Origin: a virus
Strand: one strand, 5' to 3'
DNA length: 64,000 nt
IMG/VR virus record: IMGVR_UViG_3300024054_000015
Span: 1 to 64,000 of that record
In this document: positions 1 to 64,000 of the stretch, in pieces
Layout: every line of letters begins with the position of its first letter
How positions within the stretch are numbered: position 1 is the first letter of the stretch
Notes under the pieces: generated by a model
Told to the model about the DNA's origin: nothing
The model's database searches: none
Seen by the model: the letters and a program-made list of their open reading frames with translations, nothing else
Position numbers and translations under genes: made by a program

Positions 1-600
1 GATGGGCTGATTGTGGAGGGTTACGTTGGTATCGGTATTGCGTCGGGCCTTGGGAACATTCTGCACGTGCGCGGAACCGCCAACCAAACTGGCCTGCGGG
101 TGGATTCTGGACCCTCTTACACCTGCTCGGTGGTTGAACTCTACAACGCGAACACCGGAGCCACGGCAGCTAGAAACTGGCGGTTGGCGAGTAACTATAC
201 AGCGAACGGGATGTTTGAGATTCAACGCTCGCTGTTCGTGGATGCTGCCGCAACGACTACCGCCTTAGCCTTTGATTCCAGTGGCAACGTCGGGATCGGG
301 ACCGGAGCGACAGTTTCGGCCCGTCTGCACGTCATCAGCACTACCGAGCAAATGCGGCTGGGATACGATGCTACGAAATATGCGTCATTCACGGTAGATA
401 ATTCCGGGGATATGACGATCGCTCCGAGTGGTGCGAATCTCGCCATCACAGCGGACGTGGACGTGCCGAGCGACAAAGCATTCTACCTCGGCGCTCCCGC
501 TACCGATGGAACTTGGCGAATCACTCGCAGCGGGAATAACCTGTTGATGGAGCGGCGGGAGTCAGGGGCTTACGTGACCAAACAAACTATTGCAGCGTGA
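1..600 (+). CDS. Virion fibre-like protein, C-terminal part (5' truncated)
   Basis: Frame open from base 1; GxVGIG beta-repeats (GYVGIGI, GNVGIGT...ARLHV) typical of phage fibres. Confidence 0.6.
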   Translation, partial: DGLIVEGYVGIGIASGLGNILHVRGTANQTGLRVDSGPSYTCSVVELYNANTGATAARNWRLASNYTANGMFEIQRSLFVDAAATTTALAFDSSGNVGIGTGATVSARLHVISTTEQMRLGYDATKYASFTVDNSGDMTIAPSGANLAITADVDVPSDKAFYLGAPATDGTWRITRSGNNLLMERRESGAYVTKQTIAA

Positions 601-603
601 CCT

Positions 604-1062
604 ATGGCACTTTCCTATACAGCGGCAGGCGGTGTGGTGGCTATTGGGTACGACACCGCAACCAACGAGCGCGGGTTCCTGTTGAAGATGATTAACAGGA
701 CCGGACACTCCTCGGTCAAAGGTGAACTGGTTGCGCAGCACTCGTCCAACAACCGTGAAGTAACTCTGCAAACCGGCGAATACGATACAATCGGCATCGT
801 CCAGGAAGCAGGAGTTGCTGAAGGTTCCGAAATGTGGGTTTGGCAGATCGGCAGCGTGTGCCAAGCGCTGCTCAAGAACACCGTGTCCGCGTCTCGTGCT
901 AATTTGGCGATTGCGGCTGACACTGATGGTCGCATGGATATGGTCGCCACTCCACCACCACCGCCGACAGCCGATACACATTTCAAGGAGGTTGGTCACG
1001 CCCTTGAAGCCGTGACCGGAGGAACGGATCAACTCTGTCTTATTTCCTTCCACCTGAACTAA
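604..1062 (+). CDS. Putative virion decoration/cement-like protein
   Basis: 152 aa; IGIVQEAGVAEG...VGHALEA pattern resembles DUF2190-like small beta proteins; structural context. Confidence 0.4.
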   Translation: MALSYTAAGGVVAIGYDTATNERGFLLKMINRTGHSSVKGELVAQHSSNNREVTLQTGEYDTIGIVQEAGVAEGSEMWVWQIGSVCQALLKNTVSASRANLAIAADTDGRMDMVATPPPPPTADTHFKEVGHALEAVTGGTDQLCLISFHLN

Positions 1063-1073
1063 GGAGTTCAACT

Positions 1074-1397
1074 ATGGCGGCGATTACTGTCACGTTTTTG
1101 GACCGTACCTTCACCGTCGAGTATCCCGACGCAGTGAAGGGTGTGATTCTGGACGACCTGTGCGAGCGCTACGGGTATCAATCACTCGTTCCCAATCCCA
1201 ATCCAGGCCCCACCGAACCGCCGATGGTGGCCAACGCGGAGGACAAAGTGCAGTTCGTGGTCAACCGCATCGTGGCCGAGTTGTTGCAGCCCAGCAAGAA
1301 CAAGCTGCGCAGCGCGGCGGTTCAGCAAGCTGAAGCGGTGGCTCAACAACAGATTGAGGCGGCGTTCGGAGGCGTGGTCATCAGCGAAGCGAAGTAG
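1074..1397 (+). CDS. Hypothetical protein
   Basis: AAGGAG RBS, 107 aa, co-oriented operon. Confidence 0.7.
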   Translation: MAAITVTFLDRTFTVEYPDAVKGVILDDLCERYGYQSLVPNPNPGPTEPPMVANAEDKVQFVVNRIVAELLQPSKNKLRSAAVQQAEAVAQQQIEAAFGGVVISEAK

Positions 1398-1436
1398 TGG
1401 TGTTTCTCAGGAGCATTCTTTGTACTAGGAGCAAAC

Positions 1437-1913
1437 ATGAAAGTCGATTTCACAACGGAACTCGTGGACATGGAAGGTCAGCCGATGCGCTGGGCAGACC
1501 ATCGTGAAGCGTGCGTGCAGATCATTGGGGAAGCGGCACGGCAGCAGATCATCAGCCCCGAGCAGTTCACCAAGATTCGCGAGTTGATGGGAGCGGATGA
1601 GAGCGTGCCGCCGCTCACCTTGGGTCGGGTAACGATCTCCTCGTTACTGGCCCCCGTCAAGGACGAGTCGCAAGAGGACAAGATGCGTGGCTTCGAGCTA
1701 ATGCAGAAGATCCACAACCGCACGAAGCCGATTACCGTCAGCGACGCGGACATCACGTTCATCAAGAAGGCCATCGGCAATAGCTCGTTCGTCAAGCTGG
1801 TGATGGGCCAGTGCTGGAATCTGCTCGCCGGGCGCAAGGCGTTCCAGTTGGAGGCCGACGAGGAAGACGAGAAGCCACAGGACGAGAAACCGCAGGACGA
1901 GAAGGTAGAGTGA
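1437..1913 (+). CDS. Hypothetical protein (possible fibre chaperone)
   Basis: AGGAG RBS, 158 aa, acidic C-terminus with DEKPQ repeat. Confidence 0.65.
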   Translation: MKVDFTTELVDMEGQPMRWADHREACVQIIGEAARQQIISPEQFTKIRELMGADESVPPLTLGRVTISSLLAPVKDESQEDKMRGFELMQKIHNRTKPITVSDADITFIKKAIGNSSFVKLVMGQCWNLLAGRKAFQLEADEEDEKPQDEKPQDEKVE

Positions 1914-1914
1914 C

Positions 1915-2700
1915 ATGGCCAATACGAAGGTTCCTGTTCCGTATCTGGTGTCCGGTAGCTCACTGGCCGCGACCATCTGGAATCGAGCTGGTCAGGTCTG
2001 GAACGGCTCGTCGCACGTCACGTATGCCGCAGTAGACGTTGCGACCTACGGCGTGAACCTGTCGGAACAGGGAGCTTCGAAGGTCTATCTACTAACCTTT
2101 CCATCGGGCATCACCGCTGCTGGCCGCTATCTGTGCATGGTGTACGTGAAGGCCGGAGCGAGTCTGGCCGAGAGCGATTCCGGCCCCATCTGGGTGGCAG
2201 ATGTCGATTGGGACGGCACGGAGATCACTTCGTTTGAATCCGTGGCGGCGGATGTCTGGGCCTATGCTACCCGCACGCTGACGATGACGGCGGCACAGAT
2301 TGCATCTGTGTTAGCTGGTTCCGAGATAACCGTTCACCGTGGGGATACTACCAGCATCTCAATCACGGGTGCTGGCAACATCTCTGCTCGTACGAAGCTC
2401 TGGTTTGCAGTCAAGCTTGATAAACACCAAGAGGACACAGAGGCTCAACTATTCATCACAGAGGCTGATGGACTAGTCTACGTTAACGGAGCAGATCCTA
2501 CAGCTTCACAAACAGCCACGATCACAGTTACCAATGCTACTACCGGAGCCTTGACTATTGCAATCTCAGCAGCAGCTACAGCCGCTCTAGAAGAGCTTGG
2601 TGGACATTGGGAACTGCAAATGCTCACAGCCTCTGGAATCACCACCTTACTTTATGGAACATTTGTTCTAACAGAGGATGTCGTAAAGGCTACTTCCTAA
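1915..2700 (+). CDS. Virion protein with BppU-like Ig domain
   Basis: C-terminal RGDT...TGALTIAISAAATAAL...WELQ pattern of BppU-N-like domains. Confidence 0.5.
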   Translation: MANTKVPVPYLVSGSSLAATIWNRAGQVWNGSSHVTYAAVDVATYGVNLSEQGASKVYLLTFPSGITAAGRYLCMVYVKAGASLAESDSGPIWVADVDWDGTEITSFESVAADVWAYATRTLTMTAAQIASVLAGSEITVHRGDTTSISITGAGNISARTKLWFAVKLDKHQEDTEAQLFITEADGLVYVNGADPTASQTATITVTNATTGALTIAISAAATAALEELGGHWELQMLTASGITTLLYGTFVLTEDVVKATS

Positions 2701-3116
2701 TGCTAGAGAAGCTGCGAAAGTATTGCCGCGACAATAAGGGAGAAAACTCCGTGGTAGTAGTCATCTGCTACCCCATGGAGTATGCCCTAAAGGTTCATGA
2801 AAGAACAGACCTCCACCACAAGGTAGGTCAAGCCAAGTACCTGGAGACCGCGGCCAGGACTAGCATCAGCGAGATTAGGGCTTCTATCAGAAAGGTCAAG
2901 CCGAACGATATGCCGGAGGCTATGCTTAGAGCAGGTTTGTTAATCCAAAGGCGAAGCCAAGAACTCGTGCCCGTAGATACTTCAGCCCTAAAGTCCAGTG
3001 CGTTTACCTGCTTGCAGGAAGACCTGGATCGTACAGCCTCTCAGGCTAGGGCTGAGGCTGAAGCATTGCGGGTTCGGGTGCTGGCAGAAAGGGCAGCTAA
3101 AAGGAGCAAGAAGTGA
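2700..3116 (+). CDS. Neck/tail-completion protein (HK97 gp10-like)
   Basis: VPVDTSALKSS and YALKVHE motifs; ATG overlaps upstream stop (TAATG). Confidence 0.65.
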   Translation: MLEKLRKYCRDNKGENSVVVVICYPMEYALKVHERTDLHHKVGQAKYLETAARTSISEIRASIRKVKPNDMPEAMLRAGLLIQRRSQELVPVDTSALKSSAFTCLQEDLDRTASQARAEAEALRVRVLAERAAKRSKK

Positions 3117-3583
3117 CAGGAGTTCTTTACCACACCCCAGCCGAGATCATTGCTCAGATGATGCACAATGTATCGCTGGCAGATCTTGAGGGTCCTGGCA
3201 CAGGAGACCCTCCGACCGAGTGGACAGTGTTCCCTATCCATTTGCCAGAAAGCCCTGAGCAAGCTATACTGGTAAAAGATACCTCAGGAATGGTTCACAG
3301 AAGGATCCAAACTACCGGAGTCATGGGTGAGCATTACGGAATCCAACTATTGGCCCGTAGCTCTGAGGATCCCGCTGTCCCTTACAAGAAGATGAAGCAG
3401 ATCCTGGAGTACTTCGACTCGAACATTCGCAGAGAGTTGGTGACCTTGCAGGATGGTTATGCCACTAGAACCTACATGGTCCACGCAATCACCAGAATTA
3501 CTCCAGTGGTCCCTGCTGGCAATGATGGCCGCAGGTTTTTCTTTTCAGGGAATGTAATCGCGTCAATTGAACTTCAGAGTTAG
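3113..3583 (+). CDS. Tail terminator-like protein
   Basis: Size and position between gp10-like gene and tail tube gene. Confidence 0.55.
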   Translation: MTGVLYHTPAEIIAQMMHNVSLADLEGPGTGDPPTEWTVFPIHLPESPEQAILVKDTSGMVHRRIQTTGVMGEHYGIQLLARSSEDPAVPYKKMKQILEYFDSNIRRELVTLQDGYATRTYMVHAITRITPVVPAGNDGRRFFFSGNVIASIELQS

Positions 3584-3606
3584 CCCTAACACGTAGGAGA
3601 TCTAAA

Positions 3607-4071
3607 ATGACTCACACTACAAGAGTAACCCCTCCGGGTACTCCGTTTGATGAAGGCTATCAGTCAATGATTGCCTTTGCCGCCGATCCCAATCTTTCGT
3701 TCTGGGAAACCGTTGTAGGGGCTCCCGGCATCGACGGTGGTGATCCTGTTCCAACAACCACGATGCACAACCGCTCGGTCAGGACCTTGGCTCCTCGTCG
3801 TCTGAAGAGCCACACCGCGTTTCAGGTTCAAGGAAAGTTTGGTGGTGCGACGATTGATCAGGTTTATGCCCTCATCAACGTCAATGGCTGGATCACTGTG
3901 CATTGGCCAGACGAAACCAACTACAGCTTTCCTGGATACCTCAAGAGCTTTCAGCCAGGGCAGTCTCAAGAGGGCAACCCGTTAGAGGGGGTTATTGAGA
4001 TTGTGCCTACTATGCAGATCAATGGTGTTGAGACTGAGTACGATTTGCAGGTGGCGGGCACTGGCACGTAG
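3607..4071 (+). CDS. Major tail tube protein
   Basis: 154 aa; ITVHWPD...FPGYLKSF pattern; precedes chaperone and tape measure genes. Confidence 0.7.
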   Translation: MTHTTRVTPPGTPFDEGYQSMIAFAADPNLSFWETVVGAPGIDGGDPVPTTTMHNRSVRTLAPRRLKSHTAFQVQGKFGGATIDQVYALINVNGWITVHWPDETNYSFPGYLKSFQPGQSQEGNPLEGVIEIVPTMQINGVETEYDLQVAGTGT

Positions 4072-4085
4072 TCGTTAGGGCTGTA

Positions 4086-4181
4086 AAGGGGCCTAGTAGC
4101 CCTTCAGCAACGCGCAAAGCCGCACAAGCACCAATACCTCAGGCGGGCTTGGCGCGTGCTGTAAGGGCTGCTAGGGGCCTT
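4086..4181. repeat. Dispersed 96-97 bp inverted-repeat element, copy 1
   Basis: AAGGGGCCTAG...CTAGGGGCCTT ends; related copies at 19864 and 53289. Confidence 0.75.
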
Positions 4182-4227
4182 AAAACACAGCCCCCCATAA
4201 GTGGTACACGTTCAAAGGAGCAGCAAG

Positions 4228-4713
4228 ATGTCAGACTTGGACTTTAGTGCAATCCAGATCAGAGAGGTTCCCGTTACAGGACCCAACGGTGAAAAGTACG
4301 TCCTGAGAGAAAGCACCGGGAAGGTTACTACTGATCACCGTAATGCCATCATGGCTTCTACACAATTCGGCCCCAACGGCAAGGTCGTGGGCCTCAAGGA
4401 TCTCGCCTCTGTAGAAGCTAAGTTTGTTGCGGGCTGCATGTGGGACTCTAAGGGCAGAAACCCTCCGGTTACTCTCATCCAGTCTTGGCCTGCCAGGGTC
4501 CAGCAAGCCCTGTACGAAAAGGCCAAAGAGCTCAGTGACATGGATGAGGAGTCCCCTGTCAGAAAGGCTCTGGAGTTAGCTCTGAGTAGAGAGGACGCTC
4601 CCATATCGTTTGAGCATCTCTCTGCTTGGGCTAAGGGTCTTGAAGACAGTGATGAACTCAGGCCCCTCATCAGGCTCTTTGCGGATCGGGAGGCAGAACT
4701 AAAAAACTCCTGA
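4228..4713 (+). CDS. Tail assembly chaperone (gpG-like)
   Basis: AAGGAG RBS; lies between tail tube and tape measure genes; ends at a slippery site. Confidence 0.75.
   Translation: MSDLDFSAIQIREVPVTGPNGEKYVLRESTGKVTTDHRNAIMASTQFGPNGKVVGLKDLASVEAKFVAGCMWDSKGRNPPVTLIQSWPARVQQALYEKAKELSDMDEESPVRKALELALSREDAPISFEHLSAWAKGLEDSDELRPLIRLFADREAELKNS
4701..4707 (+). other. Programmed -1 frameshift site A AAA AAC
   Basis: In-frame X XXY YYZ heptamer; -1 frame open from 4701 to 5060. Confidence 0.8.
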
Positions 4714-5060
4714 GGGGTTGCGGTGGTTGGTTCACCGTAGCCCAAGCGTTCGGTCAAGATCCGTTTGAACTCATGGGTAAATGGCCAGAACGATACAGGG
4801 ATTTAGTTCTTGAGTGGCTCGAGGACCAGTGGAATAGGCCCTCCAGGTCTGATTACTACGCCATGCGTATCTCTCAGAGAATCCAGCAGGGTTACTCCAA
4901 GAAGGCTGTTTCGATAGATGATCAGATGATCAAGTTCGCTGAGCCTACAGTCCAGAAGCCTGTGGATCCGGTAGAACGCTCTAAGGCCATCTGGATTGGA
5001 GGAGTTAAGGCTGCTCAACTAGCTGCAAGGGAGAGCCAATGGCCACGGAATACGAAGTAG
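4701..5060 (+). CDS. Tail assembly chaperone frameshift extension (gpT-like)
   Basis: -1 frame reads LLRGCGGWFTVAQAFGQDPFELMGKW... into ORF 4773-5060. Confidence 0.7.
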   Translation, partial: KKLLRGCGGWFTVAQAFGQDPFELMGKWPERYRDLVLEWLEDQWNRPSRSDYYAMRISQRIQQGYSKKAVSIDDQMIKFAEPTVQKPVDPVERSKAIWIGGVKAAQLAARESQWPRNTK

Positions 5061-7159
5061 ATCGTATGGTCGTGAGGTTGGTAGGAAACCAAGCCGATTA
5101 TCAGAAGATGCTCAAGGACGTAGAGCGTCAAACTGAGCAGACGGCCCAATGGGCTGAGGCCAGAGGCTCTCGCATTGCTGCTGCCTTCAACAAGGCTTTC
5201 AAAGCTGCCGCCATGTCTACAGCCATCGGCGGATCTATCAACGCTCCCTTGGCTAAGGCTGCTGGTGACTTCTCCAGCTACGGCAAGGCCATTCAAGAAG
5301 TCGTTAGGGACTCTGAGAAAGCAGCCCAGCAAGCCGAGCGTATGCAGAAAATCCTAATGGCGAATACGGCAGCCTACAAGGATCTAGCTAAGGTCACTAG
5401 AGTCAACAACCAAGAAGCTGCCGTGTACCTCATGATGAGTCAGCGTACTGGCAAGAGTATTGAGGAGTTGATCAAGTACATTAGGGTCGGCACGGTAGAG
5501 TTTGAGAAGTGGAATAAGGAGGCAAAGAAGTTTGGTCTGATCCTTAAGGACGAGGACGTAAAGGCAGCTAACGACCTTGCTGAGTCTTGGATTAGAGTCA
5601 AGCAAGCTATGCAAGGCTTCTGGTCTCAGCTTGGAGCAATCGTTGGTCCACGCTTCAAAGAGTTCAACGACATGGTCGTGGGGTTAATCCAGTCTGCAAC
5701 TCGCTGGGTTGACAGAAACAGAGACCTGATCAAGTCCTTGCAGCAAGTTGGTGAAAGACTGATCTACGTGGGAACCATCGTGACCGCGGTTCTTACAGGG
5801 TTGGGCACTCTGGCCACGATGATTGTTCCACTTACTGCCTCTATTACTGCTGGAGCATTGGCCTGGAAATACTACTCTGAGGAAGTCAAAAGAGCCTATG
5901 ACATAGTCATGGATTATGGCAAGCGAATCATAGGCTTTATGGACGACACTGTCAAGGGTATCAAAAATGCTCTAAAGGCTAGTGACGTTGAGCTTGCTGT
6001 GAAGATTCTGTGGAGCTCTATCAAGGTCGCCTGGATGCACGGAATGCAGGAGCTCGATAAGCTCACTGGAGAGAAGTTTAGTGCTATCTTTGACAACCTC
6101 TCTTCAGGGAATTGGAAGAGTGCCCTAGAGTCTGTAGCAAAAGAGATAGAGCTCCTGTGGCTGAAGATGCTGGATAAGATGGACCCAATATTCACAGATA
6201 TTGTGAATAGGGTAGCTCAGTTCTGGGCTGAGATCGTCAACACCTTCGAAGAGTCTATCCAAAGCCTCTTCTCAGTTATACAGGATTTTGCCGCCTATGA
6301 TTCTGGAGTGGCTTTTGGGTTAGGGAAAACCGAGCTAGGGAAATCTCTACTCAAGTTTTCTACAGCAGCCCCTCTAAGCACGCAGGCTTCTAGGGATAAG
6401 AGAACGGCTGATGCCTTAGTGGAGGCTGATAAAAGAGCCGATGCTTCTTATGCACGTCGGGCTAAGTATGCTGAGGAGATAGCTAGACTAGAAGCGGAGA
6501 TAGCCGAGGCTAAGGAGAAGGCTAACGCTCAAGCTCAACTATCTCTAGGTATGGCAGGACTTGAAAGAGATCTTCGTAGAAGTCAGGCTTCTGCTGAGGC
6601 TGAAAAGGTTGAAGCTGAAAGGGATAAGGCCAAGAAGGATCTTGAGAAGCTCGAAAAGGATAAGAAGGAGCTCGAGGACACTATACGACGTGAGTCCTCT
6701 AGGCAATCAATCGAGGAGAAACATGATCCCGTAGCTAGGTACATTCGTCAACTTAGAGAGTTGAACGAAATGTTCCTGGATTCAGAGCGAGGTATGTCAG
6801 CCTACAAGAAGGAACTAAAGTCGCTTCAAGACGAGTTAGCTGATAGCTCCTTCAGGGTCAACGTGGAGTTTACAGCCACCGGCATGGACGCTGTTAGGAT
6901 GGGCACCAGAGAGTATCAGCAGATCATAGCCAATACCCTGGAATCGCTGGAGCGTAAGAAGGTCAAGGAAAGAGCCTTGGCCGAAGCCAAGCGTAGAGAA
7001 GCCGAGGACGCTAAGGCCAGGGATCAGGCTCCTAAACCTGCTCCTGGAGCTTTGGCTGCTGGCGACCCTGCAATCCCAAGACTAGACCGCATTGCTACTG
7101 CCGTGGAGAAGATGGCAGATAGGCCGACCATTCAATTCGAACCTGTAGGACTTGTTTAA
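5039..7159 (+). CDS. Tape measure protein
   Basis: 706 aa, helical, Ala/Lys/Glu-rich with periodic Trp; follows the G/GT chaperone. Confidence 0.85.
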   Translation: MATEYEVDRMVVRLVGNQADYQKMLKDVERQTEQTAQWAEARGSRIAAAFNKAFKAAAMSTAIGGSINAPLAKAAGDFSSYGKAIQEVVRDSEKAAQQAERMQKILMANTAAYKDLAKVTRVNNQEAAVYLMMSQRTGKSIEELIKYIRVGTVEFEKWNKEAKKFGLILKDEDVKAANDLAESWIRVKQAMQGFWSQLGAIVGPRFKEFNDMVVGLIQSATRWVDRNRDLIKSLQQVGERLIYVGTIVTAVLTGLGTLATMIVPLTASITAGALAWKYYSEEVKRAYDIVMDYGKRIIGFMDDTVKGIKNALKASDVELAVKILWSSIKVAWMHGMQELDKLTGEKFSAIFDNLSSGNWKSALESVAKEIELLWLKMLDKMDPIFTDIVNRVAQFWAEIVNTFEESIQSLFSVIQDFAAYDSGVAFGLGKTELGKSLLKFSTAAPLSTQASRDKRTADALVEADKRADASYARRAKYAEEIARLEAEIAEAKEKANAQAQLSLGMAGLERDLRRSQASAEAEKVEAERDKAKKDLEKLEKDKKELEDTIRRESSRQSIEEKHDPVARYIRQLRELNEMFLDSERGMSAYKKELKSLQDELADSSFRVNVEFTATGMDAVRMGTREYQQIIANTLESLERKKVKERALAEAKRREAEDAKARDQAPKPAPGALAAGDPAIPRLDRIATAVEKMADRPTIQFEPVGLV

Positions 7160-8106
7160 TGTCTACCACACTTGTTGGACTCGTGGATTGGGGCGGCGGC
7201 AGATCTGAAGACATGCACCGTCAATACTACGCAAAGTTCCTAGTGGAGTCAACCTCTAAGGACGATGGTCCGCAAACGATCCTAGCCACTTCAGGACTTC
7301 CGTTAGTAGGGTCGGGTTGGATCTACGGTAACGACAGTGATAGTTGGGCCATCTGCCATCCGGGAGTGCAGTGTGAGTCTGTAGTAAAGAACGAGCCGAA
7401 CTTTTGGTGGATCCTAACCTACAACTTTGCCACCAGACCCTGGAGGTTTGCCACTGGCGATTCGGTCATCACCAATCCCCAAAGCATTCCAGACATGATC
7501 TCTGGCAGCTTTGTTACCTACCAGAAAAGAACCCAGAGAGATATCAATGGGGTAGCCATAGCCAGTTCTAGCCTCGAGCCTATCTGGGTCAACAAAGACG
7601 TAGGGATGGCGACAGTAGAGATCCAGCAGACAAGGCTCAACCTTCAGCTTCCAACGCTGACCCAGATGTATAACACGGTGAACGATAGAGACCTCTGGGG
7701 ACTGCCCTCTCACTGTGTCAAGCTGAGGAGCATTACCTGGAGGAGATTGGTGTGGGGTGTGAGAACCTTTTACTATGAAAGGGTTCTTGGCTTTGACATC
7801 AAGTTCAATACCTTCTACGAAGATGAGATTGCAGACGTAGGAACTCGAGTAGTCAATAAGCAATTAGCGGGCTATGTAGCCAGACCGAACGATGCAACAG
7901 TACCAAGTGATTTAGTGCTTGACAGAACAAACCCTCAGGTCTTTGTAAGAAACACTGACGAGACGGGGAACGTTCTAAGGCAGGTACTACTAGACGGGTA
8001 TGGTGAGGAGTGTACCGACCCACTAACTCATGTCCACGTTGTTGCCCGCAAGCAGATGTATACGCAAAGCAACTTCTTGTTGCTAGGTATCCCCACAGTG
8101 ATTTAG
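7159..8106 (+). CDS. Putative distal tail/hub protein
   Basis: 315 aa directly after tape measure gene, translationally coupled. Confidence 0.5.
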   Translation: MSTTLVGLVDWGGGRSEDMHRQYYAKFLVESTSKDDGPQTILATSGLPLVGSGWIYGNDSDSWAICHPGVQCESVVKNEPNFWWILTYNFATRPWRFATGDSVITNPQSIPDMISGSFVTYQKRTQRDINGVAIASSSLEPIWVNKDVGMATVEIQQTRLNLQLPTLTQMYNTVNDRDLWGLPSHCVKLRSITWRRLVWGVRTFYYERVLGFDIKFNTFYEDEIADVGTRVVNKQLAGYVARPNDATVPSDLVLDRTNPQVFVRNTDETGNVLRQVLLDGYGEECTDPLTHVHVVARKQMYTQSNFLLLGIPTVI

Positions 8107-8115
8107 GAGCAAGCC

Positions 8116-8622
8116 ATGGAGCCCCTGGAAGACACACCGCCGGAATCTGGCACTATTAGTGAGGAAGACATTTCGGTCTTGATATCGCGGGAAGATCTCC
8201 TGAAGAAAGACCAGCCAGAGCTTGATCGATTCAGTATCAAGATCGACGTGTACCACGAGACAGAGGAAGAGGAAGCCTTCGGTAGAGGCATTGCTGCCTG
8301 TAGGTTCACCAAGACCAAGGGTATAGAACCTTACTCCAGAAAGGTGACCGTTACCGAGGAAGAGAACACCCTGTCCATCGGTGACCTAAAGCGTGAGGAT
8401 GTGGGCTACATCTTTATCACCAACTTGGAGGGAACCAAGTTTCGTGTTAATCCCACCGAAGAGGAGCTCGAGGATATCAGGAAGAAGGTAGTAGTGTTCA
8501 ATGGCTTTGAGATCTATCCAGAGGGTATGCCCTTCCTTGGACAACCTTCTGCTGACAGCCCGCTGAAGATTCGTAGTCTGCATGGGCAGGCTAAGGTCCA
8601 GGTTGTAGTCTTTCCGAGGTGA
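8116..8622 (+). CDS. Putative virion beta-protein (paralog of 57344-57733)
   Basis: RBS; shares LGDL..GY..I.NL motif with ORF 57344. Confidence 0.5.
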   Translation: MEPLEDTPPESGTISEEDISVLISREDLLKKDQPELDRFSIKIDVYHETEEEEAFGRGIAACRFTKTKGIEPYSRKVTVTEEENTLSIGDLKREDVGYIFITNLEGTKFRVNPTEEELEDIRKKVVVFNGFEIYPEGMPFLGQPSADSPLKIRSLHGQAKVQVVVFPR

Positions 8623-8626
8623 TGCG

Positions 8627-9259
8627 ATGGCCAAGGCTTATTACCTGAGTGAAGAAGACGCTGAGGTTTTGCGAGACCTAATCAAGCATCACGGTAACAA
8701 GATCCGGCAAGGGGAAGCCCAGCTATCGCCTAGCTTGTTTGAGTTTTCAGAAGAGGATCCCAATGACACCTTCACTCCAGAAGTCTATATCGTAGGGATT
8801 CCGACTGACGGCATTCCAGGTATGGACTATAACGGAGGCACTGGAGCGGCTGTACCTGGACATGCTGAGTGTACGATCCATAAGATGGTCTACAATGATG
8901 ACGAAGACGAGTGGAGGGTTGAAGAGACTAACTTTACTAAAGAAGTCTACAACCTAGCCAGTGCGCCGATTACTAGGGCAAGCAAGTCTCCATTCAGTCT
9001 GGCCATTAGAGACAAGTACGGCAAGTGGATTGGAGGCTTTGGTGGACCTCAAATGATCTTGGGTGTGCTAGATGGGATTATGTCTTATCAAGGATCTGCC
9101 ACCGTAAGCATTTGGGATGGAACTTCAGATACTGGTCAAGACATCACGGCCTATGACTGGTTGTTGAGCAGTGGTCAGTCTTTAGCTAATGGGAAGAAAG
9201 TGGTCGTACTGCCTCATGCCAATGGCAAGTATTATGTCGTAGGAGCTCAGTGTACGTGA
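8627..9259 (+). CDS. Putative tail protein
   Basis: 210 aa in tail module, ends in AQCT. Confidence 0.5.
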   Translation: MAKAYYLSEEDAEVLRDLIKHHGNKIRQGEAQLSPSLFEFSEEDPNDTFTPEVYIVGIPTDGIPGMDYNGGTGAAVPGHAECTIHKMVYNDDEDEWRVEETNFTKEVYNLASAPITRASKSPFSLAIRDKYGKWIGGFGGPQMILGVLDGIMSYQGSATVSIWDGTSDTGQDITAYDWLLSSGQSLANGKKVVVLPHANGKYYVVGAQCT

Positions 9260-9909
9260 GGTTCTATCCGTCTAATAGTTGCTGTGCGGACTTTTGCGGA
9301 TGTACTCCTGCGTATAAGCCGTCCACCTTGTCCGTCACCATCGCGGGAATCACCAGCCAAGGAACTCCTCCGTTCGGTGCCCTGTGCTACGGCCTGCAAA
9401 CAGGATTATGTCCTTGCGAGGACTTCAATGGAACGTATCTACTGTCTCTGTTGAACCCGACGGGCTGTACCTACACTTACAACTCGGGAGGAAACTGCTT
9501 TGCGGGCGATTGTGTCGTTTCGTTGACGGGTGTCGTCACGAATCGGTCAGGGATTCTAACCTGTCAGATTCAGATGAACTTCAAACGGCCTTGTCGGATG
9601 CTATGTGCGCTCGGGGGTTCTTGTACCTACGCCTGGAGTACGGGCCTTTACCGTTATGTGAAGATCTCGGGTGTTTGCTGGGGTTCGTGCCAATGTATTG
9701 AACCGCCGACGACCTACCAAGGTGACACGATCACTATAGGTTGCTGGCAACCATCCTGCGAAACGAAATCCCTCGTCTTCTATGCCACGGAAAGCAAGAC
9801 CGCAGGCGACTGTCGCGTCAACATGAATCTACCAATCACTCAGGTCGATAACACAGGTTGTTGCGGTTGCTATACTACGGATGCCACTTGCAGCGTTTCT
9901 TCATCATGA
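9250..9909 (+). CDS. Cysteine-rich putative tail tip/receptor-binding protein
   Basis: 24 Cys in 219 aa; last gene of tail module. Confidence 0.5.
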   Translation: MYVRFYPSNSCCADFCGCTPAYKPSTLSVTIAGITSQGTPPFGALCYGLQTGLCPCEDFNGTYLLSLLNPTGCTYTYNSGGNCFAGDCVVSLTGVVTNRSGILTCQIQMNFKRPCRMLCALGGSCTYAWSTGLYRYVKISGVCWGSCQCIEPPTTYQGDTITIGCWQPSCETKSLVFYATESKTAGDCRVNMNLPITQVDNTGCCGCYTTDATCSVSSS

Positions 9910-10838
9910 TCTGGATCTGTGCCCACTGTCGCTTCGAGCTCTCGCAGCCAACGATCGTCTACCCGGTACGTTGCTTCTGTGGCTACGTAGATCGGGGACC
10001 GATCCTTCCAGCAGAACAGCCGAAGCCGCGTTGGGTGAGCCTCACAGATCGACTGCAAGCGGTTGAACGACTGGCGAGCATGATCCCTTCCACTGTAAAG
10101 CGCATCATGGGTGTCTCCCGTTCCGGCATGTTTGCTGCTGGGATCCTAGCCGAGCGGTTTCATGTACCTCTCTGGTCTATCTCTCAGCAAACGGGTCCAA
10201 TTGACCTCGGTCATGGAGTACGTCTAGACAAGGTCGAGGAAGAAGGCTTAACGGTCGTTGTTGATGATACCGTCGCAGCGGGCTACTCCTTTGCTCAACT
10301 TAAACCGTTGCTCCTGCCTAACTCACTGTTCTACTGTCTTTACTGTAGCCCTGAATGTCGCAACCTCGTAACAGGATTCGCTGAACTTCTCTCGCTGCCC
10401 CACTATCTCGAATGGAACATCTTCAACTCGGTTCATACTCCGTCACTCGCTACGGACATCGATGGAATCCTTTGCCCTGATCCACCGGAGAGCTTCCTGG
10501 ACAAGGAACAGGAATGCCCCTACGAGAAGTGGTTAATCCGAGCTCCGATCCTTCAGCGTCCGTTGCGGGATACCATCCCCTTAATCGCTACGGGTCGTCG
10601 CCGTCGCTATCGGCGGCAGACCGAGAGCTGGCTAGAGACCTGCGGTATCTGTTACGACCAGCTAGTTTTCCCGCAGACCGAGGAAGAGTATCTAAACCCC
10701 GGTAAGATGAAGGCCGAAGCCTACGGCAAATCACCAGCCACGATCTTTATTGAATCCAATCAAAAGCAAGCTCGCTTGATAGCGAGACTCACCGGCAAAC
10801 GTGTAATCTGTCCCGCTTCACAGGAGGTACTAAATTGA
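9906..10838 (+). CDS. Phosphoribosyltransferase-like plus HAD-like fusion
   Basis: GVSRSG and VVVDDTVAAG (PRPP loop); DIDGIL (HAD motif I); N-terminal CxxC/CxC. Confidence 0.7.
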   Translation: MIWICAHCRFELSQPTIVYPVRCFCGYVDRGPILPAEQPKPRWVSLTDRLQAVERLASMIPSTVKRIMGVSRSGMFAAGILAERFHVPLWSISQQTGPIDLGHGVRLDKVEEEGLTVVVDDTVAAGYSFAQLKPLLLPNSLFYCLYCSPECRNLVTGFAELLSLPHYLEWNIFNSVHTPSLATDIDGILCPDPPESFLDKEQECPYEKWLIRAPILQRPLRDTIPLIATGRRRRYRRQTESWLETCGICYDQLVFPQTEEEYLNPGKMKAEAYGKSPATIFIESNQKQARLIARLTGKRVICPASQEVLN

Positions 10839-11428
10839 TTGTCCTAGAAAACAAACAGTTGGTGATTCTGACGCCTCCGCACACGGCTTCCAAGAATCTG
10901 CATGAAGCCCTCTGCCGTCCTCCACACAACGGTCTCTGGGTAGTCGGTCGCAACCCTGACGGTCACATCGACCATCATGTCTCTATCGCGTCCGAACCCT
11001 GGCTGCATTTCCGCATCGCCTGTGTCGTCCGCGATCCGCTAGAGCGTCTGCGTGGTCTCTGGGTGCATCACTGCATTAGCTGCCGTCGCTTGGGCACTCC
11101 TGCTCTACTCTGGCCGCAGTACGTGATGTCCCTATCCACTGAACGCTGGGGAGTGCTGCCTAGCTACCTTGACCACTACACGATTTCTCGGTGGTTGCAC
11201 AAGACGGCATTGCAGGAGGTCATCCGGTTCGAGGCTCTCCAAGAGGAATTACTGCGAGTGCTAGGTGAGCCGGTGGAACTAGCTCCTGGTTGGACCGACG
11301 ATGGTGAACACCCGTCGATGGAGGAACTGTTCGCGGAAGAAAACAAGATTCGTTTCCACGCGGCAGCGTGGTCGTTGCCAGACAGAGTACGGTGGGACTA
11401 TAAGTTGTTCTGGAACGAGACCCAATGA
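10835..11428 (+). CDS. Sulfotransferase-like protein
   Basis: PPHTAS (5'-PSB-like), VRDPLERL (3'-PB) and IRFEAL motifs. Confidence 0.6.
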   Translation: MIVLENKQLVILTPPHTASKNLHEALCRPPHNGLWVVGRNPDGHIDHHVSIASEPWLHFRIACVVRDPLERLRGLWVHHCISCRRLGTPALLWPQYVMSLSTERWGVLPSYLDHYTISRWLHKTALQEVIRFEALQEELLRVLGEPVELAPGWTDDGEHPSMEELFAEENKIRFHAAAWSLPDRVRWDYKLFWNETQ

Positions 11429-11793
11429 GTGAGACCACATCAGAAATCCTCCAGGAAGTAATGAATGGTCACGGGGTTGGTAGCCAACTCTGGAGGATTC
11501 TACAGTCTCTGGGAGTTGACCATAACTCAAGCTGCTCGTGCTTACTGTTAGCAGATGTAATGAACGAGCTAGGTCCCAAGGGTTGTGTAAGAGAGCGAGA
11601 GAAGCTCTTGGACTTGATGAGGAAGAACCAAAAGAAGTATGGATGGTATCACCACTTCAAGGCTGGAGTAAACGCTATCTTATTGGGCTGGGCTTTTCAA
11701 CTTAATCCACTAGATCCATTACCAGGACTCTTGGATAGAGCCATCAGCTTGGCAGAGGAGCAGCTATGCCAGTCTGGTCCTATGGCGTCGTAA
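11425..11793 (+). CDS. Hypothetical protein with CxC...C motif
   Basis: GVGSQL...SCSC...MNELGPKGC; coupled in operon. Confidence 0.65.
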   Translation: MSETTSEILQEVMNGHGVGSQLWRILQSLGVDHNSSCSCLLLADVMNELGPKGCVREREKLLDLMRKNQKKYGWYHHFKAGVNAILLGWAFQLNPLDPLPGLLDRAISLAEEQLCQSGPMAS

Positions 11794-12485
11794 CTATACC
11801 TAGTCGAATCTCTAGCGGTCTGCTAGAAACCACTCTGAAGTATCTTGCTAACGCAGGGTTCCCAGAGCCTAGACTCTTCATTGATGGGTTCCCTAACGAA
11901 GCGTTGCCAGACTTCGCTAAGGTCTTAGCCGTCACTTGCCGCAATCCGGCCTTCGGCACCTTTTGCAGTTTCTACCTGGGAGTCAGCGAGCTATTCTTAA
12001 GGAATCCCAAAGCTGACTTCTATGCCCTGTTTCAAGACGACTGCATCTGCTGCCGCAACATCCGCCAGTACCTTGAGCAGTGTACTCTTCCAGAGAGGTC
12101 GTACCTGAATCTCTACACCTACCCTAACAACGAGCGTGGGGATGTTAAGGGCTGGTCCTTCAGTAACCAACTTGGCAAGGGAGCCGTGGCTCTGGTCTTT
12201 GTACGGGAGGTTCTGGTAGACCTACTCAGAAGCCCTAATTGGGTCAACATTCCACTGTTCAATGATCACCCTAAAGAGGGTTGGAGAAAGGTTGATGATG
12301 GGGTTATCGTAGAGGCTCTAAGGAAGTGTAATGTTAATGAGTACGTTCACCTTCCATCTCTAGTCCAACACGACAACACAGTTAGAAGTTCCCTAGGTCA
12401 CGTAAAGAGTCCTCAGGCCAACACGTTTCCCGGAGTTGACTTTGACGCTTTGTCCCTACTAGGAGCAGCAAATGCAAGCAGATGA
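11766..12485 (+). CDS. Glycosyltransferase-like protein (GT-A fold)
   Basis: FQDD and PSLVQH motifs. Confidence 0.6.
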   Translation: MPVWSYGVVTIPSRISSGLLETTLKYLANAGFPEPRLFIDGFPNEALPDFAKVLAVTCRNPAFGTFCSFYLGVSELFLRNPKADFYALFQDDCICCRNIRQYLEQCTLPERSYLNLYTYPNNERGDVKGWSFSNQLGKGAVALVFVREVLVDLLRSPNWVNIPLFNDHPKEGWRKVDDGVIVEALRKCNVNEYVHLPSLVQHDNTVRSSLGHVKSPQANTFPGVDFDALSLLGAANASR

Positions 12486-13515
12486 CTATTACAGCCCACT
12501 CAAGATCTTTCATCACAGGGAGTGGCTGGACAAACTCAGAGCCGGTGTTAATCCTTCTCCAATCTTCGTACAGCTAGTACCTACCAACAGATGCAACCAA
12601 GACTGTCACTTCTGTGCCTACAGAATGTCTGGGTACTCTTCCAACGAGAGGTTCCAGGAAAGGGACCAGCTTGACTGGGACAAGCTAAAGGAGATAGTCC
12701 AGGACTGCAAGGACATGGGAGTTAAGGCCATCGAGTTGACTGGTGGCGGCGAGCCCACGGTACACAAGAACTTTCTAGACCTGTGCAGGCTAATCTTGGA
12801 CAGTGGAATCGATCTTGGTCTTGTTACCAACGGATCTGTCTGGTCTGACAGGCATACGGAGGTACTGTCCAAGGCTCTATGGGTTAGGTTCTCTGTAGAC
12901 GCAGGTCGCCCAGAAACCTACGCCAGTATGAGAGGTTCCACTGTCAGGACTTATACAAGAGTAAGGGATGCTATCAGTTCCATGCCTAAAGACGGTCCAG
13001 TGGTAGGTGTAGGGTTTGTGATTAACCGCGAGAACTACAAGGAAATAGAGGAGGCCGCTGACGCAGCTTTTGCAGACGGGGCAGACAACATCCGCTTCAG
13101 TGCTGTTTTCCAGAACGAGGGAACGAAATACTTCGATGGATTCATAGCTGAGGCAACTGCCTCCTGCAACAGAGTGGTGGAGAAGTACAGGTCCACAAGG
13201 ATGAAGGTGTTTGACCTGTTCCTGGACAGAGTCGGTGACCTGGGGCATGGTCCTCCAGACTATACGTTCTGTGGATTCCAGCAAGCCTCTACTTACATTG
13301 GTGCAGACTCTAACGTCTATCGCTGCTGCATCTTGGCCTACAGTCAGCGAGGTATGTTAGGGTGCATACTGGTGAGACGCTTTGCTGACGTGTGGAAGTC
13401 GTTAGACTTCTCCACCTTTGATGCCCACGGTTGTCCTCGCTGCATGTTCAACGCTAAGAACCGAACCATTGCCTATGCTCTAAACCCTAACCCTGCACAC
13501 GTGAACTTTCCGTGA
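12472..13515 (+). CDS. Radical SAM/SPASM protein
   Basis: CNQDCHFC, TGGGEP, C-terminal YRCC...CPRC. Confidence 0.9.
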   Translation: MQADDYYSPLKIFHHREWLDKLRAGVNPSPIFVQLVPTNRCNQDCHFCAYRMSGYSSNERFQERDQLDWDKLKEIVQDCKDMGVKAIELTGGGEPTVHKNFLDLCRLILDSGIDLGLVTNGSVWSDRHTEVLSKALWVRFSVDAGRPETYASMRGSTVRTYTRVRDAISSMPKDGPVVGVGFVINRENYKEIEEAADAAFADGADNIRFSAVFQNEGTKYFDGFIAEATASCNRVVEKYRSTRMKVFDLFLDRVGDLGHGPPDYTFCGFQQASTYIGADSNVYRCCILAYSQRGMLGCILVRRFADVWKSLDFSTFDAHGCPRCMFNAKNRTIAYALNPNPAHVNFP

Positions 13516-14045
13516 TCAACCCAGCGGACAATCTCCGAGACCTCTACACTTGCCTGACGGTAGCCACTTCAGACTGCGAGTCAGTCCTGGACTTGTGCTG
13601 TGGTTTCGGCGAAAAGCTGGCTTGCACTAGAGCAGGGTTCAGGGTTGGTGTAGATATCCACAAGCCTTACCTAGACGTGGCTTGCAAGAAATGGGGGAAC
13701 CGTATTTACTTCGTTTGGGAGGATGCCCTTAGCTACGCTTTTAGCTGTGCCTACCCGTTCGATGGGATCCTACTCATAGATGCCATTGAGCATCTGGAGA
13801 AGCAGCGTGGTCTAGACCTGATCTCCAGGTGTCAAGAAATAGCCAAGAGGCGACTGATCGTATTTACTCCAGAAGGTGTGTGCCCGCAAGATCACGATAC
13901 GTACGAAATGGGTGGTGACTATGCACAGACTCACAAGTCCACCTGGACTGCTGAGGAAATGAGGACTCTAGGGTTTAAGGTAGCCCTCTGGGAAAACTGG
14001 CATCCAGGTACAGAAGGAACATTCTTTGCGATTTGGGAACCTTAG
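13512..14045 (+). CDS. Class I SAM-dependent methyltransferase
   Basis: VLDLCCGFG, GVDI, DAIEHL motifs. Confidence 0.85.
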   Translation: MINPADNLRDLYTCLTVATSDCESVLDLCCGFGEKLACTRAGFRVGVDIHKPYLDVACKKWGNRIYFVWEDALSYAFSCAYPFDGILLIDAIEHLEKQRGLDLISRCQEIAKRRLIVFTPEGVCPQDHDTYEMGGDYAQTHKSTWTAEEMRTLGFKVALWENWHPGTEGTFFAIWEP

Positions 14046-14048
14046 TCC

Positions 14049-14870
14049 ATGATTAGCATGAAGCGTCAGTGGGTCGTGCAGATAGACGTTACCAACGCCT
14101 GCAACAGAGCTTGCAGTAATTGCACGAGGTTGATTGGTCATACCGATGAGACGTTCTATATGGATCCCGACTACTTCCGGCATACCGTGAAGTGCCTGAG
14201 GAGGTTTCCCACTCACAGCCCGCCCAGCCTATACGTGGACGTGCCGAACAAGATGCTAGGCATGATCGGTGGCGAACCCTTGATGCACCCGCAGTTTGAA
14301 GAGTTGGCCAAGATTATGGAAGAGGAGATTCCTTGTAGAGAACACCGAGGACTGTGGACGGGTTTCGTATGGCAGAGGACTAGGTTTGCTGAGTTGATCG
14401 AAAGGGTCTTCGGGTATGTGAACAATAACACTCACTCCACAGAGTGTTACCACTCACCGATCCTAGTGGCCATCAAAGACGTGGTTCCAGATGAGGCCAC
14501 TCGCAAGTCCCTGATCAGCAACTGCTGGCTGCAAAAGATGTGGGCTGGAACCGTAACACCCAAGGGTCTGTTCTTCTGTGAGGTAGCGGGAGCCTTTGAC
14601 TTCGTTATGAAGGGGCCAGGAGGTTTGCCGGTAACAGAGGACTGTTGGGAGAGGCCCTTGTCGGACTTCCAGGAGCAGATAGATCGGTGGTGCCAGGGAT
14701 GTGGAGTACCTCTGCAACTGAAGGGCAGGCGGGACACCGAGGAGGTAGACGACATCAGCCTCAGCAACCTAGCTCTTCTTTCAGAGAGTTCGCGGATAAA
14801 GGTTAGGAAGTATAACCTAGTGACAGGTCTTCAGGAGAGAACAGGTAAACCTTGGGAGTACCTGAAATGA
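14049..14870 (+). CDS. Radical SAM protein
   Basis: CNRACSNC, GGEPLMHP, C-terminal Cys cluster. Confidence 0.85.
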   Translation: MISMKRQWVVQIDVTNACNRACSNCTRLIGHTDETFYMDPDYFRHTVKCLRRFPTHSPPSLYVDVPNKMLGMIGGEPLMHPQFEELAKIMEEEIPCREHRGLWTGFVWQRTRFAELIERVFGYVNNNTHSTECYHSPILVAIKDVVPDEATRKSLISNCWLQKMWAGTVTPKGLFFCEVAGAFDFVMKGPGGLPVTEDCWERPLSDFQEQIDRWCQGCGVPLQLKGRRDTEEVDDISLSNLALLSESSRIKVRKYNLVTGLQERTGKPWEYLK

Positions 14871-15589
14871 CTCACGTATGGACGTATTGGGAAGGGCCGA
14901 TGCCGGAGTACATTAGCATCTGCCTCTGGTCCAGTAGAATGATCTGCTCGAGCGGCCTGGAGTTTACCTGTGTTACTCCAGAGAATGTGCGGACGTTCTT
15001 GCCACCTGGAACAATCCATGAGAACTACTTGAAGCTCCAGCAACCAGCCCTTAGAGCTGATTGTGTGCGGGCGGCTTTGCTGGCAAGGTACGGAGGCTGG
15101 TGGTGGGACGCTGATACGGTAGGCATCAACTATCCAAGCAAGTCCATAGTCAACCCGGAGTCTGCTCTGTATATGATCTGGGACAAGGCTCCTAGGAGAG
15201 TTCTAAATGGCTACATCTACCTGCCACCCGATTCCACGATAGCGAAGGTATGGCTAGGCGCTGTTAACCGAGCCCTGATGGATGACTACGAGCATATCGA
15301 TTGGTGTTCACTCGGAGAGGGAGTGTTGACCAATCTATTGCCAGAGTTGGGAGCAGTGCAGATAGACCGCAGCACGTTCCTACCCATAGACATAGATAGC
15401 TCTGTGGGCTTGTTTTTTGGTGAGGAGGACTTCCATAAGTACCTAACCCATCACACTGTCTGCTTCGGGCTTAACCACTCTTGGTTCATGTACCACAAGT
15501 TTGAGGCTATGAGCCTTCCAGCCTGCGAGTGGCACAAGAGTCCGCTGCTAATCCACAGGCTCTTGGAACATGCTAGGAGGTTGCTATGA
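14867..15589 (+). CDS. GT32-like (capsular polysaccharide synthesis family) glycosyltransferase
   Basis: WTYW, RADCVRAALLARYGGWWWDAD. Confidence 0.85.
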   Translation: MTHVWTYWEGPMPEYISICLWSSRMICSSGLEFTCVTPENVRTFLPPGTIHENYLKLQQPALRADCVRAALLARYGGWWWDADTVGINYPSKSIVNPESALYMIWDKAPRRVLNGYIYLPPDSTIAKVWLGAVNRALMDDYEHIDWCSLGEGVLTNLLPELGAVQIDRSTFLPIDIDSSVGLFFGEEDFHKYLTHHTVCFGLNHSWFMYHKFEAMSLPACEWHKSPLLIHRLLEHARRLL

Positions 15590-16935
15590 AAGCCTCTATT
15601 TGCATGTCTACTTTCTACAGAGAACCTCGAGTATTGCAGAGGACACTTAATAGTATCTTCAAGCAGGAGGTTCCGTTTGAGTTTGAGGTGATCATAGCAG
15701 ACGATGGAGCCTCTGATAAAGAGCAGACTGCCAGAAAGATCTGTGAACGCTTCCCTGTCAAGTACATACCCATTGAGCGGGACAACGTCAAGCGTAATCC
15801 CTGCGTGGCTAGGAACGTAGCCTATAGAGCAGCTACGGGCAGTGTGATCATTGCCCAATCCGACGAGGTAGCTCATGTCAGCCCTAACGCCATAGAGACC
15901 TTGGTGATAGAGCTAGAGCTAAAGCCCAAGTCCTTCATCATCGCCTCCGTTATTGCCTGTGGGCCTGACGGTAGTGAATGGTCTGCTTACACCGGCAGAT
16001 GGTATCGAAACGGGAATCCTCAACCCTACCAGTCAAGGCTTGTTCCGTTCTTCTTCCTTGGAGCCTTGTGGAGAAGAGACCTGTACGCCGTTGGTGGTAA
16101 CGACGAGGAGTTCGTAAGCTACCAGGGATACGACGATGACTGGTTTGCCAGATGCTTGGAGAATGGATTAGGTCTAAGGGCCGTTTATGTGGACTCAGTC
16201 GTGGGACACCACCAGTATCATGAGTGCCACGACACCAAGGAGAAGTACACGCTCTCCAAAGCCTTTTATAGAAGGAAGTGCGAAATGGCTCAACAGGAGA
16301 ATGTTTGGAGGGCTGCTGGAGGTCCTTGGCCTTACGAGGAGTCGTTTGCCTCTGCCTATAAGAGCGGCGGTGATTGGAGCGGCCACGAGTCCGGTAGTGG
16401 TGAGGGGTCTTCCATCAAGGCCACTGAATCCATAAGGGTTATGCTGAAGAACCTGATAGGGCTGCTGGACCTCAAGTCCATCCTGGACATACCTTGTGGA
16501 GACTTTAACTGGATGAGATGGGTGGAGCTAGGTGACGTGAAGTACCTGGGAGCCGACATCGTCAAGGAGCTAGTTCTGCAAAACCAAGAGAGGTTTCCAG
16601 GTAGAGAGTTCTTGTACCTGAACCTGCTAACGGAAAACCTGCCGACGGTAGACCTAGTTCTTTGCAGGGATTGCTTCGGGCACATGTCCTTTGAGGACTG
16701 CAACCGAGCCCTTGAGAACATCAAGCGTAGCAAGAGCAAGTACCTGCTGATGACAACCTTTTGGAACCATGCTAACATGGACGGTAGGACAGGTCCTAGT
16801 TGGCACGCTAGGTCCATGACCAAGTCACCCTTCAACCTGCCACCACCCATGCTGACCGTGGACGAGTTGTGCCAGGAAGTCTATCCAAAGTACGCAGACA
16901 AGAGCTTAGGCTTATGGGAGGTTGCCAAGTTATGA
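15586..16935 (+). CDS. GT2 glycosyltransferase fused to methyltransferase
   Basis: EVIIADDG, ARN, GGNDEEF..YQGYDDD; C-terminal SGSGEGS..ILDIPCGDFNW. Confidence 0.85.
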   Translation: MKASICMSTFYREPRVLQRTLNSIFKQEVPFEFEVIIADDGASDKEQTARKICERFPVKYIPIERDNVKRNPCVARNVAYRAATGSVIIAQSDEVAHVSPNAIETLVIELELKPKSFIIASVIACGPDGSEWSAYTGRWYRNGNPQPYQSRLVPFFFLGALWRRDLYAVGGNDEEFVSYQGYDDDWFARCLENGLGLRAVYVDSVVGHHQYHECHDTKEKYTLSKAFYRRKCEMAQQENVWRAAGGPWPYEESFASAYKSGGDWSGHESGSGEGSSIKATESIRVMLKNLIGLLDLKSILDIPCGDFNWMRWVELGDVKYLGADIVKELVLQNQERFPGREFLYLNLLTENLPTVDLVLCRDCFGHMSFEDCNRALENIKRSKSKYLLMTTFWNHANMDGRTGPSWHARSMTKSPFNLPPPMLTVDELCQEVYPKYADKSLGLWEVAKL

Positions 16936-17666
16936 ACAGCATCGTAGTCTGTGTGGAGTTCGACGATTTCCTAGCTCTTACTTTGCCAAGGAACAGGCGG
17001 CACTTTGGGCGGACGCTGGTAGTTACCTCCTGTGCTGATGTTTCCACTCAGAAGCTGGCTCTGGAGAACTCCTGCGAGTGCTTCGTTACGAACTCGTTCT
17101 ATGAACGTGGGGCGATGTTCAACAAGGGCTCGGCCTTGGAGAAGGGCCTGGACGTTCTCGGCAGGGAGGGCTGGATTTGCATCTGGGATGCAGACATTGT
17201 CATGCCGAACTCCATAGAGTTTGACAAGTCAGAGGAGTGCCTCTATACAGCCCTACGCAGAACCCTAGACTTCCCGCAGGACTTCAACGACAACCTGGAC
17301 TGGGAAACCGTTCCTGTTACTGGTCTCGAGTGCGAGTACCCTGGATACTTTCAACTGTTCCATGTCTCAGCAGCTAGACAAAAGCCTTGGTACGAAACAG
17401 ACTGGACGCACGCGGGCGGCTGTGATGGCAGCTTCCAGCACAGGTTCAAGAGGTTGGCTAGACCACCCTTCAACGTCCTGCACTTAGGCCCGAGCGTAGA
17501 CGAAGCTCCACTATTCCATTTGAGAATAGGAAACAACTGGTGCGGCAGGACCACTCCCAGGTTAGACGGTAAACCACTGTCGCCAGATGCTAGGCTGCAT
17601 CAAGTGGCCTCTATTTCAGAGAGTAGAAGGGTAGGTTGTGGCACAATGAATGAGAAGCTGAAATGA
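16932..17666 (+). CDS. Glycosyltransferase-like protein (GT-A)
   Basis: FNKG, WDADI (DxD), GYFQLF, VLHLG motifs. Confidence 0.7.
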   Translation: MNSIVVCVEFDDFLALTLPRNRRHFGRTLVVTSCADVSTQKLALENSCECFVTNSFYERGAMFNKGSALEKGLDVLGREGWICIWDADIVMPNSIEFDKSEECLYTALRRTLDFPQDFNDNLDWETVPVTGLECEYPGYFQLFHVSAARQKPWYETDWTHAGGCDGSFQHRFKRLARPPFNVLHLGPSVDEAPLFHLRIGNNWCGRTTPRLDGKPLSPDARLHQVASISESRRVGCGTMNEKLK

Positions 17667-18526
17667 TTTCAAAGCGTATGGCGTTCTTCTGGGTTGGTCG
17701 CATGTCTTGGCTAAGGTGGCTGACCCTCAGTAGCTTCGTTAGGTTCAACCCAGACTGGGAGGTTGTGCTTTACACAGCCGACAGTGAGTTTGTCGGGTCA
17801 AAGCATTGGAAGTCTGACAACGACGACGATAGCTCCTACGAGGGGCCTGACTATTGGGAGCATATTCCAAAGCAGGTCATCGTCAAGAAGTTTGTACCAC
17901 CTTCCGTAATGAGTGCTGCCCAGATGTGTGATCTGTTCCAGTGGTGGTACTTGGGCACAGAGGGTGGGTTCTATGCCGACATGGACATCCTGTGGCTCCG
18001 GCCTTTCGATGAGACTTATAGAACCTGTCTAAACTCTAACGCTGTGTTCTGCCTAGAGGGTACACTCCTAGCCATTGGCCTTGTAGGCTCTACACCGGAT
18101 TGCCCACTGTTCAGGGCTATCTATAGCGGAGCCGAGATAGAGTCCAATGCCGACTATCAGCACTATGGGACTAACCTTGTCTACAGAGTGTTCGAGATTG
18201 GCTATGGTAAACCTCATCCCGGCAAGAAGTTTCTTAACCTAGCTAGAAGGATCTACCCGAATCTGCAAATAGAGGAGATCCCGCAGAATACGGTCTATCC
18301 ATTTATCTGGGATGAGGCCGACAAGATCTTTGAGAGAAAGCTGCCTGTGCCTAACAGTTCTGTAGGAATCCACTGGTTTGGAGGAGGGCCAATCCCTAAC
18401 AAATGGAACAGGTTATTGACCGAGGACTCCTGGACAAGCTACGACAACACTTTCACTGCCAGATTGAATAGGATCTGCAAAGTTGAAGGTAACTTTAATC
18501 TATCCCCCACAGCAGTCGCGTCCTGA
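17663..18526 (+). CDS. GT32-like DxD glycosyltransferase
   Basis: FFWVG, DLFQWWYL...GGFYADMD, GIHWFGG. Confidence 0.8.
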   Translation: MISKRMAFFWVGRMSWLRWLTLSSFVRFNPDWEVVLYTADSEFVGSKHWKSDNDDDSSYEGPDYWEHIPKQVIVKKFVPPSVMSAAQMCDLFQWWYLGTEGGFYADMDILWLRPFDETYRTCLNSNAVFCLEGTLLAIGLVGSTPDCPLFRAIYSGAEIESNADYQHYGTNLVYRVFEIGYGKPHPGKKFLNLARRIYPNLQIEEIPQNTVYPFIWDEADKIFERKLPVPNSSVGIHWFGGGPIPNKWNRLLTEDSWTSYDNTFTARLNRICKVEGNFNLSPTAVAS

Positions 18527-19841
18527 CATTCCCCACAAGCCAGAGGCTTCCCTAGCTTATCCTTATCTGGCTGGGGGTCTACTAGACCTTGGTGTAAGTG
18601 TCAGTATCTATGACGCCTGTGTAGGGAACAGTAAAGATCCTGAGGACGTGTTCTACAACTCTGTGGACCTCCCTAGTGGGCTACGCAGATACGGGGTTTC
18701 AGACGACAGGATCTTAGAGGAGGTTAGCGACAGTGACCTAGTTGGCATCACTTCCATATTCACTGCTCAGGAAACGATGGCCCTGTACGTCGGCAGGCTC
18801 ATCAAGAAACATTTTCCAGACAAGGTCTTGGTTTGTGGCGGCACCAATGCCAGAAGCAGACCTAGGATGTTCATCAAGTCTGGGTTTGACGTGGTCTGTA
18901 TGTCTGAGGCCGACTACAGCATCCAAGCCATCGCCTACGCAGTAGAGAACCACAGGCCGACTAGAAGGTTCTACCGGCAACCACTGATCACCAACCTGGA
19001 CCAGCTTCCCATGCCAGCTTGGGAGCTACACCAGAACGATCGGTACTGGCAGTTAGGAAAGCCTCACGGTTCAGCCCAAGGTGAGGGCTTCAAGTACGCT
19101 CCCATCATGACCTCTAGAGGATGTGTGTTCAGGTGCAGCTATTGCCACATCTCAGGAGAGCAAGGCATCTGCAAGTTTCGTGTCAAGTCCTTGGACAGGG
19201 TTTCCTTAGAGTTGGAGAAGCTTCGCACCCTGGGTGTAGAGAACCTCTTCATTGAGGACGACACGCTATTCGGGAACAAGCCCAGGGGCCTTGACGTCTT
19301 GAGGCTAGTCCAGCAGTTCAGCTTTAAGGTCTGGGACATCAACGGCGTCAACATTGCCCACCTGTTCAAAGGCAGCGAGCCAGACCAAGAAGTCCTGGAC
19401 ACTCTTCAGGCTTGTGGCTTTGCAGCCCTGACCATTCCAGTAGAGTCTGGTAGCCAGAGGATCCTGGACAAGTACGCCTCCAGGAAGTGGCAGGTAGCCA
19501 GATACGACATATCGAAACTCATCAAGGGTCTGAACAGCAGAGGCATCAAGGCAGGCGTGAACTACATGCTGGGCTATCCAGACGAGACCCTAGAGGAGAT
19601 GCAGTCAACCATCGCTCTAGCTCAGAAGCTAAGAGACGCTGGGGCGAACAGTTCAAACTTCATGATCGTTATCCCACTGCCTGGAACTGCCATCTATGAC
19701 ATGGCTATTAGGGAGGGGTATCTGGATCTAGACTTTAACCCAGATACGTTCAACTGGAGGCAAGCCAGCATGAAGAATACAACCGTGCCAGCAAGTCAAA
19801 TAGAGGAGATGCAAGCCGAAGCCTACGCCAAGCTAAACTAG
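18483..19841 (+). CDS. Cobalamin-binding radical SAM protein
   Basis: N-terminal B12-binding domain (LVGITS, VCGG); TSRGCVFRCSYC; ESGS; GYPDET; PLPGT. Confidence 0.9.
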   Translation: MKVTLIYPPQQSRPDIPHKPEASLAYPYLAGGLLDLGVSVSIYDACVGNSKDPEDVFYNSVDLPSGLRRYGVSDDRILEEVSDSDLVGITSIFTAQETMALYVGRLIKKHFPDKVLVCGGTNARSRPRMFIKSGFDVVCMSEADYSIQAIAYAVENHRPTRRFYRQPLITNLDQLPMPAWELHQNDRYWQLGKPHGSAQGEGFKYAPIMTSRGCVFRCSYCHISGEQGICKFRVKSLDRVSLELEKLRTLGVENLFIEDDTLFGNKPRGLDVLRLVQQFSFKVWDINGVNIAHLFKGSEPDQEVLDTLQACGFAALTIPVESGSQRILDKYASRKWQVARYDISKLIKGLNSRGIKAGVNYMLGYPDETLEEMQSTIALAQKLRDAGANSSNFMIVIPLPGTAIYDMAIREGYLDLDFNPDTFNWRQASMKNTTVPASQIEEMQAEAYAKLN

Positions 19842-19863
19842 GCTGTTTGGCGTAATGCCCAAC

Positions 19864-19960
19864 AAGGCCCCTAGCTACCCTGTAGGCGAGCGCAAGCCGT
19901 AACAAGGTGCAGCTAGGCCACTAACTACCAGCGCTCGGCTACGGGCCTGCTAGGGGCTTT
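19864..19960. repeat. Dispersed 96-97 bp inverted-repeat element, copy 2
   Basis: AAGGCCCCTAG...CTAGGGGCTTT ends, 97 bp span. Confidence 0.75.
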
Positions 19961-19986
19961 AATTGGCATACTACCTTTGGGGGTAA

Positions 19987-20046
19987 GGTAGGCAGCGCTC
20001 TCGCTCGGGTCCTGCTCCGCCCGTAGCTTGAGAGCGCTGCCCTACC
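19987..20046. terminator. Long hairpin between convergent transcription arms
   Basis: GGCAGCGCTCTC (19991-20002) pairs with GAGAGCGCTGCC (20030-20041); no U tract. Confidence 0.55.
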
Positions 20047-20052
20047 GTTCTG

Positions 20053-20226
20053 CTACTGTTTACCCTCCAGCTTGATCCTGTCGTAAACTTCCTGTCTATG
20101 CACTGGCATCTCTTTCGGGGCCTCGATGGCTATGCCCACCTTGTCTCCCCTAATGTAAGAGATAGAGATCCTGATGTTGTCACCAATCATGATCGACTCG
20201 CCAGCGTGTCTACTGAGAACTAGCAT
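20053..20226 (-). CDS. csrA: Carbon storage regulator CsrA homolog
   Basis: MLVLSRHAGESIMIGDNI...VGIAIEAPKEMPVHRQEVY; AAGGAG RBS. Confidence 0.93.
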   Translation of the reverse strand: MLVLSRHAGESIMIGDNIRISISYIRGDKVGIAIEAPKEMPVHRQEVYDRIKLEGKQ

Positions 20227-20380
20227 CTTGAACTCCTTTACGATCTGGTTCTGACCCTGTCTCATCAACTATCCCTAGATCATAGGCCTCCTCTAGAGAC
20301 AACTCTCCATGATGGAATGCACTTCGTGCGTCTTCTGTATCAATCGTTTGATCCAAGAAGTCGTCAGCCATATCTCCCAT
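20210..20380 (-). CDS. Small acidic hypothetical protein (56 aa)
   Basis: Own translation MGDMADDFLDQ...; GGAG RBS; below ORF track cutoff. Confidence 0.6.
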   Translation of the reverse strand: MGDMADDFLDQTIDTEDARSAFHHGELSLEEAYDLGIVDETGSEPDRKGVQDASSQ

Positions 20381-20383
20381 AAC

Positions 20384-21289
20384 TTACTCCTTCGTTGTAG
20401 GAAGTGAAGACCGGAGACCTAAGTAGATCGGGAACCGTGGAGCATCTCTAACTCCTGTGGGCTGGGACTTGTACTTGACAATCATACCACGTAGGAACTC
20501 TCTACAGTTCCAGAGAACCTTCCTGGTCTCATCGTCAAAGCCCGATCCTATGTTGAATATCACGCCACTGTGAATGTCAATCACTGTTAGTGATCCCAAT
20601 GTGTCCATTGGAATGAGATTGGCCTTGTGGGAGCTACGCTTGGTCCTGCCGAGCTCATCCAGCTTGGCCTCATTGGCGTTGTGCATCTTCTCCTCGACAC
20701 CTATGATAACGGCCTCAGAATCTGAGAACCGTTTTATCTTGAGCAGCCACCCCTCCTTCTCGGTGCTGCGTCCGAACTTGTAAGGACCGTAGGGGTCACG
20801 AACCATCACACCTTCAAAGCCTAGTGATAGTACGTGATGCTCGTACTCCTCCAGTTCTTCTGGGGTACTCATTCGGTCTGGTAGTACCAGTCGTACTGGA
20901 TCACTCGGAGTGGGACTCTTGCCGAATTGGTCGGCCAGTCTAGTAACCCTTATGTCGTATCCACACGTAGGGCTAGTTGCCAACCAGTCAAATACTTGAT
21001 ACTCGAAGTCAGGTGCTCCATCCCTGGACATGATGGCAGAACTGGTCTGCTGGAAAGTGCCCTCAGGTACGACCAACTCCCCGTCAAAGCCTACGGGGCA
21101 GATACTTTCTAGCTTGCCCCTAACGTACTCGTTGGGAATCGGCTTGAAGTTTCGGCTGACGGCAACCTTTCGATCGCCTTGCTGAATGATAAGACACCGA
21201 ATGCCATCCAGCTTAGGCGTCGCCAGCACTGGATACTTCAGCTTGTTGATGTCCGAACATTTCCCCGCTAACATGGGTTTCTCGATCAT
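20384..21289 (-). CDS. ATP-dependent DNA ligase
   Basis: KLDGIR (motif I), FDGEL, EGVMVR, LLKIK, GSGF, PRFP. Confidence 0.93.
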   Translation of the reverse strand: MIEKPMLAGKCSDINKLKYPVLATPKLDGIRCLIIQQGDRKVAVSRNFKPIPNEYVRGKLESICPVGFDGELVVPEGTFQQTSSAIMSRDGAPDFEYQVFDWLATSPTCGYDIRVTRLADQFGKSPTPSDPVRLVLPDRMSTPEELEEYEHHVLSLGFEGVMVRDPYGPYKFGRSTEKEGWLLKIKRFSDSEAVIIGVEEKMHNANEAKLDELGRTKRSSHKANLIPMDTLGSLTVIDIHSGVIFNIGSGFDDETRKVLWNCREFLRGMIVKYKSQPTGVRDAPRFPIYLGLRSSLPTTKE

Positions 21290-21584
21290 CTGGTTTCCTT
21301 CCAAACTTAACGGAAATTCCCTTGAGACCTAGCTTCTCGGCTAGGCCCCTAGCTTCCTCTAAACTCTTGACTAACCCCTGATCTGTATGCAACTCTAGGC
21401 TCCAACTAGAGGCATATACGGTAAGGTACTCTGGTCCTGAGTTGATTCTGGAGTGAGTAAAGGCTTTGCTCTCCTCCAGTTCGTTTGGGACGCGTACCGA
21501 AACGTCCTCTCCGTTCAACACCCTAAGCTCGCGCTCGAGCCTCCTAAGCTGCTCCTCAAGGATCCGGGTCTGTAGAGACTTCAT
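21213..21584 (-). CDS. Hypothetical protein
   Basis: 123 aa ORF in early arm. Confidence 0.6.
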   Translation of the reverse strand: MKSLQTRILEEQLRRLERELRVLNGEDVSVRVPNELEESKAFTHSRINSGPEYLTVYASSWSLELHTDQGLVKSLEEARGLAEKLGLKGISVKFGRKPDDRETHVSGEMFGHQQAEVSSAGDA

Positions 21585-21789
21585 CGCCAGAGTCCTCCAA
21601 CTTCTGAAACTTCTTTACAGTTTTCATAAAGATCTCTGGAGGATCTTCGTCCTGAAACCAAACGTGTGGCGTCTTGTTCTCCTTGATTGTGTGAGCTCTG
21701 AGGGCCTCCCTATTCTCTGGTGAGAAATGGGTTTCCTTCACATATAGAAAGTTCTCCGTGTCCTCCGGGTGCATTATGTAGATCTTCAT
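21556..21789 (-). CDS. Hypothetical protein
   Basis: GGAG RBS; HVWFQDE motif shared with ORF 22088. Confidence 0.6.
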   Translation of the reverse strand: MKIYIMHPEDTENFLYVKETHFSPENREALRAHTIKENKTPHVWFQDEDPPEIFMKTVKKFQKLEDSGDEVSTDPDP

Positions 21790-21790
21790 A

Positions 21791-22075
21791 TTATCTCCGG
21801 GAGATGTTAATCGCGTGATAGGTGTTGCCAGTGCGTTCATCCGTGACCTCCGTCATGGTCACGTGGCAGTAATCCCTGACCATGCCGTGGACGATGTTCT
21901 TCCGCACCGTACTCTGTACGGCTCTAGGAGCACAGCGTACTGCGAGGTTGACGATTCGTCCAATCTTGATGGCCAGATCCTTAGCGTCGATGCCTGGATT
22001 AGCCGCCGTCAGATCATTGATCAAAGCCACCACTTCCTTACGACCTTCTTCTGCAATCTCTAAGTAACGAGCCAT
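21791..22075 (-). CDS. Hypothetical protein
   Basis: AAGGAG RBS, 94 aa. Confidence 0.7.
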   Translation of the reverse strand: MARYLEIAEEGRKEVVALINDLTAANPGIDAKDLAIKIGRIVNLAVRCAPRAVQSTVRKNIVHGMVRDYCHVTMTEVTDERTGNTYHAINISRR

Positions 22076-22087
22076 GACTTGCTCCTT

Positions 22088-22300
22088 TCAGTTGGATCTA
22101 GCTGCATCTGCCTTCGGACCGTACACTGCCATTGGACCATCCACTGGATCTAGAACAGTTCCTCTTTCATCCTCGAACCAGACATGGGTTACGTCATAGA
22201 TCTCCTTTATGATCTTTCTGGTAAGCTCCCTATCGAACTCCGTCACAGACAGGGCTTCGCCACATTGCATCCCGATAGCATCCGCTGTGTAGTATCTCAT
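22088..22300 (-). CDS. Hypothetical protein
   Basis: HVWFEDE motif; starts just after helicase stop. Confidence 0.55.
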   Translation of the reverse strand: MRYYTADAIGMQCGEALSVTEFDRELTRKIIKEIYDVTHVWFEDERGTVLDPVDGPMAVYGPKADAARSN

Positions 22301-22301
22301 G

Positions 22302-24182
22302 TTACACCTTGTACCTTGAAATTTCCCCATCCTCGGTGATAACCGATACAAGGAACTTCCTGGAAATAGATCCGTCCTTGCGTACAACGTCTACGTACTG
22401 ACCCATCTTTCCGCTGGGACCGCGTACGACCCATTTTCCGGTCACCTTATCCATGGACCATGTGAACTCTCCTTCCGGTGGGCTTGAGGGTGTCGGTGGA
22501 ATTACAGTTGGAATCTCTACTGGAATCGGTGTGGAGGCAATGATGTACTCCACATCCAAGCTATCATCTCCTGTAAAGGTAGGACACTCTGTTATGTCTA
22601 ATTGTAGCTTGGCTCTGGTAACTGCGACGTAGACCAGCTTCTTGATGGCGTCGTCGCACTTGCTAAGGGTTGGGAAGTCGCTGGCAAGTGCGACTGTATC
22701 CCACTCACGTCCTTTGGCCTTGTGAGCCGTGCTGATGATAAGATCCGCATCCTTTTCCTGCGGCATGTTCTTCAGGGCATCCTTGATCACCTTGGCCCCG
22801 AAGGTGTCAATCAGCTTAACCATCAGCCGCAGGTCTTCACCCTCGTCCTGTTTGCTGTACTCCTGCACTTCTGTCCAGGAAGCAAAGCAGGCAAGCTCTG
22901 GGTGAGAGGTAGGCTTCAGTTTCTGTAGGCACTCAGCAGCTTCTACGAAGCTGATGACGTCTGAGCCGCCACCAACCAGGAAAGGTCGTAGACCGTTGCC
23001 AATCGCTGTGAGGAGCTTGGTCACTGCCATCGCATTGGTTCTGCAAAGGATGGCAACCGGATTCGCAATCGGTCCAACCACGCTCGGTATGCTCGGTAGA
23101 CCTTTGAGCCTTAGAGGCGTCGGCTCATCCAACGTCTCAAGCACGGCATTGGCTACCTGAGCAATCGCCTCGCCAAAGCGAAAGCTCTGGCTTAAGAAGC
23201 AGCGTGGCGCGTCCGGAAAGAAGGACATCGCGTTGATGGCTCCACGCCACTCATAGATCTGCTGGGCACTGTCGCCAACCAGGATCACTGGACACTTCTG
23301 CCGTCGTAGGATGTCCAGCATTACTGGCGCAGTGTCCTGAGCCTCATCCAGTAGGATGTAGTCAGCAGAGATTACTGGATCGCTCAACTGCCAGATCTTG
23401 ACGTAGTGGTCGTGTCCAAACGTCAGTTGCCCATCCTTGTCGCACAGGTCCTTCCAAGCCTTCAACGCAAAGGGCAGCAGGTATTCCCTGACCTTCTTGT
23501 TGTTGGTGTAGGTTCTCCTTTCATCCACAGGAGCGTCGATACCATCGATGTAACGAAAGTGATCGACCTTCAGTTCCATGTCTGCCGACTGGCAGAATCG
23601 CCGAATGGCGTCCAGCACCTTACCTGCCAGGAAGCCCGGAGCAATTCGCCTGGTCTCATCACCAAGCTCAAACTCGAAGGCTTCCAGTTCCAGCATCCTT
23701 GCCACCTGCTCACTCTTGATCCTTGGTCGGTTGAGCTTGTGAGCATACTGCTTTCCTACAGCCTGAAAGGCAAGGCTGTGAGTCGTGTTGCACTGTACTC
23801 GAGTCCCATGGAACTTGGGTTTCGTCTCGGCTACCAGTGCTGAATTGAAAGCTGTGTACTGTCCACGACCTTCCATGACGTCTGCTAACATTCGCAGAGT
23901 CGTGGTTTTTCCAGTACCTGCTCCAGCTTCAATTATCAGACACTTCTTAACTCTACCTCCCTCAACCAAGATGACTTGCTGCTCCTTGGTTGGCTTCTTG
24001 TCACTCTTTGGTCCTGTGGGCGGTTTCAGCCTCTCTATTATTGAGGCTGTCTTCGTCTCACTTGCCACCACTTTCCTGGCAGTAGGGACACACTCTGGAC
24101 ACACGTTCCAGTTCCCTATTGCTCGGGGCCTGTTTGTCGGCTGTCCACAGATCTGACAGTCAACTGGTTGTTTCTTAGGCAT
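22302..24182 (-). CDS. UvrD/Rep-like SF1 helicase
   Basis: AGAGTGKT, DEAQD, VGDSAQQIY, SFRFG, STAHKAKGREW, YVAVTRAK. Confidence 0.93.
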   Translation of the reverse strand: MPKKQPVDCQICGQPTNRPRAIGNWNVCPECVPTARKVVASETKTASIIERLKPPTGPKSDKKPTKEQQVILVEGGRVKKCLIIEAGAGTGKTTTLRMLADVMEGRGQYTAFNSALVAETKPKFHGTRVQCNTTHSLAFQAVGKQYAHKLNRPRIKSEQVARMLELEAFEFELGDETRRIAPGFLAGKVLDAIRRFCQSADMELKVDHFRYIDGIDAPVDERRTYTNNKKVREYLLPFALKAWKDLCDKDGQLTFGHDHYVKIWQLSDPVISADYILLDEAQDTAPVMLDILRRQKCPVILVGDSAQQIYEWRGAINAMSFFPDAPRCFLSQSFRFGEAIAQVANAVLETLDEPTPLRLKGLPSIPSVVGPIANPVAILCRTNAMAVTKLLTAIGNGLRPFLVGGGSDVISFVEAAECLQKLKPTSHPELACFASWTEVQEYSKQDEGEDLRLMVKLIDTFGAKVIKDALKNMPQEKDADLIISTAHKAKGREWDTVALASDFPTLSKCDDAIKKLVYVAVTRAKLQLDITECPTFTGDDSLDVEYIIASTPIPVEIPTVIPPTPSSPPEGEFTWSMDKVTGKWVVRGPSGKMGQYVDVVRKDGSISRKFLVSVITEDGEISRYKV

Positions 24183-24196
24183 GACACTGATCCCTC

Positions 24197-24397
24197 TTAA
24201 TGACCTTTGATCCTTCTCAACTCTGTACTAAATTCTAATGTTCCCCAATCAAGAACTTCCTGAACTCCTAGCTGCACACTTTTCGCTCCGAAAACTACTG
24301 GATCTTCTGCGGATCCCTTCACTGCCGAGCAGTTGCAGAACTTGATCCAGTTAGCCTTGGTGAACTTCCACAATTCACCGTCAAGTAGAACATACAT
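24197..24397 (-). CDS. Hypothetical protein
   Basis: AAGGAGG RBS. Confidence 0.65.
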   Translation of the reverse strand: MYVLLDGELWKFTKANWIKFCNCSAVKGSAEDPVVFGAKSVQLGVQEVLDWGTLEFSTELRRIKGH

Positions 24398-24482
24398 CGT
24401 AACCTCCTTCTAGTAGAGTGTCAATCAACACTGCACACTGCCGCAGCAGATCTTTCCAGGATCCCTGCGGGAGTTTGAAGTG

Positions 24483-24776
24483 TTACATGCCGTACCTACT
24501 GTGAGGGAAAGCCTTCTTGCAGATCTGCTCCTGCCTCTTGCGAGGCTGCTTCTCCAACCACTCCACAGCCTCGTTGTCTCCGCCGTGGGACATCGGATAT
24601 CCTCCAGTGAATCCGCAGGATGTAACCGACTCGATTACTTGGGATCTGGTCATTACAGCCCGCTCGATGCTCTTGGCTTCCCCACAGTCAACCATGCACT
24701 GAAGGGTGTCCGGTCCAATCGCCTGCCATGTGGCATCCAGTGCGCGAATGGCTCGTTTCTCCATGTCGTCTGTCAT
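24483..24776 (-). CDS. Hypothetical protein
   Basis: Coupled early ORF. Confidence 0.65.
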   Translation of the reverse strand: MTDDMEKRAIRALDATWQAIGPDTLQCMVDCGEAKSIERAVMTRSQVIESVTSCGFTGGYPMSHGGDNEAVEWLEKQPRKRQEQICKKAFPHSRYGM

Positions 24777-25000
24777 CTGTCAAGTCTCCCTTTGAATTGA
24801 TTCACAGCATCAAAGAAGTTTTCGCTGTAGTGCCCGAACTCGGTACTACCGTCTGGAAAGAATCTCCAGGAGACATACTCTCCATCAGGTCTACCTCCCT
24901 TGTTCCAATGGCAAAGAACATAAATGTTTCCGCAGCGGCTCTCCATTCCTGTTAGGACTACCGCTCCGTTTTCTAGAATGGTTCCAGGTTTTGGAATCAT
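24773..25000 (-). CDS. Hypothetical protein
   Basis: Coupled early ORF. Confidence 0.65.
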   Translation of the reverse strand: MIPKPGTILENGAVVLTGMESRCGNIYVLCHWNKGGRPDGEYVSWRFFPDGSTEFGHYSENFFDAVNQFKGRLDR

Positions 25001-25212
25001 GATGGCCTCCGGCTCAGTCTACGAGGGGGCTCTCTGCGAACAGGCTGCTCCTCTGGAAGAAGAGGCTGTGCTAACGGCTCTTGCTCACAGGGGTCAATTG
25101 GTCTCACTTGTATGTCTCCGTCCATGTTGATACCGAATCCCATCAAGTTGGTCGTGATAGCCATGCGGCCTCTAACGACACCATCCACTACTAGTTCGTA
25201 ATACTGAATCAT
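24997..25212 (-). CDS. Hypothetical protein
   Basis: Coupled early ORF. Confidence 0.6.
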   Translation of the reverse strand: MIQYYELVVDGVVRGRMAITTNLMGFGINMDGDIQVRPIDPCEQEPLAQPLLPEEQPVRREPPRRLSRRPS

Positions 25213-26441
25213 CTGATCGGACCTCCCTGAAAGTAGTCCTCAAACAAGTGTCGAACTTCTTTACTCACTGGACTGTTGCACGGTCCACTCACCTGAACTA
25301 TAGCTCCGGCTCTCGTTTCGATTTGGCCCAGAGCTATCGGCTTTCCACCTCCGTTTCTAAGAACCAGTAGCACACTGGTCCTCTTGTCTATGGGATCGTG
25401 GTAGTTGGCAGCACAGTTATGAAGAGCCACCCCAATCTCCACGAGCTCACCGTAAGTCCTAACTGGACCAATGGTCGTTTCACCAACCTCCACAGTTGGG
25501 AACCTGTCTACCCAATCGTAGACGTACTCTTTGGGAACCGTCGGCACCCAAGGATGGCCCCATCTCTCACGATTCGCGGCGTCTATAGCCTCGATCGTAG
25601 CGAACAGCCTTTCTGGTGGCATGGCTAAGACTTGATCAAACTCTTCGTCACGAAGTCTGGTGACCTCGTCCAGTCTGCCCATTCTGTTCTCCACCCTAAA
25701 CCAGTCTCTGTACCTCCAGATGTACTCCAGGAGTCGCTTGATCTCCAGGCGCTTCTCCTTGGACTTCCAATACCATTTAGATGGAGTTAGTATCCCCTGC
25801 GACGTACCATAGCCTAGAGCTATGATATAGTCTGGAGGAACTATCGCCAGATCATTGACTTGTTGCAGAACCGTCTGCAAGTCAAACTTCCAGAGGATGA
25901 AGAAGTCCTTTCCCCTTTTGTACTTCATCCAAGTCTCCCTGACGTAAGGATCCTCGCAGAAGCAGAACTCGAGGTTATCTCTGTGAGGAACCTTCTTGTC
26001 ACCAAAGATCCTGGTGTAGTTGTCGGCAGCTTTGACTGCCCGAAGATAGAACTTCGGCTGTGCAGCTTTGATGTGCCGATAGAGAATGCCTGCTGGAATG
26101 CAGTCCTTGTCCAACTCATCCAGCGTTACATTCCCTCTACAGGTGTTAGACAGAATCATCAGGAACCTCTCAATAGAGGTATCAATCCTGTTCCCTCCAG
26201 CCCAAGCTCTGAGCTTTCCATTCTTAAGAGTCGGTTCTAAAGAAGGAACACGGCTATGCCATACAGACTCTGCTGCTGCGATAGCCCATCTCACGGACAG
26301 CTCTCTACTGTGTCCGCGTTCCCGAGCCTTCTTGTAGTTCTCGATCATCTTAACGGCATTCGGCAAGAGTGCATGATGCCGTCCGATGTCGTTTACCCAA
26401 CGAGGCTTGCCTGAAGACAAGCATGGAGTGCTCCAAGGCAT
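25209..26441 (-). CDS. PcfJ-like domain protein
   Basis: C-terminal ELVEIGVALHNCAANY...QVSGPCN. Confidence 0.65.
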   Translation of the reverse strand: MPWSTPCLSSGKPRWVNDIGRHHALLPNAVKMIENYKKARERGHSRELSVRWAIAAAESVWHSRVPSLEPTLKNGKLRAWAGGNRIDTSIERFLMILSNTCRGNVTLDELDKDCIPAGILYRHIKAAQPKFYLRAVKAADNYTRIFGDKKVPHRDNLEFCFCEDPYVRETWMKYKRGKDFFILWKFDLQTVLQQVNDLAIVPPDYIIALGYGTSQGILTPSKWYWKSKEKRLEIKRLLEYIWRYRDWFRVENRMGRLDEVTRLRDEEFDQVLAMPPERLFATIEAIDAANRERWGHPWVPTVPKEYVYDWVDRFPTVEVGETTIGPVRTYGELVEIGVALHNCAANYHDPIDKRTSVLLVLRNGGGKPIALGQIETRAGAIVQVSGPCNSPVSKEVRHLFEDYFQGGPIR

Positions 26442-26731
26442 TACAAATCCTCCGCAGAAAGAACTGCGATCACAGTGGACATGTCTGAAGCCAACCCTCT
26501 TGGTGATACAGGGTGATCTGGCACCTTCTTGTGAGTGTTGTTCGGTCCATAAACCAGGATCACCCGCTGTCCTAGATATGAACTGTCCAGCATCTGGCAC
26601 TCCAGCATGAACCATCCAGTAGGACGATAGTCACGCTTCTGCCTCAGCAAGATCTCTTTGAGACCTTCTGGAGTTTGCTCCTGTCTGTCGCAATACAGTT
26701 TTGCGAACTCATCGAACTTCACTTGCTTCAT
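26441..26731 (-). CDS. Hypothetical protein
   Basis: Coupled early ORF. Confidence 0.65.
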   Translation of the reverse strand: MKQVKFDEFAKLYCDRQEQTPEGLKEILLRQKRDYRPTGWFMLECQMLDSSYLGQRVILVYGPNNTHKKVPDHPVSPRGLASDMSTVIAVLSAEDL

Positions 26732-26809
26732 TTCCTTTCCCCTAAACTAAGGTTACCGAACTCTACCAAGAGCCAACCGAGGCTCACACTCCCTCGGTTG
26801 GTTGCTTGG

Positions 26810-27142
26810 TCAGTTAGGTCGCTTGAATGTCAGGTGAATGTTGAAACTGTTCGTCTTGGCACCATCAAAGAGCCAACCATCGTTTCTCATACGAGCGATG
26901 AATCTTTGTACGTTCTCCTCCTCTTCCAACTCGGTTGGGGGTCGTGGAATCACTATGACCTTGGTCGTGTAATCCTGATCCACTCGAGCCTTGCAGGGAT
27001 TTTCTTCCAGACACTTATTCCACATGTCTGTTTCCTTTTGTGTAATTCCCGGTCCTGCCGGAGCAGACTGTGCTAAGACCAGTCGCTTTGTGCTTTCCAC
27101 GAACTTGCAGGCTTCGCAAACGCCGCAGCGAATTGTGATCAT
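26810..27142 (-). CDS. Hypothetical protein with CxxCxxC motif
   Basis: RCGVCEAC. Confidence 0.6.
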   Translation of the reverse strand: MITIRCGVCEACKFVESTKRLVLAQSAPAGPGITQKETDMWNKCLEENPCKARVDQDYTTKVIVIPRPPTELEEEENVQRFIARMRNDGWLFDGAKTNSFNIHLTFKRPN

Positions 27143-27603
27143 GATGCTCTTCCTATGCTGACGTTGAATTGAGCACAGAAGCTTCGCTTCGGGTTGGGTA
27201 ACTCGATTCCGTCCAGTGTGTCAATGTCAAATGGCTCACTGGCATTGCCGAGAGGGGCTGGCATCGTTCTGTACCACCACCACTTGACTCCATCACCATC
27301 CACATACTCCGGACAGTTCTCGTCCAAGCCTGCACAGGCTTTGGAGAAGTCACTGGTCATGTAGTCCTTCCAATCTCCATCACCCGGCTTGATGAGCCAC
27401 CTTTCCAACTTGCCCTCATCAGCGGCCTCATCAAAGGCATCCTGAAGGTTAGAAGCAAACACGATGCACACCGGGAATCCATGGTCGTGAATCAACCACG
27501 GCACAACCTTGTGTGGATTGGACTCACCATCCGGAATCCAGTTGTCCAGATTCACGACATCGCTGTCAGAGAACTGGATTTCCCTGAACTTACTCATACT
27601 CAC
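27139..27603 (-). CDS. Hypothetical protein
   Basis: 154 aa, coupled. Confidence 0.7.
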   Translation of the reverse strand: MSMSKFREIQFSDSDVVNLDNWIPDGESNPHKVVPWLIHDHGFPVCIVFASNLQDAFDEAADEGKLERWLIKPGDGDWKDYMTSDFSKACAGLDENCPEYVDGDGVKWWWYRTMPAPLGNASEPFDIDTLDGIELPNPKRSFCAQFNVSIGRAS

Positions 27604-27947
27604 TGTTCTTCTCCTCTGTAGATCTCGTCCGCATCACCGGACTCGTCTGTATGGAGGTAAAGCTTCTGTCCACATGAACAGTAAGCGAATCCCTCCTTTA
27701 CCTCCAGGATACCTTCAACAGCCCAATAGGTCTCACCGCAGGAGTCGTTCGGGTAGAACTTCCCGCAGTTGTGACACCAGAATCCTGCCCCTCCACACCA
27801 GAGCCGATTGTCTTCCTTGATCGATTCCGTGCATTCCTCTGCACAGGCAAGGTTCTTCCTGCCGCAGAATCCACAGATCTCATCAGGACCTTCGGCTGGT
27901 CCACAGTGAGGGTTCATGAACCACTCTTCTCTAGTAGTCATTGGCAT
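27600..27947 (-). CDS. Zn-finger-like hypothetical protein
   Basis: Several CxxC motifs; AAGGAG RBS. Confidence 0.65.
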   Translation of the reverse strand: MPMTTREEWFMNPHCGPAEGPDEICGFCGRKNLACAEECTESIKEDNRLWCGGAGFWCHNCGKFYPNDSCGETYWAVEGILEVKEGFAYCSCGQKLYLHTDESGDADEIYRGEEQ

Positions 27948-27994
27948 CTCCTTAGGTCTACTACGCTTCTCTCAGAGACTTCCCAACCGAAGGA

Positions 27995-28384
27995 TCACCA
28001 CCGACCATGCGTCCACGTGCTCTCCTTGAGTTCGGACATCTTGTAGATCAAGGCCGGTTCTTTGAGGTACAACCCGTCCTCCGGATCCTCGTGCAGTTCC
28101 CAGTCCACGAAGGCTGCACTGTCGTATCGCAGCATGTCTTCCGGAAAGGAAAACAAGCCTCGGGCAACTCCGATGTGAACCCATCGGTACTTGACCGGAC
28201 ACTTCTTCAGGTCTGTGATCGGCAACCAGACGGCAGTCGCCGCTTGCGAGGGCACCATCCGCACGTAGATCTGTGCATCCGGTGCGTCGCTGGTCGGATA
28301 GGAAACCGTCTCCACTATCCGTCGTCTCTTGCTGGTTGGCAACTGAACCGTCGCCAACTCCCAAGGTTTCCACCTACTGTCCAT
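27995..28384 (-). CDS. Hypothetical protein
   Basis: 129 aa; frame choice versus 27972-28373 uncertain. Confidence 0.5.
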   Translation of the reverse strand: MDSRWKPWELATVQLPTSKRRRIVETVSYPTSDAPDAQIYVRMVPSQAATAVWLPITDLKKCPVKYRWVHIGVARGLFSFPEDMLRYDSAAFVDWELHEDPEDGLYLKEPALIYKMSELKESTWTHGRW

Positions 28385-28580
28385 CAGCGTTCTCCTGACT
28401 GGCTGGAATCAAGACTTCCATCATGTTCCAGATGAGGTCATTGTAACCGATGATCCCTTCCCACTGAAGGAATCTCTCCAAAACCTCTCGGGGCCGCATG
28501 TTGGCGATATCTTCCTCCGTGTACCCAGCATCATCCAGGGAATCCACGACCATCATTGGTAGTCTTTCAACGTCGATCAT
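28374..28580 (-). CDS. Hypothetical protein
   Basis: TAGGAG RBS; WEGIIGY motif. Confidence 0.65.
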   Translation of the reverse strand: MIDVERLPMMVVDSLDDAGYTEEDIANMRPREVLERFLQWEGIIGYNDLIWNMMEVLIPASQENADGQ

Positions 28581-28611
28581 ATTGACATCTCCTAAGCTAA
28601 ACCGAACACTA

Positions 28612-28666
28612 GAAACACAGCCCTCACGGTAGGAATCGCACCTACTCTCGATCGCGTCTGTGAGGG
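28612..28666 (-). promoter_or_regulatory. tRNA-like mini-structure in 5' leader, copy 1
   Basis: CCCTCAC/GTGAGGG stem plus GTAGG-TGCGATT-CCTAC arm, then CTGTGTTTC. Confidence 0.5.
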
Positions 28667-28808
28667 TTAGCCCATCTTTACGAGTTTACCAGACTCTGGG
28701 CTGTAGCATGGGTCACCTCCTTTCATTTCGTTGCGCTTAGGGGATGCAACGAAACCCATCAAAGGAGTCTGCTGGCAGAGTCAACCACCAGCAGACTTGA
28801 CCTCATGC

Positions 28809-29513
28809 TTACTCCTGGGCCTTGGCCTTCTTCAGTTCCTCACGACCCTTGGCCGTGATCTTGAACCGCTTCCCTCGCACCCCCTCCTCCGGCACGAGCT
28901 CTTCGAGCAGCCCGCCTTCCACGATCTGGGGCAGCTTCTTGCCCTTCTGGATTCCAGTGCTGTCGGCGATCTCACTGGCAGTCCGAATGTTGCCGTCATC
29001 CATGGCCTCCAGCACCTTGATCATGTTCGGCGTCAAGCCATTGAATGACTTCCGGCCTTCCCCCTTGGCCCTCGCCAGCTTCGGCAGCGGTCCAATCGAG
29101 GCCCGGTGCTTCTTGGCATCCTCCAGAATGCTCCACTCCTCGGTGTACTCCAGTTCCCGTTGGGCTTTCGCCACAGCGGCATCGGCCAGAGCGATCTCCT
29201 CCTCCTTCTTGGCCCTCTCAGCCAAGGCCAACTTCTTCTCGTTTTCCTTGGCCTCCTTCTTGGAGTTCTTCTCCTTTTTCTCCTTCTCCTGGGCTTGCTT
29301 CAGCTCCTTCTTGAGCTCCTCCATCTTCCGCTTGATGGCCTCCTTGGCCTCGTTCTGGGCCTTGGCCTTCTTGACGTTCTCCTCGTCCATCTTCTTCTCC
29401 TCGGGGGTCGTGGCGGGCTTCCCAACCGGCAGGGGCTTCGTGGTCCCCTCGGCGGCCTTCTTCTTCTGCTCCTCGGCCTTCTGCTGGTTCTGCGGGTTCT
29501 GATTCTTAGCCAT
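28809..29513 (-). CDS. Lys/Glu-rich coiled-coil protein with C-terminal winged helix
   Basis: LTPNMIKVL...TASEIADSTGI...GKRFKITAKGRE; paralog at 48951. Confidence 0.75.
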   Translation of the reverse strand: MAKNQNPQNQQKAEEQKKKAAEGTTKPLPVGKPATTPEEKKMDEENVKKAKAQNEAKEAIKRKMEELKKELKQAQEKEKKEKNSKKEAKENEKKLALAERAKKEEEIALADAAVAKAQRELEYTEEWSILEDAKKHRASIGPLPKLARAKGEGRKSFNGLTPNMIKVLEAMDDGNIRTASEIADSTGIQKGKKLPQIVEGGLLEELVPEEGVRGKRFKITAKGREELKKAKAQE

Positions 29514-29557
29514 CTGTTGCTCCTGCGCTCCTAAGCGCTGTAAACGAAACGAAACAC

Positions 29558-29609
29558 GAAACACAGCCCTCCGCCGAGTAACGACACTCGGTACGATCCT
29601 CTCCGGAGG
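29558..29609 (-). promoter_or_regulatory. tRNA-like mini-structure in 5' leader, copy 2
   Basis: CCTCCG/CGGAGG stem plus CCGAG/CTCGG arm, then CTGTGTTTC; 14-mer identical to copy 1. Confidence 0.5.
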
Positions 29610-29660
29610 CTCCAAGGATCACTGCCAAAGTGGCAACCCTTGGCAAGCACTGGCAACTAG

Positions 29661-29676
29661 AGCAAATGCCGTGCCA
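29661..29676 (-). promoter_or_regulatory. Sigma54 (RpoN) -24/-12 promoter
   Basis: Minus strand TGGCACGGCATTTGCT matches the consensus; intergenic. Confidence 0.75.
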
Positions 29677-29934
29677 TCACACGTATCCCCTTTCGCTCTT
29701 CCATGCGTCAAATGACAAGAGCAACGTCCTCTCTGCCGAGCGACGATATTCGGTGATCCGGTCAAGCAGCTTCCCAAACTCGCAGTCGCTGCCGTACCGA
29801 TTGAGGAGTTTGTGAGCCAAGAGCTCATCAATCTGAGACCTGGCTATCTCTCCTGCGGCGTGCTGGATTTCATCCAGCGAGGTCCTCATCCTCCGGCTAG
29901 GACGCTTCATGACTTCTTCCCTTACTGGCTTCAT
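29677..29934 (-). CDS. Hypothetical protein
   Basis: Coupled early ORF. Confidence 0.6.
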   Translation of the reverse strand: MKPVREEVMKRPSRRMRTSLDEIQHAAGEIARSQIDELLAHKLLNRYGSDCEFGKLLDRITEYRRSAERTLLLSFDAWKSERGYV

Positions 29935-30173
29935 CAGATGGATCCCTTTCGCGAGTAGACCCCGAGGATCTTCGCGTCCTCGCCACGGTCGTTGAGGTAC
30001 CTCAAGAGGTCAGACATCTTCGCCGGTTGCGTGACGGCAAAGACGTCGAGGCCTCCATCCACTAACACAAGAACGACGTGATCCAGTTCAACCGGCTCAA
30101 AGTCCCGGTCAAATCCGTTGTAAACGGTCTCGGCACCTGAATCTGTCACAGTGAACTTTCTAGGCTTTAGCAT
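29934..30173 (-). CDS. Hypothetical protein
   Basis: Coupled early ORF. Confidence 0.6.
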   Translation of the reverse strand: MLKPRKFTVTDSGAETVYNGFDRDFEPVELDHVVLVLVDGGLDVFAVTQPAKMSDLLRYLNDRGEDAKILGVYSRKGSI

Positions 30174-30348
30174 CCGAGTCTCCCTTTCCTCCAACTACTT
30201 TCCACTGCCCGTAGTCCAACGCTGGACTACCACACTTCTTGCACAGCACATCCCTCCAGAGCTCTTTCGGTCCGGTATAGGTCGCCGGATCCTTGGCTCT
30301 CTGGCAATGGCCGCACTCCTGACACTCACGAATGAACCACTTAGTCAT
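30160..30348 (-). CDS. Small Zn-ribbon protein
   Basis: CQECG...CKKCGS. Confidence 0.65.
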   Translation of the reverse strand: MTKWFIRECQECGHCQRAKDPATYTGPKELWRDVLCKKCGSPALDYGQWKVVGGKGDSDAKA

Positions 30349-30602
30349 ACTCTCATCTCCCCAAGTGTCAACCATACTTCAGAGAGGTTCTGCTTGTCTC
30401 GCTTAACGTGCAAGATCTTGTATCCGTGTTTCTTGATCCTCATTCCAGCGACGCTAGCGATTCTTTGCTCATCCATACTCTTCCAGCGGTCGTAGACCTC
30501 CATGGCTCTGTCCCTGGCTTCCTTCATGGATCCAGCCTTAACCAGATCCGTCCACACGAAGAGTCCAGCTTGAACTCTCACTTTCCAAAAAGAGTCGGTC
30601 AT
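30345..30602 (-). CDS. Hypothetical protein
   Basis: Coupled early ORF. Confidence 0.6.
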   Translation of the reverse strand: MTDSFWKVRVQAGLFVWTDLVKAGSMKEARDRAMEVYDRWKSMDEQRIASVAGMRIKKHGYKILHVKRDKQNLSEVWLTLGEMRV

Positions 30603-30603
30603 C

Positions 30604-30774
30604 TCACTTCTCCAAGTGAACCAAGAGTCTGTCAACCAGATCCGAGTCGCGGTCGTCGACCTCCGCCGCGTCGTTGAATACCTCCAACGCATGCTCCAGT
30701 TCGTCTCTGGTTAAGTTCCCCAGCGGCACTCCCGCCAAGATCTCCTTCAGTTCTGCTACACTCAACATTTTCAT
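30604..30774 (-). CDS. Small acidic hypothetical protein (56 aa)
   Basis: Own translation MKMLSVAELKEILAG...; TAGGGAG upstream. Confidence 0.55.
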   Translation of the reverse strand: MKMLSVAELKEILAGVPLGNLTRDELEHALEVFNDAAEVDDRDSDLVDRLLVHLEK

Positions 30775-30846
30775 CCTAGCACTCCCTAAGCAATCATCGA
30801 GGAATCTGCCTCATCAGTGCCGGTAGATCATCTCCGGCAGAGTCAG

Positions 30847-31041
30847 TCACTCCTGGCTTTCGGCTTTCCTCGCAAGCTCCATCAGGGCACTGGTAATCTG
30901 CTCCTCTGTTATTCTAGCCTTTCGGCTCTTTGTGTTGTCGGTCATCTGTACAAAACATCTCAGCCTTCTATTCGTTTTCGCTCTTATCATGTTCTCCGTA
31001 ACAAACACGGAATTCATTCCACCTAGTTCTCTAACGCTCAT
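30847..31041 (-). CDS. Hypothetical protein
   Basis: Coupled early ORF. Confidence 0.55.
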   Translation of the reverse strand: MSVRELGGMNSVFVTENMIRAKTNRRLRCFVQMTDNTKSRKARITEEQITSALMELARKAESQE

Positions 31042-31451
31042 AGCTTTACTCCCAACTTTTCCATTCTGGCCGTTACCTCGGCCATCTCTTCATCACTCAA
31101 GGTTACTCCAGCCTGCTCGCAGGCTTGCAGTGCTGCCAACAGGGCTTGCATTTCATCCAGTTGCCCTCGCAGCTTCTTCGGCCTGTTCTTCTCTGCAATA
31201 AGTTCATTCTGCTTCTCGTTACTCTTATGGTAGCACGCCTGGCATACCGTCGTAACGTTCCAAGTGTCATAACCATTCTGGTTAATCAACAGCCTCGTAG
31301 CTTCCACTTCCTCCGCCTCCTCCACTGTAAGGCAAGGCTTGCAGTGGTAGGGGCAGTTTCGGCATCGTCCTATTCGGTACACTTCAGGTGGCATACTACC
31401 TGCCCTCCCGTCCTTATTTCCAAATGGTAATATTCTAATCATTCGCTCCAC
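31038..31451 (-). CDS. Cys-containing hypothetical protein
   Basis: CRNC..HCKPC...CQAC. Confidence 0.6.
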   Translation of the reverse strand: MERMIRILPFGNKDGRAGSMPPEVYRIGRCRNCPYHCKPCLTVEEAEEVEATRLLINQNGYDTWNVTTVCQACYHKSNEKQNELIAEKNRPKKLRGQLDEMQALLAALQACEQAGVTLSDEEMAEVTARMEKLGVKL

Positions 31452-31518
31452 GCCTTACACTGCCTGCGCTGCCTGCTATACGCTGCGCCACTGTGTAGGC
31501 AAAAACCAATAGGCGCAA

Positions 31519-31550
31519 TAAAGCCCGTATGGCAAGCCATACGGGCTTTA
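31519..31550 (-). terminator. Intrinsic terminator of the island gene
   Basis: Perfect IR TAAAGCCCGTATGGC-AA-GCCATACGGGCTTTA just past the stop; T-rich tail on minus strand. Confidence 0.75.
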
Positions 31551-31566
31551 CGTGCGCTGCGCTGTG

Positions 31567-31920
31567 TTACTTGCCAGCGCTTACCAGCATGTAGTAGGCT
31601 GTGCCACCAACGGTAGTACCGTTGTTGCCAACGTAGCCGCCAGTGGTAACGCTTACCACTTGGCCAGCGCTGGCAAGCTTGCGCAATGTGCCGCGCAGTG
31701 GTGCCCATACAAGCTTGCCATTGCTGCGCTTGCGCGGCTTAAAGCCGCAAGCTTGCGCTACTTGGCGCAGTGTGTAGGGCTTACCTGCCTGCAAGCTTGC
31801 AAGTACTGCGCTGCCTTGCGGCGCTGCCTGCGCTGTGCTGGCAAGCGCTGCCTGCAATGCTGCAAGCGCTGCCTGTTGGGGGCTGGTGGTGGTGCTGGTG
31901 GTGGTGCTGGTGGTTGCCAT
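31567..31920 (-). CDS. Basic winged-helix-like DNA-binding protein with no Asp/Glu (117 aa)
   Basis: VLASLQAGKPYTLRQVAQACG...LRGTLRKLASAGQV..wing; TTAGGGG RBS; own promoter and terminator. Confidence 0.7.
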   Translation of the reverse strand: MATTSTTTSTTTSPQQAALAALQAALASTAQAAPQGSAVLASLQAGKPYTLRQVAQACGFKPRKRSNGKLVWAPLRGTLRKLASAGQVVSVTTGGYVGNNGTTVGGTAYYMLVSAGK

Positions 31921-31997
31921 GTGCGTTACCCCTAAGCTGGTGGTGCAGTACCGTTGCTGCCACATTGGCAGCAACCGGCGTAACAGTGGCAACAACC

Positions 31998-32013
31998 GCA
32001 AGCGCTGTGCCAA
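31998..32013 (-). promoter_or_regulatory. Sigma54 (RpoN) -24/-12 promoter
   Basis: Minus strand TTGGCACAGCGCTTGC about 80 nt upstream of the ATG at 31920. Confidence 0.7.
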
Positions 32014-32147
32014 TGGCGCGCAAAATGGCTACAAGTGGCAGCGCGCGCGCACATATATGTTGTGTGCGCGCGCCGCCCCTGCCGGTCATTCACCATACAG
32101 ACTCATAGAAAGTTTGGATAACATGGAAATACGACTATTGGAAATAT

Positions 32148-32186
32148 CTAGACCTCCATACAAGATCCGTTTGTATGGAGATCTAG
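32148..32186 (-). terminator. Hairpin terminator upstream of the island
   Basis: CTAGACCTCCATACAA pairs with TTGTATGGAGATCTAG right after the stop of ORF 32197. Confidence 0.6.
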
Positions 32187-32196
32187 GTTAGACTGC

Positions 32197-33447
32197 TCAT
32201 CCTTGTGACTTGTCCAAGCTTCCAATGTCAATACCCATCAGGTCACCAAACACTTCCCCAACCGTTGGACAAGCTGCCAACCTTTCCACTCCATCCTGGT
32301 CCTTGATTAGATCAAGGGTGACGTCCTCCTCAGCCAACTTCTTGTTTTCTGCGAATTTCCACCAGGATTGGACGATTAGGGCGACCCTTTCCTGGAGAAA
32401 AGAGCCTCCAGCAGAGTCCATCAGTTCTGATACAGCTTGTATGAGCAGCTTCATGGACTTGTCGCCAGAAGCGATGGCAGTCCAAAAGCTGCAAGCCTTA
32501 TCCCACATGTCCCAATTCAGCAAGTCCTCTGTGGGACAGTCGGCCTGGATGTAGCCTGTGCCCTCGGAGTTCTCCCGCTCGCTGCTACTGGACCCCATGA
32601 GGTACAGCAGTGCCGCAGCGTATCCAGGACTGGGATAATACTTGAGCTTGTCGTCATTTCCATTCTCCTCGTATATGTGCCGCACGCACTCCAGGAGCTT
32701 CGGATGGCGTTGGATGAAGTCCAAGCTCTCGGCATGTGTACGCCTGGGAGCAAAGGCGTTTTCGCTGGCTCCAGTGCGCTGCCAGAGCAGCCTCACAGCA
32801 TAGTCTGCCATACGGCTGAGCATTTTCAGCTTACGCTTGTCCTTGGACCTGGAGGCGTCCATGTCTCCAAACAGCCCGGAGGCGTAGATGGCATCCGCCA
32901 AGCTACGAGGCTTGCCAGTGTTGATGGTGTTAATGCTTTGGATGTCTTCACGTACTCCAATGTTGATGAAGCAGTGAATCTTCGGCTCTTCTCCCCAATG
33001 GTGGTACTTGTCCGGATTGTTGAGCCATTCCTGCTCAGCCAGCACTAAGCCGATTAGGCGATGCTTCCCGTCGATCACTAGGGCTGTGCGGCTGATAATG
33101 ATCGACTCACCGTTCGCCTCGCCGCCATCGCCGTTCCAGTGCCCACCGAGTATTTCGCCCATCCACTGCAAGGCAGTAGCCATATAGAACGGTCGCTGCT
33201 TCTCGACGTTAAAGCACTTGGTTGCGACTCCATTGCGGTCCTTCAGGAGAAATTCTGTGTAGGGCTTGTCGGCGTTGTCCGACTGCTTCCAGCCTAGGAA
33301 GGTTCGAGCCTGCTCGGCTGTTAGCCAACCTACCTTCCCCTTGAGCTCGGGGTAGATCACCTTACGCTCTTTGGGCGGCGCTGGCTCTTTGGACTGCTTC
33401 TTGCTCTTAGCCTTGGACTCTTCCAACTTTTCAACAAACTTCGGCAT
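32197..33447 (-). CDS. ParB/Srx-like N-terminal domain protein
   Basis: NGESIII...VIDGKHRL motif; AAGGAG RBS. Confidence 0.6.
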   Translation of the reverse strand: MPKFVEKLEESKAKSKKQSKEPAPPKERKVIYPELKGKVGWLTAEQARTFLGWKQSDNADKPYTEFLLKDRNGVATKCFNVEKQRPFYMATALQWMGEILGGHWNGDGGEANGESIIISRTALVIDGKHRLIGLVLAEQEWLNNPDKYHHWGEEPKIHCFINIGVREDIQSINTINTGKPRSLADAIYASGLFGDMDASRSKDKRKLKMLSRMADYAVRLLWQRTGASENAFAPRRTHAESLDFIQRHPKLLECVRHIYEENGNDDKLKYYPSPGYAAALLYLMGSSSSERENSEGTGYIQADCPTEDLLNWDMWDKACSFWTAIASGDKSMKLLIQAVSELMDSAGGSFLQERVALIVQSWWKFAENKKLAEEDVTLDLIKDQDGVERLAACPTVGEVFGDLMGIDIGSLDKSQG

Positions 33448-33457
33448 GTGTTGCTCC

Positions 33458-33790
33458 TTAACCAAAATCAACTGCACTAGGTACAAACTGTTCCCTTTCG
33501 TCCAACTCTTCCTGAGGAACATCCTCAGGTTCTACTGGCTGTGCTGAAAGCGTTCTCCTTTCTTTGAGTTCTTCTTTTGTCAGGTACTGCCATCCACATA
33601 GACCCTCGTCTAGTTCTGGGGCTTCGTGGTTGGCAGTAGAGGTACTAATGACCTTAATACCTATCCCTTTAGTAGTCCCACGGCCATTAGACCGTACGAT
33701 GTGGTCCTCACTAGACCACCCTGCGCGAATTTTCGCAGTTTCCTGGGCAATTTCTTCCTCTGTGGGAAGATAGGGTGTAGCCCTCGGCAT
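33458..33790 (-). CDS. Hypothetical protein (first gene of leftward arm)
   Basis: AAGGAGG RBS; YLPTEEEIA...IRAGWS. Confidence 0.7.
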   Translation of the reverse strand: MPRATPYLPTEEEIAQETAKIRAGWSSEDHIVRSNGRGTTKGIGIKVISTSTANHEAPELDEGLCGWQYLTKEELKERRTLSAQPVEPEDVPQEELDEREQFVPSAVDFG

Positions 33791-33834
33791 TTGGAACCTC
33801 CTTTAGTTGCTGGCTGTTGTTCCAAGTATGCCTA

Positions 33835-33863
33835 ATTATACACAACTATTTATGTTTTAACAA
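33835..33863 (-). promoter_or_regulatory. Sigma70-type promoter (leftward)
   Basis: TTGTTA-17-TATAAT on minus strand. Confidence 0.7.
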
Positions 33864-34030
33864 TAACCCCTTTGGGTGGGGCTAACAAGCAGTTCGGATC
33901 TACTTTGGATCTTCTTTAACTCTTACTCTAATAATATAATAATAAAATAATAAGAATACTGACCCATTGTAAGTATAGTGGAGAATGCCGCAAGTGCAAG
34001 GCCCGAGGCCGCGAATGGTGTGCGGCTCCC

Positions 34031-34059
34031 TTGCAAAAGCCTTATTTATGCTTTAACAT
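34031..34059 (+). promoter_or_regulatory. Sigma70-type promoter (rightward)
   Basis: TTGCAA-17-TAACAT. Confidence 0.55.
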
Positions 34060-34065
34060 AAAGGT

Positions 34066-34638
34066 GTGGCACCTTACCCTTCTCTTCAGAAAGTTGCGGC
34101 GATGCGGGAAGAATTCGAAAGGATGATTGAGTTAGGCAAATGCGGGTACAAGCTCGCAGTCCTCAAGATTGTTAGACCAGACACCGATCCCGAGTACACC
34201 TACCAGTTAAGGCTGGATGGGCTGCGCTATGGGCAGTTCGGCATTGTGCAGGAGGATGAGATCTTCTACGTGGTCCACGTGGGCTCGGGCAGAGTTTGCG
34301 GTGAGTTCACAGTTATTGAGACTGCTGAGCGTGAGGTTTTTCTTCTCAGAAAATTGACCGACTGGAGGAAGGTTGGCTGGAGTGACAATGAGAAGTTTCT
34401 AAAGAGTCCTTTCCGCTTCATCTGTGCTGAAGCTGCGGAGTATTGTGTAGGTCTGGACAAGCCATTTGACAGACTCGCCAAGGCTGTGAAGGCCGCTCTC
34501 CCTAAGACTAAGGAAGAGATCGTGGAAGAGTTTGCATTTGAGCTACAGTCCACTCCATTCGGGGATGATGAGGAATTTGTACCTCCCAAGCGGTCTGAAG
34601 CCAAGAAAGACGATGGCTGGGGGCATACTATTACATAG
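34066..34638 (+). CDS. Hypothetical protein
   Basis: 190 aa; start may be the ATG at 34102. Confidence 0.65.
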   Translation: MAPYPSLQKVAAMREEFERMIELGKCGYKLAVLKIVRPDTDPEYTYQLRLDGLRYGQFGIVQEDEIFYVVHVGSGRVCGEFTVIETAEREVFLLRKLTDWRKVGWSDNEKFLKSPFRFICAEAAEYCVGLDKPFDRLAKAVKAALPKTKEEIVEEFAFELQSTPFGDDEEFVPPKRSEAKKDDGWGHTIT

Positions 34639-34686
34639 TGGCGGCGGCGGGCTTGCCTTATTACTGTTTGTGGTTACTATACTAAT

Positions 34687-34902
34687 ATGGCACATAAATA
34701 CAGCAATTATCGTGGTCGTCCAAGGAAGTATCCATGGAAGACCTGGTTCAAAAACTCTGTGACCCATTTGGTTCGTGGTAAGGACTACCAGTGTGAACCT
34801 TATAGTCTGGCTATACAGATACGCAGGATGTCTAACATCCTGGACATTCCAGTTACGGTCTCCGTACATGCAGAGCGGGTGACCATTACGAGGTTGAAAT
34901 GA
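34687..34902 (+). CDS. Small basic DNA-binding-like protein
   Basis: RGRPRKYPW (AT-hook-like). Confidence 0.6.
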   Translation: MAHKYSNYRGRPRKYPWKTWFKNSVTHLVRGKDYQCEPYSLAIQIRRMSNILDIPVTVSVHAERVTITRLK

Positions 34903-35363
34903 ACTACACAGAGAAAGACTTAAAAAGGTTCTGGAGCAGAGTCAACAAGTCTGGACCTGTTCATCCAGTTCATGGAACCTGTTGGAATTGGAAGACTTGG
35001 GATGGACGTAACTTCTATCACTATGGTGACTTCTTCTGCCAGGGAAGAATCTACAGGGCTCACAGGTTTTGCTGGGAGCTCCTTGTTGGACCAATTCCAG
35101 AAGGACTTATCGTCTGTCACAAGTGCGATAACGGAGGTTGTGTTAAGCCTAGTCATTTGTTCCTTGGCACTTACCAAGACAATATGACTGACGCCTCTGT
35201 TAAGGGTAGGATGAAAAGTCCTAAAGCTAAATTGAACAAGACTCAGGTTAGAAGAGTGAGGCAGGGTAAGGAATCCTTGGCCAAGCTGGCTAGGGAGTTT
35301 GGAATAACTGTTCCGGCGTTGATTCAAGTGAGAAAGAGAACTACTTACAAGTGGGTGAAATAA
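34899..35363 (+). CDS. HNH endonuclease
   Basis: CWNW, AHR, VCHKCDNGGCVKPSHLFLGT..DN; C-terminal HTH. Confidence 0.9.
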   Translation: MNYTEKDLKRFWSRVNKSGPVHPVHGTCWNWKTWDGRNFYHYGDFFCQGRIYRAHRFCWELLVGPIPEGLIVCHKCDNGGCVKPSHLFLGTYQDNMTDASVKGRMKSPKAKLNKTQVRRVRQGKESLAKLAREFGITVPALIQVRKRTTYKWVK

Positions 35364-35863
35364 TGCCTAAGCTCCCTATTCCTATAGTCATTAAACCTGA
35401 ACCTTGGTTCATTGGAGTAGATCCAGGTCAGTCTGGAGGAATCGCTGTAGTCTCTTTCAGTGTAAAGTGTGAGTACCTTTTCAAAATGCCTGAGACAGAG
35501 CAGGGCATTTGGGAGCTCTTTAGAGACCTATCAGTTGCATGTGAGTGTCGTGCTGTGATAGAGAAGGTTCACGCCATGCCTAAGCAGGGTGTATCATCCA
35601 CATTCAAGTTTGGCTGTGGATATGGTGGGCTTAGGATGGCTCTAACTGGAAACCTAATTCCATTTGAGGAGGTTTCTCCACAGACTTGGCAGAAGCAAAT
35701 GGGTATCCGTCCTCGAGCAAAGACGGAGAGCAAGAACGATCACAAAAACAAGCTCTTAGCAGCCGCCCAGCGACTATTTCCTGGACCGAGAATTACCAAG
35801 GCTACTGCTGATGCTCTATTGCTGGCGGAATACCTGCGTCGTGAGTACAGGGGAGTCATGTAA
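35363..35863 (+). CDS. RuvC-like Holliday junction resolvase
   Basis: IGVDPGQSGGIA, IEKV, PQTWQK, ADALLLA. Confidence 0.85.
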   Translation: MPKLPIPIVIKPEPWFIGVDPGQSGGIAVVSFSVKCEYLFKMPETEQGIWELFRDLSVACECRAVIEKVHAMPKQGVSSTFKFGCGYGGLRMALTGNLIPFEEVSPQTWQKQMGIRPRAKTESKNDHKNKLLAAAQRLFPGPRITKATADALLLAEYLRREYRGVM

Positions 35864-36432
35864 TGCCTAGAGTTGGCGATACTCCTTGGCAACGCTTTAA
35901 GCTCAAGTGGTCTGACTGTACGCAGTGTGAACTGTGTCAGGTACGGAAGAAGATCGTGCTGTGTCGTGGCAGTATCCCCTGTGATGTACTCCTGATTGGT
36001 GAAGCTCCTGGAGCCAGCGAAGACGTAATAGGTCAACCGTTCGTTGGACCTGCCGGTCACTTGTTGGATGAGCAGGTAGAGAATGTCATGAAGAACCTGG
36101 ACTTCCCAGAGATCAGCTTCTGCTTCACCAACCTAGTATGCTGTATCCCCAAGGTTCATGGCCGAAAGATCACTGAACCTATGGAGGAGCATGTGGACTC
36201 CTGCCAGCAGAGGAGGCTCGAGTTCATCCAGTTGTGCCAGCCTAAGATTATAGTCTCTGTTGGAGACTTGGCCTACAAGTACCTGGAGAGGGATGAGTTG
36301 GAAACCGTTAAGATCACTCATCCTGCGGCAATCCTCAGGGCTGAGGTTGTAAGGCAAGGACTTATGTATCAGAAAGTGGTGGTAACTCTAGAAAACGCCA
36401 TAAGGGATCTGTTAGATGGACAAGTTCATTGA
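35863..36432 (+). CDS. Uracil-DNA glycosylase family 4-like protein
   Basis: CxxC, IGEAPG..ED..GQPFVGPAG, TNLVCC, HPAA. Confidence 0.88.
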   Translation: MPRVGDTPWQRFKLKWSDCTQCELCQVRKKIVLCRGSIPCDVLLIGEAPGASEDVIGQPFVGPAGHLLDEQVENVMKNLDFPEISFCFTNLVCCIPKVHGRKITEPMEEHVDSCQQRRLEFIQLCQPKIIVSVGDLAYKYLERDELETVKITHPAAILRAEVVRQGLMYQKVVVTLENAIRDLLDGQVH

Positions 36433-36521
36433 GTTAATGATGGAACCCGAACCGGAGTTGGTTAGGGAACAGTTGGAAATGCGTCGTGAGAGGTTCTTAC
36501 CAGTTACACAGGAGCAGTTAG

Positions 36522-37640
36522 ATGCCCAAGCTCGCCAGCAAGCTGAAGAAGATTCAAGAAGAAAGGCCGAAAGGCCCAGTCTGGCAGGGTCCATGTGATC
36601 CTGGTCCCAATGGAGGAGTAACACAATCGTTACTCAACTCCTTTCTGGTGTGTCGGGAAAGGTTCAGAATCAAGTACATGGAGGGACTCCAGATACCGGA
36701 TGACTTCAACCACCGGCTTGAGTATGGAAACATGTGGCACGCCTGTGAGGAAGGCTTGGCTGCAAAAGACAAGGATCCCTTCGAAAGACTCACAAAGCTG
36801 GTCGTGGAACTCTGTGAGAAGTATCCACTTAAGAAGGCTGATATCATCCACTGGTACGAGATCTGTAGGATCCAGTTTCCAGTGTACCAAGCCTTCTGGG
36901 CTGAACACGAGGATACAGACAATCTCAGACCCGTTGCTCAAGAGCTTACGTTTAGGGTAGGCTTTCTACTGCCCAAAGGCAGGAAGGTCTGGCTGCGAGG
37001 CAAGTTCGACTCCATCGACAGAATTGGAACTAAGGTCTGGCTGCAAGAGAACAAGACCAAAGGAGACATTGACTCTGCTCTCATGCAGCGGCAGTTGTCG
37101 TTCGATCTGCAGACCATGCTATACCTCACAGCTATGCACAGTCAGGCGTGGACTGGTGAGGATGGAGCGCACTATGCTCCATCAGAGGTTGCCGGCGTCC
37201 GCTACAACGTGATCCGTAGACCTCTCAGCGGTGGTAAGGGTAGTATCCGCCAAAAGAAGAACCAAACTTCTGAGGAGTTCTACCAGGAACTTGGTGAGTT
37301 GATCAAGAGTGCTACTGGCCCAGAGTGGGGAGTATTACCAAGAGAGCATTTCTTCTTCATGCGGTGGAAGGTGGCTGTAACCAATGCGGATATAGTCGCC
37401 TATGTGCAGCACTTCCTGATCCCAGTCCTGGAGATGTTGTGTGACTGGTATGAGGAGCAGGTGGAGTTAAAGGAAATGAACCTTCGGCCCTTCGATGGTC
37501 ATCACCACTTTAGGACACCTTATGGAATCTACTCTCCACTGTATGATGGGAAGCCCACAGACGTGGATGAGTTTCTTTCTTCAGGGAGTACCGTAGGTCT
37601 TGTGAGAACCGAAAAGTTGTTTAAGGAGTTAGCAGAATGA
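36522..37640 (+). CDS. PD-(D/E)XK exonuclease (Cas4/RecB-like)
   Basis: GNMWH, LRGKFD, ENKT, QTMLY. Confidence 0.75.
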   Translation: MPKLASKLKKIQEERPKGPVWQGPCDPGPNGGVTQSLLNSFLVCRERFRIKYMEGLQIPDDFNHRLEYGNMWHACEEGLAAKDKDPFERLTKLVVELCEKYPLKKADIIHWYEICRIQFPVYQAFWAEHEDTDNLRPVAQELTFRVGFLLPKGRKVWLRGKFDSIDRIGTKVWLQENKTKGDIDSALMQRQLSFDLQTMLYLTAMHSQAWTGEDGAHYAPSEVAGVRYNVIRRPLSGGKGSIRQKKNQTSEEFYQELGELIKSATGPEWGVLPREHFFFMRWKVAVTNADIVAYVQHFLIPVLEMLCDWYEEQVELKEMNLRPFDGHHHFRTPYGIYSPLYDGKPTDVDEFLSSGSTVGLVRTEKLFKELAE

Positions 37641-37721
37641 GTAAGAGAGTCAGTTCTTGGTGGCCCTATCTTCAAGCAGTGGTCTGGGGGATTGGGATTC
37701 TGGAAGTGTTGATCTTGTCAC

Positions 37722-38564
37722 TTGAGGAAAATGAGAATGCCGTCGGTTCAGAAACAAACAGTGGGTCAAAGGCCAGTAGCAAGCGGAGTCCTCGGAAGAA
37801 TCGTACCCGTAAGCAGCTTGTCAAAGGGGATGAAGCTGTTGGTGTACGGAAGAGGAAAAACGGGTAAGACCCGTCTGTTCTCCACGTTTCCAAAGCCTGC
37901 TCTACTGGTAGGTACTGAGGATGGAACCAACAGTATCGCCGACGTGAAGGGCCTGGACTTTATCTACCTCAGGGAAAGCTCTGAGTTGGATGAAGTTTGT
38001 ACGATGCTCAAGAGTGGCAAGTACAAGTCCGTAGGCTTGGACACGGCAGGTGGATTGCAGGACTTGATCCTCAAGGAAGTGTTGGGTTTGGATAACGTAC
38101 CTGTTCAGCGTAGCTGGGGAATGGCCCAGCAACGTGATTGGGGTACAGTTGGTGTCCAACTCAAGGAACGGCTACGCAGGTTGCTAGACCTAGCTGATGC
38201 TGGTATAATGGATGTAATGGTCATCGCTCACGAAAGAAACTTCAACGATGAGGGTGGTAGTGAGCTCATGACCCCCACAGTAGGTGCTGCCCTCAGTCCT
38301 TCTGCTGCCGGTTGGCTTAATGGAGCCACCGACTACATCTGTCAAACTTTTATCAAGGAAGCCACCCAGACAACTACACAAAAGGTGGCGGGAAAGGAGA
38401 TTAGCCAAACGAAGAAGACGGGCAAGGCTGAGTATTGCCTTAGAATTGGAGCCCATCCTGTGTATATTACAGGGTTCAGGGTAAGAAAGTCTGCCCAACA
38501 GTTGCCTGACATGATTGTGGACCCCAGCTACGAGAAGATTCGCAAACTCATTGACGTTTCTTGA
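37722..38564 (+). CDS. AAA_24/Sak4-like recombination ATPase
   Basis: YGRGKTGKT, LDT, IAHE. Confidence 0.8.
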   Translation: MRKMRMPSVQKQTVGQRPVASGVLGRIVPVSSLSKGMKLLVYGRGKTGKTRLFSTFPKPALLVGTEDGTNSIADVKGLDFIYLRESSELDEVCTMLKSGKYKSVGLDTAGGLQDLILKEVLGLDNVPVQRSWGMAQQRDWGTVGVQLKERLRRLLDLADAGIMDVMVIAHERNFNDEGGSELMTPTVGAALSPSAAGWLNGATDYICQTFIKEATQTTTQKVAGKEISQTKKTGKAEYCLRIGAHPVYITGFRVRKSAQQLPDMIVDPSYEKIRKLIDVS

Positions 38565-38578
38565 GAAAGGAACCCTGT

Positions 38579-39742
38579 ATGGCGAAGAAAGTGACGAAGA
38601 GTTCGTTCGCGGAGCGCTTGGCTCAGGCTCACGAGGAGCATAAGGGAGACGAAACACGAGTAGGAAGTGGTGGAGATCTGCCGCCCGGTATCGATCAGGG
38701 AGTAGCACGGCTGGTCGATGTCAAGGTTGGCACCTTCCAGAAGGGTGACAATAAGGGGCAACCGTTCTTCATGGCTGCTGGAACTGTGCTGGAACCTGAC
38801 ACCATCACAGTGGTTGACCAGAAGACAAAGAAGTCTCGCGTGATCCACGTCAAGGGCTTGCGTACCCAGATTGGGCCGGAACCCATCTGTGATACAACCG
38901 CCAAGAAGACTGGCGTGGTGACTTCCTTGTCGGACCATTGGGATCGCGTGCTCAACCACTTGCGGTTGTTGGGAATCGATACTAAAACTATTTCTCCAGA
39001 AGATGTGATCGCGGAGGCTGAAAATGGTGAGTTTAGCTCTGGTGCTGTGTTGGAAGCACTTCTGGAAGCTGCTCCGACATTTCGTTTCCGTACTTGGCAG
39101 GGCAAGCCTAGTGCAGAGTACCCCGATCCGCGTGTGAACCACGATTGGCGAGGGGCCTTTGACTACAGCGAGAATGGAGACGGGGATGCTGTGCAAGACT
39201 CCTCTGGGGAAAAGCCTAAGTGGGAGTCGGATGCTGAGGCTGAGGCCGGGGCCACAGAGGAAGAGGCACCCGTAGAGGAAGAGCCTGAAACCGAAGCTAC
39301 TGAAGAGCCTGAAGAGGATGAGAAGGTGGACTACCTCGCCTTGGCAAAGCTGGCTGATGCTGGCAAGCCCAAGAAGGAAGCCCTGGCAGCAGCCAAGACC
39401 TTGTCTGATCACGCCAAGATGCTTGGAATCGAGGGAGCTGAGGACATGGCTTCCTGGGTAGAGGTGGCCGAGGCAATCGTAGCAGAGGAGCAGCCCGAGG
39501 CCGAGGAAGAGGAGGAAGAGCCTCAGGAGGAGGAAGAGTACCAGGAAGAGCCTGAGGAGTGGGCACCCTCTGAGGGCGAAGTGTGCTACCTCAGCAACGG
39601 AGCTAAGAAGGCTCCCACTGAGTGTGAGATTGTCAAGGTGTACGGCAAGGTTCAGAAGGCCGACATCAAGCGTTTGGACACCAAGAAGATTATCAAGGGT
39701 GTTCCATTCGCGAAGCTGGGGCCGGATGAGATTCCGTTCTAA
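38579..39742 (+). CDS. Putative ssDNA-binding protein with long acidic region
   Basis: Follows exonuclease and Sak4-like genes; ends in DEIPF. Confidence 0.6.
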   Translation: MAKKVTKSSFAERLAQAHEEHKGDETRVGSGGDLPPGIDQGVARLVDVKVGTFQKGDNKGQPFFMAAGTVLEPDTITVVDQKTKKSRVIHVKGLRTQIGPEPICDTTAKKTGVVTSLSDHWDRVLNHLRLLGIDTKTISPEDVIAEAENGEFSSGAVLEALLEAAPTFRFRTWQGKPSAEYPDPRVNHDWRGAFDYSENGDGDAVQDSSGEKPKWESDAEAEAGATEEEAPVEEEPETEATEEPEEDEKVDYLALAKLADAGKPKKEALAAAKTLSDHAKMLGIEGAEDMASWVEVAEAIVAEEQPEAEEEEEEPQEEEEYQEEPEEWAPSEGEVCYLSNGAKKAPTECEIVKVYGKVQKADIKRLDTKKIIKGVPFAKLGPDEIPF

Positions 39743-39757
39743 GTGATCCCTTTCCCA

Positions 39758-39811
39758 ACCCTTCCCATCACGGTGGAATGCTGGCTCTGCCGTGGTTGGG
39801 AAGGGTATTTT
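39758..39811 (+). terminator. Intrinsic terminator
   Basis: ACCCTTCCCA..CACGG pairs with CCGTG..TGGGAAGGGT, then ATTTT. Confidence 0.6.
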
Positions 39812-39932
39812 ATATGACCCATTTGGACTACCAACTGAAACCCGCCCGCAAAATGCTCGCTGGGTCCAAACCAGTGGAGAAACGGGCTATGGCTCAACAC
39901 TGGTAGGAGGGTCTTATTCTTGCGGAGAAGTT

Positions 39933-40217
39933 ATGACGCCGGAAGAACACATACAGCAAGCCGAGTTGAAGATCAGGTGGTGGCGGTCGATCATTGCCAA
40001 GAAGCCGATTACTATTCAGGTTTTCGATAAGTGTAGGAGGGAGTGGGTTGTGATTAAGGATCCTTCCTGGGATTCGATAAACACCTATCGTGAGAAGCCT
40101 AAGCCCTTTGAGGGTTGGGTAGCGACAGCCGATTGCTACCGCACCCAAGAAGACGCGAGTCGTGCTATGGGTGACACTTTCCATAGGCTGATTCACGTCC
40201 GTGAAGTGGAGGAGTGA
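39933..40217 (+). CDS. Hypothetical protein
   Basis: GGAG RBS; PSWD...YREKP. Confidence 0.6.
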   Translation: MTPEEHIQQAELKIRWWRSIIAKKPITIQVFDKCRREWVVIKDPSWDSINTYREKPKPFEGWVATADCYRTQEDASRAMGDTFHRLIHVREVEE

Positions 40218-40606
40218 GGATGAGTCTACCAAAGCTCGAAGATCTGATCCGAGAAAAGATCGATTACAACGGCTATACGCTCAGCTACGTTAATGTCTCG
40301 GATGCTCTTAGGCTGTTGGAGCAGTGCCGACAACTCCAGATGGAATTAGCACAAGCTCGTGCGACCCCTAATCCTACGCGAGACTTTGTTACAGAATGTA
40401 ATGAAGCCTTAGATTCAAAGAATAAGGTAATTAAGCAGTTGGCTACAGAAGTGGAGCGGTTGCGCAATGCGCTGGAACAGTACGCCGACAGAAATCGCTG
40501 GGCTGGAGTGGATCACCAAGTAACCTGGATCAGAACTGAAGGGCCGCAGAGGGATCAGAATTACCCTGGTTGGCGGATAGCTGAGGAGGCGCTGAGGTAT
40601 GAGTAA
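40214..40606 (+). CDS. Hypothetical coiled-coil protein
   Basis: EVERLR module. Confidence 0.6.
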   Translation: MRMSLPKLEDLIREKIDYNGYTLSYVNVSDALRLLEQCRQLQMELAQARATPNPTRDFVTECNEALDSKNKVIKQLATEVERLRNALEQYADRNRWAGVDHQVTWIRTEGPQRDQNYPGWRIAEEALRYE

Positions 40607-40832
40607 AATCTATGAACCATTGGATATGCACACAGAGTGTCGGCGGATAATCAAGCTCCGCATTGCGGAGCTTGGGCTCCTGCGGGCGGAAGTGGAGCGG
40701 TTGCGGAAGGCGTTGCTGTGTCCAGAGTGCGCTGGGAAAGGACAAGTGGCTGTGTTTGGTATCACTACCGTTAACTGGATGGACTGCCCCAACTGCGAGG
40801 CAGCGAAGATCCGAAAGGAAGCACAGAAATGA
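40599..40832 (+). CDS. Small Zn-finger protein
   Basis: EVERLR, CPECAGKG...CPNC. Confidence 0.6.
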   Translation: MSKIYEPLDMHTECRRIIKLRIAELGLLRAEVERLRKALLCPECAGKGQVAVFGITTVNWMDCPNCEAAKIRKEAQK

Positions 40833-42325
40833 GTAAGACTAGAAAGTTGCAGTTTGAGAATCTCGAGTCCCGTCAGTTGCTCTCGACCGATCTATGGCCG
40901 AAAGGGGTGGGACTGAAGGCCGATGTCTTCGTCGATGGCGGGGTTGAATTGTCGAAGGTGTCGTTGGCAAAATCCGCCAACCTCGCTGGACTCACACGCG
41001 AAGTGTTCTTCACCAACAGTGGTGCGACGACGCGCGCTGTGATCGGTGGCAATGCCAACGATACCAACGGTGCTCTGCTGTTCCCGGATGGCCAGCCGCG
41101 ATTTGGCACCATCTATGTCAACGGCGGATCGGCGGGTCATGCCAAGATAATGGGCGCGGCGGGGCGACAAGCAATAGAAACCTTCTATGCCCACGGAGGT
41201 TCCTACACCGGCTCGTGTGCTGGTGAGTTTGTGGCAGCACGTCGTATTCCGTCGCTTTGGGGCGGGAAGGTTGGTAATCAAGGTAACACAGGAAGACAAA
41301 CCATTACGTTTGATGAAACCGACCATCCGCTGGTGCAGGATTTGATGCGCTGGAACGGCGGCAGTAATGTCGTCACCAACGTCCCGCACTATTGGGGACC
41401 GACGAACCGGGAATCTTATCCGCATCCCGAGGGGACGCTGTTCCTCGGCACGATTACGGGCGGGCTGTATCGTGGAACCGATTTCCTCGTCGAATACCAA
41501 CGCGATGCGGAATCGGGGGTAACGGTGCTCAGCCCCTCCCATCCTGAGTATGGTAGGCAGGCTAGTCATACAGCCTTGATGGCGTCGATACTAAAGCGGG
41601 CCAACGATCTGTCGCGCACCACACCGGACCTGAAGGGCACGCTGGTTAGCGACCAGTCCTTGGAAATGAGCGGCCCGGAACAGAAAGTCGGTGATGGGCA
41701 GTATCACAGATATACGCTCGAGGTTCCAGAGGGAACGAGCGTACTGTACGTGGGTCTCACCAACCTTAGCGGCAACGCTGACCTCTTTATACAGAAGGAT
41801 GGCGTAGCGCACGCTGGTAGCTACCTAGTGAAGTCAACCAACGTCGGCGATGACATGGTGGCAATTCCAAGCCCGGAGGCTGGCACGTATGAGATCAGTG
41901 TGTTCGGGGCACATACGGTGTTGAATGGTGCAGCCTACACTTTGTCAGTGAAAGCTCAAGCGGTGGACATGGTACTAGCGGAAGCGGAGATGAACATGAG
42001 TGACGAGGTGAAGGTCGAAGGTCCGTACACCTTCGGGTTGACCCCTGGCTCCAAGTTGGAGGTCCAGACCATTGAAGGTCAGGAGATCGATCGCCTGCGG
42101 GTGGAAATGGATCAGTTACAAAAGAAACTGGATGAGGCTAACAAGTTGTTGGCCGCGTCGATGCGACTGTTGAAGAATCGCGATTACTATTGGAGTTGGA
42201 ACTATAAGCTGGAGCAATACGGCTACTTCAGCCAGGGTGAGTACGTCGGTACGGAGTTACTGGACGTGGTGAAACTGGAGGCCAGACTCGCAAATGAAAG
42301 AGCCAGCAACAGTAACGCCAGTTGA
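40829..42325 (+). CDS. Planctomycete-type exported protein: BPL_N/GATase-like domain plus PPC domain
   Basis: N-terminal RKLQFENLESRQLLS; GGSYTGSCAG and SHPE; PPC-like GNADLFI...PEAGTYEISVFG. Confidence 0.7.
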   Translation: MSKTRKLQFENLESRQLLSTDLWPKGVGLKADVFVDGGVELSKVSLAKSANLAGLTREVFFTNSGATTRAVIGGNANDTNGALLFPDGQPRFGTIYVNGGSAGHAKIMGAAGRQAIETFYAHGGSYTGSCAGEFVAARRIPSLWGGKVGNQGNTGRQTITFDETDHPLVQDLMRWNGGSNVVTNVPHYWGPTNRESYPHPEGTLFLGTITGGLYRGTDFLVEYQRDAESGVTVLSPSHPEYGRQASHTALMASILKRANDLSRTTPDLKGTLVSDQSLEMSGPEQKVGDGQYHRYTLEVPEGTSVLYVGLTNLSGNADLFIQKDGVAHAGSYLVKSTNVGDDMVAIPSPEAGTYEISVFGAHTVLNGAAYTLSVKAQAVDMVLAEAEMNMSDEVKVEGPYTFGLTPGSKLEVQTIEGQEIDRLRVEMDQLQKKLDEANKLLAASMRLLKNRDYYWSWNYKLEQYGYFSQGEYVGTELLDVVKLEARLANERASNSNAS

Positions 42326-42487
42326 GTGTCGGGTGTGCGACGGCTATGGGGTTCTGTATCGCACCGTCGTGCAGAGAGACGGTGAAGAATACGAGGTAGC
42401 CGATGAGTGTCCAGCGTGCGGCGGGCATGGGTGGACCGTAGAACTTGTCAAAGGTGGTGTTGTTTCTGTTTAGTTTCTGTAAGGAGA

Positions 42488-42937
42488 ATGATGATGGTGC
42501 GAAGGATGTTGATGGTGTTCGTGGTGTTGGTGTTGGTGTCTGACGTGAATGCAGGTATCTTCAACTGGCGAAGAGCTCGCTGCTCCAATGGATCCTGTGG
42601 TACAGCTTCAGCAGTACAAAAGGAAACTGCTGTGCAGAAGGAAGCCGTTCAAAAGGAGGCTGTGCAGAAAGAGGCCGTGCAAAAGTCCGTGGTGGTCACG
42701 CAAGGTAGTCCACTTTACGGGATCTGCCTCCGCAAAGCTCGTCTACAGGCGGCACGCGGACGAGTGTTTCATCCAGGAGGTAGTATGGGCAGTTGCCATT
42801 ACGAAGGATGTGGTAGTGGTTCTACAGCCGCTCAAGCTCTGGCTAATTGCTGCTTCACTGGAAAGCGACGTTGTGCAGCCTCAGCAGTAGTGCGAGGGGC
42901 GAACGGTCGTTACTACGCTACCAAACTCTTCTGGTAG
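42488..42937 (+). CDS. Secreted Cys-rich protein with QKEAV repeats
   Basis: Signal peptide-like N-terminus; four AVQK repeats; HPGG..EGCG..NCC..GRYYA. Confidence 0.65.
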   Translation: MMMVRRMLMVFVVLVLVSDVNAGIFNWRRARCSNGSCGTASAVQKETAVQKEAVQKEAVQKEAVQKSVVVTQGSPLYGICLRKARLQAARGRVFHPGGSMGSCHYEGCGSGSTAAQALANCCFTGKRRCAASAVVRGANGRYYATKLFW

Positions 42938-42942
42938 TCTAC

Positions 42943-43029
42943 GGGCCTGATAGTGTAATCGGTAGCACATTGCTGTTCAAGATCGGTGGCTTGGCAGTGA
43001 AGGTGTGGGTTCGAATCCCACTAAGGTCC
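42943..43029 (+). tRNA. tRNA-like element (His-like) with an elongated anticodon arm
   Basis: D arm GTGT-AATCGGTA-GCAC; T arm GTGGG-TTCGAAT-CCCAC; G-1:C73 pair; no canonical 7-nt anticodon loop. Confidence 0.55.
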
Positions 43030-43296
43030 TTGAAAACAAGACTGTAAATCTGGCAGCAGTAATGTCGCAACGCACAGTCTACAACCGACCTCACGGACGC
43101 TCGCGAAAGCGTTGGTCTGGCAGGTTTGTGCGTAGCTGTAGAAATGTCTGGTCTTTGTTCGCGGGAGCTGGACCGTCTCCACGGAGACGTTTCGAGCCTA
43201 CACTCCTTTCCACAGATGGGCTTTTGTCCGGGTTAGCCGCCGGACGCTGGTGGGCTCCGGAAGCTAATGTCCGTCCCACCCAACTAAGCAGTACCT

Positions 43297-43962
43297 ATGG
43301 TCATATCTACCGCCTGCTGGGGCGGAAGAAAGAAATACCAGCTAGAGTTTTACAAGAATTATCATACAGAATGGAGTCAATTAGTGGGACCATTTCTTGA
43401 TAAGTTAAGGAAGACTCTGGACGAGAAGCCAGTAGCTATATGGACGCCTAGGCCAGAAGTCTTGCTTCTTCCGCAGATTCCCAAACCCATGCACGGACTT
43501 GCTCCTAGGGTAATCCTTGGAGACAAGTGGTGGAATGAGACTAGACGTGCTGCCTACAATAAAACTGACAATCATTGTATCGCCTGTGGAGTTCACAAAA
43601 CCCGAGCTAAGGGTCCAAAATGGATGGAGGCCCACGAGGTCTACCGTACTAACTATCTACAGGGCAGAATGGTCTTTCTGGAAGCTGTTCCACTGTGTCA
43701 CTACTGTCACAACTTCATACATAGTGGGCGTCTGCAGGCCCTCTTGGATAAGCACAGAATCACACAGCAGCGGTTTACCTCTATTATCCAACATGGTGAG
43801 CGCGTGCTTGGTCAGGCTGGTTTGGAGAAGGCTCCGCCATACGAAGGTAAAATCGCGCCGTGGTCAAGCTGGCGTCTCGTGTTGAACCGTAAGATGTATA
43901 AGCCACGCTTCAAGTCAGCAGAGGCTTGGGCTAAACACTTCGGGGTAGAATTGGAGGAGTAA
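43297..43962 (+). CDS. HNH-like Zn-binding protein
   Basis: CIACG, AHEVY, LCHYCHNFIH; likely start is the GTG at 43384. Confidence 0.65.
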   Translation: MVISTACWGGRKKYQLEFYKNYHTEWSQLVGPFLDKLRKTLDEKPVAIWTPRPEVLLLPQIPKPMHGLAPRVILGDKWWNETRRAAYNKTDNHCIACGVHKTRAKGPKWMEAHEVYRTNYLQGRMVFLEAVPLCHYCHNFIHSGRLQALLDKHRITQQRFTSIIQHGERVLGQAGLEKAPPYEGKIAPWSSWRLVLNRKMYKPRFKSAEAWAKHFGVELEE

Positions 43963-43963
43963 G

Positions 43964-45970
43964 GTGCCGAAAGTAAAGGAGCATATCTATGCCTTGGATA
44001 CCGAAGCTACAGGGTTAGATCTAAGGCATGGGGCTAGGCCGTTCTTTGTCAGCATTTGCACACAGGACAACGAGGTACACTATTGGGAAGCTACAGTTGA
44101 TCCACTAACTAGGAGGCCTTATTGGAAAGAGGAGGACTTGTATGAAATCCAGGAGATGATAGATGAGGCCGATACCTTGGTCCTGCAAAACCCTCGGTAC
44201 GACTTTCGTGGGCTGGACCTGTTGGGACTCAGGGCTGGTACTCCAAGGAATTGGATCAAGGTCCGCGATACGTTAATGGCTGGGCATCTGCTAGTGTCCA
44301 ATCAGCCACATGATCTAACCACTATGGCTATGATCTATCTGAGGCTGAACATTCAACCACTTGAGGACAAGCTGGAGGCAGCGGTTAAGGAGGCCGTTAG
44401 GATTGCCAAGCGCAAGTACCCTAAGTGGAGGTTGGCTAAGAAAGACCTGCCCGAGATGCCTAGTGCCAAGGACAAGGTCTGGAAGTACGACTCCTGGCTA
44501 CCCAAGGCTATTGCCGCAGCAGAGGGCTACGAGCCTGACCATGACTGGTGGACCGTTCTAGCAAACTACGGCAACGGCGACAGTAGTGTGACCCTGCCGT
44601 TGTACTTAGCCCAGGAGAAGCTGCTAATCAAGGCTGGGCTTTACAGTATCTACAAGTTCCGGCTCAAGCTGTTGCCAACCATCTACAAGATGGAAACACA
44701 TGGCATGACTATGAGTAAGGAGCGGACCACCGAACTACTGGCTAGGCTCACAGATGAATCCGAGCAGTGTCGCGCTAACTGTATAGAGCTCTCTGATGGA
44801 GAGTTGGAGGACTTGCCCGTTAATGGAATGAGCAATGCTCTACGGCATGTGCTGTTTGAGAAGTTCTCCTTACACTCACCTAAGCAAACAGCCGCAGGAA
44901 AGTCCAGTGCTGACAAGTTCGTGCTGGACCACTGGATCGCTACTCTTCCAGAAAGTTCCAGGGCTTGGAAGTTTGTTAACGACCTGAAGAGGTACCGAAA
45001 GCGTAAGACTGCCATAGGGTACATTCACTCCTATGAGAAGTTCTGGCAGCATACGGTAGTCACGCTGCGTGGTAGTGGTACTGTCATGATAGTGTACCCC
45101 TCGTATAATCCGACGGGCACAGATACGCTGCGGTTCAGTAGCCAGAACCCTAATGCCCAACAGGTCAGCAAGCAGGAGGAGGTCAACACTCGCTACTGCT
45201 TTGGTCCAGCCCCAGGTCGTGAGTGGTGGTCCATAGACTTCTCCAACCTGGAGTTGCGTATCCCAGCCTACGAGTCGGGCGAAGAGGAGATGATATTCCT
45301 GTTCGAGCATCCGAACGATCCACCCTACTATGGCTCCTACCACATGATGATCTTCGACACGCTGCACCCTAACCTGTTCCTGGAACATGGTATGGAGTGC
45401 AAGAAGGTCTTCGAGTCTACGTGGTATCAGTGGACCAAGAATGGAAACTTTGCTGTGCAGTATGGGGCTGTGGAGCATAGTGGTACGGCAGATAAAGCCT
45501 ACCACGTACTAGGAGCCCAGCGTAAGATCATGTCGCGGTTCACTAGGATCAAGCAACTCAGCAATCGGTGGATCGAGTTCGCCAATAAGTCTGGCTATGT
45601 GGAAACAATGCCCGACAAGACAGTGGACCCTATTCGGGGTTATCCCCTATACTGTACCCGCACCAACTACGGCAAGGTCTTGGAAACAGTGCCTCTAAGC
45701 TACCACGTTCAGGGTACTGCCATGTGGATCACCTGTAGGGCGATGATTGACTGCCAGAACTACTTGGACATACATAAGAGTAGTGGTGGCAGGATAATCT
45801 CACAGATCCATGACGAGATCCTGTTCGACTTCCCGGTAGGTGTAGGCAAGCACCATGTTGGGAATCTTAGGAAGCTAATGGAGCAGGTAGGTCAGGATAT
45901 TGGGGTTCCATTGGCAACCACTTGCGGCTATCATCCAGTAACTTGGGCCAAGTCGGAGAACTATCAGTGA
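43964..45970 (+). CDS. DNA polymerase family A with 3'-5' exonuclease
   Basis: DTEATG, DFSNLELR, KNGNFAVQYG, QIHDEI. Confidence 0.93.
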   Translation: MPKVKEHIYALDTEATGLDLRHGARPFFVSICTQDNEVHYWEATVDPLTRRPYWKEEDLYEIQEMIDEADTLVLQNPRYDFRGLDLLGLRAGTPRNWIKVRDTLMAGHLLVSNQPHDLTTMAMIYLRLNIQPLEDKLEAAVKEAVRIAKRKYPKWRLAKKDLPEMPSAKDKVWKYDSWLPKAIAAAEGYEPDHDWWTVLANYGNGDSSVTLPLYLAQEKLLIKAGLYSIYKFRLKLLPTIYKMETHGMTMSKERTTELLARLTDESEQCRANCIELSDGELEDLPVNGMSNALRHVLFEKFSLHSPKQTAAGKSSADKFVLDHWIATLPESSRAWKFVNDLKRYRKRKTAIGYIHSYEKFWQHTVVTLRGSGTVMIVYPSYNPTGTDTLRFSSQNPNAQQVSKQEEVNTRYCFGPAPGREWWSIDFSNLELRIPAYESGEEEMIFLFEHPNDPPYYGSYHMMIFDTLHPNLFLEHGMECKKVFESTWYQWTKNGNFAVQYGAVEHSGTADKAYHVLGAQRKIMSRFTRIKQLSNRWIEFANKSGYVETMPDKTVDPIRGYPLYCTRTNYGKVLETVPLSYHVQGTAMWITCRAMIDCQNYLDIHKSSGGRIISQIHDEILFDFPVGVGKHHVGNLRKLMEQVGQDIGVPLATTCGYHPVTWAKSENYQ

Positions 45971-46356
45971 AGGCTAAGTGTGTAGCTATCTTAGATACTA
46001 TGTGGGGAGGATCTGGCAAGGCTCCAGGTATGTTTAGGATAAACCCTAAGAACCACACAGGCCGGAGGCTGTACTGGTTCCTCGGCCACAAGGATCTATG
46101 GGTTACGAATGCCTGCACAGAGTACGTCGCCAATGCCAAGCTGCACGGGAGGCCAGACCCTAAGAGGTTGGCAACTAACCTCCAGAGAGTCACCTGTGAC
46201 CTATTGCTGGTCTGTGGTTCGGTGGCTGCTAAAGCCTTTAGGAAGTGTGGCTACAAACCGAAGTGTAGGGTCATATACATTCCGCATCCAGCTTGGCGTG
46301 GTTGGACAATGGAGCACTTGGAAGAAGTGAGAAGGAGAATACAAGATGAAGATTGA
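45967..46356 (+). CDS. Divergent UDG-superfamily-like protein
   Basis: WVTNAC, LLVCGSVA, IPHPAWR. Confidence 0.55.
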   Translation: MKAKCVAILDTMWGGSGKAPGMFRINPKNHTGRRLYWFLGHKDLWVTNACTEYVANAKLHGRPDPKRLATNLQRVTCDLLLVCGSVAAKAFRKCGYKPKCRVIYIPHPAWRGWTMEHLEEVRRRIQDED

Positions 46357-47224
46357 AGATGTTAGGAAGCTAAGCCCAGAAGGGAGGTTTCTGTATTGGG
46401 TTGGGGAAAGATGGAATATCCTTAGCAAGAGAAGGAGTGGCTATGTAAGGCCCTGGACGAATGACAAGATCTTACAGTCCTACTACTTTACCAATGTGAA
46501 GCGTAAGGATGACAAGGTCACCATCTGGGTTACTGAGAACATTATTGGACCAATGCAATGGGATCCACTGGTCATCTTTGCAGTCCTAGCCTTTCGGTGG
46601 TTCAACCAACCCCAACCTTCTGGAGAGTATCTAGTAAGTCATGATCTTCTAAAGCTGTGGAACTGCGAGTTGGCAGTGAAGGGACTTACAGGGTTCAAGA
46701 ACGCGGGCTTGAAAGTGTTCACTGGAGCCTTTAACATTTCCAATGGAGGTAGTAGCAAGCCTAAAGTCAACCGCGTCTGCGAGGACTACATCCAGCCAGT
46801 ATGGGAGTGTCGAGAGAACTTACTGAACCGTATATTAGAGCCCAAGGAGCGTACCCTCGCAAGAGCCTTTGAGGTAATCTCCGAGTATCCAGGTATGGGT
46901 GGCAGTGGCTTCATGGCTGCTCAGGTTGTCTGTGATCTAGCCTACACACACTTTCTAGAGGATGCTAAGGACTTTGAAACATGGTGTTCCTGGGGTCCGG
47001 GAAGTAGACGTGGTATGAATAGAGTGTGTGGCTTTGATGAAAACTTTCCAATGCCAGCAGGGGATTGGAATGTTAGACTTCAACGCTTGCGTGGGGTCAT
47101 CAGTAGGAAGCTTGGCCTAAACCTCCATGCCCGCGATGTTCAGAACTGTCTATGTGAGTTCTCGAAATACGAAAGGGCTTTGTGGAATCAAGGTCACTTA
47201 AAGAGGAGGTACAAGGGTGCCTAG
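46346..47224 (+). CDS. 5-hmdU DNA kinase-like protein (aGPT-Pplase1 family)
   Basis: PWTNDKILQSYYFTNVKRKDD, FRWFN, GPGSRRG, QNCLCEFSKY. Confidence 0.85.
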   Translation: MKIEDVRKLSPEGRFLYWVGERWNILSKRRSGYVRPWTNDKILQSYYFTNVKRKDDKVTIWVTENIIGPMQWDPLVIFAVLAFRWFNQPQPSGEYLVSHDLLKLWNCELAVKGLTGFKNAGLKVFTGAFNISNGGSSKPKVNRVCEDYIQPVWECRENLLNRILEPKERTLARAFEVISEYPGMGGSGFMAAQVVCDLAYTHFLEDAKDFETWCSWGPGSRRGMNRVCGFDENFPMPAGDWNVRLQRLRGVISRKLGLNLHARDVQNCLCEFSKYERALWNQGHLKRRYKGA

Positions 47225-48134
47225 AATACAGGAGCAGTTGATTGTCTATGTCCCCACTAGGGGAAGAGCTCGCAAGCAGACAACCCTCAAGCAGTTTGAC
47301 CTCTATAAAAGGCCAGACGTGTTTGTAGTGGTTCCAGAGTGTGAACGCAGGTTGTGGACTAGGGATGTGCTGGTAGTTCCAGACGACTACAAGTTTTCTG
47401 ACATTCGGCAGTTCATCCTTAACTGTCCTGGGAAGTACCATCTGGTGTTGGATGACGACCTAAGACCCGCGGTCAGAAGGATCGACGATCCAACTAAGTT
47501 CACCAACCTAGAGGTTATGGACAGGGCTTCTAGGGCAGACCATATTGACCAACTGTTTGATACGATACTGTCGTTACTCCAAGAGGGATGGGTGCATGGA
47601 GGCATTGCGGCTCGGCAAGGGGCCAACAACGACACCAATCAGTATCAGTTCTGTAGTCGGGTGGTAAGAGCCCACTTCTACAACGCAGAGATTGTGAAGA
47701 GTCTAGGACACGACTTTCGGCAGTTCGTTATTAAGCAGGACTATGACTTCATCCTGTCCATGCTGTGTAAGGGGATCCCTAACATAGTGATAAACGAATA
47801 TGTCCAGGATCAGGTTGGCAGTAACACTTCAGGAGGTTGCTCCAGGTATAGGACAAGCTCGGTGCTAGAGGAAGGAGCTAATCTACTACACCAGAAGTAT
47901 CCAGACTTCGTAAAGGTGGTGCATAAGCACCCCAAGACTTCCTGGGGAGGAAAGCCTAGAGTGGATGTAGTGATCCAGTGGAAGAAAGCCTATAAGGAGG
48001 GGTTAGAGTATGCCCGTCATTTACAGAGAAAGAATCCGGCCTCCATGGACAATAAAGATAGAGCAATCGCGCGGTTGCAACCTCTCATGCAAGTTCTGTC
48101 CAATAAACTACTTGAAGGAAATCAACCAAAGTAG
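47217..48134 (+). CDS. TAGT/GREB1/JGT-like DNA glycosyltransferase
   Basis: VPTRGR, RQFIL, VLDDD, QDYDF, GGCSRYRT, QWKKAY. Confidence 0.75.
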   Translation: MPRIQEQLIVYVPTRGRARKQTTLKQFDLYKRPDVFVVVPECERRLWTRDVLVVPDDYKFSDIRQFILNCPGKYHLVLDDDLRPAVRRIDDPTKFTNLEVMDRASRADHIDQLFDTILSLLQEGWVHGGIAARQGANNDTNQYQFCSRVVRAHFYNAEIVKSLGHDFRQFVIKQDYDFILSMLCKGIPNIVINEYVQDQVGSNTSGGCSRYRTSSVLEEGANLLHQKYPDFVKVVHKHPKTSWGGKPRVDVVIQWKKAYKEGLEYARHLQRKNPASMDNKDRAIARLQPLMQVLSNKLLEGNQPK

Positions 48135-48906
48135 GAAGTTCCTAAGCCCCTCAATGTGTAGGATTATTACTCGGCAGGCAGTGGAGCTAAAGCCCAACCT
48201 GAGAGTGGAACTGACCCTTAGAGGGGAGCCTACTCTAAACCCGCACATTCTGGAGAACCTCTCCATTATTAGAGAGGAGGCGCCTGAGTTCCAGATAAGT
48301 CTGTTCACCAATGGGGTGAAGACCTTTGGTGATCCGTCCCTGATCGTAGCGTTGCTGGATGCAGGTGTGAACATCCTGTGCATCGATTGCTACAACAATA
48401 CCTACCAGAGATTTCTCGAAGCTGCCAAGAGAACCAAGGAGCAGGTCGTGGACTTCAGGGAGTTCTCTGCCTACAAGAGATACAGGAACGGTCATAGGCT
48501 ACGGGTTATCAACCTAGTACCCGACATCCAGGAGGGATCTGTAGACGTCAGGAAGATCCACAATAACGCTGGAAACGTGGACCCCGAGTACCTGTCTAAA
48601 CTTGAGGGCTACGTTAAGCAAGCCCTACCATTGGCCCGAGGATGCTCTAGACCATTCACTGAGGTTGTGGTCTACTACAATGGGGATGTTCCAATCTGCT
48701 GTAGTGATTGGAAGGCTGAGTATGTCCTAGGTAATGTTATGGACCAAGACCTATCGGACATCTGGTATGGTAAGAGACACTACGAAGCCTTGGTGAAGCT
48801 TCACATGTCTAGGGCAGATAGAAGTCTACCTCCATGTGCCAAGTGTGACTACCACGGTGGGTATCGTCTTGGACTTCTGCAAGATCCAATAAAAAACCCC
48901 CGCTGA
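48010..48906 (+). CDS. Radical SAM/SPASM protein
   Basis: CNLSCKFC, GEPTL, CSRPF..GDVPICC.DW..LGN..CAKC. Confidence 0.9.
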   Translation: MPVIYRERIRPPWTIKIEQSRGCNLSCKFCPINYLKEINQSRKFLSPSMCRIITRQAVELKPNLRVELTLRGEPTLNPHILENLSIIREEAPEFQISLFTNGVKTFGDPSLIVALLDAGVNILCIDCYNNTYQRFLEAAKRTKEQVVDFREFSAYKRYRNGHRLRVINLVPDIQEGSVDVRKIHNNAGNVDPEYLSKLEGYVKQALPLARGCSRPFTEVVVYYNGDVPICCSDWKAEYVLGNVMDQDLSDIWYGKRHYEALVKLHMSRADRSLPPCAKCDYHGGYRLGLLQDPIKNPR

Positions 48907-48929
48907 ACACCGTTCAACGAGGGTTGTTT
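48892..48929. terminator. Bidirectional terminator candidate
   Basis: A-run, imperfect hairpin and T-rich tail between convergent genes. Confidence 0.5.
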
Positions 48930-48950
48930 GTGTTGATCGTAGTTGCCGTG

Positions 48951-49271
48951 TTAGCTCTTTGATTCCTTCAGGGCTTTTTCCAGGGCTTTTCGACCAACGG
49001 GTGTAATCTTGAATCTCTTGCCACGCTTGCCTTCCTCGGCCACCAGTTCCTGTAGATATCCTTTCTCCACAAGCTCGGGCAGTCGGCGTCCCTTGTCGAT
49101 CCCGGTCGAGGAACTGATCTCAGCGGCAGTCAACACGCTACCACTCTTCAGCGAGTCCAACACCTTCATCATGTTGGGAGTAAGATCCTTTGGCTCCCGA
49201 GGGGTTTGCTCCTTCTTCTCCTCCTTGGCGACCTTTCCCTTCTTCACTGGAAGTTCTGCTGTCTTGGGCAT
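48951..49271 (-). CDS. Winged-helix protein (paralog of the C-terminus of ORF 28809)
   Basis: LTPNMMKVL...TAAEISSSTGI...GKRFKITPVGRK; AAGGAG RBS. Confidence 0.75.
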   Translation of the reverse strand: MPKTAELPVKKGKVAKEEKKEQTPREPKDLTPNMMKVLDSLKSGSVLTAAEISSSTGIDKGRRLPELVEKGYLQELVAEEGKRGKRFKITPVGRKALEKALKESKS

Positions 49272-49317
49272 CAAATGCTCCTTTAGAAATGTAACCAACA
49301 AAACACCACTACCTTGC

Positions 49318-49345
49318 ATTGTAGGGTATAATGAAGTATTGGCAA
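49318..49345 (-). promoter_or_regulatory. Sigma70-type promoter
   Basis: TTGCCA-16-TACAAT on minus strand; overlapping plus-strand TATAAT at 49327. Confidence 0.55.
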
Positions 49346-49411
49346 GTCCTAGCTGAAAAATTTGTTCAAATAGTTGCAACTCGTGTTCCCACTCTCACTT
49401 AGGAGCAGACA

Positions 49412-50458
49412 ATGCACCTGTCTTACATGAATGTGAACGCCGCTTTCAACGACTTGGTGTGCAAGTTCCACTACAGTGAAATCCCCATAACTGTAGCCCC
49501 TAGTAGGAATGGGGACGTGATCATGGCGACCCAGCCCATGACCATCACCTACCTGAACCCCAAGCAAAGAGTCTTGTTTAACGAGGCTCGGGATTGCAAC
49601 CCATTCTTTCATCTGTTTGAGTCCTTGTGGATACTGGCTGGCAGGGATGACGTCGCTCCTCTGAAGTATTTTGTGTCTACGATTAATGAGTTCTCTGACA
49701 CAGGTTTCACGTTCAATGGTGCCTATGGTCAGAGATTGAGGTACTTCCATAGGATTGATCAGATTAAAGAGGCCATTGCCCAACTGAAGCACAACCCAAA
49801 CTCTAGAAGGGTAGTGCTACAGATGTGGACTCTCTCAGACATGATGAAAGCTGACAACAGACATGGAACCATGTCCAAGGACGTTCCATGCAACACACAT
49901 GCCTACGTCTCTATCAACCCACTTGGCCTAGAACTAACTGTCTGTAACCGAAGCAACGACATGATCTGGGGAATGCTGGGAGCCAATGTCGTACACTTCT
50001 CTTTCCTTCAGGAATACTTGGCGGCTTGTATAGGAGTTCCGGTCAACGTCTACAATCAGTTCACTAACAACCTACACGTTTACCGAAGCAACTGGAAGCC
50101 AGATGAATGGTTGAGTGACCGGACCGAGGATCTGTATAGTATGCCACGCGTCTTGAGAGCAGTGCCCTTAGTAAAAGACGTAGAGAGGTTCAACTACGAG
50201 TGTGCAGAGTTCATAGACCTAAAGGAGGATGGAGTCTATCAGGAACCATTTCTTAACGACGTAGCTGTCTGGGCTTGCTTGGGGTACAGACACCATAAGA
50301 ACCGGGAGTACCCTCGAGCTCTGGAAGCTGTGTCCAGGATAGAGTCTGATGATTGGAGAGTTGCTTGTCGTAGGTGGTTGGAACGAAGGTCAGTAGCTTG
50401 GAGGAAGAAGAATGGAGATGTCGAAAGAGCCGAGAGTTGTGATAACGCTGAGGCTTAG
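49412..50458 (+). CDS. Thymidylate synthase homolog, probably dUMP hydroxymethylase
   Basis: GAYGQR, SRRVV, DVPCN, RSNDMIWG..GAN (Asn indicates uracil specificity), NLHVY. Confidence 0.85.
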   Translation: MHLSYMNVNAAFNDLVCKFHYSEIPITVAPSRNGDVIMATQPMTITYLNPKQRVLFNEARDCNPFFHLFESLWILAGRDDVAPLKYFVSTINEFSDTGFTFNGAYGQRLRYFHRIDQIKEAIAQLKHNPNSRRVVLQMWTLSDMMKADNRHGTMSKDVPCNTHAYVSINPLGLELTVCNRSNDMIWGMLGANVVHFSFLQEYLAACIGVPVNVYNQFTNNLHVYRSNWKPDEWLSDRTEDLYSMPRVLRAVPLVKDVERFNYECAEFIDLKEDGVYQEPFLNDVAVWACLGYRHHKNREYPRALEAVSRIESDDWRVACRRWLERRSVAWRKKNGDVERAESCDNAEA

Positions 50459-50690
50459 TAAGCTCGAGAGGGACAAGTTGATTGACAAGGCTAACAAGAT
50501 GGGCATTAGCCTGAACGAGTACCTGAGGTTTAGATTAGGATTCCCCCTAAATGAAAAGAGTACCAAGATCATCAGCGCTCCAAACCCCTATCTCATCAAC
50601 GAACTTTCCAGATCTATCGCTACCGAACTTGCCAGACAGGAGGCCAGTCCTAACAAAGCAGGACTTTGCCCGCCGGTATCGTTCGGGTGA
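50412..50690 (+). CDS. Ribbon-helix-helix protein
   Basis: ITLRLS...KANKMGISLNEYLR. Confidence 0.65.
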   Translation: MEMSKEPRVVITLRLSKLERDKLIDKANKMGISLNEYLRFRLGFPLNEKSTKIISAPNPYLINELSRSIATELARQEASPNKAGLCPPVSFG

Positions 50691-51174
50691 GTTCGGCAAT
50701 GCCGCCCCTACGTGGGATTGCAGTATCGAGCTACTCCGTTCTGGCTATCTAGATCCAGTACATCTACGCTGTAGGGAGTCTAGTGGAGCAACCTTCTACA
50801 ACCTGGAGCCTTCAGAAGCTCTACGCATGTGGAAGGCAATGCCCTTCCCAGAGATGTACTACTGCTCGGCAATGGCTCCACATGGTAGGGGAACCATCCA
50901 AGGCGAAGTACAGCAAACAGAAAGGGGTTTGTCACTGTTGGCCTTTAGTGCCGACATAACTATGCGGGATGCTATGGCAAGGCGTGGTGTGGAGCTACAT
51001 GGCATCCTTGCCGTCCACTTACTGAAGATGAACATGTGTCCTAAGAGCTATGACTGGCTTCAGTTCCTACTGGAGGCCTATCCACTTCATGTTGTGGAGT
51101 TCACTTGCTTTGATTGTAATTGGGGTACGTTACCTGGATTCAACACCGTCTTTTGGGAGGTCCGCCTGTATTAG
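50551..51174 (+). CDS. Hypothetical protein
   Basis: 207 aa; GEFGN...HVVEF...WEVRLY. Confidence 0.6.
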   Translation: MKRVPRSSALQTPISSTNFPDLSLPNLPDRRPVLTKQDFARRYRSGEFGNAAPTWDCSIELLRSGYLDPVHLRCRESSGATFYNLEPSEALRMWKAMPFPEMYYCSAMAPHGRGTIQGEVQQTERGLSLLAFSADITMRDAMARRGVELHGILAVHLLKMNMCPKSYDWLQFLLEAYPLHVVEFTCFDCNWGTLPGFNTVFWEVRLY

Positions 51175-51183
51175 GAGTTCTAA

Positions 51184-51729
51184 ATGCCGTTTACACAGAA
51201 AATTTTAGACAGATTCTGGTCCAAGGTAGATAAGAAAGGTCCTATCCATACAGCCTATGGGAAATGTTGGACCTGGAGTAGTGCAATTAACAATAAAGGA
51301 TACGGTGTGTTTAGCCTACGTAGAGGTAGAAATTCCTACTCTCACAGGCTATCTTGGAGGATTCATTATGGTAAGATTCCGGACGGGATGTGTGTACTTC
51401 ACAAGTGCGACAACCCAAGATGTGTAAATCCAAGCCATTTATTTCTTGGATCTCACAAGGACAACACGCAGGACATGATTAGAAAGGGAAGGAGAGGATA
51501 CACTGGAGTATCTGGAGACTCAAATCCTTCCAGGACTCATCCAGAGTGTTTAGCTAGAGGCTCTAGTCATGGAATGGCAAAGCTATCAGAAGGTCAAGTT
51601 TTAGAAATTCTTAAACTTAGAAAGGTTGGGTATACGCAGGCCAGATTAGGAAAGATGTTTGGTGTTAGCAGGGAGCAGATTAAGAATATTGTCAACAATA
51701 AGCAGTGGAGACATGTCGTATGTCAATGA
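51184..51729 (+). CDS. HNH endonuclease
   Basis: RFWSKVDK, CWTW, VLHKCDNPRCVNPSHL; related to ORF 34899. Confidence 0.9.
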   Translation: MPFTQKILDRFWSKVDKKGPIHTAYGKCWTWSSAINNKGYGVFSLRRGRNSYSHRLSWRIHYGKIPDGMCVLHKCDNPRCVNPSHLFLGSHKDNTQDMIRKGRRGYTGVSGDSNPSRTHPECLARGSSHGMAKLSEGQVLEILKLRKVGYTQARLGKMFGVSREQIKNIVNNKQWRHVVCQ

Positions 51730-52337
51730 CTCTAAAAGAGTATCAACAGTTAGCTCTACGAACGGAATGTGATCAAAATCGCAGTCTTAACAACATTGTT
51801 CATCATCAGCCTCCACTTATTACTGTTAGGGCGCTACACAGTGTGATTGGAATGTCTGGAGAAGTAGGTGAATTATCTGGGTCCATAGAGAAATGGATCT
51901 ACTATGGACAACCCTTGGATGTTTTGAATATCAAAGAGGAGATAGGAGACCTACTATGGTATGTGAATCAGTTATGCAGCGTGTTACATCTGGACCTAGG
52001 ACAGATCATGGAGGCCAACATTGCCAAGCTGAGACAACGCTATCCCCAGAAGTTCGAGGAAGTCTTAGCCAAGGAAGAGAACCGCGACCGTGCTGCTGAG
52101 GCGGAGTGTGTAGCCTGTAGCACAGGTGGAAACATGAACTGTTCGGAGGAAGTCACGGAGAGTGGATCCGACTTCATCAAGCATCAAATGCTGAATAAGC
52201 CTAGGACTGCTCTCTGCCCTCATTGTGGTGGGCATCTGAATAGACAGGCTTGTAACAGGGCTGCTGAGGGTGGTAGGTCCGTAGCGTGCCCAGACTGCTT
52301 GAAATCGTTTTCCGTTAAGGAGATCAGATACGCATGA
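51726..52337 (+). CDS. MazG-like nucleotide pyrophosphohydrolase with C-terminal Zn ribbon
   Basis: GEVGEL...KEEIGDLLWY...NIAKLRQRYP. Confidence 0.85.
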   Translation: MTLKEYQQLALRTECDQNRSLNNIVHHQPPLITVRALHSVIGMSGEVGELSGSIEKWIYYGQPLDVLNIKEEIGDLLWYVNQLCSVLHLDLGQIMEANIAKLRQRYPQKFEEVLAKEENRDRAAEAECVACSTGGNMNCSEEVTESGSDFIKHQMLNKPRTALCPHCGGHLNRQACNRAAEGGRSVACPDCLKSFSVKEIRYA

Positions 52338-53227
52338 CAGAGGATCTGCCAGCAAAGATAAGACCTTTTGTGTTTCATGGACTGACTTTATCAAAGAGAA
52401 ACAACGAGTACGTAGGAGCCTGCCCCTTTTGTGATAAGGAGAAGTTCTCGGTCAACTGTATCACAGGACTCTGGAAGTGTTGGTACTGCGCCACTGGTAG
52501 CGAGAAGGCCGGAGGCAACATTAGCACTTTCATCCAGAAGTTTCATGGGATGTGCATGGAAGCCACTAAGCCCAGCGAGTATTCCAAACTAGCTGAGGAC
52601 CGTAGCTTTGTGGATGGCATGGCTGTAGTGGAATGGCAGTTGGCTCTATCAACCACTACGGGCGATTGGCTAGTCCCAGGGTACAACCATCAGCGAACGC
52701 TGTGTTCCCTGTATCGCTACATCCACCAGAGAGATGGTGGCTATAGGCTGATCCCTACTCCCACACTAGGTCATCACATTCATGGGATGAACTTATGGGT
52801 CAAGAGCAAGCCTGTAGTCTACATCTGTGAAGGGCCTTGGGATGCCATCGCCTTATGGGAATGCTTGATTGCTGCTAAGAACTCTTCCAATGGTCTAGCT
52901 CTCACTGCCAGCAGAGAGTCTAGCCTAGCTTCTCAAGCTAACGTGATAGCTGTTCCTGGATGTGAGGTATTCTACGAGCCGTGGCTATCTCTGTTCGAGG
53001 GCAAGATCGTTAACCTGATGTACGATAGCGATCATCCTCGTAAGCATCCGAATACAGGACACATCACAGAGGGTGCTGGCTACAGAGCCATGAAGAGGAT
53101 CACGGAGTTGTTCTCTAAGTCTAAACATCAACCAGAGGAGTTGAATTACTTATGTTGGGGTCCAGAGGGTTACGATCCCAAGAGAAAGTCTGGGTTCGAC
53201 GTTAGGGACTTCATCGTTAGGGGATAG
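52334..53227 (+). CDS. DNA primase (Zn finger plus TOPRIM)
   Basis: CPFC...CWYC; ICEGPWDAIA; YDSD; DVRD. Confidence 0.8.
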   Translation: MTEDLPAKIRPFVFHGLTLSKRNNEYVGACPFCDKEKFSVNCITGLWKCWYCATGSEKAGGNISTFIQKFHGMCMEATKPSEYSKLAEDRSFVDGMAVVEWQLALSTTTGDWLVPGYNHQRTLCSLYRYIHQRDGGYRLIPTPTLGHHIHGMNLWVKSKPVVYICEGPWDAIALWECLIAAKNSSNGLALTASRESSLASQANVIAVPGCEVFYEPWLSLFEGKIVNLMYDSDHPRKHPNTGHITEGAGYRAMKRITELFSKSKHQPEELNYLCWGPEGYDPKRKSGFDVRDFIVRG

Positions 53228-53229
53228 AT

Positions 53230-54606
53230 ATGCCGAGATTGCCAGCACTTGAAGAGCCCTTACAGCCTGCCACCCAAACAAGCCCAGCAAGGCCCCTACA
53301 AGCCCGTTTAACGCATTTGCGGGCTTTATTGGGGTTGGTGCAGCCTGTACCGCGCGCGTGGCTTGTAGGGGCTGCTAGGGGCCTTAAAAGCCATGCCACT
53401 AGTTCGGGGGGTGAAGAAACTACCATTAGACTTAAATCCTGCGAGTCGTATCAAGATCTCGTGAAGGCTTGGCGTAAGGCCCTCAAGTGGTCTCCAGGTC
53501 TTGATAACACGTTAGCAGTGATGTTAGCCTCGAGCTTCTCTACACAGTTCGTTGGAGAGCAGTTGTGGCTTAAAGTCATCGGGCCTCCTAGTTGTGGAAA
53601 GACAACCCTAATGGAAGGGTTAGCCACTGCTAGGAAGTGGTATTTGAGTAAAGATACCATACGAGGCTTTCATAGTGGTTGGAAGCGTGAGGACAATGCA
53701 GACGTATCGTTAGCCGATATGGTCAAGGGAATGACATTAGGGACTAAGGATGGCGATACACTCCTCAAGGCTCCCAACCTCAAACAGATACTAGCCGAGG
53801 CTCGAGCTCTCTACGATCGTGTATCCAGAACCAACTACCGCAACGATACCAATCGTGAGTACCAAGGTCATCGCATGACTTGGCACCTAGCAGGCACTAA
53901 CGCTCTTAGGGAGATCGACGACTCAGAGCTTGGTGTAAGGTTTCTGGACGTAGTGGTAATGGATAAGATTGATGACGAGTTCGAGTACGAGGTCTGCTGG
54001 AGGGCTGTCAACCAAGAGATGATCAACATGCGTCATCTCTCTGACGGAAAACCCGAAACGCAGTATCCTGAGGATTTGGCTAATGCAATGGCCCTTTCTG
54101 GAGGATATCTCGACTTCCTCAGGACTAATGCTGTGGAGCTAGCTCGTAGTCTAGAGTTGTCTGATGAAAGCGTCGTTAATCGCTGTATTCAGCTAGGGAT
54201 CTTCACAGCCTTTATGCGTGCTAGATCTGGTGCTAACTCCGAGGAAGCTACTCGTGAGTTTGGCCCTAGACTAACGACACAGTTAGGGCGATTGGCTACA
54301 GGATTAGCCTGTGTCTTCAACAAGCCTAGAGTTGATGATGAGGTCATGCACAAGACTTGGCAAGTCGCTATGCACACATCCAGAGGGCCTACGTTAGAGC
54401 TCGTGAAGGTTCTACACAAGATCCCTCAAGGGATAGAAGTGCGTGGTTTAGCAGCCCTAATGCGTGCTAATGATGACAAGCTGCGCGCGCAGTTAAGATT
54501 CTTGCGAGCTATTGGTGTAGTGGAAACTGATGTGAACTTTAAGCGTTGGCGTATAACTCCCAAGCTATCCAAGCTCTATGAGGCTGTCAATGCCCAGAGA
54601 TCCTAA
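53230..54606 (+). CDS. Replicative helicase-like AAA+ ATPase
   Basis: GPPSCGKTT; follows primase; C-terminal wHTH-like region. Confidence 0.7.
   Translation: MPRLPALEEPLQPATQTSPARPLQARLTHLRALLGLVQPVPRAWLVGAARGLKSHATSSGGEETTIRLKSCESYQDLVKAWRKALKWSPGLDNTLAVMLASSFSTQFVGEQLWLKVIGPPSCGKTTLMEGLATARKWYLSKDTIRGFHSGWKREDNADVSLADMVKGMTLGTKDGDTLLKAPNLKQILAEARALYDRVSRTNYRNDTNREYQGHRMTWHLAGTNALREIDDSELGVRFLDVVVMDKIDDEFEYEVCWRAVNQEMINMRHLSDGKPETQYPEDLANAMALSGGYLDFLRTNAVELARSLELSDESVVNRCIQLGIFTAFMRARSGANSEEATREFGPRLTTQLGRLATGLACVFNKPRVDDEVMHKTWQVAMHTSRGPTLELVKVLHKIPQGIEVRGLAALMRANDDKLRAQLRFLRAIGVVETDVNFKRWRITPKLSKLYEAVNAQRS
53289..53385. repeat. Dispersed 96-97 bp inverted-repeat element, copy 3
   Basis: AAGGCCCCTAC...CTAGGGGCCTT, 97 bp; lies inside a 150-nt GA/TC-free stretch. 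Confidence 0.75.
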
Positions 54607-54763
54607 CACTTATGGAGAGGTTCTTAAGGAAAGGCTGAGGAATTGGGCATTTCCTGTTTGCATGGATGCTCTTAGGGAAATAGAGCGCTTAGAACGTCTT
54701 TTAAGAGAGAAAGACAGAGAGATAGAAGAGTTAACCTCTAAGCGCAAGTATATTAGATTGTAA
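54590..54763 (+). CDS. Small coiled-coil hypothetical protein
   Basis: EIERLERLL. Confidence 0.5.
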   Translation: MPRDPNTYGEVLKERLRNWAFPVCMDALREIERLERLLREKDREIEELTSKRKYIRL

Positions 54764-54784
54764 TTATATCAAGTGTTTTCGGGC

Positions 54785-54813
54785 TTGCAAGTGACATTTG
54801 TGCGTGGTAAGTT
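54785..54813 (+). promoter_or_regulatory. Sigma70-type promoter
   Basis: TTGCAA-17-TAAGTT with TG extension. Confidence 0.55.
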
Positions 54814-54843
54814 GCACTTGTGGAGACACCCTGGGAGCAGACT

Positions 54844-55404
54844 ATGAACGGATTGGTGTACGATCTGGAGATTGTCAAGGGTATCCCTTTAGGACATAAA
54901 GAAGAGGGTGTGGAGTACTGTGACGGATGGACAGACTATGCTAACATGGGCATCAGTGTTCTCTGTGCCTACGACTTCGTGAGCAAGTCTTTTAGGGTCT
55001 TCTGTCAGGACAACCTTCAGGAGTTCTTTGAGTTAGCAGCCCAAAGGGATCCATTGATTGGGTTCAACTCTGTAGGATTCGATAACAACGTCCTCTCATG
55101 CTTTGGTACTCTTCCAGAGGGTAAGGACTACTACGATATCCTTCAGGAGATCTATCGCACGGTTGGCAAAAGATTCAAGGGTAGTGGTCTTGATGCTATC
55201 TGTACTCTGAATGGGTTGGGTAGCAAGTCTGGAAATGGTGCTCTAGCTCCTGTGCAATGGCAGAGAGGGCAAATTGGTAGTGTCATTGATTACTGCTTGA
55301 GGGATGTAAGGCTTACGAGGGATCTCTTCGTCCTCAGTCAGAAGGCTATCATCAAGACTCCTAAGGGAAACCTCTCGTTGAGGAAGGTTGATGATGCTGA
55401 TTAA
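54844..55404 (+). CDS. DEDD/RNase H-like 3'-5' exonuclease
   Basis: YDLEI, GFNSVGFD, YCLRDV. Confidence 0.8.
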   Translation: MNGLVYDLEIVKGIPLGHKEEGVEYCDGWTDYANMGISVLCAYDFVSKSFRVFCQDNLQEFFELAAQRDPLIGFNSVGFDNNVLSCFGTLPEGKDYYDILQEIYRTVGKRFKGSGLDAICTLNGLGSKSGNGALAPVQWQRGQIGSVIDYCLRDVRLTRDLFVLSQKAIIKTPKGNLSLRKVDDAD

Positions 55405-55966
55405 CCCTTTCACTGGTCAAGTCTTGAATGCTAATCCAGAGGGGCATAACCAGTATTGGAACCCTAATGGACCTTCTGCAGACTTCTCTCTGCCTCTGAA
55501 GCCCTCTATCTCTCCAGGAAGTCTATCGAGGGGGTTGGCTAAGAGAAGGTCTAGGGAGGCTATTCGCCTTCTTAAAGTTGCCTCTAGAGCTCCTGGCACA
55601 AGTCTTGATAAGTTCATGTCTAAAATGACTGGAGTTGACGCTGATAGCCGAGTGGCTGAGGAAGCTAAGGATCAGCTAGAGAGACTTAGGAGTAGTAGAA
55701 AGCCCTCAAAACACGCTCTGGTTGCTAAGAAGCTCAGGGACATCTACGAAAACGAGGAATTCCTCATGGTTGATGAGGCAGATGCCCTAAAGAGACTCTC
55801 CGGCGCAAATCAGAGAGCAGCAGATGCCTATGCCGTGGCTAAGAAGATTAGATCAAGGAGAAACGCCAGTAGTGGTCAATTCGTGAAGAAGAGTGGTGAT
55901 TTGATTCCAGTTCAACCCTTCAATCAACCTTTCTGGACTCCTCGTGAGTACCCTGAACCTGACTAG
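55391..55966 (+). CDS. NPFTGQV-leader protein 1 (putative internal virion protein)
   Basis: MLINPFTGQVLNANPEGHNQY. Confidence 0.65.
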   Translation: MMLINPFTGQVLNANPEGHNQYWNPNGPSADFSLPLKPSISPGSLSRGLAKRRSREAIRLLKVASRAPGTSLDKFMSKMTGVDADSRVAEEAKDQLERLRSSRKPSKHALVAKKLRDIYENEEFLMVDEADALKRLSGANQRAADAYAVAKKIRSRRNASSGQFVKKSGDLIPVQPFNQPFWTPREYPEPD

Positions 55967-55978
55967 TGGAGACCTATC

Positions 55979-56212
55979 ATGACTGAAGGCTGGCAACAAC
56001 GACTCATTGACGAAGCAGAGGACCTCGAGATCAGGATCAAGAAGCTCTCTGAGTTTGCTAACACCGAGGAGTTCAAGAGCCTTGACAGTACTCATCGTGA
56101 TTTCGTGAGGATTCAGCAGTATCACATGGGGTGGTATCTCTGGGCTCTGAAGGCTCGAATCAAGAGACTTTCTGAGCCTGCTCCTCCGGTTATCATTCCG
56201 TTGAATAAATAA
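55979..56212 (+). CDS. crAss001_48-like small protein
   Basis: WQQRLIDE..L..RIKKL..F...Q...M..Y...L..RI pattern. Confidence 0.6.
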   Translation: MTEGWQQRLIDEAEDLEIRIKKLSEFANTEEFKSLDSTHRDFVRIQQYHMGWYLWALKARIKRLSEPAPPVIIPLNK

Positions 56213-56236
56213 TGTCTAGTGGTGGATGGGACAGAA

Positions 56237-56896
56237 ATGCCATCTGTGATTCTCAAGAAACGTGATCTTGATTCCTTGAATGATATGGAATTGAGATTCG
56301 TCAAGGCTTTGATCGCTGACGATCTTTGGAGACCTGTTCAGGCAGCTAGGACTGTTGGATATAAGAGCCCTTCATTAGCTGCTACGAGGTTGATGAAGAA
56401 GCCCGTAGTAGCAGCAGCCTTAGGAAGAGAACAACGTCGCAGATTAGAACGTCTTCAGTTGAAAGCTGATGAAGTTCTGCACATGCTCGCTACTGGACTC
56501 TTCTTCAATCCACTTTCACTCTTTAAGCCTTCTGCTGATGGAAAGTGGGTCGTAGAGGACTTGGACAAAGTCCCTGCGGAAATAGGACGTTGTGTAGAGG
56601 AAGTCAAGTGTCGTACTGTGGACAGTATGGACGACGATGGGAACGTGACTTCCACAACGTACTTTGAACTGAAGATGATGTCCAAGACGAAGCTCTTAGA
56701 GCTTGCGATGAAACACTGCGGAGTTGACGGCACGCAGAAGATAGAGCATACGGGCAATCTGGGTCTACAGATCGGCCTCAGCAATGGGATCAATGGGCTG
56801 CTGATGGCCATTGAGAACACACGCTCTTCCCAAGTGGTCGATGGTACAGTGTTGGAGAAAGAGGTAACAGATGTTACTAATCAATCCGCTGACTAG
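56237..56896 (+). CDS. Terminase small subunit
   Basis: QAARTVGYKS...ATRLMKKP HTH; QKIEHTG; upstream of TerL. Confidence 0.8.
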   Translation: MPSVILKKRDLDSLNDMELRFVKALIADDLWRPVQAARTVGYKSPSLAATRLMKKPVVAAALGREQRRRLERLQLKADEVLHMLATGLFFNPLSLFKPSADGKWVVEDLDKVPAEIGRCVEEVKCRTVDSMDDDGNVTSTTYFELKMMSKTKLLELAMKHCGVDGTQKIEHTGNLGLQIGLSNGINGLLMAIENTRSSQVVDGTVLEKEVTDVTNQSAD

Positions 56897-57344
56897 GCAA
56901 GTTCTAAACCACATGCAAGGAAGGCATGATCAGTCAGGACATGGACAGGAGGCTTTGCCAGACAAGTTCTACAAGAAGAGAAGGGATTCTACTTCCAGTA
57001 GGTTGGCCAAGAGAATCTTTGAGGGACCATTTGACAGTTTTGAAGAGGCTGCTGCTCACTCGTACGTGTTGGATGACCTGGACACTAGGAAGTCTTCCCT
57101 GGATAAAGGCTTTCTGATGGGAGCTCATGGGAAAGCAATCCCTGTCACCAAAGGCTCTTATCTTCAGGAGGATATCACAGGAGGAAATGAGGGAGACATT
57201 CACGACTACAACAAGAGTGGAGATCGTATCCCTATAAGGCATAGGATTGTCCCGGTAAGGAGTGTGGCAAAGCTCCGACCCAAAAGAGTGAACATGATGG
57301 CAGACGTGATAGCAGAACTTAGGCAGAGAAGGGGATTAGACTGA
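56871..57344 (+). CDS. NPFTGQV-leader protein 2
   Basis: MLLINPLTRQVLNHMQGRHDQSGHG. Confidence 0.6.
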   Translation: MLLINPLTRQVLNHMQGRHDQSGHGQEALPDKFYKKRRDSTSSRLAKRIFEGPFDSFEEAAAHSYVLDDLDTRKSSLDKGFLMGAHGKAIPVTKGSYLQEDITGGNEGDIHDYNKSGDRIPIRHRIVPVRSVAKLRPKRVNMMADVIAELRQRRGLD

Positions 57345-57733
57345 TGTCCAACGAGATACAGGTAACGATTCAGCTTAGTTGTGCTAAGGGTGAGTTCTAT
57401 CAGCCTGCCCTTGGAACGCCTCAATCAGTAGACCAGAACGGTCTAGGTGGAGGCAATCCAGGGTTCATTAACGTAGGGGCCTCTGAGGAGGACGTTAGCT
57501 TGGGAGACCTTACGACTCCAGGCTATTGCTACATCAAGAACCTTGGCCCTTTGACTGGCACGGCTCAGCCTGTGATCACCTTTGGTCCTAAGAGTGGCGG
57601 AGCTATGGTCGGCTTCTGTAGTCTAAAGACTGGCGAGGAAGCGTGCTTTAGGCTCACGGACACAACTCCCACGCTGCGCATTGTCAGCGATATCGCGAAT
57701 ACAGGCGTGCAGATAGTCATCCTGGAGGATTAG
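57344..57733 (+). CDS. Putative virion beta-protein
   Basis: SLGDLTTPGYCYIKNL; related to ORF 8116. Confidence 0.55.
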   Translation: MSNEIQVTIQLSCAKGEFYQPALGTPQSVDQNGLGGGNPGFINVGASEEDVSLGDLTTPGYCYIKNLGPLTGTAQPVITFGPKSGGAMVGFCSLKTGEEACFRLTDTTPTLRIVSDIANTGVQIVILED

Positions 57734-57734
57734 C

Positions 57735-57941
57735 ATGGCTACGATTCATCTAGCAGGTCCAATAGTAACTGTAGACAGCAGAGTCGTTCAGCGTTGTGCT
57801 GTCTGTGGACAGAAGCTAGTGGACTTGGACGCTTTCGAGCCAGGAAAGCCTGTAGTGGAAGAGGGCTGTCAGTTGAAGACAGTGCAGAACGTAGATATGT
57901 ACCATAGCTCCGACCTGTGCGTGACCTTGGTGGAGAAATGA
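57735..57941 (+). CDS. Small Zn-binding hypothetical protein
   Basis: QRCAVCG. Confidence 0.55.
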   Translation: MATIHLAGPIVTVDSRVVQRCAVCGQKLVDLDAFEPGKPVVEEGCQLKTVQNVDMYHSSDLCVTLVEK

Positions 57942-58423
57942 CCATGCTCATCAATCCGTTTACAGGTCAGGTACTCAACGTCAATCCACAGGGATACAAT
58001 CAGTACACTGGAAAGGGTCCGGAGTCTAACAGGAAGAGACTTCAGCAGATCGCTGGAGATGATGTCCGTATTGAGTACAAGATCCCAGAGGCCTACGAGA
58101 AGAGCGTGAGGCTGTCTGGAGACTACTTTCCTCCAGAGGTAGACTGGGACACTGAAGAGGTAACGAAGCCAGCGACTATCTTTGTTTCTCCAGGCAGATA
58201 CGAAGGTGCTATAGCTGCCCATGAGATAGGGCATCATAAGCTAGGTCACACGCAGGATGTGGAATACGAAGATGATGCAGAGAGCCGTGAAAGAGATGCC
58301 TGGCGATATGCTCTTAAGAACAGAAAGAGTATGGCAGTCTCTAAGAGGAAACTGTTCCGCCTTATGAGGACTGCTGAGGTTCTGGCTAAGAAGTCTAGAG
58401 GAACTTTCGGACCAGCTAAGTGA
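57938..58423 (+). CDS. NPFTGQV-leader protein 3 with HExxH metallopeptidase motif
   Basis: MLINPFTGQVLNVNPQGYNQY; AHEIGHH...ERDAW. Confidence 0.7.
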   Translation: MTMLINPFTGQVLNVNPQGYNQYTGKGPESNRKRLQQIAGDDVRIEYKIPEAYEKSVRLSGDYFPPEVDWDTEEVTKPATIFVSPGRYEGAIAAHEIGHHKLGHTQDVEYEDDAESRERDAWRYALKNRKSMAVSKRKLFRLMRTAEVLAKKSRGTFGPAK

Positions 58424-60021
58424 TCAACTCCGAAGCTGACCTACTCTCTGATCCCTTTAACTTTCTTGCTCTGTGTTGGCCAGACATCAAGCTGACCAAG
58501 CCGCAAGCCAAGATCGTACATAGCATTGTCCACAATCACACTACTGTCGTGCCTGCTGGCAACGATCAAGGCAAGGACTTTATTGCAGCCTTTATCTGCG
58601 TCTGGTTCTTCTGCTCTCGTAGCCCTTGCAAGATTGTGACCCATTCGGTAGATCAGCCTCAGCTTAAAGGCGTTCTCTGGGGCGAAATGAAGAGGTTTAT
58701 TCAGACCTCGAGATATCCTCTGCCGCTGAACGTGCGTGAGGATATGTTCATGCAGTTCGTGCGTCCTGATGGTACAGCCGATCCCTTGAGCTACCTCATT
58801 GGCCGTGTCACACGTAAGGGTGAGGGATTGCTGGGTCATCATATCGCTAACACAGAGAGCGATAGACTGCCCGATGGCTCTATGCTTCCTCGTACGCTGT
58901 TCGTAGCTGATGAAGCCAGCGGTATTGACGACGAGGCATGGGAGAAGGTGGACACCTGGAGTCATCGTAAGCTCGCTATCGGCAATCCCTATCCCACTAC
59001 GAACTTCTTCTATAAGGCCACGAAGGCCGGAGATATCCCGCACCCCAGGCTCAAGGGACGTTTCCTTCAGAAGGTTATCCACATCGATTGCGATGATAGT
59101 CCGCACGTAGAGCGGGCTAAGTCGATGATGGACATTGGTCTAGACCCTGATGACAAGGTCTTGATCCCAGGCATCCTCAGTTGGCAGGAATACGAGCGAC
59201 GTCTCAAGGTCTGGGATGAGATGCGGCAGTGCATCGGCCTACATGGGAAGTTCTATGAAGGTCGTGAAGTCAAGCTATTTCCTCCCAACTGGCTAGACCG
59301 TGCTGAGGAAGTCGCTGAGAGGTTGCCGAAGGATCGCATAGGCAAAGCGATGGGAGTGGACGCTGCTGAAGGTGGCGATAACTCCGTGTGGTGCATAGTG
59401 GACGAGTTGGGCTTGATCTACATGGAGGCCCATAAGACAAATGACACAAATGATATTCCTGGACTTTCCATTGCCATCGGGAAGCGTTTCGGTGTTGCTC
59501 CTGAGCGTTGGGTATTCGATCGTGGGGGTGGCGGCAAGCAACATGCCGATCGGTTACGAGCAATGGGGTATGAGTGTGCTTCCATCGGTTTTGGTGAGGG
59601 TGTGGTAGATCCACAAGCCTGGAAGCGTACTGCGGACTATATCCCGAAGAAAGAAGTGCGGGAGGCTACAGAAGAGAGGTACATCTACAAGAACCGTAGA
59701 GCCGAGATGTACGGCACGCTTAGGCTTGCATTAGATCCGACTGTGTTGCAAAATGGCTTCGGGCTACCAAAAGAGTTGATTCGGGTGAAACGGTTGGACG
59801 GTGGACCTTCCCTCAGAGATCAGTTAGAGATACTACCGCTGCTCTACGATCCTGAGGGAAGGCTCTACTTGCCGCCTAAGCAGAAGAAGAATGCGGACGA
59901 CAAAACAGTCACGATCAAAGATATGCTGGGCGACTATAGCCCAGACGAGGCAGACGCGCTTGTGCTCGCCTGCTATGGAATGACCTTTAAGAGTCCTCCA
60001 GTCATCAGGAGTATGATATGA
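58420..60021 (+). CDS. Terminase large subunit
   Basis: AGNDQGKD (Walker A variant), VADEASG, IGNP, GVDAAEGGD, SPDEADA. Confidence 0.9.
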   Translation: MINSEADLLSDPFNFLALCWPDIKLTKPQAKIVHSIVHNHTTVVPAGNDQGKDFIAAFICVWFFCSRSPCKIVTHSVDQPQLKGVLWGEMKRFIQTSRYPLPLNVREDMFMQFVRPDGTADPLSYLIGRVTRKGEGLLGHHIANTESDRLPDGSMLPRTLFVADEASGIDDEAWEKVDTWSHRKLAIGNPYPTTNFFYKATKAGDIPHPRLKGRFLQKVIHIDCDDSPHVERAKSMMDIGLDPDDKVLIPGILSWQEYERRLKVWDEMRQCIGLHGKFYEGREVKLFPPNWLDRAEEVAERLPKDRIGKAMGVDAAEGGDNSVWCIVDELGLIYMEAHKTNDTNDIPGLSIAIGKRFGVAPERWVFDRGGGGKQHADRLRAMGYECASIGFGEGVVDPQAWKRTADYIPKKEVREATEERYIYKNRRAEMYGTLRLALDPTVLQNGFGLPKELIRVKRLDGGPSLRDQLEILPLLYDPEGRLYLPPKQKKNADDKTVTIKDMLGDYSPDEADALVLACYGMTFKSPPVIRSMI

Positions 60022-60620
60022 GCAAAGAGCCAATCGTGAATCCGTTTACTGGAGAAGTGGTGGCGAACTTCAGTCTTAGGGGAATCGGAGAGGTATTTGA
60101 CCTGGGAAGGAAGGCCCAGAAGCTCGGTCAGATGGCAGGAACTAAGTCAGGTGCGGTTGAGTCCAGGTGGGCTAAACTTCGCGGTAAAGACGCTGGTCTC
60201 TCTAGGAGAGCTTCCAGAAGGATCTACCGAGCCGGTGCTGGAACCCAGAAGGCCATAGAAGCCGCGAAGAAGCACTCCTTCAAGACGGGAGTGGCGACTG
60301 GTGCGGTTGCTGGTGCTGCCTCTACAGGAGCCGCCATGAAGTACTCCAAGTCCAAGAAGAAGCAGATGGCTCACAACATCCTCGGCATGGCTCTGGGAAA
60401 GGTCAGGAACCCTCTGCAAGATGCCCTCACCAAACCCTTCCGCAAGAAGAAGACCACTGTCGGTGGCGTGCTGAAGGGCGGACTCACAGGCGTTAGGAAC
60501 GAGAGCCATCTTGGCCTCATTACGCCTTCCAAGGCTAGGAAGCGTAAGCTCATCTCTTCTGCAGAGCAAGATGCCAAGAAGAGGGGATTGGTCCTCAAGC
60601 CCGTCGGGAGCTTCAGATGA
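60018..60620 (+). CDS. NPFTGQV-leader protein 4, highly basic
   Basis: IVNPFTGEVVAN; Lys/Arg/Ala/Gly-rich. Confidence 0.65.
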   Translation: MSKEPIVNPFTGEVVANFSLRGIGEVFDLGRKAQKLGQMAGTKSGAVESRWAKLRGKDAGLSRRASRRIYRAGAGTQKAIEAAKKHSFKTGVATGAVAGAASTGAAMKYSKSKKKQMAHNILGMALGKVRNPLQDALTKPFRKKKTTVGGVLKGGLTGVRNESHLGLITPSKARKRKLISSAEQDAKKRGLVLKPVGSFR

Positions 60621-60805
60621 CTCTTGGACAAATCGCTTACGAAGCCTACTGCAAGTTCAGTGACAACAAGTCTCTGGTCTCTGGGCAAGAGCTACCAAGC
60701 TGGGGAAACCTCAACAGTCGCATTAAGGCTGCTTGGGAAGCATGTGCTAAAGAGGTTGGCAGGTATGTGATGACAGAATTGGCAGACCTTGCCAAAGGAG
60801 ACTAG
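60617..60805 (+). CDS. Hypothetical protein
   Basis: GQIAYEAY...LPSW..L...IKAAWEA, a common small phage protein pattern. Confidence 0.65.
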   Translation: MTLGQIAYEAYCKFSDNKSLVSGQELPSWGNLNSRIKAAWEACAKEVGRYVMTELADLAKGD

Positions 60806-61030
60806 GTGGACAAGCCTAAGACCATTGCTGACCTGGGCGACAACACCGAACGTGATAAGCCCATTATCGGCAAGTCCATGATAGACCATGGACCTAAGTC
60901 GGTAAGTCGTCGCATTGAGGAAGCCCAGAAGCGGCATGAGGAAGAGCAGAAGCTGCTAGAGGCTGGCGGCTATGACTATGGCGGCACAGAGGCTTTCGAA
61001 CGAGCCATGAGGAACGTGGGGAGATGGTGA
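60806..61030 (+). CDS. Hypothetical protein
   Basis: AAGGAG RBS, GTG start. Confidence 0.55.
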   Translation: MDKPKTIADLGDNTERDKPIIGKSMIDHGPKSVSRRIEEAQKRHEEEQKLLEAGGYDYGGTEAFERAMRNVGRW

Positions 61031-61560
61031 TGATTCTAGTCAATCCATTCACTGGCCAAGTGCTTATCAACGCCAACCCTAGAGGCGACAATCAGTACAT
61101 CAATCCCGATGGGCCTAGCCAGAAGCCTGTTAGAACAGCGAAGCATCTCGTTAAACGTCTGACTGCTGGCGTGCTAGGACCTGTCTCGGCAGATCGTGTT
61201 GCTGGATTTGCACTGCCTGACGACAGTCTAGTGGGAGGCCTGGGCAAGATGCATGAGGATCTGGTGCGAGAGGATCCTGAGAAGTTCGGAATGGACAGAG
61301 GAGACATGCCAAGAGATCCAGTGGCCAAGGCTATCTCCAAGGGAGCCATACGCTTTCGTGGAGTTTCCCTAGAGCTCGACTCTAGCAGACACACTCCAGG
61401 GAAGATTGGCATGATGATCTCCAGCGGTAAGTTGCCCTCTACTACCGAAGGTCATGTCTACATTGACTCTGCAGACTTCAATGGTGCAGCCCATGTGGAT
61501 GAGTTGCTGATGGCCAAGTCTTGGAGACATCTAGCTTACGGGAAGAAAAGACTAAGATAA
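61024..61560 (+). CDS. NPFTGQV-leader protein 5
   Basis: ILVNPFTGQVLINANPRGDNQY. Confidence 0.65.
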   Translation: MVMILVNPFTGQVLINANPRGDNQYINPDGPSQKPVRTAKHLVKRLTAGVLGPVSADRVAGFALPDDSLVGGLGKMHEDLVREDPEKFGMDRGDMPRDPVAKAISKGAIRFRGVSLELDSSRHTPGKIGMMISSGKLPSTTEGHVYIDSADFNGAAHVDELLMAKSWRHLAYGKKRLR

Positions 61561-61570
61561 GGAAATAAGA

Positions 61571-64000
61571 ATGCCCACAGCAGAACGCAAGCGCCTGGCC
61601 TTGGAGCAGATGGCCAACTCCAAAGACTTCGTCATGAACGCTGAGTTCCAGGCCAAGTTCTTAGACCTCGTGCAAAACGAGTTCCTTAGTCGTGGAGCTT
61701 TCATTCAACGCTGGATGGACCCACGTCGGGACTACAACCGTGAGTGCGGCTATCCCGAGACGTATGAGATCACCAGTGAGAAGTGGCAGGACTACTACGA
61801 ACGTCATCCCATTGCTGCCCGCGTTGTGGAGATCATGCCTAGCGAGTGCTGGCAGATAACGCCAGATCTGTACGAGGTTGATGACCCCAACGTCAACACT
61901 CCGTTCGAACAGGGCTTTAAGGACTTGGCTGGGGACCTGCGTGGAGTCCAGTCGTACTACAAGCCTGAGGAAGAGGTCGTGCATCCGCTGTGGGAGTACT
62001 GCCGACGGCTAGACATTCTCTCAGGAATTGGTCAGTTCGGTGTGATGCTGCTAGGGTACGACGATGGCATTTCCCTGAACCAACCTGTAGAGGGTTGGCA
62101 AGAGCCAGAGGTAGGGAACATCACCTGGAACCAAGAGGCACTGCCTTTCCTCAGAGAGTTGTCCAAGCACTTCCATATCACCGCTAACGGTGAGCTAATA
62201 TGGAATGCACCAACTCCCGATGAAGAAGAGCAGTTGAAGAAAAAGTCCAAGTCTGTGCCTGAGGCAACTAACGGCAAGAAGCCCAAGGAGAAGAAGGTCA
62301 CCGACAAGGAGAACATGCAGAGCTCAGAAGGCTATCTGCCTCCAGAGCCTACAGGGAAGTCCATGCCTAGTCCTGCGGCCTTCGGTAATGTCAACCCGCA
62401 GCAGGGAAAGTATCACGATCCCATGGACCCAGAGGCTTTGAAGGACATCCAGCCTCAAGGGCCAGAGCAGCCAGAGTTTGGGGACTTTACTACTGAGGAC
62501 CAACGCCAACAGCCAGGAATGCAGACCGCTCCCACAGGCAGACGTAGGCTGATCTATGTGCGAGTGTTCCCCGAGGCGTTAGTGCAGATCATGCGATACG
62601 AGCAGAACATGGCGAGTCCACGCTTTGGACAGCCTACCATGTATCGCATCACGCTCAATGACCCCATGCAGAACCAGACGGGAGTGGGACTGCCTCTAAG
62701 CACCATTGAGGTCCACTACTCGCGGGTTATTCACGCTGCTGATTTGGGAGCTAATGCCGGATCTAGTGAAATCTTCGCTCCTCCTCGCATGAGGCCGGTG
62801 CTGAACAACCTCATCGATCTACAGAAGATCTATGGAGCTTGCGGGGAAGGCTACTGGAAGAACGCTTTCGCAACGCTGGCAGCAGAGACACATCCTCAAC
62901 TCGGTGGAGATGTTACTCTGGACGTAGAAGCCATGCGGGAGCAGATGAAGAAGTGGAGAGATAGCCTGGATCGTGTGCTGGCAGCTACGGGCGTCACTTG
63001 GAGGACTATCAGCCCGCAACTGATTGATCCCAATAGCTACGTGCAGAATCACCTGACTGCCATTTGCATCAAGCTCGGCTGTCCGTTGCGAGTGTTCATG
63101 GGCAGCGAACAAGGAGTGTTGGCCGCGAGCCAGGACTCGTACTCTTGGGGATTGCGAGTTCAAGAGCGTCGCAAGAACTACCTGACTCCTCGGCTAATCG
63201 TGCCGTTGATTGACAGACTCATCACCGTAGGCGTGCTGCCTGCTCCGCAAGAGTCGTACATGGTCAACTGGAACGATGAGCAGAAGCTGACTCCTCAGGA
63301 GCAGGCGAGCATCGGTGGAGCAATCACTGGAGCGATGGCAACCTACATCAGTGGCCAAGTTGACCAACTGATTGAGCCTGTGACCTGGATGACAGAGGTT
63401 CTGGGCTGGAATAGGGAGAAGGCTCAGTCTGTGGTAGATGCCACGATGGAGCATATCCTCAAGCAGCAAGAGCAGCAGGCGATGCAGGGGCAGCAGATGA
63501 TTGACCCCATGACGGGTCAGCCCATGCAGCAGGACGAGATGGGACAGTTCATTGATCCCAATACGGGCGAGCCTGCTCCGACAGATGAGATGGGCAAGCC
63601 GATGGTGATGGATCCCAATACTGGACAACCGATGCCCGCTCAGCCTCAGTCGCCACAAGAGAGCCAAGGCCCGCTAGGGGCAGAGGCTTCAGAGGCCGCT
63701 CAGGTTAGCCAAGAGATGGATCCTGGAGTTGAGGCACCAGAAGAGCAGATGGAACCCGAGGAAGAAGAGTTGCCCACAGACCCCGACTCTGGGTTGATGA
63801 TCGACGAGGAAGCAGGACTAGCTCTTGATCCAGAGACAGGTGACGTGTACGACATAGAGACTGGAGAAGTAGTAGGGAACGTGAACGATGATGAGCAATA
63901 TGCTGACGAGTTTGATCAGGAGCAACCGGATCAAGAAGATGGTTCTGAACTGGAAACTGAAGAACCCGAGGACGGCTTTGAAGACATGGAAGGTGATCAA
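61571..64000 (+). CDS. Portal protein (DUF1073-like), 3' truncated
   Basis: Missing from ORF track because it has no stop in the window; own translation gives DPRRDYNRECGYP, ERHPIAARVV..MPSECW, VHYSRVIH; follows TerL. Confidence 0.85.
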   Translation, partial: MPTAERKRLALEQMANSKDFVMNAEFQAKFLDLVQNEFLSRGAFIQRWMDPRRDYNRECGYPETYEITSEKWQDYYERHPIAARVVEIMPSECWQITPDLYEVDDPNVNTPFEQGFKDLAGDLRGVQSYYKPEEEVVHPLWEYCRRLDILSGIGQFGVMLLGYDDGISLNQPVEGWQEPEVGNITWNQEALPFLRELSKHFHITANGELIWNAPTPDEEEQLKKKSKSVPEATNGKKPKEKKVTDKENMQSSEGYLPPEPTGKSMPSPAAFGNVNPQQGKYHDPMDPEALKDIQPQGPEQPEFGDFTTEDQRQQPGMQTAPTGRRRLIYVRVFPEALVQIMRYEQNMASPRFGQPTMYRITLNDPMQNQTGVGLPLSTIEVHYSRVIHAADLGANAGSSEIFAPPRMRPVLNNLIDLQKIYGACGEGYWKNAFATLAAETHPQLGGDVTLDVEAMREQMKKWRDSLDRVLAATGVTWRTISPQLIDPNSYVQNHLTAICIKLGCPLRVFMGSEQGVLAASQDSYSWGLRVQERRKNYLTPRLIVPLIDRLITVGVLPAPQESYMVNWNDEQKLTPQEQASIGGAITGAMATYISGQVDQLIEPVTWMTEVLGWNREKAQSVVDATMEHILKQQEQQAMQGQQMIDPMTGQPMQQDEMGQFIDPNTGEPAPTDEMGKPMVMDPNTGQPMPAQPQSPQESQGPLGAEASEAAQVSQEMDPGVEAPEEQMEPEEEELPTDPDSGLMIDEEAGLALDPETGDVYDIETGEVVGNVNDDEQYADEFDQEQPDQEDGSELETEEPEDGFEDMEGDQ

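Follow-up and report, generated by a model that had tools for sequence, protein, structure and literature searches.

Gene content and order of the locus

The window, a stretch of 64,000 nucleotides, belongs to the genome of a phage from lake water that comprises 80,045 bp and has a completeness of 100% according to CheckV. Table 1 lists the genes of interest, which lie on the plus strand in the order PolA, UDG-like protein, PF18723 protein, TAGT glycosyltransferase (GT), radical SAM enzyme (rSAM), thymidylate synthase (TS) homologue, 207-aa ORF, HNH endonuclease and MazG. All genes that the original prediction had placed behind PolA are present, on this strand and in the predicted order.

Table 1. 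Genes of the locus and a second UDG-superfamily gene, with positions in the window
Feature	Position	Strand	Support
PolA, family A DNA polymerase	43964..45970	+	PF00476 E 9e-34; phrog_17 E 4e-59
Short probable UDG-superfamily protein	45967..46356	+	34 of 53 aligned homologues match PF03167
HEL, PF18723 HMUDK_hel (formerly aGPT-Pplase1)	46346..47224	+	PF18723 E 1.4e-38
TAGT/JGT-type GT-A DNA glycosyltransferase	47217..48134	+	PF20691 E 3.6e-10; phrog_842 E 5e-35
BtrN-like twitch-type radical SAM enzyme	48010..48906	+	PF04055 + PF13186 (Radical_SAM + SPASM)
TS homologue, predicted dUMP hydroxymethylase	49412..50458	+	PF00303 E 1e-20; phrog_5131 E 4e-93
207-aa protein	50551..51174	+	between TS homologue and HNH endonuclease
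HNH homing endonuclease	51184..51729	+	PF13392 E 6e-15; phrog_59 E 5e-36
MazG-like dNTP pyrophosphatase, C-terminal zinc ribbon	51705..52337	+	PF03819 E 1e-9; phrog_229 E 7e-33
Canonical UDG-superfamily protein at another site of the replication module	35863..36432	+	PF03167 E 1e-17

PolA would incorporate hmdUTP; among the cassette loci surveyed, 46 contain a PolA. The UDG-like ORF directly behind it encodes 129 aa when started at the GTG at 45967, and its reading frame is open from a TTG at 45922. Its own sequence yields no Pfam match. Homologues were drawn from a library of 1.8 billion proteins, where the family amounts to 167 representative clusters, and 34 of the 53 that were aligned match PF03167 UDG (best E 5e-9). 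Conserved motifs of the family are W13, N48 ('VTNAC'), C83-G84 and H107-P108; the His-Pro of UDG motif B is conserved.

The TAGT is the only one in the genome and matches PF20691 with 40.5 bits (cut-off 27.5). It carries a DxD motif, D79-D80-D81; among 33 homologues, D80 never varies and D81 is kept in at least 90%. The last 125 nt of the gene overlap the rSAM gene. Judged from its family, the enzyme is predicted to put a sugar on 5-hydroxymethylpyrimidine in DNA.

The TS homologue matches PF00303 with 74 bits (cut-off 24.3) and is 42% identical to PaMx11 gp51 (E 2e-69). Its catalytic Cys is Cys159, in 'PCN'. The uracil-specifying Asn that had been proposed is indeed present: Asn192 ('GANVVHF') aligns with the Asn of thymidylate synthase ('PFNIASY'), a column occupied by Asp in MilA, the cytosine-specific CMP hydroxymethylase. 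Based on homology and the constant linkage to PF18723, we predict that the protein is a hydroxymethylase and not a methylase. An HD phosphohydrolase, typical of most related cassettes, follows TS in 58 related loci; here it is absent, and in its place stands MazG, which would clear dTTP/dUTP.

Two genes of this part of the locus, the 207-aa ORF and the HNH endonuclease, were passed over in silence by the original prediction. The 207-aa protein has no match in Pfam, PHROGs, NCBIfam or Atlas, and an iterated search found a sole homologue, located beside TS-HD in another viral locus (L064). The HNH homing endonuclease is probably a mobile insert outside the pathway.

The PF18723 protein

The product of 46346-47224 had been taken for a 5-hmdU kinase, a claim that has to be dropped. 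It matches PF18723 with 133 bits (cut-off 25) over profile positions 7-277 of 281, and it contains no Walker A motif (GxxxxGK[ST]). The AF2 model (pLDDT 95) shows an HhH DNA-glycosylase-like fold. Its best match in VIA-align is 8z2n_B, PaMx11 gp46/PUGT (Z 11.7, rmsd 4.1, 227 residues aligned), and the next 25 matches are all HhH glycosylases or DUF2419. These top 26 rows (PUGT, DUF2419, Ogg, AGOG, EndoIII, MutY) span Z 6.4-11.7, and the following row has Z 3.0. Counterparts in characterised phages are M6 gp55 and PaMx11 gp50 (34% identical), whereas the actual kinases are M6 gp54 and PaMx11 gp49. The protein therefore corresponds to the helical protein that accompanies the P-loop kinase and is not itself a kinase; structurally it is related to the amino acid:DNA transferase (ADDT).

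PUGT is a 5-PmdU glycinyltransferase for which residue roles have been described (PMC11472151). With [E/Q]-[T/N]-x-L-C taken as the catalytic-Cys motif, motif comparison and overall fold tentatively place 'QNCLC270EF' of our protein against 'ETILC247KW' of PUGT and F189 opposite the base-clamping W146; by motif comparison, a Gln occupies the position of the glycine-binding Lys150. The PF18723 and ADDT family profiles are barely alignable (hhalign probability 5%), so short motifs and overall fold are the basis for equating residues. Cys270-Glu271 is invariant in 46 PF18723 homologues, from GT-type and kinase-type loci alike, which suggests catalysis over a passive partner role. The M6 homologue gp55 is dispensable in vitro (PMC8989533). 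Most likely the PF18723 protein flips out 5-hydroxymethyluracil (hmU), either to act on the base itself or to offer it to the transferase.

The radical SAM enzyme

The closest PDB sequence of the rSAM is BtrN (E 3e-8), the 2-deoxy-scyllo-inosamine dehydrogenase of butirosin. A Foldseek search with the AF2 model (pLDDT 91) likewise returns BtrN as best match (4m7t, E 6.6e-15, TM 0.77 on target); the next family follows at E 3e-9, and SpeY, DesII and anSME are also among the matches. Seven cysteines are invariant in 31 homologues, namely C23/C27/C30 (CX3CX2C) and C212/C230/C276/C279. The latter four have a BtrN-like spacing and fit a single auxiliary cluster, presuming that the BtrN ligand numbering used in this comparison is right; the enzyme lacks the complete seven-Cys SPASM motif. 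Both enzymes thus share CX3CX2C and four C-terminal cysteines, at about 18% identity. They differ in that the predicted substrate of the phage enzyme is a DNA-bound sugar and in that an aminotransferase partner is absent from the phage genome. A tblastn search of M6-type phages with the rSAM gave no match at E <= 1e-3.

We regard the rSAM as a putative tailoring enzyme for DNA-bound sugar. On the modelled fold, alcohol-to-ketone oxidation of this sugar is most likely, but by analogy BtrN-type and anSME-type chemistry could equally fit oxidation of the CH2OH of hmU itself.

Distribution of the cassette across viral loci

Two surveys were carried out, one of 82 viral loci with the rSAM family and one of 93 loci with a PF18723 protein. 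A GT occurs in 74 of the 82 rSAM loci (60 TAGT-like, 20 GT-B-like), TS in 47 and a PF18723 protein in 38, while all four cassette genes are found together in 32; ADDT occurs in none of the 82. In 31 other viral loci the rSAM follows the GT at a distance of at most 150 nt. Four rSAM loci (L088, L096, L124 and L137) have a kinase and no recognisable GT, with a protein of about 320 aa instead, so the substrate of the rSAM need not be a sugar.

Among the 93 PF18723 loci we counted a kinase in 37, a GT-A in 34 and a GT-B-like gene in 15; kinase and GT occur together in a single locus (L017). In the PF18723 tree the partner type has switched at least 8 to 13 times, as illustrated by PhiJL001 (GT), which is sister to PaMx11 (kinase).

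Genome-wide absences

Searches of the complete genome, which had been suggested as a check, matched PF18723 and TAGT and left ADDT unmatched: PF18724 gives no match at E <= 1 in the whole 80,045 bp. No homologue of PaMx11 gp46 was found in the genome by tblastn or an iterated profile, a Pfam scan of 50 proteins yielded no PLP enzyme, and Tet_JBP (PF12851, TET/JBP dioxygenase) is likewise unmatched at E <= 1 across the genome. The predicted thymidine-hypermodification set lacking ADDT and PLP enzyme is thus borne out genome-wide, with the reservation that the transferase said to be missing has a structural relative in the PF18723 protein.

A P-loop 5-hmdU kinase is also lacking, as no homologue of PaMx11 gp49 was detected in the 80-kb genome (tblastn E <= 1; iterated profile). 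Among the non-structural genes, a Walker A motif is carried only by a replicative-type helicase, an AAA_24 protein and a UvrD-type helicase; three further motifs fall in long ORFs beyond the replication module. Without a P-loop kinase there is no enzyme to make the glycosyl-phospho-hmU that had been put forward as one possible base, and the phospho-hmU intermediate is left unsupported.

Proposed pathway and alternatives

To our knowledge, every characterised thymine-hypermodifying phage has a DNA kinase and an amino-acid transferase. In our judgement the evidence leans slightly towards a thymidine-hypermodification cassette that has neither and produces a base-J-like glycosyl-hmU, tailored by the rSAM. 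As family and context suggest, dUMP would be converted to hmdUMP by the TS homologue, and MazG would remove dTTP/dUTP that compete with it. hmU would then enter DNA instead of thymine through host kinases and the PolA of the phage. Acting on the polymer, the TAGT/JGT-type GT-A would use a host NDP-sugar to glycosylate the 5-hydroxymethyl group, which would give an O-glycoside resembling base J. Fold and synteny suggest that the BtrN-like twitch rSAM may abstract a hydrogen from the attached sugar, the likeliest reaction being oxidation of a secondary alcohol to a keto-sugar. The PF18723 protein would serve the GT here as it may serve the P-loop kinase in M6-type phages, and it appears to keep the base-clamping aromatic and the Cys nucleophile of PUGT but not the glycine-binding Lys. 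The analysis itself establishes the domains, the folds, the lack of kinase, ADDT, TET and PLP enzymes and the conservation of the cassette, whereas its substrate, sugar and product are all predicted. Of the bases originally envisaged, the rSAM-tailored sugar-hmU fits best, given a GT of the TAGT family, a BtrN-like rSAM and the adjacency of both in the 31 other loci.

Four alternatives have to be weighed. We consider it unlikely that the PF18723 protein is a true group transferase, in which Cys270 would attack C6 and an exocyclic methylene would form from GT-activated hmU or from hmU, followed by addition of another nucleophile or of hydride (giving thymine), so that the final base is no simple O-glycoside. 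PUGT being the closest structure, the invariant catalytic-type Cys-Glu and the conserved base-clamping aromatic all speak for such a role, as do the Gln at the Lys150 position, which would suit a different co-substrate (PMC11472151), and the presence of the family in both kinase-type and GT-type cassettes. Against this, the M6 homologue is not needed for transfer in vitro (PMC8989533) and the PF18723 and ADDT profiles hardly align. A glycoside is, moreover, a poor leaving group for PUGT-type chemistry, and a free hydroxyl leaves poorly as well.

Action of the rSAM on the base, oxidising the 5-CH2OH of hmU to 5-formyluracil or forming a C-C bond there, with the GT acting on the hmU that is left or on an intermediate formed later, seems rather improbable to us. 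It would account for the four loci with a kinase and no recognisable GT, it agrees with the fold match to anSME, a primary alcohol/thiol oxidase, and M6 applies a different rSAM to the base substituent (PMC8989533). However, the GT is present in most rSAM loci and directly precedes the rSAM in many, and BtrN, by far the best match, acts on secondary alcohols of sugars or cyclitols, as do SpeY and DesII.

Very little probability remains for phosphorylation by the PF18723 protein itself, with phosphate added first and sugar second: the Pfam title '5-hmdU DNA kinase, helical domain' and the phospho-sugars on SP-15-type bases (PMC12686479) are in its favour, but the protein has an HhH glycosylase fold instead of a P-loop, its PaMx11 counterpart is gp50 and not the separate P-loop kinase gp49, which has no homologue here, and kinase and GT exclude each other beside PF18723 with one exception. 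Equally hard to credit is that GT and rSAM do not modify DNA at all but glycosylate a host or virion component, or that the rSAM is a viperin-like nucleotide-modifying enzyme; the weak pVip match in PADLOC (E 2e-6) and the 'viperins' that Pyle et al. list near GT-A/ThyS genes (bioRxiv 10.1101/2023.12.21.572611) hint at this, yet the match spans the generic N-terminal radical SAM core alone (residues 21-104), the model resembles BtrN in fold and has a twitch cluster, in at least 32 loci the genes are surrounded by PolA, PF18723 protein and TS, and TAGT and phrog_842 are DNA glycosyltransferase families.

Comparison with known systems

With the M6/YuA and PaMx11 clusters (Lee et al. 2018, 2021, PMC5889632, PMC8989533; Wen et al. 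2024, PMC11472151) the cassette has in common a dUMP-hydroxymethylase homologue, a PF18723 protein, adjacency to PolA and a dNTP-clearing hydrolase. In those phages hmU is modified after replication, and we predict the same for the cassette. The latter lacks the P-loop 5-hmdU kinase, ADDT/PUGT and the PLP, FAD and acetyltransferase tailoring enzymes; it has a TAGT at the position of the kinase, a BtrN-like rSAM, and MazG for the HD hydrolase.

The predicted chemistry equals that of the base J pathway of kinetoplastids (JBP1/2 and JGT), where a JGT/TAGT-type GT-A glycosylates hmU in DNA. For base J the hmU is made by a TET/JBP dioxygenase and modification is confined to specific loci, whereas in the phage the TS homologue would supply it before replication and the whole genome is predicted to be modified. 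The PF18723 protein and the rSAM go beyond the base J pathway.

The GT family is shared with the TET/5mYOX- and ThyS-associated GT-As of phages (PMC8256090; bioRxiv 10.1101/2023.12.21.572611). Metavirome mining in that work has already found GT-A genes adjoining ThyS, together with 'viperin' annotations, which probably represent the rSAM family of the cassette. In Burke et al. 2021 (PMC8256090) and Pyle et al. 2023/2024 only 5hmC glycosylation is characterised, and their searchable text makes no mention of radical SAM/SPASM, aGPT-Pplase or hydroxymethylase. In the literature searched, no report of phage glycosyl-hmU was found. The nearest cultured example is PhiJL001, a phage of Alphaproteobacteria (AY576273; gp19, gp22, gp24), with PF18723 protein, TAGT-like GT and TS in the same order near PolA; unlike the cassette, it has no rSAM and has HD-type neighbours.

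Summarizing, dozens of uncultured phages carry this gene set. In a bolder and improbable reading, the PF18723 protein would act as a covalent C6-nucleophile enzyme and pair with any activator of the hmU hydroxyl, which is the GT here and a kinase in M6-type phages. Together with the BtrN-like rSAM it would yield a base of a new chemical class, for instance thymine bearing a keto-sugar, a sugar that has been rearranged or one that is C-linked, maybe laid down in TC/GA context. GA/TC-free zones exist in this phage, and L111, the contig most closely related to it, has them too. If this reading is true, modification in TC/GA context would explain why whole transcription units in this phage lineage are GA/TC-free.

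Gene content of the cassette

The window covers the first 64 kb of an 80,045-bp IMG/VR virus record with a CheckV completeness of 100%. Seven metagenome runs of lake water (2018 and 2025) contain the record, only as assembled contigs. A DNA-level search for a close cultured phage gave none. The gene positions of the original prediction are borne out, and all cassette genes are located on the plus strand (see the table). No NCBIfam family scored above its cut-off for any of these proteins. The short ORF in front of the PF18723 gene has no Pfam match itself; the earlier label 'UDG-like' holds by transitive homology, since 34 of its 53 homologues in a library of 1.8 billion proteins match the UDG superfamily. 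For the 207-aa ORF no match was obtained in Pfam, PHROGs, NCBIfam, hhalign or ESM Atlas. HNH endonuclease genes occur three times across the replication and nucleotide-metabolism module (the other two at 34899-35363 and 43297-43962), and a 498-aa protein encoded midway through the replication module (40829-42325, plus strand) combines a PPC pre-peptidase domain with a weak Planctomycete-extracellular motif.

Genes of the cassette and members of the approximately 320-aa family found in surveyed viral loci (L-numbers)
Feature	Position	Strand	Match
PolA	43964-45970	+	
Short UDG-like ORF	45967-46356	+	homologues match UDG superfamily
PF18723 protein (HEL)	46346-47224	+	HMUDK_hel, E 1.4e-38
TAGT glycosyltransferase (GT)	47217-48134	+	PF20691, E 3.6e-10; phrog_842, E 5e-35
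Radical SAM enzyme (rSAM)	48010-48906	+	Radical_SAM + SPASM
Thymidylate-synthase homologue (TS)	49412-50458	+	phrog_5131, E 4e-93
207-aa ORF	between TS and MazG	+	
HNH endonuclease	51184-51729, between TS and MazG	+	
MazG	51705-52337	+	
320-aa family	L124:6991-7989; L096:6991-7986; L088:1231-2181; L137:1493-2449; also L063, L098, L009, L029		

The GT and rSAM ORFs share 125 nt (48010-48134). A frameshift at this overlap was considered and rejected, as the conserved GT domain extends to about residue 262 and homologues of rSAM agree with its N-terminus starting at Met1; the GT tail of roughly 40 residues is therefore lineage-specific. The same gene pair in locus L004 overlaps by 11 nt only. Between rSAM and TS, 505 nt apart (48895-49411 region), we observed a promoter-like site (49345-49318) and a terminator-like hairpin (48925-48895), both on the minus strand; the gap also overlaps a 142-aa minus-strand ORF without a family match. 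Possibly a short antisense transcription unit is located here, inside the cassette.

The TS homologue shares 42% identity with gp51 of phage PaMx11. In HMMER alignments to solved structures its Asn192 ('GANVVHF') aligns with the Asn of thymidylate synthase ('PFNIASY'); the cytosine-specific hydroxymethylase MilA has an Asp in this column. Hydroxymethylcytosine in place of 5-hydroxymethyluracil (hmU) is rejected on the basis of this Asn192.

Missing enzymes

The original prediction had seen neither an amino acid transferase nor a PLP enzyme, and the searches agree. In the whole genome, the curated model PF18724 for amino acid:DNA transferase (ADDT, formerly aGPT-Pplase2) has no match at E <= 1, and Tet_JBP has none either. 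PaMx11 kinase gp49 and transferase gp46 gave no tblastn match at E <= 1, with iterated profiles of both also negative, and no PLP enzyme is present among the 50 proteins scanned with Pfam. When all six frames were scanned for Walker A motifs, matches fell in a replicative-type helicase, an AAA_24 protein, a UvrD-type helicase and three long ORFs that lie beyond the replication module; no kinase-sized ORF has the motif.

Survey of related viral loci

With the PF18723 protein as query we fetched 53 viral loci. A scan of viral contigs with the single rSAM sequence gave no matches, but an alignment of its homologues brought in 80 loci; all ORFs were labelled by iterated profiles. Because the fetched stretches measure at most 17 kb and were cut off, all locus counts are lower bounds; related contigs among them are not independent observations. 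The pairing of GT and rSAM is tight: at least 74 of 82 rSAM loci contain a glycosyltransferase (60 TAGT-like, 20 GT-B-like, resembling PF00534), and in at least 31 loci rSAM follows GT within 150 nt. The same rSAM loci contain a TS homologue in 47 cases, HEL in 38, a kinase in four and ADDT in none. HEL, GT, rSAM and TS were found together within 17 kb in at least 32 viral loci, often in the HEL-GT-rSAM-TS order of the window.

A different pattern is seen around HEL. At a minimum, its 93 loci include 37 with a P-loop kinase, 34 with a TAGT-like and 15 with a GT-B-like glycosyltransferase. Kinase and glycosyltransferase occur together in a single one of these loci (L017), and ADDT does not co-occur with a glycosyltransferase in the surveyed loci. 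A maximum-likelihood phylogeny of HEL requires a minimum of 8 to 13 switches of partner type over well-supported branches, with sister pairs such as PhiJL001 (GT) and PaMx11 (kinase), or L057 (GT) and L007 (kinase). The cultured phage PhiJL001 resembles the window in having HEL (gp19), GT (gp22) and TS (gp24), but unlike the window it has no rSAM.

In kinase-type loci an unannotated family of approximately 320 aa lies directly upstream of rSAM. No relation of this family, or of families f7 and f8, to GT, PF18723 or ADDT could be detected; the 320-aa proteins may represent a partner enzyme of a third kind.

The PF18723 protein

HEL had been named a 5-hmdU kinase in the original prediction, which is not borne out. 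It has no P-loop; the experimentally defined kinase of PaMx11 is gp49, a P-loop protein of 189 aa, and the homologue of HEL is gp50, encoded by the neighbouring gene. In the M6-like phage SN1 the homologue is labelled aGPT-Pplase1. The PF18723 protein is thus not a kinase.

Sequence searches against the PDB with HEL, GT and the profiles of both gave nothing usable, and HEL was placed by fold search only. Its AlphaFold model (pLDDT 95) best matches PaMx11 gp46, the 5-PmdU glycinyltransferase PUGT (Z 11.7, rmsd 4.1 A over 227 residues), with the queuine-salvage protein DUF2419 next and then a series of HhH DNA glycosylases, after which scores drop to Z 3. When the PF18723 and ADDT families were compared with hhalign, the HhH hairpin alone aligned (probability 5%). 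Across 46 homologues from both cassette types R22, N50, R53, D56, F189, D209, C270, E271 and K274 are invariant. Judged from motifs and overall fold rather than a residue-level superposition, 'QNCLC270EF' of HEL resembles 'ETILC247KW' of PUGT, F189 corresponds to Trp146, which clamps the base, and a Gln occupies the position of the glycine-binding Lys150. According to Wen et al., Cys247 of PUGT is the C6 nucleophile and Glu243/Thr244 are metal ligands (PMC11472151). The conserved Cys, resembling that of PUGT, argues for a reaction at C6 of a flipped uracil that bears a 5-substituent. The repeated exchange of neighbours suggests that HEL acts on, or presents, O-activated hmU made by its partner. 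Glycine transfer in vitro did not require the M6 homologue, gp55 (PMC8989533). Of the whole mechanism, the part assigned to HEL is the least secure.

The metagenomic proteins P0076, P0077 and P0078 join PF18723 to a family A DNA polymerase (879 aa) or to primase-helicase proteins (967 aa). These fusions hint at action at the replication fork, or they could be gene-calling artefacts.

The radical SAM enzyme and the proposed pathway

BtrN is the top match of rSAM both by PDB sequence (E 3e-8) and, by a wide margin, by fold (4m7t, E 6.6e-15, TM 0.77); further fold matches include SpeY, a twitch dehydrogenase, and DesII, a sugar enzyme. The invariant cysteines (C23/C27/C30 and C212/C230/C276/C279) fit one auxiliary cluster rather than a full SPASM domain. 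No M6-type phage has a tblastn match to rSAM at E <= 1e-3, and hence there is none to the M6 gp53 isomerase. Among cultured phages only Campylobacter phage proteins match, at 24% identity. The PADLOC pVip match is weak and covers the generic core only, which probably explains the 'viperin' annotations that Pyle et al. reported near GT-A/ThyS genes (bioRxiv 10.1101/2023.12.21.572611). A second radical SAM/SPASM protein (12472-13515, plus strand; PF04055 E 1.5e-21, PADLOC pVip E 5e-18) lies far from the cassette, within a plus-strand block upstream of 19.8 kb that is presumed to be a structural or tail module.

The best-supported reading of the cassette has three steps. First, hmU would take the place of T before replication; GT would then glycosylate hmU in DNA, as in base J; finally the BtrN-like enzyme would tailor the attached sugar. 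The tight and repeated GT-rSAM pairing favours a sugar as the substrate of rSAM. Four loci that pair rSAM with a kinase and the 320-aa protein, with no recognisable GT, argue against a strict sugar requirement. For a phospho-hmU intermediate we found no support, given a HEL without P-loop and no gp49 match genome-wide.

GA/TC-free zones

The GA/TC-free zones noted earlier do exist. A stretch of 639 nt (31447-32086) lacks GA and TC, against longest gaps of 58 to 93 nt for the other five complementary dinucleotide pairs, and a second stretch covers 150 nt (53254-53404). Contig L111, which carries the closest HEL, has one of 478 nt (15214-15692). Long stretches in both show that the trait is real and common to the lineage. 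The 639-nt and 478-nt stretches each contain a minus-strand gene for a small protein that lacks Asp and Glu. The T/A/Q-rich leaders of the two proteins are similar, but no significant similarity between the proteins was detected by BLAST. Nothing in the computed analyses connects the zones to the modification, their proposed cause.

Significance

Metavirome mining has already revealed GT-A genes beside ThyS (bioRxiv 10.1101/2023.12.21.572611) and glycosyltransferases beside phage T-dioxygenases. In the literature searched, no paper on phages brings hydroxymethyluracil together with both radical SAM and a glycosyltransferase, and no phage glycosyl-hmU is reported. The arrangement is not rare, given the number of four-gene loci and of loci combining rSAM with a glycosyltransferase. 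The idea can be tested directly, since both a cultured phage, PhiJL001, and hmU-DNA substrates exist.

Bases of this kind protect DNA from restriction enzymes and make it harder to sequence, and the cassette is a possible source of new DNA-glycosylating and DNA-oxidising enzymes. The comparative data also give a first clue to the function of the PF18723 (aGPT-Pplase1) protein, M6 and ViI included: PUGT-like catalytic motifs are kept while the neighbour switches repeatedly between kinase and glycosyltransferase. To our knowledge, all thymidine hypermodifications solved so far proceed via phosphorylated hmU with a transferase for amino acids or polyamines. The cassette would open a second route from hmU, based on sugars, and would amount to a viral base J to which radical-SAM tailoring is added.
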